A stretch of 26,779 nt of DNA from a virus (lineage: Duplodnaviria; Caudoviricetes). Below, in pieces: positions 1-26,779 of the stretch. The notes beneath the pieces are model-generated. The model did not search any database, was not told the DNA's origin, and worked only from the letters and a program-made list of their open reading frames with translations. Numbering within the stretch: position 1 is the stretch's first letter; each line of letters opens with the position of its first letter. The translations under genes and the position numbers were made by a program. Location of the stretch: IMG/VR virus record IMGVR_UViG_3300030433_003060, positions 1-26,779 of that record; one strand, 5' to 3'.

Positions 1-1
1 C

Positions 2-1291
2 CCCGAGTATGACCCGAAGGCCTCGACCTCTATGTCACTCATCCGTGAGTACATGGATCAGCTGCTCTTCAAGGTTGTCCTCCCCATGGTTATGCGTGCG
101 GGCTGCGGTGCACGCTGGCTCGCTACGTTTGTGTCTCGCCGGCACTATGCATTCCACGCTATGGACGTAGAAGGGGGCAAAGCACGTGACCCCCGGTTCA
201 ACAAGTGGGATCGCATCATTATCCGATCGGAGTATCAAGATGAGCAAGGAAACCCCAAAAGCTGCTGGCCAGACATGTGGCCAGCAACAACAGCAGAACG
301 TGATCTCTTGGCAAAGCAAGATGAGCGTTTCAAAAAGTGCGTGTCACTCGAAGAGATCAAGGAAACCATTGGGGTTGCCAACTACCTCTCTGAGTACATG
401 GCTCAGCCTGGGCGGGGTGACGAAGTCTTCTTCCCGAACCTAGAAGAGGAGAAGCACGGATATTGGTTTGAGGAGCCTGATGAAGAGTTCGAAGTCGATC
501 CACATAGTTCCAACACCATAGTGTGTTGGCACACAAATGACGAGTTGCGGAAGCAAACCCTTGGTTCTCTTCTTGCGTCTTGTCGTTTGTTTATGGCGGT
601 TGATACCTCGTACACCTCCACAAAGGACTCAGACTCCAAGGTGTGCACCCTGATGGGTGTCAACAAAGATAACGAGTTGTTTGTGTTTGATATGTGGTCA
701 GCACAGTGTCAGCAGCAAAAGCTAATCGACGCCGTGTTGCAGATGGCCGACAAGTGGCGTTGCCCCACTGTTCACGTCGAAGGCATCAAAGAAGGACTTA
801 GTGTCTACGACACTCTTTATTCTATTGTCAGCACTCGAGCGTCGGACATGGCCAACGTCCAACACCTGCCCCGCATCAAGAAGTTCAACCCCGGCATGAC
901 TTCCAAGTCGGCAAAGATTGCCGCCCTCTTGCGTCGGTTTGACTACGGCAAGATCAAGATTCCTCTTCGTGATCGCAACCGTAAGCCATGGCGTGCGCTG
1001 GTGGATCAGATCGAGCAGTTCAACCCGGAAGCTCGTGACGGCGGTCTGCAGCACGACGACGAACTTGATACTGTTTCTATGTCTATGTATATCATTCGAG
1101 GCAAGCCTGGAAAGGCAGTCCAAGAACAATCAGAAGACATGTCTGTGATAGAGAAACTTCAACAAGGGGAAACCCGCGACCAACATGGAAACCCAATCCT
1201 GTTTGGTCTGCCCCTACAAAACCTATCGCTAGACGACTTGGCGCTTTTGATGCAGAGAAAGCAGGAGCCAGATGGAAGAAGCAAAGTCTGA
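2..1291 (+). CDS. terL: Terminase large subunit (5'-truncated; end of ATPase domain plus C-terminal nuclease domain)
   Basis: The frame is open from base 2 (PEYDPKASTS precedes the M at 32), consistent with the tail of a DDPE-type Walker B. It continues with WLATF (coupling-motif position), SEYMAQP, and RNase H/RuvC-like acidic motifs FMAVDTS...DSDSKV, VHVEG and HDDELD. It lies upstream of portal, scaffold and capsid genes. Confidence 0.92.
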   Translation, partial: PEYDPKASTSMSLIREYMDQLLFKVVLPMVMRAGCGARWLATFVSRRHYAFHAMDVEGGKARDPRFNKWDRIIIRSEYQDEQGNPKSCWPDMWPATTAERDLLAKQDERFKKCVSLEEIKETIGVANYLSEYMAQPGRGDEVFFPNLEEEKHGYWFEEPDEEFEVDPHSSNTIVCWHTNDELRKQTLGSLLASCRLFMAVDTSYTSTKDSDSKVCTLMGVNKDNELFVFDMWSAQCQQQKLIDAVLQMADKWRCPTVHVEGIKEGLSVYDTLYSIVSTRASDMANVQHLPRIKKFNPGMTSKSAKIAALLRRFDYGKIKIPLRDRNRKPWRALVDQIEQFNPEARDGGLQHDDELDTVSMSMYIIRGKPGKAVQEQSEDMSVIEKLQQGETRDQHGNPILFGLPLQNLSLDDLALLMQRKQEPDGRSKV

Positions 1292-1544
1292 ACTACAAAT
1301 CCACCCCAACCATGTGGTGGTGCCTCTTGCGTTCTTTGAGCGTGTAATGGAGGTCTATTACAGCATAAAAGGTGCAGAGGTGGTTGGGGCTCCTATGCGG
1401 CAAAAAGCCCCCCTACAAAGTCCTGCCTCTTATAGACCGCAGGAGGATCTGAATTTACCTAGCGTAGAGGCCGTTCGTACTTACGTGCCTCCTGGTTACG
1501 TCCCTCGAGGGGCGGCAGCGAATACGGACAAGGACGATGCCTGA
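1272..1544 (+). CDS. Hypothetical protein (90 aa) between terminase and portal
   Basis: AGGAG just upstream of the ATG; overlaps both the terL stop and the portal start and fills the gap exactly. Confidence 0.75.
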   Translation: MEEAKSELQIHPNHVVVPLAFFERVMEVYYSIKGAEVVGAPMRQKAPLQSPASYRPQEDLNLPSVEAVRTYVPPGYVPRGAAANTDKDDA

Positions 1545-3558
1545 GGATACCTACACACTAACCAAGGATAAGGCCTCTCTCTGTCAGGTCATCGACCGAC
1601 ACATTGAGAGAGAAGAAGCCAACCACTCCTATCGGTACACGATGTGGTCTTTGGCGTGGTACTACCTCAACGGCGCTCGTCGCTTCGACGTATTTGATCC
1701 TGAGACTGGAATGCTCCAGCCTCACCACCTCGACGAGGACGGGAACATGGAGTTCCAGAGCCAGGAACTTCTGTCAGCGATTGACCGGGTTGTCGGCGTC
1801 CTGTCTGCGATGGACGTGCGCCCAAAGATTCTTAGGTCAGGATCGTCTCTTTCTCAGGTGCGCGATCGCTCTATCGCTCAAGTCATCGCAGACGCCATGG
1901 TTTCACGAGACCGGGCAGAGGAGACCCTCACGGAGTTTGCCCACATCCTTGCGACTTGCGGATGTTGCGGCATTGCAGGACACGTGGTCGACTCCCCCAC
2001 AGTCGGCTTGACTGCAGACCTTGAAGTGGTTCACCCTCGAGAGCTGTACGCGTTCCCTTCACTGGGACACGATCACACCAAACAGCGCGGTCTGATTCGT
2101 GAGCGCATTGTGCCCATGAGCTATCTGGTAGAGAAGTTCGGGCGCAGAATCAAGACAAACAAAGAGAAGTTGTTCTACTTCTCGGTTGAAGCAGGGGCTG
2201 CTCCGCAGGACGACTCGGACTACGCAGACCGTCTTAGCAATACCACAGGAGGTCTTCGCTACAGCGGAGGCAGTGGATACACCGGTCAGGGCGGTGACCC
2301 GACCGAAACACAATACGAGCTGGTTCGTATTCGTGAACTCTGGATGCTTGGCCATCGCAACACCGTAACTCGGTATGCCGTCACCTCCGGAGACTATGTA
2401 ATCACCGACGAGGAATACACCGATGTTGAGGTGTACTGCCCAATCGGGGTGGCTAGATTTATTGAGACAGGGTCTTTCTACGGCGCTGGTCTGTTTGATC
2501 TGCTGTTCTCGATTAGCCGAGAGATGGAGAAGCTGCTCAAGGCTCTCTTCAATAACATCCGCGATATCGACCAATACGGGATTCTTGTACTGCCCCAAGG
2601 ACAGTTCAACGAACGTGCTGCACTACGGGATGTCGGACGAGGACTTCGTGTTCTCCCTTACGAACCCGATGCAATCGACCCTGGCTTCCGACCGTTCAAC
2701 ATCGCACCTGTAAACTCCGGCGATCTCCCCGGCAAGACCGCGCAGTATGCCAAACAGTTGATGGATCAGATCAACCCCTTCCGCGACCTCGTCGCCAACA
2801 AGGGTCGAGTCGACAGTGCTGCGGGGCTTGGCTTCCTCGATGAGAAGAACCGCCAGCTGATGATGACCCCCATGCGGTCTATTGAGAAGGCGTTCTCTCA
2901 AAGCCACCGAGCAATGTTGACCCAAGCCTCTCGAGCACTTGCACTTAGCCGAAGAGCTATCCCCGTCAACAACCTCACTCTTGACCTCGCAGGCGCAGTT
3001 ATCGACAACGAGTCTGGTTTTGTGTCGTTTGCCGACAACCCCCTGCCGACCATCGCCAACCTCGGAATCACCATCAAAGAGACCAATCCCCGGTCTGAGG
3101 TAGCTCGGAAGCAGGAGGCACTGCAACTCTATGCTGCACCTGGGTTTGGAGACCCGATACGCCTAATGCTGCTTTCTTTGCAGGAAGGCCTGGACTTCGC
3201 TATCTATATGGAGGAGGAAAGAGCAGCGTACGAGATGGTGGTTAAAAACTGCCTGATGCTCTACGGAAACGGGGAGTCTCCAGGCGAGATCATTTTGACC
3301 CCTCACACAGCACTACCAAACTTGCAGCTTCGGGTTCTAACATCTTTCATGGCCGGACCCCAGATGGCCATGGCAGACCCGTCAGTTCAAGACGAGTTTA
3401 TGAAGTACAAACAGTTCCTCCAGCAGGGACTAGGAAACATCCTACCGGAAGGCGTGCCGCTGCCTGAAGAAGCGGCGATGAAGCGTATGCAACAACAAGG
3501 GCGACCAATGCCCAGACCACAACAACAGCCCCAAATGGCAGGAGCTAGACAACAATGA
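1537..3558 (+). CDS. Portal protein (673 aa, podovirus/P22-like size)
   Basis: Position between terL and scaffold/capsid, size, helical N-terminus with WYYLNG, GSFYGAGL segment followed by a long helix, and a Q/P-rich low-complexity C-terminus as in many podoviral portals. Confidence 0.88.
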   Translation: MPEDTYTLTKDKASLCQVIDRHIEREEANHSYRYTMWSLAWYYLNGARRFDVFDPETGMLQPHHLDEDGNMEFQSQELLSAIDRVVGVLSAMDVRPKILRSGSSLSQVRDRSIAQVIADAMVSRDRAEETLTEFAHILATCGCCGIAGHVVDSPTVGLTADLEVVHPRELYAFPSLGHDHTKQRGLIRERIVPMSYLVEKFGRRIKTNKEKLFYFSVEAGAAPQDDSDYADRLSNTTGGLRYSGGSGYTGQGGDPTETQYELVRIRELWMLGHRNTVTRYAVTSGDYVITDEEYTDVEVYCPIGVARFIETGSFYGAGLFDLLFSISREMEKLLKALFNNIRDIDQYGILVLPQGQFNERAALRDVGRGLRVLPYEPDAIDPGFRPFNIAPVNSGDLPGKTAQYAKQLMDQINPFRDLVANKGRVDSAAGLGFLDEKNRQLMMTPMRSIEKAFSQSHRAMLTQASRALALSRRAIPVNNLTLDLAGAVIDNESGFVSFADNPLPTIANLGITIKETNPRSEVARKQEALQLYAAPGFGDPIRLMLLSLQEGLDFAIYMEEERAAYEMVVKNCLMLYGNGESPGEIILTPHTALPNLQLRVLTSFMAGPQMAMADPSVQDEFMKYKQFLQQGLGNILPEGVPLPEEAAMKRMQQQGRPMPRPQQQPQMAGARQQ

Positions 3559-4478
3559 GTGAAGAAGCAACTCCAACCGAAACCCCTACAGAGGCACCTG
3601 CTCCTGTAGAGACTCCACAACAGGAGCAACCTCAAGCAGAAGAATCTGCGCCTGAGGTGAACTTAGACCAGAAGGTCACAATCGACGGAGAAACTTACAC
3701 CGCAGCCCAGATGGCTCAAACCATTCGGGAAAACCAAAACCTTCGTGAGTACCAAGAAGCCGCGTCGAACTTGATGCGGCAACAAGGCGAACTTAACACA
3801 GAACGAGAAGCAGACCTTCGATACGTAATGACGTACGAAGGCTATACCCCAGAACAAATCGAAGAATATATCGGAAGCATGAGAGGTCAGAATATGCCTC
3901 AGGACCAACAAGGCCAACCACAACAGGCCCCGCAGGAAGATCCTCGGGTAGACCAACTCAACCAAAGACTCGAACAGGTTGAAGAGCGAGAGAAGCAACT
4001 TAGGCTTGAAGCTCTTCAAGGCAAATTGTCAAACGCAGTCTCAGCCGTAACGTCTCAAGATTCCCTTGCCTCTATCAGCAACGCTTTCAAGCGTGTTCAT
4101 GGAGACGAGGGACACTCTGAGCGTATGGCAGTGATTAGTGAAGATGTCCAACGTGAAACCCTTAGCCAGCTCCGCAAGGTGCGGGCAGCAGGAGGGGAGA
4201 TCAACGACAGCACTATCAAGACTGCTTCAGAGACGGCGGCGAAGTCCGTCGCAGATAGATACCGGACGGTAATCGGAGACCCCGACAAACTTGGTCGGGC
4301 TCCGGAAACAGCTGCTGGTCAAACCGCGTTTTACCAAAAGAAACCCGTCGAACTGCCTAAGTTCGAGCCAGGAAAGGACACTACCGGAACCGTCTACGAC
4401 AAAGCCCGGAAGTTTGCCGAAGACTCCTTGCTCGATATTGCAGCAGATGTTTCGACGGGAGGAAACACCAAGCTGTAA
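3555..4478 (+). CDS. Capsid scaffolding protein (307 aa)
   Basis: Acidic E/P/T/Q-rich disordered N-terminus, coiled-coil middle (LNQRLEQVEEREKQLRLEALQ), between portal and capsid; ATGA overlap and GGAG upstream. Confidence 0.8.
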   Translation: MSEEATPTETPTEAPAPVETPQQEQPQAEESAPEVNLDQKVTIDGETYTAAQMAQTIRENQNLREYQEAASNLMRQQGELNTEREADLRYVMTYEGYTPEQIEEYIGSMRGQNMPQDQQGQPQQAPQEDPRVDQLNQRLEQVEEREKQLRLEALQGKLSNAVSAVTSQDSLASISNAFKRVHGDEGHSERMAVISEDVQRETLSQLRKVRAAGGEINDSTIKTASETAAKSVADRYRTVIGDPDKLGRAPETAAGQTAFYQKKPVELPKFEPGKDTTGTVYDKARKFAEDSLLDIAADVSTGGNTKL

Positions 4479-4479
4479 A

Positions 4480-4484
4480 AGGAG
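4480..4484 (+). promoter_or_regulatory. Shine-Dalgarno site of the major capsid gene
   Basis: AGGAG 10 nt before ATG 4495 in the intergenic spacer. Confidence 0.75.
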
Positions 4485-4494
4485 ATAGGCGAAA

Positions 4495-6135
4495 ATGCCT
4501 GCTTTGATTTCATCCGGTCAACTTTTCAATACGCACGTTGAGCGTATCGAAGATGTGATCAACAAAAACATCGACATCATGCTTCCAGGGGTGGACCCCA
4601 TCTGGGAGAACATGGTTACCAGCTCGATGGGCGTCGGTCCCGTGGACGCCCTTGGCCGTGAATACAAGATCCTCAAGGTCTTTATGGGCGGTCTGACCGG
4701 TATCTTCGAACAAGGTCGTAGCCGTAATGACTTCGCCCTGTTCGGTGATGCTACCGACGAAACCTTTGGCGACCGCTTGTTCCAGCAACAAGTCACCCAA
4801 AGCTTCCCTGATGCTCTTGACGGCATGAACCAGAAGCCTTACCGCTTCGGTCTGCCTATGCGCACCATGGTGGCCAACATTGCATTCACCCTTGGTGAAC
4901 TGCAAGCTGAAGCTTCGCCGGCATTCATCGGTCAGATCGTTGCTCCGAAGCTCGAAGGCTTCTCCCGCAACATCGCTCAGACTTTGTGTAACTCGTGGTA
5001 CACCTCGCAGAACGACGGTTACGTCCTCTCGTCAGTGACCTCGAAGTCCACCTCTGGCTCAGGTCCTTACTACCTTGAGTTTGAGCCTGGCAACAAAGCC
5101 ATCGACCGATTCATGGTCGGCCAGCAACTCGACATCTACGAAGACTCATCGGGCTCCGCTATCGGCCAAGCCCGCCGTAATGAGTCTGCCGGCGTTCGAC
5201 AAGTGGTGGTTGTGGATTTCGTTGACGAAATCACCAACACTGTGCGTCTCGTCTCCAACGTGGATGCATTCTCTAGCGTAGTGAATACCGACGTGATTGT
5301 TCACGCCAACAGCCACTACACCGATTCCGGCGCTAAGTTTACCAACATCGCCGGTATCAACTCGTTCCTTAAGGGTGGCGACAGCTCCGCTAGCTCCACC
5401 ATGTTCAACACCCTTCTTGGTACCGTTGGTGGTTCTGCATCTGCAGCAGCCGCTGGTGAATCCATCTTTGGTGAAGACATCAATGTGAACGAACGTCCCG
5501 AGCACAAGTCGCTCTTCCGCAACTTGAACAGCTCTCTTCTCACCGAGCACACGCTCCGTCAAATCCTCCGCCGCTTCCACGCTGCGAAGGCCAAGCACGG
5601 TCAAACCATCGACACCCTCGTGGCGTCCGACGGTGTGTGGTTGGGTTACGAGTCCACCAAGATTGGCCGCGAGATCCTCGACCGTACGGGTCGTCTCTCC
5701 TCGCTCGCCACTCAAGGTTCTGAAGGCGGTAGCGCTGGTGGTGCAAACGACCAGTTCAACTCCGGCTTCAACTTCACGATGGATGGTAAGTCCTACACGG
5801 GCTACACCTCCTGCTACGTGGAAGAAGGAACCATGTACGGGCTCAAGATGGGCGGCGGCAACTACAAGAAGTACGTGCCACCAAGCATCTCAGGAACCTC
5901 GAGCTTCGATCAAGGCCCAGCCTTCGCTCCGTTCGAGTTTGTGGCGGGTGCTCTGACCGGTACTGGTACCAACCAGTTGCCGATCTACACCAACGCAGGC
6001 GGTAGAAACTTCGTCACCGAAGCTTCTCAAATGCCTGGTTACCTGCGCATGCAGGTCTGCCCCGATCAGTTTGCCGGACTTAAGGTGGTCGGCATTACTG
6101 AAGACCGTATCTACGGTCAAGATCAGACCGTCTAA
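4495..6135 (+). CDS. Major capsid protein (546 aa, presumed HK97 fold with insertions)
   Basis: Follows the scaffold, has a strong RBS, C-ending codon bias, double stop TAATAA and a downstream terminator. Long spine-helix-like segment FIGQIVAPKLEGFSRNIAQTLCNSWY. Confidence 0.88.
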   Translation: MPALISSGQLFNTHVERIEDVINKNIDIMLPGVDPIWENMVTSSMGVGPVDALGREYKILKVFMGGLTGIFEQGRSRNDFALFGDATDETFGDRLFQQQVTQSFPDALDGMNQKPYRFGLPMRTMVANIAFTLGELQAEASPAFIGQIVAPKLEGFSRNIAQTLCNSWYTSQNDGYVLSSVTSKSTSGSGPYYLEFEPGNKAIDRFMVGQQLDIYEDSSGSAIGQARRNESAGVRQVVVVDFVDEITNTVRLVSNVDAFSSVVNTDVIVHANSHYTDSGAKFTNIAGINSFLKGGDSSASSTMFNTLLGTVGGSASAAAAGESIFGEDINVNERPEHKSLFRNLNSSLLTEHTLRQILRRFHAAKAKHGQTIDTLVASDGVWLGYESTKIGREILDRTGRLSSLATQGSEGGSAGGANDQFNSGFNFTMDGKSYTGYTSCYVEEGTMYGLKMGGGNYKKYVPPSISGTSSFDQGPAFAPFEFVAGALTGTGTNQLPIYTNAGGRNFVTEASQMPGYLRMQVCPDQFAGLKVVGITEDRIYGQDQTV

Positions 6136-6154
6136 TAAGGTCTCCTGCCTTTCG

Positions 6155-6189
6155 GGCCCCCCTGCCTTTCGCGGGTGGGGGGGTCTTTT
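6155..6189 (+). terminator. Rho-independent terminator after the capsid gene
   Basis: 13-bp stem GGCCCCCCTGCCT (6155-6167) / GGGTGGGGGGGTC (6173-6185) with 4 G-U pairs, loop TTCGC, then TTTT (6186-6189). Confidence 0.8.
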
Positions 6190-6203
6190 GCTAGAGTAGC
6201 GAC

Positions 6204-6707
6204 ATGTTGAATAACGACGGACTAGAAATGGATGAACGCCACTTCGTCTTGCCGGACGGAGAGTGGATTAGATGGGCTCGACGGACTGTTAAGATCCCTG
6301 AGCTATTCTTGTATTACCATCGGGAGTACGGCAGTTTTGTTTTGGCAGCATGGCGAAACCAGAACCAACGCAGGTGCGTAGAGCTTCACGTACAAAACGA
6401 GCCCTTTGACCGCAAACCACTAGACCAGAACTTCCTTGAGCTTCTGTGCATGCCTATCGACGAGAAGATGGCACGCATGAAGCGTAAGTCTCGTGAGGCT
6501 AGAGCAGAAAGACACGCAGGTGCTCTTGAGTCCTCCGAGGAGAAGAAGGACATGCTTAAGTGGACGAAGCAGAAGGGCTTGGATGAAAGCCACAGAAACC
6601 TTGCAACCTCCCCGTTTGTGGGAGCACGTCAGGGCGGAGAGACGTTAGAGAGCACCAGAGACGCACTGAAGGACATGACGTCCGGAAAGATCTACAGCCA
6701 TGCATAG
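6204..6707 (+). CDS. Hypothetical protein (167 aa)
   Basis: Fills the gap after the terminator and overlaps the next start by 8 nt; globular N-terminal half and charged helical C-terminal half. The start could instead be the ATG at 6228. Confidence 0.75.
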   Translation: MLNNDGLEMDERHFVLPDGEWIRWARRTVKIPELFLYYHREYGSFVLAAWRNQNQRRCVELHVQNEPFDRKPLDQNFLELLCMPIDEKMARMKRKSREARAERHAGALESSEEKKDMLKWTKQKGLDESHRNLATSPFVGARQGGETLESTRDALKDMTSGKIYSHA

Positions 6708-7638
6708 TACCGGGTCCTTTTTGTTCTCAGTCATTGAGCGTGTCCGGGGCTACCTTGACGAGCCGTCGTCCAAGTACAGCAACGACTTTCTTGTCCGCAA
6801 CGTCATTATGCCGGAGATGGTCAACGTCCTGTCTCGCCTGTCGTTGAACTTTGACAATCCCGTTGTTGTTCGACACGCAATCTCTTTGGTGTCGGGAACC
6901 GAGTACTACCAGCTGCCTCCCAACGTAGGTGAGATCTTCCGTCTTGTTCAGATGAACAGCGACAACATTATTACCGCAGACTACAAACCTGAAGGCCAGT
7001 TCCACCCGTCCGGACCTAACTGGTCGCTTGAAGGCAACCTTCTTTCTGTGCGTCCAAAGCCAGACAAAAACCTTAGCCTCCACCTCTTCTACATTCCTAA
7101 CGGCGACTTTCTCCCCCACTACAACCAAGGGAATGGCCAGCTCTCTGCAGACCGCAAGACGCTTACCCTCTGTTTGCCATCGCAGGTAGCCGTGGGTGCA
7201 ATCGACCGTCGACCGAACTCCTACGTCGGAGCGACCCTGCGTCTGCTGAAGAACACTGCAGGCAACGCAACCGTGGTTGAGGAGCGAGTGATCGACTCCC
7301 ACACCTTGGCAGCAACCGACGCCGGCGACGACCAAGTGACTGTGCGTGTTGCGTTCGACACTTCGGCGTATGGATCCAAAACAGACATCCACTACGAGAT
7401 CGTGCCTCAAGGATTCCAGTCGTTGATGCAGGCGGTCTCCGCTGCAGCAGCCATCAACCTCGGCGTCATGAAGGATGTATCGGCCAAGAAGATGCAGTTC
7501 CTGCAACTTGAGTACCGCAAGGCGCTGAAGACTATCGGTGACAACCTGTCCTACATGCAGATGCGCAGCCCCAAGAAGTTCCAAAAGAACACTGTGGACA
7601 ATCAGGATCGCCACATCTACAGTCTTGGAATGGAGTAA
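6700..7638 (+). CDS. Putative head-tail adaptor (tail tubular protein A-like, 312 aa) with an inserted beta domain
   Basis: N-terminal helix VIERVRGYLDE, EYYQLPPN (Y-x-LP motif typical of adaptors), LSVRPKPD, C-terminal helices, and position after the capsid gene. Confidence 0.7.
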   Translation: MHSTGSFLFSVIERVRGYLDEPSSKYSNDFLVRNVIMPEMVNVLSRLSLNFDNPVVVRHAISLVSGTEYYQLPPNVGEIFRLVQMNSDNIITADYKPEGQFHPSGPNWSLEGNLLSVRPKPDKNLSLHLFYIPNGDFLPHYNQGNGQLSADRKTLTLCLPSQVAVGAIDRRPNSYVGATLRLLKNTAGNATVVEERVIDSHTLAATDAGDDQVTVRVAFDTSAYGSKTDIHYEIVPQGFQSLMQAVSAAAAINLGVMKDVSAKKMQFLQLEYRKALKTIGDNLSYMQMRSPKKFQKNTVDNQDRHIYSLGME

Positions 7639-7641
7639 GAC

Positions 7642-8124
7642 ATGGGCTTCGGATCTCGAAACACTCAAGGATCTCAGGAAGAGCAGGACTACCAACTTGG
7701 TCAGTCCATGCTTCAAGGCAACCAAAACTTCGGGGTTCGAAACTTAGCTCAGGGGGTTCCTTACCTGATGTCCGGTACGCAGGAGGGACCGTTTGCTGAA
7801 AGCCTTGACTTGGGTGCGTTTCTCAATCAGATTCGAGGAGACGATGGAGAACAAGGACCCCAAGGTATTCAAGGGAATCGGGGACCTAGAGGAGAGAAGG
7901 GAGAGAAGGGAGACAAGGGAGAGCCAGGGGTGGACGGCACCAGCCCTGTTCCGACCAACTCTCTTCAAGTAGTTACCGACGTTAGCTACAACTCCAGCAA
8001 TGGCCAAATCACGATCCACAAGAAAAACATCTTGTTGATCGAAACCCCCACTAATCCCTCCTCTGAAGTTTCAAGTGACGGCACCTCTTACCTGGTGACC
8101 ACAGCGGCGGTCTGCACGCAGTGA
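7642..8124 (+). CDS. Collagen-like repeat protein (160 aa), probable short fibre or fibre anchor
   Basis: 12 consecutive Gly-X-Y triplets, beta-rich C-terminus (VVTDVSYN...), GGAG upstream of the ATG. Confidence 0.8.
   Translation: MGFGSRNTQGSQEEQDYQLGQSMLQGNQNFGVRNLAQGVPYLMSGTQEGPFAESLDLGAFLNQIRGDDGEQGPQGIQGNRGPRGEKGEKGDKGEPGVDGTSPVPTNSLQVVTDVSYNSSNGQITIHKKNILLIETPTNPSSEVSSDGTSYLVTTAAVCTQ
7837..7944 (+). repeat. Collagen (Gly-X-Y)12 coding repeat, including a 9-nt tandem GGAGA(G/C)AAG x3
   Basis: GDD GEQ GPQ GIQ GNR GPR GEK GEK GDK GEP GVD GTS read directly. Confidence 0.92.
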
Positions 8125-10097
8125 CCCTCCGGCGTCGAGTCTATGTTGACGGGGATAGCACCAACACCGGTGCTCTCTTGATGCATGACATTGACACCAA
8201 CAGCAGCGAGGTTGGTAGCCTCAAGCGAGCTGCCTCACTCCAAGGTTGCTGCTGCTCAGACAATGCCTCACTGTTTGTAGAACTTAAGCTTTGCCCCAAC
8301 TGTGTCGCTGAAACCCAGTGCGGCTGTGGCGGCACATACGACTATCGGGCAGGCAAAGGCTCGGACTCCAACGACACAGGCTGTGGTTCTGTAGATCCCG
8401 ACACCTCTGAGTTCGAGTGTTCGGGTAGAAGCATTGGAGGATCAAACTGCACCAGCTGTGCAGACATTGACTGCGGGGCGGTGTACATACGACGAGACGC
8501 ATTCTTCTCTGTTGTGTTTGCAGAAGACTCTTCAGGCAACCCGTATTACTTCGACACTCTTCCAACCGCCAACAACTATTACGACAGCAGCACCGGCAAT
8601 CTGAGGGCCCTTCCTACTCCATACGTTGGAGTCAAAATACGACTCACACTTAACTCAGGGAAGCAGGTGGTTACCGCCGCTACCATCACCGACCTCAAGG
8701 CGCCTTTTAGTGACGTAAACAACTGCAACATTATTGACGGTATCGACGGCCTATTTGTTCGGGACTGCGCAGGAAACATTCCTCTTTACGGGAGTGGAGG
8801 ATCCGGTGTAAATGTACTCGCAAGTATCGGAGGAGCTTCAGGTACTGTCTCGAGCGGTGAAGCTTTGTGCAAAGCAATATGCGAGCACCGGTTCTACTTG
8901 GACTCTGTAGAGTGCGACCAGTCTTGTGGGTCCTGCAACTTACCCGGAAACATATCCAACGTATACAACTTCCACTCTGCTGAATTCGCCTTAGGGAAAT
9001 ACCACCTGGGGTGTTCTTCTTGCTCTGGGTGTAATCCCGCTAAAGCCAGCAACAAAGCAGTTAACACTACTGCAAGCACAACCCACTGTCTTGGCAATAA
9101 GGCTTACTTTCTAGACCCGGAAAACTCAGTGCAGGACGTAGACCCCTTCAACGTCGTTGCCGGAAACAGCAGCTACAACAACAACTCACGCTGCGGCAAA
9201 GAGTTTGACGGGGATGCTTTTGTTAGCACAAATGACTGCGGCGGTAACCCGAGCGGCGACATACAAGGTCCTTTTGCTCACCACGTCGCCATGTCAGGTC
9301 CGTTTCCTAACAGATTTGGCGGTATTGACTGCAGCATTACCTGTAGCGGCTCAGCGCAAAACAGTCCGTTTGTGGACTGCGCCAAAGCAACGAGCGATGG
9401 CCTGACCGACTGTGCCGTGCTCGGGTGTGACTGCTGCTGCGACCCTAACACCCAAAACCCTAACTCCGCTACGACATACACGATTACGTTCCCGGATCTT
9501 TCTCTTAGCGGAGGATCCTCCAACCCAATCAGTCGGAGCTTGTACTGCTGTGCCGAGGGAGTTAGTAATTGCTTTAACAGCCCGAGCGCATCAAACCCCT
9601 GCTCCGATCCGGGTCCTGGTCCTACAGGAAGCATTGTTCCTGGTGTCGATACAGACATTTGCGCCAACATAGGTACTTTGAAAGGAGGCAACTACACCGT
9701 TCAATCTTTTGGAGCTTGTCAGTGGATAGGCACTCAGAATCCCGGACCCTCAAATGGAACATATACAAATATGGGTGTTGATGTGTGTGCAGGTAATACC
9801 TGCCCCGACGGTGAAACCACTGGAACACCCAGGACTTGCGACCCGGACTTCCACAACTGCCTAGGGACTTTCCACTTCAGAATCGACGCTGCAAACATTA
9901 TTTGCTTCCCCGGTGGCAAATTCAACCTGTTTGCCTCTTATTCAATCAGCAACGACGTTACCTTTCTGGGAGCGGTTATTTGTCAATACGAGAAAGACGT
10001 TGCCTCTCCGAACCCCGCCGGCACATACACTAGTGTGTCTACCGGAACTTCTATTTGTGGTGTGAACCTAGCAACCCTTACCTGTACGGTGTCCTAA
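8121..10097 (+). CDS. Cysteine-rich protein (658 aa), putative receptor-binding or tail accessory protein
   Basis: Long ORF with GTGA overlap at the start and TAATG overlap at the end; about 47 Cys by manual count, with CCC, CDCCC and CxxCxxC clusters; rich in S/G/T/N. Confidence 0.85.
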   Translation: MTLRRRVYVDGDSTNTGALLMHDIDTNSSEVGSLKRAASLQGCCCSDNASLFVELKLCPNCVAETQCGCGGTYDYRAGKGSDSNDTGCGSVDPDTSEFECSGRSIGGSNCTSCADIDCGAVYIRRDAFFSVVFAEDSSGNPYYFDTLPTANNYYDSSTGNLRALPTPYVGVKIRLTLNSGKQVVTAATITDLKAPFSDVNNCNIIDGIDGLFVRDCAGNIPLYGSGGSGVNVLASIGGASGTVSSGEALCKAICEHRFYLDSVECDQSCGSCNLPGNISNVYNFHSAEFALGKYHLGCSSCSGCNPAKASNKAVNTTASTTHCLGNKAYFLDPENSVQDVDPFNVVAGNSSYNNNSRCGKEFDGDAFVSTNDCGGNPSGDIQGPFAHHVAMSGPFPNRFGGIDCSITCSGSAQNSPFVDCAKATSDGLTDCAVLGCDCCCDPNTQNPNSATTYTITFPDLSLSGGSSNPISRSLYCCAEGVSNCFNSPSASNPCSDPGPGPTGSIVPGVDTDICANIGTLKGGNYTVQSFGACQWIGTQNPGPSNGTYTNMGVDVCAGNTCPDGETTGTPRTCDPDFHNCLGTFHFRIDAANIICFPGGKFNLFASYSISNDVTFLGAVICQYEKDVASPNPAGTYTSVSTGTSICGVNLATLTCTVS

Positions 10098-10456
10098 TGA
10101 AACTAGAAACAATCAACTGTCCACATTGGAGCAAAGGCTCCTGTCTCCGAGGTTACTACGGAGGGCGACCCTCTCCTGGGACGTGTCAACTTGTTTGCCC
10201 TGAGTACCGCATCCACAATGCGTCAGAGGCTGAACCCGTAGTCGCTGCGGTGCCCCCCAAGGTACGACAGTATAGGTGGTGCCCCAACCACCGTGGAGTT
10301 GGAGATACCGTCAAATGGGCAATCAAAGTTGTCTCCTTTGGCCTAATCAAGCAGAAGAAAGACTGCGGTTGTAAGAACAGACAGAACTGGCTGAACCGCA
10401 AGTTCCCGTATCCTTGGAGAGACTGTGCCGAACGTAGACGCAAAGTGGACCATTGA
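10097..10456 (+). CDS. Small basic Cys-motif protein (119 aa; G-x-GD...CGC-x-x-RQ-x-x-LN...FPY)
   Basis: The ATG at 10097 overlaps the upstream TAA (TAATG) and is preferred over the 10055 start in the ORF track. Motifs CPHW...C, CQLVC and GVGDTV...DCGCKNRQNWLNRKFPY. Confidence 0.8.
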   Translation: MKLETINCPHWSKGSCLRGYYGGRPSPGTCQLVCPEYRIHNASEAEPVVAAVPPKVRQYRWCPNHRGVGDTVKWAIKVVSFGLIKQKKDCGCKNRQNWLNRKFPYPWRDCAERRRKVDH

Positions 10457-13400
10457 CCTATCCCAGCCTTCCGGGGATAAGTCTGTACCTCGTACTGCTG
10501 TCGGCAAAGGGTTACTTAGCGAGCTGACAGGTCACGATGGATCCCTTCAGGGGGGTGTACGTCCACACCCTGGCTTCCGGTTTATCAAAGAACTGAACTT
10601 TGACGCGTACGACCATACTGCGGATGGGACCAACGACAACCAGTACGACCTTACCTCCTATCAGGTAGTAGCCGACAACCACGACCAACGATCAGAAGTT
10701 ACCGACATTTTCCCCGTCACCTTCATGCGGGGCACCAGCTCTACCTGCTACGGCTACGTCTATCGCGCAAAGCGACACACCTCAGCAGCTACTAACGGCG
10801 CAGCCAACATTAACTTTACGGGCACAGGCACCCAGACAGCCAGCGTCCAGTCACTGACCCTCAACTCTGGAGGAACCTACCCTGCAGCGGTAGATGACCA
10901 AGTGGTTCAGGTTAGGGACACGCTGGGCAATGAGGAAGAGTTTGTTTTCCGAGATGACGGAGTAAACTCAACGGGAACTGTAGTCAATGGTCAGGTCGTA
11001 GTCCAGGTCCAGAGCGTGACTGCTGTTAACGACGTAGCCACCCAACTGAAGACAGCAATCGACGGGGCATCTGCGATCAACGTAACCGCTACGGTATCCA
11101 CCAACGTGGTGACTGTAACTCAAGATATTGCAGGATCCTTTATTGGACCCACACGAGAGCGGGCAACAAGCACTACCTCAAACATTGTGGCGACAGTTAA
11201 AACGCCTGGGCAGGACGGACTGTACACTGGCAAGACCCTTACACTTATCGACAACAGTAGTCCCTCTAAGACTGTCACATTTACCGGCACCAACGTACTA
11301 TCCAGTGGGGGAGCCAGAGTATCTGCAACTGAATACAACTTCTCGACTCGAGGAGCAAGTCAGACTGCAGCGAATATTGTGACTGCTCTTGCTGCGGCTA
11401 TCGACTTGGCGGACACCAACGGCGAGCTTGACATTGAGGCTACTGCTAGCACCGCACAGCTCCAGCTGACTCAGGACACCGCAGGTGCAGGAGGCAACAC
11501 TGCAATATCGGGAACTCTGATTGCAGCAAACATTGTTGACAATACAAGTCTTTCATTTACAGGAGGTTCTGGAGGATCTTTGTCGGATGTATTTATCGAA
11601 TACTACGACACCAAAGCAGCAGCGCATTACTCCCCCAACAGTCCTCACGCTCCAGGGGCAGACGCTATACCGGTGAACTACACCGCCAACCTATTGATGA
11701 TGAGCTGCAGCTCGACGGAGCCGATGCAGGTCAAAACCCTCGGGCGTCTTGTGTATGTGTTTGTGCGCGGGCGCTCGCCGTCAGTGTTCTTTCTTGATGG
11801 AGAGAATGACGCCGACAGTGCTGAGTTTAGAGGCGGCACGGTGTTTGGGGTTACTGGAGACACTACTTCTCCAGGGCAGACAGGACTTCCAGGGCCTGGC
11901 ATCCAACCGTCATTCAGAGACGGAGATGGAGGAGCAGAGTTAGGTTCCTTCCCTCGACCTCTCGACACAAGCAATCAAGCAGGTGTTGGACACATTCAGC
12001 TTTCAGTTAGAACTGCAGAAGACGAGGACTTCTTTGCGCTAGACCAGCCCTCGTTTGTCGGTGAGGATGGTTCATCAACCGTACCTACCTCTGCAATCAA
12101 ACGCACGGTTATCACGGGAGACTCTGCTTCCGTAAACATTGCATCTCAGAACTACGGCAGCGGAGGCACGCCTCTTACCTCAGGGCAGCGACTTTATGTC
12201 GTGGTGTCGTTTACTGCTTGTCCTGATGGAGGAGTGAAGCTAAGCAAAGCTACTCCAGGATTTGGAGAGAGTAAGATTCAGCCGTACGCAGAGGTGTACT
12301 TTTCCACTGCTGCTGACGGGACAGGCACCGTGTACAACTTTACACCTGCGCCTTCTGCTTTTTCCAAAGCAGCTCAGAACGGAGGACTTGTTTCGGAGAC
12401 CGCTGAAGGATCAGACTTTGTTTATGACTACATACAAGTCTTTGAGTCTCCGTCGTTTACCGACTTGAAAACCTCTGCGTTTGGGGGCGACGGATCACAA
12501 AACGCAACCAACCTTTACGCCCACGTGCGGACACGAGACGGCGATGGGAACCTTATTTCTAATACGGAGATGGTTGGGGCTGCAGGAAACCTTGGAGGTA
12601 TGTGCATCCGGGTGTTTACTGCATCTAACGTTCTTGAGACTCAAGGGACTTCAATCGCCAACGGAGGCAACGTGTTCTACTCCTTTACTGATATGGGGTC
12701 GGACTCTAGCGGACAAAGAACTCCAGGTATTGCAACAGATGGAACCCAACAATACTCAAGCCGATTCCTTCGGAACTCTACGCTTCCTGTTCTGACCCAA
12801 GACTTTAAGTCCCACATTATCAGGGCAACTTCCTACATCACTGAGCTCAACACCTCTGACCTTACCTCTGGGGCGTATGGCAGTGTGATTGACGCTGTGA
12901 ACTACGGGGTTGCAGGGGCAGAACTTATTGAGGCTGACTTCTACGGATCGCAGGATGCCTTCAACTGGGCGGATGTGAACAGCACAGATACCCGAACTAA
13001 TGCTTCGTTGGGTACCCGAACTGTAGGTTCTGACACCTACACCACCATTGCAAACATGATTAGCGAGGGTGTAGGACAGCAGGCGTTTGAGGGGGAGAAT
13101 GTAGACATTCGGCTGGGCACCCCAATCGACAGCCGTATGGTCATCAAGACCTTTACCAGCGATGACCCTACCGGTGACGGCACTGACGACTACCAAGCTA
13201 GAGGCAAGGCACACTCTTGCTTGTTTGAGCTGGTCGGAGCAAAGAGTGTCTTTGCTGCGGGGCAGTCTGACTACACCGGAAGCGACACCGCAGTCCTAGA
13301 TTTCTTGGGGAATGTAGACACAAACAACAATGTCAACACGGGCTTCCTTATTGAAGCTCGCTTGCCTCTTGAAGAAGCAGAGAACGTAAGCAACACTATC

Positions 13401-15830
13401 AAGCTGAAGTGGAGCGGTAGGTTCTCGGGCACTACTAATGCGGGACGGCCTGAGATTGAGTACGACGTTTACTGGCGAGACGGTTTGTCTGACAACCCCG
13501 CACTGTATCGGGTCAACGGACAACGCTTGACAGAAGAAGAGTTTGATATTGCTTCTTTGTATACAGGAAGCAGCCTTCCCAGCGGACGAGAGTTTGAGTG
13601 GGCAGTGACTGCATACGCCACTATTAACGGAACAGAGTATTACGTTAGCAGTGGAGTGTTTAACTTTACAACCGACAACATCTTTGAGGCTACCCGGCTC
13701 AAGCGAGGCAACTACGCATTTGCCTACCAACTGTTTGACTCCAAGACTGGGCGCATGTCTAGCTTGTCCGAGATTGCAAGGATAGAAAGAGACGGGTTTG
13801 CACTGAAACCGTTTGGTCGAGACGCCAGCTCCGGCCGGGAGTTCCCACTTGACGACCCTATCCGAAACTTGATTACACGATATGTAGTCACTGCTCGAGG
13901 CAGAAACAAATATGCCGCCGCAGAGATTGTGTATGACAGCACCAAGTATGACCACTGCTTCTTCTACCGATCCCCCAAAACGGAAGAGGAAGGTAAGCAG
14001 TTCGCAGGATCAACTTTGTTCTTGGACAAGATGATCAAGCTTGAGGACTACCACACCACAGACAACAAGACAACTACCCAAGCCAACGCAGGCAGTCCTG
14101 TTGCATCTTTGAACGACGGCTTGTCCAACCGCTCGCGTGCGATCTTCTACTACAGCTTGAACGACGAAGAGATCTTATACCGTCCGTTCTACACTGGACC
14201 TACACGGTTTGACGAGAAGATGCCGTCCTCAGGAGCAGCAGAGTTCTTGGACAACATCTTGATCCAAGCAGATATTGACACCGAAGAAGCGAGCGCAAAC
14301 TCAGAAGAGGCGTACTCGACGGACGCATATCGCGGTGGGGGAGAAACCAAGTACTCTCAGACCGATCGGTACGCTCCGGAACTTCATCCTCCTGCTAACC
14401 AATACACGCCCTCTGACCCAGGTAACCGACTCAAACTGCTAAAGAGAGTGGGGCCCAACGTCGTAGGCTTGAGCTCTGATCGTATGTACCACTTCCGACG
14501 TGAAGGAACGATCGTTGTTCGAGAGTTCCACGAGGGCTTGGTGGGCGTGGTCGGCTCCCACGCTGCGGACGTTGCGGCGTCTCAGTTGTTTGTTGTTTCT
14601 CCGAAGGGGGTCAAGATCATCGGCACCAATGGTTCTTTGGACAACATGACCGCTTTGGACTTGTTGATTAAAGAAACTTTTGTCGATGGACTAGAGGACA
14701 TGCGGGTTGCATTTGACTCTTACGAGTCGGCCCTGTACTTCTTCCACCCCGGACAGAAGAGAGCAGCAATCGCATGGTTTGAAACTTCTTGTATGACAGA
14801 ACTGCAAGATCTTCCCTTTACCGATGTAAAGGTAGGGGATGTTCCTCGAGACGAAGTGTTTGCAGGAGCGTCGGGCTACACCCCCGACTTTGCTGGCGAC
14901 CGAGTCAAACGAGCAGTGTTCTTGCAGAACCACCCTGACCTGGCCAACCTTTCCGCAGGCACCACTTGGAAGCCCAAGTTGTTTGTGGCCAACGACGACC
15001 GGACACGCAAAGCTCTTGACCACGACGGGTCGTCTACCTTTAGTCAGCAGGTAGGGTCACGTAGAACCTTGCTGGATATCATTGGGCGGACTCACTACAC
15101 AGTCGGGTCTTACAATCAAGGCAGTCAAATTTTGTTTACGACTGAGAAGTCCTCATTGGACACAGACGCTCGAAGCACTCCTGCGGAGAACAGCTACATC
15201 GGAGCGTTCTTGTACTGCATCGAAGACTCTACACTTCCTAACAACGTAGGAACAAAGTCTCAGATCGAAAGCGTAGTGTCCAGCGGCACGAATGTGAGCT
15301 TTGTGATGGCAGACAACGGATTCAAAAGCCTTAGCGCAGGAGCAAAGGTGGGAGTGAGTCCAGTGTTTATGGAAATCACTGCTCACCAAGTAGGCACTCC
15401 CACTAGGACAACGGCTGGAGAAGGTGAGATAGAGAATGTCCACAACCTGAAACAGATCGACGACATTAAGGCTACGTTCTTGGATGTTGACGTTCTGACC
15501 CTCGTCAGCAATGTGGATTCAAACAACGCATCGACAGCAGTCAAGTTCCAAGGGATTATCTATGAAGGCAATGACAACACTCCTGAGCACAAGGCAGTTC
15601 CGGTAAAGCCGGACGGGACACAAGTTAGTTCTATTGTTGACGGGTCTTCTACGTTCCCAGTTTCTTTCGGAGGATCCGACACTTTCAGTGGTGTGCAAGG
15701 CCCGCTGGGCTTCACACTGACTCCTGGTGTCCGCATCTTCACCCCAGATGTGGACTTCAGGCTGATCAGTTTCCGTTGCTCTGGTCAGACCTTTGACACT
15801 GAATCCTCTGAGGTATACACCCAGTCATGA
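10425..15830 (+). CDS. Large tail protein (1801 aa), probable nozzle / tail tubular protein B-like with multiple inserted domains
   Basis: GTG start with GGAG upstream; N-terminal GGVRPHPGF, YAFAYQLFDSKTGRMSSLS, and propeller-like strands in the C-terminal third (LFVVSPKGVKII, VAFDSYESALYFF); lies between the adaptor and the internal virion genes. Confidence 0.7.
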   Translation: MPNVDAKWTIDLSQPSGDKSVPRTAVGKGLLSELTGHDGSLQGGVRPHPGFRFIKELNFDAYDHTADGTNDNQYDLTSYQVVADNHDQRSEVTDIFPVTFMRGTSSTCYGYVYRAKRHTSAATNGAANINFTGTGTQTASVQSLTLNSGGTYPAAVDDQVVQVRDTLGNEEEFVFRDDGVNSTGTVVNGQVVVQVQSVTAVNDVATQLKTAIDGASAINVTATVSTNVVTVTQDIAGSFIGPTRERATSTTSNIVATVKTPGQDGLYTGKTLTLIDNSSPSKTVTFTGTNVLSSGGARVSATEYNFSTRGASQTAANIVTALAAAIDLADTNGELDIEATASTAQLQLTQDTAGAGGNTAISGTLIAANIVDNTSLSFTGGSGGSLSDVFIEYYDTKAAAHYSPNSPHAPGADAIPVNYTANLLMMSCSSTEPMQVKTLGRLVYVFVRGRSPSVFFLDGENDADSAEFRGGTVFGVTGDTTSPGQTGLPGPGIQPSFRDGDGGAELGSFPRPLDTSNQAGVGHIQLSVRTAEDEDFFALDQPSFVGEDGSSTVPTSAIKRTVITGDSASVNIASQNYGSGGTPLTSGQRLYVVVSFTACPDGGVKLSKATPGFGESKIQPYAEVYFSTAADGTGTVYNFTPAPSAFSKAAQNGGLVSETAEGSDFVYDYIQVFESPSFTDLKTSAFGGDGSQNATNLYAHVRTRDGDGNLISNTEMVGAAGNLGGMCIRVFTASNVLETQGTSIANGGNVFYSFTDMGSDSSGQRTPGIATDGTQQYSSRFLRNSTLPVLTQDFKSHIIRATSYITELNTSDLTSGAYGSVIDAVNYGVAGAELIEADFYGSQDAFNWADVNSTDTRTNASLGTRTVGSDTYTTIANMISEGVGQQAFEGENVDIRLGTPIDSRMVIKTFTSDDPTGDGTDDYQARGKAHSCLFELVGAKSVFAAGQSDYTGSDTAVLDFLGNVDTNNNVNTGFLIEARLPLEEAENVSNTIKLKWSGRFSGTTNAGRPEIEYDVYWRDGLSDNPALYRVNGQRLTEEEFDIASLYTGSSLPSGREFEWAVTAYATINGTEYYVSSGVFNFTTDNIFEATRLKRGNYAFAYQLFDSKTGRMSSLSEIARIERDGFALKPFGRDASSGREFPLDDPIRNLITRYVVTARGRNKYAAAEIVYDSTKYDHCFFYRSPKTEEEGKQFAGSTLFLDKMIKLEDYHTTDNKTTTQANAGSPVASLNDGLSNRSRAIFYYSLNDEEILYRPFYTGPTRFDEKMPSSGAAEFLDNILIQADIDTEEASANSEEAYSTDAYRGGGETKYSQTDRYAPELHPPANQYTPSDPGNRLKLLKRVGPNVVGLSSDRMYHFRREGTIVVREFHEGLVGVVGSHAADVAASQLFVVSPKGVKIIGTNGSLDNMTALDLLIKETFVDGLEDMRVAFDSYESALYFFHPGQKRAAIAWFETSCMTELQDLPFTDVKVGDVPRDEVFAGASGYTPDFAGDRVKRAVFLQNHPDLANLSAGTTWKPKLFVANDDRTRKALDHDGSSTFSQQVGSRRTLLDIIGRTHYTVGSYNQGSQILFTTEKSSLDTDARSTPAENSYIGAFLYCIEDSTLPNNVGTKSQIESVVSSGTNVSFVMADNGFKSLSAGAKVGVSPVFMEITAHQVGTPTRTTAGEGEIENVHNLKQIDDIKATFLDVDVLTLVSNVDSNNASTAVKFQGIIYEGNDNTPEHKAVPVKPDGTQVSSIVDGSSTFPVSFGGSDTFSGVQGPLGFTLTPGVRIFTPDVDFRLISFRCSGQTFDTESSEVYTQS

Positions 15831-16850
15831 GCCAGTTCAACAGCCCATTTGTGCCACCATCACTGCCTGGAATGGGTACCCCTGAGTACACACCGGGAGC
15901 TCCTGGTCAGCTCCGTCAAACGGGAGTTCGTGCTCAAGACGGAAGCCTGTACACCAGCCAAGACACGTTGAATATGGCTCAGGGTCAACAGGGATTTGTT
16001 GACCTCGGAACCATGTTCAATCAGGCACAGCAGGGCCAGCAACAGATTATTGACCAGAGCAACCAGTTCCGGACTGATCTCATGGAGCAGTTCTCTCCTG
16101 GTTTTGAAACCTCCATGAGCGTTTTGAGCGACCAAGCCCAGGGCATTGGTTTGACGGACATCGGGGCAGCAAAAGAAGAAAGCATTAACTACCTCAAAGA
16201 AGGTATTCAAGGCTCAAAAGATGCCATCCAAACAGGAGAAGCAAAAGCCCTAGATGCGATAGAGTCGGGCATGGACGCGTCCCGAGACTCTTTGAAAAAG
16301 TCTCGTGCTGGAGCAATGGCGGCACAAGCAATCAACGCAGGGCGTCAAGCAGGAGAGCAGTCCAACCAAATTGCTGCCCAAATGTCTGCTAGCGGTGCGT
16401 CCCCCGCTCAGATTGTGAGTGCTCAGATGGATGCAGACCGAGACAGAAGCGCCGCAGCAGCAGCAAACATTTCGCAGACCGGGGCTCAATACGACCAAGC
16501 GATTGCCGGAACCTTCCAGACTCAAGCACAGCTTGAAGCAGGCACTATCCAGAACTTCACTCAGATGTTCTCGGATGCTTCGATGCAAGGCGGGATGGCT
16601 CTTAACCAAGCCAATCAAGTGTATACCCAAATGGAAACAGCACAGGATGCTTTGAGTCAACAAGCAGCGACGGCTCTTGCAAACGCATCTGCTACGGGCA
16701 GTCAAGCAATGATCAGCATTATTCAAGCGTTCCCGCCCGCAGCTCTCGACATGCTTGGCCTAACAAGTAACCTGTTCGCTGTTGCACAAACAATTCACGC
16801 TGCCGGCTACAACACAGGCATGAATCCCCCAACCTCATGAGCCAGTTCAA
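15825..16850 (+). repeat. Exact 16-nt direct repeat TCATGAGCCAGTTCAA at 15825-15840 and 16835-16850
   Basis: Read directly; each copy spans a stop/start (ATGA) gene junction. Confidence 0.9.
15827..16840 (+). CDS. Putative internal virion (DNA ejection/pilot) protein (337 aa)
   Basis: Q/A/S/M-rich helical low-complexity sequence with no Cys or Trp; directly after the nozzle gene; ATGA overlaps at both ends. Confidence 0.7.
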   Translation: MSQFNSPFVPPSLPGMGTPEYTPGAPGQLRQTGVRAQDGSLYTSQDTLNMAQGQQGFVDLGTMFNQAQQGQQQIIDQSNQFRTDLMEQFSPGFETSMSVLSDQAQGIGLTDIGAAKEESINYLKEGIQGSKDAIQTGEAKALDAIESGMDASRDSLKKSRAGAMAAQAINAGRQAGEQSNQIAAQMSASGASPAQIVSAQMDADRDRSAAAAANISQTGAQYDQAIAGTFQTQAQLEAGTIQNFTQMFSDASMQGGMALNQANQVYTQMETAQDALSQQAATALANASATGSQAMISIIQAFPPAALDMLGLTSNLFAVAQTIHAAGYNTGMNPPTS

Positions 16851-18645
16851 TCCACAACAAGGCGGTCCTCAGCAACCACAAATGCAGGGGAATAACCAAG
16901 CATTCCAAGCGTTGCAGGCTAAGGCTATGGAAAAGAAAGGCGCTGCACTGTCTGCTTTTCAAAATAGCCAGTCAAGGTTTTCGTCTCAAGGTATGGGCAT
17001 TGCTCGTGACTTGGTGAGCCAGTCATATCAAGGAGAGCTCGGGCCTACAGCCGGCCTTGCTGCTGAAGGTTTGCCAGGAGAGTTTGCACGGTTCACACCA
17101 GGCACCGACTTGTTCAAGCGACACCAGCAACTCCAAGCGGAGCGCAGAGCAACCACCCGCCAACACAACCGAGAGCTGGGCAAGATTCAAGCCGAGATTA
17201 CAGGTCTGGGACAAAACAAAGCCAACCGACAACAAGGCTTCCAACGGGTGCTCCAGCGATACGCAGGGGAGATGACCAACACCCAAAGCTCACAAGCACT
17301 GATCGGAGGCTTGACAGATGCTATCAACCAGAAGCAAGACCGACTGATGATGCTTTCGGGTGGGGGAGTACTCGGCCTTGGTGCATTCGGAACCGGAACG
17401 GTAGGCACAGTCGGAGGCGGTATGGGTGAGCGGATCCAGCAGATCATGGCCACCCAAGGACTTTCTCGATACCAAGCAGCCAAGCAACTGATGGAAGTCC
17501 CTGGCCAAACCATGCAGAACAACGTCACCGATAGGAATATATTTGGTGCTGTTGGGGACTTCTTCCAAGGGGTGGGGGAGTCTCTTGGTTTCGAGGGTGG
17601 AAGTCTTTTGGCTGCTGCAGGACTGGTTGGCATATTCGCCATTACAGGACCTATCTCAACGATTATTGGTGCAGGTCTTCTTGCAACAGGTGCAACAGGA
17701 CTTAATACCTTTGGGGACGACACCCTTGAGGAAGTGAATGAAAGTGTGACGGAAGCGATGAAGAGCTTCCGGGCTGAAGACCACGTTGACGCTACTCTGC
17801 AAGCCAACCTTTTGGTGGTGTCGGAAGAGATTGCCAAAGTCTCGGGGAAAGGAGCTGCAGGGGCGGAGGCTGTGTTTGACGGGATGAACCAGCTAATGGA
17901 GGCCATCGGCAAGAGCACCAACCCAAATGACCAAGATGTGATTGCCATCATGGACAAAGTTGCAGAGCTCAAAGAGACCGCAGGCGTCAGCCTCGAGCAG
18001 TTGTATCACGGACTTGTAGCAGCAGAGAATGCCTCGGATGCTCGGAGATCTAGTCTGTACTCTAGCCGTTCGCAACTCCAAGCTGCGATCGGACAAGCAG
18101 GCAGGGTTGCAAACACGGAAGAACAACGTCTTGCCTTGCAGGTTTTTGAGCAGGGGGAACAACTAGAGTCTCAAATGAAACGTAAGTTGACTGCAGCACG
18201 AACACTCTTGGAGGCTGCAGGAGACAAAGTTACCAACCCCGAGCTTCGTTTCTACGAGGCTAGCGAGCGGGCACAGGCAGCAGAGGACATCTTGGATGGC
18301 ACGCTTGACGGATTGATCCGTCCGGACGGCAGCATCACCGAAGAAGCAGAAGAGTTGTTTTCGATCATTGATCCAAATGTTGCGTCGAAGCTTCGTGAAT
18401 TCTTGGACAAGAAGGCAACTGAAGAAGCCGAACTTCTTGAGTTGGAGGCTCGACAAACAGAACTGGGTGAACTGCTTGACCCTGCCCTGTCTCCCGAAAT
18501 TGCTGAGTACGAAGCTGAGCTGGCGGATCTGATGCAGCAGAACACAGAACGCAACATCGAGATTCAACGAGAGCGAGATACTGAGAGTCAAATCATCACT
18601 TCTCTTATGAACCAGATTGATGCAAACATGCAGGGATTGCGATGA
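16837..18645 (+). CDS. Putative internal virion (ejection) protein (602 aa) with Gly-rich hydrophobic segments and coiled coils
   Basis: Q-rich N-terminus, hydrophobic stretch SLLAAAGLVGIFAITGPISTIIGAGLLATGA, acidic coiled-coil C-terminus. Confidence 0.7.
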   Translation: MSQFNPQQGGPQQPQMQGNNQAFQALQAKAMEKKGAALSAFQNSQSRFSSQGMGIARDLVSQSYQGELGPTAGLAAEGLPGEFARFTPGTDLFKRHQQLQAERRATTRQHNRELGKIQAEITGLGQNKANRQQGFQRVLQRYAGEMTNTQSSQALIGGLTDAINQKQDRLMMLSGGGVLGLGAFGTGTVGTVGGGMGERIQQIMATQGLSRYQAAKQLMEVPGQTMQNNVTDRNIFGAVGDFFQGVGESLGFEGGSLLAAAGLVGIFAITGPISTIIGAGLLATGATGLNTFGDDTLEEVNESVTEAMKSFRAEDHVDATLQANLLVVSEEIAKVSGKGAAGAEAVFDGMNQLMEAIGKSTNPNDQDVIAIMDKVAELKETAGVSLEQLYHGLVAAENASDARRSSLYSSRSQLQAAIGQAGRVANTEEQRLALQVFEQGEQLESQMKRKLTAARTLLEAAGDKVTNPELRFYEASERAQAAEDILDGTLDGLIRPDGSITEEAEELFSIIDPNVASKLREFLDKKATEEAELLELEARQTELGELLDPALSPEIAEYEAELADLMQQNTERNIEIQRERDTESQIITSLMNQIDANMQGLR

Positions 18646-18986
18646 CCGACTGGAAGGGATCAGTAAAAAAGCTTGTGACCGACTTCGATGACAAGAAGGG
18701 CGCAGCTGTACTGGTAACTCCCCCACTGGAGGGGCGCTCTTCTCCTGTGCAGGTAACGCAAGACGAGCACACTCTGCAGTTCGAAGGCTCAAAGATTACA
18801 CCCAAAGCTGTACGGAAGTGGCTGTGGGAACAACGTGAGTGCAGAGCACTGAAACGATCTGGTGCTTTTCTGTTTGCTAACTACAACGAAGAAGACGACA
18901 AGACCTACGTAGGTATTGGGGCTCTTGCTTCCGAAGCTGCTGCGGTGCGACTGGTTGAACGACGAACACGCGAGGGACTGGTATGA
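18642..18986 (+). CDS. Hypothetical protein (114 aa)
   Basis: ATGA overlaps at both ends; globular alpha/beta-like composition. Confidence 0.78.
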   Translation: MTDWKGSVKKLVTDFDDKKGAAVLVTPPLEGRSSPVQVTQDEHTLQFEGSKITPKAVRKWLWEQRECRALKRSGAFLFANYNEEDDKTYVGIGALASEAAAVRLVERRTREGLV

Positions 18987-21160
18987 CTCAGTTTACACTG
19001 CCTGGTTTTGACACCCCACTGAATGTCTTGAACGGAAGCTTCTTGCCTACTCAAGGGCCTGCGTTTAGAGGCAGCGTCCGCGACCGACGCGCTCTCCAGT
19101 CTATTGCCATGGCTCCCTCAGAGATTATGGATGAGCTTGCAATGATGTCAGATGACATCGCAGACGACGCGTCGGACCTTCTTAGGTCAGGGGATGTAAA
19201 AGGCATGCGTGCTCGTATGGCTGCTTCTGAGATTATGTCAGGTAGCCCTATAGGTGGTATGGGTCGTCGCGGCGGCATGGGAGTCCAAGTTCTTGATGCT
19301 CTTGAGGACCTTGCACAGAAAGACTTGCACCCTCGACTGTTGGAAGCAGGGTTTACTCCTAAAGATATCCCCGAGGGTATCGGTCGAGAGCAGATGAATG
19401 ACGTCATGCGGGAGATCGACGGAGGCACCAAGGCGGATAAAGACAAGGCACTCAAAGCCCTGAAGAAAATGAAGGGCTCTTTGGGGGCCGGAGGCATCCC
19501 TGGGAATGTGCCCAAAGCTGCTCAAGACCTGATTGAGGCATCGGGTCTCGCAACAGGAAAAGAAGCTCAGCAGTTGGGACGAGCGATCCAAGTTCAGATT
19601 GCTGACGACTTTGCAGTAAGAAATCAGTTCTTCGAACCGGGACGAGCAACCTCTGCTTTGAATCAAGGGGCCGGAGTAGGTACTGGGTCACGTGGCAACC
19701 CTGCGGCTCTTCGCCGGTCAGCCAACCCACGAGCAGGTACTGTGGCTTTGTCCTCGATGGAAAACGCTGCGGACATGCCTTTGTTCCAACAAGCAGCCCA
19801 GCAACAACGAGCAGCTCGAATTGCAGCTGATGCCGCTGCCGGCAGACCTGTAGGTCCAATGCCTATGGGCAGGACTTTTGCTCCGAATGTTCTTCCTGTT
19901 GAAGGAGCAGGAGAAGGAGCGAAACAACTTGCACAATTCGAATCTCGAATGCCCCGTGTCGGCGTTGGTCAACCTCTCACTCCCAACCAAATCAGATCAG
20001 GTCTTTTCTCTGGAAGCATGAACCCTGCCGCTCTCGTGGGCCGTGAAGGACAAGCTCTTGCCTCGATGAGTCCTGAAGTTCTTGCGCAGTCGGGTGTTCC
20101 TGGGGGAGCACCTCCTCCAATCGCTGGTCGAAGCCCCGGAACTTTCCTTGCTTCACGACCGCAGACTGATGATGTCGCACTTGCCTTGCGTGGGGAGATG
20201 CAACAAGGAGAACAATTTGGCACCGGTCAAGCCGATGACGGCAAACCTACAGGACAATCAAAGCCTGGACGGGAGGGTAAGACACCCGGCGTTAGCAAAG
20301 CAGACAAGCAGCGAGCTCAAGCTCTCCAACGACGCATTACTGAAATCAAAAACTTCAAGCCCACCAAGGCACAGGCTGCATCTCTAGGGTTGCCGGACTC
20401 CGCTGTGGGCAAGGCAATCTTTGCGGATACACCTGACGATGTGGTCTTGCGTATTGCACGTGCGTCGGTGGATCAGGATGACGCAGTAGCCGCAACCGCT
20501 GCAAGATCTAGAGGTCAACGGGCGCTTGGGGGTACTTCACGAACTCCTCGAGAGATTGTTCTGAATCAAGTGCCTGGCACCAACCAGTTTGTCCCTCCAG
20601 GAGACGCTGCAGATGTGGGCGGTGCTGGAGGTGGCGGTCGTGGCGGCGGCGGTGGTGCTGGAGGCGGTCGCGGCGGTGCTGGAGGCGGAGGGCAAAAAGC
20701 ATTACCTGCACCCAAAAAACTGTCTTTCTTCCAACAGTTGAAGAGCCCTGCCGGACGGAAGGCGTTGAGGGAGGCTGCTCTGAAAGGACTAGGCAGATTC
20801 ACTACAAGCATGGGCGGTGGTTTGGGTCTTGCTGGTCTGGGCCTGGGGTTTGCATTCTTGGTTAGTGATGCAGTCGCACGTCGTAACCAACGGGTGCAAG
20901 AGATTCAAGGACTGCAGTTGGGACTGGCAAACGATGCTCGTGCCCGCATGTCTCCCCTGATGCAGTTGCAAGGAGCACGACAAGGCGCAAGCGAGCTGCG
21001 CGGACTTGCTGCCCTGTCTGAGGTGCCCCGTCAAGTGACACAACAAGAAGCAGAACTTGCTAGTCTGTTGGGCAGAAGCGGAGCGTATGCGGCTCAGCAG
21101 TCTGCAGTGGCCCCGCAAGGCGCCATGATGGCACAGCAACGAGTAGGCGGAATGATCTAA
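18983..21160 (+). CDS. Putative internal virion (ejection) protein (725 aa), G/A/R/P-rich
   Basis: Long low-complexity ORF with a poly-Gly/RGG tract, hydrophobic segment GLGLAGLGLGFAFLV near the C-terminus, overlaps at both ends. Confidence 0.68.
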   Translation: MTQFTLPGFDTPLNVLNGSFLPTQGPAFRGSVRDRRALQSIAMAPSEIMDELAMMSDDIADDASDLLRSGDVKGMRARMAASEIMSGSPIGGMGRRGGMGVQVLDALEDLAQKDLHPRLLEAGFTPKDIPEGIGREQMNDVMREIDGGTKADKDKALKALKKMKGSLGAGGIPGNVPKAAQDLIEASGLATGKEAQQLGRAIQVQIADDFAVRNQFFEPGRATSALNQGAGVGTGSRGNPAALRRSANPRAGTVALSSMENAADMPLFQQAAQQQRAARIAADAAAGRPVGPMPMGRTFAPNVLPVEGAGEGAKQLAQFESRMPRVGVGQPLTPNQIRSGLFSGSMNPAALVGREGQALASMSPEVLAQSGVPGGAPPPIAGRSPGTFLASRPQTDDVALALRGEMQQGEQFGTGQADDGKPTGQSKPGREGKTPGVSKADKQRAQALQRRITEIKNFKPTKAQAASLGLPDSAVGKAIFADTPDDVVLRIARASVDQDDAVAATAARSRGQRALGGTSRTPREIVLNQVPGTNQFVPPGDAADVGGAGGGGRGGGGGAGGGRGGAGGGGQKALPAPKKLSFFQQLKSPAGRKALREAALKGLGRFTTSMGGGLGLAGLGLGFAFLVSDAVARRNQRVQEIQGLQLGLANDARARMSPLMQLQGARQGASELRGLAALSEVPRQVTQQEAELASLLGRSGAYAAQQSAVAPQGAMMAQQRVGGMI
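20618..20692 (+). repeat. Gly-rich coding repeat GGAGGGGRGGGGGAGGGRGGAGGGG
   Basis: 25 codons containing three copies of GGTGCTGGAGG. Confidence 0.85.
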
Positions 21161-21609
21161 TGTTTTCACAGATGCCCAAACTAGCACAGGGGATCCTCGG
21201 AGCCGAGTTGGGGGTGGGTCTTGCAATGCCCATGATGTACGACTCAAGGTCCGGGGTGGGCCGTGGAGTGAAGGACTTCCTCGCGCCTGGAAAGATGGAT
21301 GGTCTGCGGCAAATGGCTGCTCTTGCTTCTACCGAGCGAGGACAGCGAGCCCTATACAGAGCCAATAAAAGAAAGACTGAGTTCCAAGCCCTGCAGGCCA
21401 GCATGGCTCAGAGTTTGGCGCGTTTGGCGGCAGCGAGCCCTCAAACGTATAACCAAGTAATGGCGGGTCGACAACTTCCGCAAGGTGCGGTGGTGTTAGG
21501 AGGGGCCCCCAGAGTCGACCTTATGGAAGACTTGGCGCTGCGTATGGCGTCAAACCCTCAAGCTATCCCGGGCGCCCCAGCCCAACCCTCTGTAATGGAT
21601 TTGATCTAA
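21160..21609 (+). CDS. Hypothetical protein (149 aa), possibly a small internal virion protein
   Basis: TAATG overlap; Gly-rich hydrophobic N-terminus (GILGAELGVGLAM), A/Q/M-rich helical remainder. Confidence 0.72.
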   Translation: MFSQMPKLAQGILGAELGVGLAMPMMYDSRSGVGRGVKDFLAPGKMDGLRQMAALASTERGQRALYRANKRKTEFQALQASMAQSLARLAAASPQTYNQVMAGRQLPQGAVVLGGAPRVDLMEDLALRMASNPQAIPGAPAQPSVMDLI

Positions 21610-21619
21610 GGAGTTTACT

Positions 21620-22012
21620 ATGGCTGGTGAAGCCCTACGTTTGCCGTTTGAAGGCGTCAATGATGCCTCATTTGTTATCAACGCCCAGCTCGCTTCTGGT
21701 GCCGCGACCGTCTTTCTCGGTTCAGTCCCTGTTGACTGCGTCGTCGAGCGGATTACTGAGCGTCATGCAACAAAGCAAGGCGCTACATCTAACATCGTCG
21801 TGAAGGGAGCCGCTTCTGGTACTGCTATTGCTTCTGGCACTGCTCTCCACAGCGGCAACTTGGACGGCGACAATACAAACGATACCGTTCAGTTTGCAAC
21901 CATTGACACAGACAACAACAAGCTGACTGCTGGTTCCGTGATTGGTGCTACTCTTTCCGCACACGACACGATTGCCAACATCTCGTTCAGCATCATCTGT
22001 CGGCCTGTTTGA
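21620..22012 (+). CDS. Small beta-rich structural protein (130 aa), putative head decoration/spike; paralog of 22025-22426
   Basis: AGGAG at 21609-21613; T/A/S/G-rich beta-strand pattern; alignable by eye to the next gene. Confidence 0.72.
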   Translation: MAGEALRLPFEGVNDASFVINAQLASGAATVFLGSVPVDCVVERITERHATKQGATSNIVVKGAASGTAIASGTALHSGNLDGDNTNDTVQFATIDTDNNKLTAGSVIGATLSAHDTIANISFSIICRPV

Positions 22013-22024
22013 TAGGAGTTACTA

Positions 22025-22426
22025 ATGCCAGGTGAAAAACCAATTCCAGTAGATACATTCCCAGATGTGCTCCAATACATCTCGGTTAATCTTGCCCAAG
22101 ACGGAGCAGGAGACGCATCGGCTGACCAACCAATCTTTCATTGCGAAAGAGATACGGTCGTTGACGCTGCTTTTATCCGTTGCGCAACCGCTGACAGTGA
22201 TGCAACAATTACGTTGAAGCATTTCACCACAGGAAACGTGACGGACGGCACCGCTTTTTCTAGCGCTGCTGCCTTGAGCGCTACTGCGGGAACTGTTATC
22301 CCAGTGACGATCACTGACACCGCTAACGTTATTCCTGCAGGAGACGCTATCGGTGTTGATTTCACTAACACTTCAACGGCTGAAGGCGTCAATGTGACTC
22401 TCCGGATTCGCACGAAGCGTAAATGA
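22025..22426 (+). CDS. Small beta-rich structural protein (133 aa), putative head decoration/spike; paralog of 21620-22012
   Basis: AGGAG at 22014-22018; shared motifs D-x-VV...R-x-AT, GTA-x-x-S, N-x-x-x-AG-x-x-IG. Confidence 0.72.
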   Translation: MPGEKPIPVDTFPDVLQYISVNLAQDGAGDASADQPIFHCERDTVVDAAFIRCATADSDATITLKHFTTGNVTDGTAFSSAAALSATAGTVIPVTITDTANVIPAGDAIGVDFTNTSTAEGVNVTLRIRTKRK

Positions 22427-25400
22427 GCCAGATCCAAGCGAGCCCATTCGGCCCGCTGCACTTTTACGATGCCCCAGAGGTCGCCCTCACCCAGATCATG
22501 GATGATGAGGCGACCTTTGGGAGCTTCGTAAATACGTTCTTTAGTCCTGACACACTGAGCCCCATTGAACGGGACTCGTATGCGGACAGGATGAAAGAGC
22601 AGCTAGGCTACGACAAGAAAGGCGTAGGATCTGCGCTTGTAGATGTAGCCACAAACCCACTTGTATACCTGGCGTTTCTGTTTACCCCCGCAGGCTTGCG
22701 GATGGGAGGACAGGGACGTCTGTTTGCACAGAACATTAAGAACAGTCTGAGTGCTCTGATCCTCCGTAACGGACGGGAACTGATGCACGGCACCGCAGGA
22801 GCAGAAGGCATCAGCCAGATGCAGAAGGTAGCCCGAAGGCTTAGCCAAGAGACTGCTTCGATTGTTGACCCTCACCTTGCAAAGTACCTTGAGGCGCGGG
22901 GTATCACATACGAGCAGTATCGAGACCCCACCAGAATCAAAGACCTTGCGCTTCGACAGGAGGTCCAGCACGACCTTGACCTGCTGCACATCAAACTGTC
23001 TGGTATGGACAAGGCAGAGGAGATTACCCGAACCAACTACATCCAGAAGTTTACGAACATGGATGGGGTTGAGGTCGACATCGACAAGGCAAAAGAACTG
23101 CACAAGATCTACGCTAAGGCCGGCGGAGATATCGTTGAGTCTGCAGATGGAGAACTGTTCCGGGTCAAGCGAGGAGTAGATGACATCATCGTTATTGATG
23201 AAGACACTACCTCTGCAGCACTGTTTGACTTTAGCAAGGTCGGTGGGCTTGACAGTATCTTGAGAACTCGAGGACTAGGCGATCTGGCAGAGGCAACCCG
23301 TGATAGTCTCCGCGTCCGCATGGGGCGTAACTTCTTGCGAGACGGGGTGAGCCTAGATCAAATCAAAGCAGTTGAAGCGATCACCGACAAAGCCAAAAGA
23401 CTCGAGGCAGCAAAAGAAATCATTGACCCCGACAAGGTCTTGCGCCTGAAGAATGCACTGCAGAGCCCTCACCTGGATGACCAGCTAGGTTTGCCTGGAT
23501 TCTTTGATCGACTGATGAGTCGTGAGATGCGGGCAAACATTCTGTCAGGCGAGGCCCTGAACATCGGTGACGATAAGTTCGTAGACCTGATGACTCGAGG
23601 TATGGCCAACGACTTGTTCGCCGGAGGCTCGTACTTCCCTCGTAACCAGATGGACTTCTTTACGTTCAAACGTCGACCAGGAGAGATGTTCGAACTAGCA
23701 GAAGCTACCGGGCTTGACCGCCCAACCCTTGATGCAAAGGGCGGGCCTGACATGCGCAACATGATGTCTCAAATGTTTGCATCTGGGCGTTCTGGACGTA
23801 GAAACCTGGACGAGATTGCCTACAACATGGAGGATCTTGAACGAGCAAGATCAGCAGTAGAGGCAGTGGGGGGTCGTACTGCCGGCGGATACGGAAGACA
23901 CCGACAACTAAGCCAGAACGTCGTTGAGTACGCAAACAGAAACAAGGGCGAAGGACGAATCATTCCTTTGCGCCGGATCAACTTTGTCCGTGCCAACGAA
24001 ACATACCAGATCCAGACAGCTAGAGACCACGCTCTCTACATTGACCAACTGACTCCGCTCGAGCGCCAAGCACAGCGAGAAGCGCTGTTTACAGCGCAAG
24101 GCGCAGAGCGATACGGAGAAAGCGTAACCCAGGTACGTGCACGTGCGTACATGAAAGACGCTGAGTCTCCTAGATTGATGCAGGTTATGGACACAGAAGG
24201 CAAGCTTGCACCTCCAGGAGGGTGGACGCGAGCCGACTTGTTCGAGCAGGTGGGTCAGCAACTCAGAACTGTCGCGCAAGACACCGCTGAGGTAGCCCCT
24301 GAACTATCCAGACTGCGAGGCGAGAAGGCATACGAGATGTTCCGAGAGACCATCCTGCCTGCAGCCTTGGGTATGCGCACCGACCAGCGAAGCCTTATGA
24401 CCTTTGCTACTCGGCAAGCCCAGGCAGTGGGGGAGAAGTTTGCCAACAGTAGTCTTGGAAAGATACTGGAGGGCTCGAACGAAACTATGGCTAGCGCCAT
24501 GAAGCAGATCCGCTACTTCGCACAGCGAGACGCAGCAGAACTGATCGACCCCGTAAGAAACCAAGCAGCCTCATACCTGTACGCATCTCACTTGGGTCTG
24601 AATATGGGCTCAGTGCTGTTGAACTTGCAGCAGCCCTTCTTGCACCTGCAAACGATTGTGGGTTTGGGGGCAACAACTAGAGGCATGGCCGACGCAGCCA
24701 ACGACCTGCGCAAGTATGCCGTGCGACGTTTGGACTACGGACCCACAATTACCCCAGAGCAACGGCGAGGTATCTTGGAGGAGGTTCTTGAGTTCCCCGA
24801 AGAGGCGGGGATTATGGGCGACGTCATCTCTGACCTTGACCGGTTGATTGATACCCAACGCTCCATTCAAGGCAAAGCCTTTAACGTCAACAAGGTGGTG
24901 GACTTTACCCTCAAGGGGTTTGAGAAGACGGAATGGATGAACCGTCTTACCACAGTGCACGCAATCAAGCACAACTATCTTGAGCGCGGCATGGCTACAC
25001 GGCTGGCTAACGGCAAGATCGGCTTTGCTGATGACCTAACTGAAGCAGGGTTCCGCAACGACGCTCAGGCTGCGGTGCAACAGTTTCAGTTTGGTGCGGA
25101 TATCTTGGGTACCCCCATGCTGTTCATGCAAGGGGCTTTGTCGGACCCCCTCCTTCGCCAGTTCCAGTCCTTTGGTCTTCGTACTTTGACCTCTACATTT
25201 ATCGGTGGCGGTCAGATTGCGCAAGGCAGACGGTTTATTCGAGGCACCAACATGGAAGTGCCGTACCGTTTGGCTGATCCTTTGAGAATGATTGGCGTTA
25301 GCGCTTTGATCTATGAAGGAGGCAAGGGACTGATCGGTGCAGACCTGTCTCGCGGTGGTGCTATTGAATCTTTCAAGGCGTTTGCTAACCCTGAGAAGGC

Positions 25401-26217
25401 AGCTAAGGGCGAGTTCCCATTCATTGTTCCGCCCGTCATTTCCATCACTGCAGGAGGTGTTGAGGGCATCCTGCAGGGGGATATGAAGTTGATCGGTGAC
25501 TCACTGGCTCGGTCTATCCCTGGTGGTATTGGGCTTCAGCGTGCATTGCAGGTAGCTCCTGACGCCAACGCTAACTTCTTAACTAGCCTTGCGTCTCCTG
25601 CGCAGAAGTTCTTTGCTGACTACGAGAACATGACGCCTGATGGAATGATTCCCATCAAGAAGTCTGACGGAACATTTGTTGACTATCAAAGTCCTACGTC
25701 TCTTATTCTTAGGGGCTTGGGTGTCAACCTATCCATGCCTCAATACAGTCGAGACATTGATGGGTACATGGTGCGTCAACGAGACGAAATCAACAAGCGA
25801 CGACGCTCTTGGGTAGAGGCAGTGGTTGTCCAAGGGGACGTCGCAAAAGGCGAGAAGATCAACGCAGACTTCCAACGTAAGTACGGATTCCGTCTACCTG
25901 TTACCACCCAGCAGATTAAGTCTGCCGTCAAGGGCCTGGAAACACCCCGTTCTCTGCGCATGATGGACCGCATGCCCCCAGAGATTCGGTCGTACTTCCA
26001 ACAAGAAGCAGCAAGAAACCCAGATCGTCTCCAGTCACCTGAAGAAGTGCTGCTGAATCTTCCCACCACCTCGCAGAGGCAGGCCGCAGCAGGTGTCCAG
26101 ACACCCGTCTCTTTGTCTCCTGAAGTTCTACAGGAAATACGCAGATCTGTGCAGCAAACCGAGGCTCAGAGGGAAAGACTCAAGGCTCCGGTGTTTGAGG
26201 CTTTTCAGGGCTTCTGA
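22423..26217 (+). CDS. Large internal virion (ejection) protein (1264 aa)
   Basis: Large helical protein closing the structural block. C-terminal half has HLGLNMGSVLLNLQQP, EWMNR and QFQFG...P...LLRQFQSF, patterns typical of large podoviral DNA-transfer proteins. Confidence 0.72.
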   Translation: MSQIQASPFGPLHFYDAPEVALTQIMDDEATFGSFVNTFFSPDTLSPIERDSYADRMKEQLGYDKKGVGSALVDVATNPLVYLAFLFTPAGLRMGGQGRLFAQNIKNSLSALILRNGRELMHGTAGAEGISQMQKVARRLSQETASIVDPHLAKYLEARGITYEQYRDPTRIKDLALRQEVQHDLDLLHIKLSGMDKAEEITRTNYIQKFTNMDGVEVDIDKAKELHKIYAKAGGDIVESADGELFRVKRGVDDIIVIDEDTTSAALFDFSKVGGLDSILRTRGLGDLAEATRDSLRVRMGRNFLRDGVSLDQIKAVEAITDKAKRLEAAKEIIDPDKVLRLKNALQSPHLDDQLGLPGFFDRLMSREMRANILSGEALNIGDDKFVDLMTRGMANDLFAGGSYFPRNQMDFFTFKRRPGEMFELAEATGLDRPTLDAKGGPDMRNMMSQMFASGRSGRRNLDEIAYNMEDLERARSAVEAVGGRTAGGYGRHRQLSQNVVEYANRNKGEGRIIPLRRINFVRANETYQIQTARDHALYIDQLTPLERQAQREALFTAQGAERYGESVTQVRARAYMKDAESPRLMQVMDTEGKLAPPGGWTRADLFEQVGQQLRTVAQDTAEVAPELSRLRGEKAYEMFRETILPAALGMRTDQRSLMTFATRQAQAVGEKFANSSLGKILEGSNETMASAMKQIRYFAQRDAAELIDPVRNQAASYLYASHLGLNMGSVLLNLQQPFLHLQTIVGLGATTRGMADAANDLRKYAVRRLDYGPTITPEQRRGILEEVLEFPEEAGIMGDVISDLDRLIDTQRSIQGKAFNVNKVVDFTLKGFEKTEWMNRLTTVHAIKHNYLERGMATRLANGKIGFADDLTEAGFRNDAQAAVQQFQFGADILGTPMLFMQGALSDPLLRQFQSFGLRTLTSTFIGGGQIAQGRRFIRGTNMEVPYRLADPLRMIGVSALIYEGGKGLIGADLSRGGAIESFKAFANPEKAAKGEFPFIVPPVISITAGGVEGILQGDMKLIGDSLARSIPGGIGLQRALQVAPDANANFLTSLASPAQKFFADYENMTPDGMIPIKKSDGTFVDYQSPTSLILRGLGVNLSMPQYSRDIDGYMVRQRDEINKRRRSWVEAVVVQGDVAKGEKINADFQRKYGFRLPVTTQQIKSAVKGLETPRSLRMMDRMPPEIRSYFQQEAARNPDRLQSPEEVLLNLPTTSQRQAAAGVQTPVSLSPEVLQEIRRSVQQTEAQRERLKAPVFEAFQGF

Positions 26218-26232
26218 TCCGACCTTACCTGT

Positions 26233-26340
26233 ATGGGTAAAAAAGGTGATTGCGGATGCGGGAAGATGCGTAAAGCAGCTCCCAAGAAGAAGACCGGCGG
26301 CATTAAGCTATTGAACCGACGCGGTAGAAAGAAGAAATGA
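26233..26340 (+). CDS. Small, highly basic peptide (35 aa) MGKKGDCGCGKMRKAAPKKKTGGIKLLNRRGRKKK; absent from the ORF track
   Basis: Manual translation; fills the gap, and its stop overlaps the next start (ATGA at 26337-26340); 15 of 35 residues are K/R. Confidence 0.7.
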   Translation: MGKKGDCGCGKMRKAAPKKKTGGIKLLNRRGRKKK

Positions 26341-26779
26341 TCACGCTAGAGCAGGTCAAACAAGAGATCCACAACTGGACCAAGAACTATCTTGATGTCC
26401 CAAGCGATCACTACAACGGCAACAAGCCATGCCCATTTGCCAAGAAGACCCTAGACACCAACGACTACCGCATCGAGCTGACCTCTGAACACCCCGCTAG
26501 GTGGTACCAAGAGTTCGCAGAGGACGACAAGAAGATCTACATCATTGCTTACCAGCCTGACATGATTGGTCTGGGAGAAGCAGTAGAAGAGCTGAACCTC
26601 AAGTGGCTGCAAGACGACGTGTGGGGTATTGCATTTGAGCCAAGCGATGAGGTACCAGAGGACGATACCAACGACCCCGATCAGTGGGGGAGTGTGACTG
26701 AAGAGTCCTATCCTCTGTTGCTCATCCAATCACTGTCAGAGCTTGACTCTCTTTCGCTTTCTCTCGAGAAAAAGGGCTA
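26337..26779 (+). CDS. CPFA-motif protein (DUF1415-like by eye), 3'-truncated; absent from the ORF track
   Basis: Manual translation MITLEQVKQEIHNWTKNYLDVPSDHYNGNKPCPFAKK...YPLLLIQSLSELDSLSLSLEKKG; open to the window end; ATGA-coupled start. Confidence 0.75.
   Translation, partial: MITLEQVKQEIHNWTKNYLDVPSDHYNGNKPCPFAKKTLDTNDYRIELTSEHPARWYQEFAEDDKKIYIIAYQPDMIGLGEAVEELNLKWLQDDVWGIAFEPSDEVPEDDTNDPDQWGSVTEESYPLLLIQSLSELDSLSLSLEKKG

Follow-up and report, generated by a model that had tools for sequence, protein, structure and literature searches.

In the T2/T6-like Straboviridae a monomeric variable tip, gp38, is carried on the trimeric fiber gp37 and is encoded by the next gene, according to the accessible text of the source (PMC12032242). 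A covalent one-on-three connection is described in the available part of a report on the cyanophage Pam3, in which one Cys from each of the three chains of the trimeric fiber gp24 is bonded to three Cys within a loop of a single chain of the wedge protein gp23 (PMC9942802). Disulfide cross-links may also extend across the virion, as in Jabs and Milano, whose particles—adhesion parts included—are assembled in the cytoplasm; and the accessible text on Jabs leaves open how those bonds are catalyzed (10.64898/2026.07.24.740622; Milano as cited therein). The available text of such recent structures of disulfide-linked phage virions states as an open question how the bonds arise, whether inside a reducing cytoplasm or once it has been left. 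Regarding assistance to protein maturation, Pam3 gp25 is a tail fiber chaperone (PMC9608196), poxviruses and mimiviruses possess thiol oxidoreductases of their own (cited in PMC13576161), and a CXC-helix peptide substitutes for PDI in yeast (10.64898/2026.01.27.701630), each as given in the accessible portion of its source. Within the open-access literature we found no description of phage-encoded disulfide-bond machinery, nor one of the module reported here.

Gene layout and protein features

The window—the whole stretch of DNA analyzed, 26,779 nucleotides of a Caudoviricetes virus (IMG/VR record IMGVR_UViG_3300030433_003060)—contains a three-gene cassette on the + strand, A-B-C, whose GTGA and TAATG overlaps, as read in the sequence, denote translational coupling. 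The features are as follows:

6700..7638, +: adaptor-like gene, upstream context outside the module (Pfam SU10_adaptor, E 0.0023, below the cut-off)
7642..8124, +: gene A, 160 aa, likely forming a trimeric stalk; its C-terminal part is rich in beta structure and ends in the only Cys
7837..7944, +: collagen repeat of A, 12 G-X-Y triplets, residues 66-101 (Pfam Collagen)
8113..8115, +: codon of the terminal C158 of A, present in P0014-P0019 too
8121..10097, +: gene B, Cys-rich putative tip protein of 658 aa with 47 Cys (an odd number) and a net charge of -29, lacking a hydrophobic leader
8121..8255, +: first 45 residues of B, its head, in which three short strand-like segments picked out visually (TLRRRV, GALLMH, and GSLKRA) precede the CCC encoded at 8247-8255
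9426..10094, +: residues 436-658 of B, its C-terminal domain, starting with CxCCC and ending with P-x-G-x-Y plus a terminal beta strand (TCTVS)
10097..10456, +: gene C, candidate helper, a small basic protein of 119 aa with 8 Cys and a net charge of +14
10118..10198, +: four-cysteine domain of C, marker of the module (C8, C16, C30, C34; C-x2-G-x-Y-G-G-x-P-S-x-G-x-C-x3-C)
10364..10372, +: CGC dithiol of C, located where a helix (residues 92-102) is predicted to begin
10425..15830, +: downstream 1801-aa gene, context, taken for the nozzle solely on account of its position (neither a family nor a structure matched)

The preliminary description had reported the coupled genes, the terminal Cys of A, the CCC of B, and the CxxxC and CGC motifs of C, all of which the sequence bears out. 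C158 is invariant in the 7/7 aligned A proteins and the CCC (residues 43-45) in the 9/9 aligned B proteins, as that description had expected; and of the 8 Cys of C, among them C30xxxC34 and C90-G-C92, six are kept in 60/60 aligned proteins, so that these features of the cassette are not attributable to chance. The other 16 genes examined in the window have Cys contents of 0-1.9%. The flanks had been named as adaptor and nozzle: the first label is a weak one (18.9 bits, the cut-off being 27), and the gene served as the anchor for our search of close relatives; the second is positional, since searches of Pfam, PHROGs, NCBIfam, and PDB sequences left the 1801-aa product unmatched.

In A, C158 is the sole Cys and the third residue from the end, so that the conserved Cys sits at the C-terminus and not at the N-terminal, baseplate end. 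The protein matches Pfam Collagen (PF01391; E 2.6e-7, 30.7 bits against a cut-off of 27.2), which match places it among the collagen-like phage fibers, and the repeat, present in the window's clade, points to a trimer. Five relatives of A bear two further Cys, absent from the window's A and from that of locus L006, and the tail of the window's A matched no other A group. Among the A genes of loci found via the C domain, 2/38 contain collagen, which element—previously taken as part of the system—is therefore incidental, and was rejected as a defining one.

B, with 7.1% Cys, has no family in Pfam or PHROGs, the gp38-type family with its glycine-rich motifs and hypervariable segments being likewise unmatched there; nor did the ESM Atlas return anything for it. 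The Cys triad of the head is invariant while the other Cys of B vary, and is retained in Cys-poor B proteins too. The called B genes had a median Cys content of 6.4%, versus 0.9% in 452 other ORFs; and B was acidic in 40/43 representatives and C basic in 42/43. Any family match was obtained in only 1/35 other B proteins, and consisted in a lectin-like insert; an insert in the B of L011 resembles ConA-like lectins, at a level below the cut-off (E 4e-5). Between the window's B and that of the Verrucomicrobia-type analogue no significant profile similarity was detected (E 0.12; C-terminal parts, E 0.03), the two loci being linked by the common gene C and the common pattern. A fold search with the analogue B model gave at best a VIA Z of 4.1 (rmsd 3.2, 62 aligned) and nothing in Foldseek at E <=0.001, which null, obtained with a model whose head is of low confidence, does not make the fold new. 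The PAAR fold had no Pfam match in B, and its fold search was that same one with the analogue.

Predicted joint between A and B

For the analogue phage L109, of the Verrucomicrobia type, a model of three A chains with one B chain reached a score of 0.73, the best of 3 controls being 0.04; the score mark was attained by 116/157 solved complexes and 2/215 mismatched pairs, counts that apply only roughly to the L109 job. The runs agreed in at least 97% of the contacts, with a partner pLDDT of at least 83, and the interface comprised residues 83-88 of all three A copies together with residues 1-23 of B, with the cysteines located at it. Residues 3-5, 9-12, and 15-18 of B each contacted a different A copy; the B head modeled alone was poorly ordered (pLDDT 51-53). 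The segments of the window's B head, which we read by eye, and the CCC are arranged like the head capping the A trimer in the L109 model. From that model, the trimeric A stalk is predicted to carry one B chain, a monomer, at its tip, and the three A Cys would be bonded to three Cys of that single chain. Of the earlier proposal that a trimer of terminal Cys is joined to the CCC protein, the three-to-one joint agrees with the analogue model and with the parity given below, whereas the collagen and the dedicated CGC protein that formed part of it do not stand.

Cysteine parity and paired gains

The Cys count of B was odd in 104/144 proteins (72%) and, by cluster, in 82/114 at 50% identity (p 3e-6) and 56/82 at 35% (p 0.001); the window's clade gave 12/14, and two later sets a weaker excess (23/34 and 25/37). 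That of C, for its part, was even in 119/128. Within clades the counts of B step by two (5, 7, 9, 11; 45-53), while the extra Cys of C were gained in distant pairs (C62/C110 in 3 rows, another pair in 16), the gains in B being paired too. The odd parity fits external links of B, and it is from this parity and the paired gains that we infer the links to be disulfides. A metal site having an odd number of B ligands would be equally compatible with the odd parity.

Distribution of the module

The four-cysteine domain of C marks 149 loci (56 clusters) in both podophage and siphophage layouts, and 20/24 of its matches in bacterial genomes fell within the Planctomycetota or Verrucomicrobia; pattern matches lacking extra cysteines had been dropped (3/119 viral, 30/54 genome). 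Close relatives of the window had A followed by B in 6/6 instances, and C in the 5/5 that were long enough. When the scan was anchored on C, B was called in 41/46 cluster representatives having no less than 1.5 kb of upstream sequence, and when anchored on A a CC-headed B was called in 37/39, B calls requiring the CC motif and these figures being thus partly circular. With B as the anchor, a small Cys gene came next in 37/41 (1 with none, 3 too short), in a set from which stop-bearing or short frames were dropped and six members set aside by hand, L244 and L252 being restored for the motif and parity counts. In the C-anchored scan a Cys lay within the last 5 residues of the adjacent gene in 19/38 cases, versus 25/452 other ORFs; in five of the other loci that we inspected the terminal-Cys gene lay 2-5 genes upstream of B, and in L098, L146, and L114 none was seen nearby. 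A and B were coupled in 35/43 representatives. The co-occurrence and order of the three families, as anticipated in the preliminary description, were thereby recovered in unrelated phage layouts from all three anchors: the pattern extends well beyond a single phage, and the module is widespread.

A genome scan with the close alignment confirmed 0/112 candidates. The possibility of a core host gene was rejected, since matches came from 3/401 genomes sampled in the phylum of G001, and two of these matches were partial and contained stops.

The candidate helper gene

No family was named for the window's C beyond a weak unnamed PHROG (Pfam, PHROGs, NCBIfam, and PDB sequences); neither a thioredoxin nor an Erv family matched it in Pfam, NCBIfam, or PDB sequences, and the tail fiber assembly chaperones (Tfa, T4 gp38, Pam3 gp25) showed no sequence match. 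In the ESM Atlas all hits were to viral clusters without a name (<0.9). Annotated phages contained no full-length match, one such search (61 records) matching mainly the DUF6171-like part. The window's C has itself no match to DUF6171 (PF19668), although the relatives L098 and L134 score above the cut-off, and DUF6171/phrog_13558 replaces the helper or is fused to it in many cassettes; the term DUF6171 was not found in the open-access literature searched. The model of C was weak (pLDDT 67.8, pTM 0.33), with C90-G-C92 preceding the helix, and its only matches, none better than E 0.03, were to small viral proteins that are uncharacterized. A CGC shuttle of Erv2 was not relied upon, PMC3401233 giving no confirmation of it.

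The domains of C—four-Cys, CGC, and DUF6171-like—are interchangeable, and in many cassettes the CGC is replaced by DUF6171-like or SGCC tails. Since the CGC-RQ-LN domain occurred without a long Cys-rich gene upstream in 49/64 loci, and stands alone in unrelated phages as well, it is not dedicated to the module, contrary to what had been supposed; and we rejected CGC as a defining motif on those grounds, together with the replacements. A C-terminal dithiol is nevertheless kept in 126/128 C proteins, with CxC and CxxC interchanging there.

In the A-anchored set a helper followed 31/31 Cys-rich B genes and 0/6 Cys-poor ones, the 2.6% cut having been chosen afterwards and the six Cys-poor B genes looking like one clade; the helper therefore tracks the Cys-rich body of B and not the A-CCC joint. 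The rule for calling a helper was positive in 4/371 control genes, and in L138 the gene ahead of the helper encodes 914 aa, contains 1% Cys, and lacks a CC. The P-x-G-x-Y and the terminal strand of B were found in 28 and 30/51, respectively, of those with a four-Cys domain, in 4 and 2/18 with other helpers, and in 0 and 3/8 with no helper. B and C were coupled in 41/43 representatives, C occupying the position directly after the tip gene, as in tail fiber chaperones. A crude hydropathy scan revealed no hydrophobic leader on A, B, or C, for which reason periplasmic export is not favored.

Discussion

The reading towards which we lean, on balance, is that B caps a three-chain A stalk by way of three A-B Cys bonds, and that C binds B and aids the pairing of the other Cys. 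As judged from the analogue model, the N-terminal head of B would constitute a three-strand pseudo-trimer, with one strand per chain of the stalk that A would form, and this strand pairing would place the terminal Cys of A beside the Cys triad of the head. The links would be disulfides—three between A and B, plus internal pairs within B—and B would serve as a variable host-binding tip. In the weakest step of the proposal, the basic C would dock on the acidic B via the four-Cys domain, and the dithiol of its CXC-helix would form or shuffle the disulfides of B, either toward the end of assembly or upon lysis.

The bacterial cytoplasm is reducing, a circumstance that counts against a disulfide proposal.

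The same joint might be accompanied by a C without catalytic role, as a structural virion subunit clamped on the C-terminal domain of B, which explanation we deem possible if doubtful: the B motif and the terminal strand go together with the four-Cys domain (28 and 30/51), the charges of B and C are opposite, and the distant paired gains in C resemble those of an oxidized structural protein; but the helper domains are interchangeable, 126/128 retain the C-terminal dithiol, and the helper is missing where B is Cys-poor. A metal-based joint appears unlikely to us. Three A Cys and one B Cys would there coordinate a Zn-type ion lying along the three-fold axis, the body of B would be composed of metal sites, and C would be a metallochaperone—an arrangement that suits the reducing cytoplasm, the absence of leaders, the Zn-finger-like CxxC/CxxxC pattern of C, and an odd parity fitting 3+1 ligation, and that has a counterpart in the PAAR/gp5.4 spike caps, in which a PAAR fold with bound Zn covers a trimeric beta-helix. 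The stepping of Cys counts by two within clades and the extra Cys in distant pairs speak against it, as do the disulfide-linked tail parts documented, in the accessible text of those reports, for Pam3 and Jabs.

That B instead continues the stalk as a trimer, each chain linked to one A chain (3:3), would accord with one external link per chain, as the odd parity allows, and with the trimeric state of most phage receptor-binding proteins, as given in the available part of PMC12032242; we consider this quite improbable, however, because in the L109 model one B chain suffices for the three A positions, and the Cys triad is invariant amid varying other Cys and survives in Cys-poor B. Finally, B and C might be a non-virion cargo pair inserted among the tail genes and unrelated to A, given that in many siphophage loci they lie 0.6-2.7 kb away from A and that some MAG copies adjoin host-like genes (L221). 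The A-B coupling in 35/43, the enrichment of terminal Cys, the passing L109 A-B model, and the absence of export leaders render that explanation scarcely credible.

As far as the accessible texts on the known systems go, the capped stalk that we favor resembles gp37/gp38 in its proposed monomeric variable tip, encoded by the next gene, on a trimeric stalk; but gp38 is non-covalently attached and has glycine-rich motifs, whereas B is packed with Cys, bears a Cys triad on a head of the strand type, is accompanied by a third gene, and lacks a family match. With Pam3 it would share a bonding pattern in which the same Cys from each chain of a trimer is linked to one of three Cys in a single partner chain, although the Pam3 bonds tie the N-terminal end of the fiber to the baseplate and those proposed here would join the C-terminus of the stalk to a distal tip through adjacent cysteines. 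The Jabs and Milano networks span capsid and tail, whereas here the Cys are confined to one module with its own candidate helper. As a small gene directly behind a fiber or tip gene and accompanying a hard-to-fold client, C recalls Pam3 gp25 and T4 gp38/gp57, and differs from them in being defined by Cys motifs, in tracking the Cys content of its client, and in having no family match. Like the poxvirus and mimivirus oxidoreductases, C is a candidate virus-encoded aid for disulfides of virion proteins, albeit without a thioredoxin or Erv family match; and like the CXC-helix isomerase peptides it would bear its CXC dithiol at a helix start, according to its weak model.

We advance more tentatively a broader formulation, namely that phages of the Planctomycetota and Verrucomicrobia may have a portable three-gene system for disulfide-stapled, hypervariable, monomeric adhesins, in which a pseudo-trimeric Cys-triad head would plug covalently onto any Cys-ending trimeric stalk and C, as a minimal CXC-helix isomerase that docks on its client, would be the first disulfide catalyst encoded by a bacteriophage. 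The module names a likely host-binding protein family for the phages of those two phyla, and offers a candidate covalent one-on-three protein joint that is simple to test along with a small, clonable candidate for disulfide formation in phages, for which the sister phages with a Cys-poor tip and without the helper constitute a natural minus control.

Organization of the module in the window

The window spans 26.8 kb of a phage found in marine metagenomes, and its terminase, adaptor-like and tail genes share one strand. The preliminary description had reported there a Cys-centered layout of three genes, which arrangement—the Cys motifs and the GTGA and TAATG overlaps between the genes included—we likewise see in the sequence:

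Gene A, 7642-8124: likely trimeric stalk; single Cys at A158
Gene B, 8121-10097: Cys-rich, predicted tip protein; 47 Cys, CCC at 43-45
Gene C, 10097-10456: small putative helper; 8 Cys

Compared with this Cys-rich module, the other 16 genes of the window contain 0-1.9% Cys. The flanking labels stand less firmly, the adaptor being weakly supported and the nozzle a label by position. That presumed nozzle (10425-15830) measures 1801 aa in the window versus 1461-1607 aa in four relatives, and so accepts large insertions. In sharp contrast to the module, five genes (337, 602, 725, 149 and 1264 aa, within 15827-21609 and 22423-26217) have no Cys and are Gln/Gly/Ala-rich; these products we take to resemble internal ejection proteins. 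Two adjoining genes of ~130 aa (21620-22426), alike in beta-rich make-up, are possibly paralogous decoration proteins, and no family matched them in the Pfam and PHROGs scans.

All six loci found via the adaptor encoded a collagen protein whose third-last residue is Cys, followed by a CCC gene; and gene C was present in 5/5 of those long enough to show it. Among the close relatives, B identity descended to 22% with the CCC and a terminal strand still kept. The A of five relatives had two additional Cys, both absent from the A of the window and of the retrieved locus L006.

Distribution and marker of the family

The A-B-C arrangement is genuine and occurs widely. Scanning with gene C retrieved 64 loci. 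Full-length C was present in nine, each time behind a CCC gene, and four of these nine combined a siphophage layout with an A that lacks collagen and terminates in SCT. Another six carried a different long form, behind a giant gene with 4-6% Cys; the remaining 49 had the CGC domain without a long Cys-rich gene upstream, and therefore the marker of the module is the N-terminal four-Cys domain of C. With the DNA pattern of that domain, 119 viral loci were retrieved, 116 of which proved true members, together with 54 loci in genomes. The 24 true ones among these 54 are labelled Planctomycetota (18), Verrucomicrobia (2) or others (4), from which taxon labels we would infer the host of the window phage. 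The domain was rare in Planctomycetota genomes (3/401 sampled), as is expected of a prophage gene.

The 149 family loci fell into 56 clusters. By a rule that demanded a CC motif, B was called in 41 of the 46 representatives having enough upstream DNA, with a median Cys content of 6.4% versus 0.9% in 452 other ORFs. The gene adjoining B ended in Cys in 19/38 instances, against 25/452 of the other ORFs, and contained collagen in only two of the 38, so that collagen, proposed earlier as part of the module, does not belong to its general definition. In five other inspected loci the terminal-Cys gene lay a few genes upstream, itself preceded by genes that by eye resemble those of a tape measure and a hub; three more loci did not show it.

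Several variants accompanied these scans. Many low-GC phages (L017-L070, e.g., L017:4876-5040) encode a stand-alone CGC-domain protein of 48-96 aa without a Cys-rich neighbor. The large phage contigs L016, L019, L021, L024 and L032 join the CGC domain to another kind of Cys cluster, in a gene that comes after proteins of up to ~1800 aa with 4-6% Cys; and L145:5944-7149 shows the helper domain in fusion with a 400-aa protein having a weak glycosyltransferase-2 match. L221:5664-7219 and related Phycisphaerae MAG loci present the trio amid host-like genes, and phage structural genes were not seen within those loci; the trio there would be a domesticated copy or else mark the edge of a prophage.

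Reciprocal anchoring

A-B-C was recovered from the C, B and A anchors alike, thus bearing out the proposed co-occurrence and order of the three families. Among 41 unique B genes anchored by the head motif, 27 were followed by the four-Cys domain and 10 by a small Cys protein of DUF6171-like type, one having nothing next and three being too short. From the A-tail motif, a CC-headed B was found at most 2.7 kb away in 37/39 loci; in those 37, the helper was present with 31/31 Cys-rich B and 0/6 Cys-poor B (a 2.6% cut, chosen afterwards), and the helper-calling rule matched 4/371 control genes. Since the six Cys-poor B genes, which appear to form one clade, retain CCC directly behind A without a helper, A accompanies the CCC and C the Cys-rich body of B; L138, where a Cys-poor gene is followed by a helper, is a counter-example.

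In L330 the B head, in a gene ~1430 nt after A, opens with IDGxC, resembling its own A tail, and has CxxCxC in place of CCC. The B of L011 (3386-5989) contains a ConA-like lectin insert between head and body, which indicates that B accepts whole domains.

Predicted A-B joint

We modelled L109, a Verrucomicrobia-type analogue with the deepest alignments. Three A plus one B scored 0.73 versus 0.04 for the best control, the score mark being reached by 116/157 solved complexes and 2/215 mismatched pairs, which counts are only roughly valid for this job. Runs agreed in at least 97% of contacts, with partner pLDDT of at least 83; the strands at B residues 3-5, 9-12 and 15-18 each paired with a separate A chain, and the interface contained the B triad (the CCC or CxCC motif of the head) as well as the terminal Cys from each of the three A chains. 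Modelled alone, this B was well folded except for the head and gave no clear match to known folds in fold searches. The multimer proposed for the window is accordingly predicted in the analogue; since the homology between the two B proteins was non-significant by profile comparison, its carry-over to the window is our extrapolation. The window B head has, as read by eye, three similar strand-like segments ahead of CCC.

The predicted one-B-on-three-A joint would resemble gp37/gp38, described as a monomer atop a trimeric fibre tip (PMC12032242), in its monomer-on-trimer arrangement; and Pam3, in which a trimer is described as bound to a single chain by three disulfides (PMC9942802), is a precedent for the proposed three A-B disulfides. 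We found no account of the module in the open-access library searched, and the predicted joint is a new, covalent-looking variation on a known design.

Cysteine chemistry and the helper

The Cys count of B was odd in 104/144 unique proteins, in 82/114 clusters at 50% identity and in 56/82 at 35% (42/49 in the discovery set; ~68% in later sets), while that of C was even in 119/128. The CxCC triad was invariant in 45/45 Verrucomicrobia-type B, with four further Cys nearly so; additional Cys arise as pairs, each of which may be a single event. Such counts would fit disulfides within the protein together with either one link or three to the outside, though metal binding by the Cys may be equally compatible with them.

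The helper is the most interesting part of the module. Its C-terminal dithiol was retained in 126/128 proteins (CGC 64, CC 36, other CxC 13, CxxC 13), and within 43 B/C pairs 40 of the B proteins were acidic and 42 of the C proteins basic; the model of C was weak, with a helix beginning at CGC. CXC-helix peptides, CGC and CRC included, are reported to have isomerase activity in vitro, and peptides of this type to substitute for PDI in yeast (10.64898/2026.01.27.701630); both motifs also occur in the helper family. Jabs is described as having disulfides virion-wide, their catalysis being left open there (10.64898/2026.07.24.740622), and PMC13576161 states that dedicated machinery for disulfides has not been described in phages. 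Among the readings of gene C, that of a candidate catalyst or redox chaperone is, on balance, the probable one. Cyanophages and Stenotrophomonas phages that have been cultured also encode the DUF6171-like helper domain, an occurrence that could permit a test in culture.
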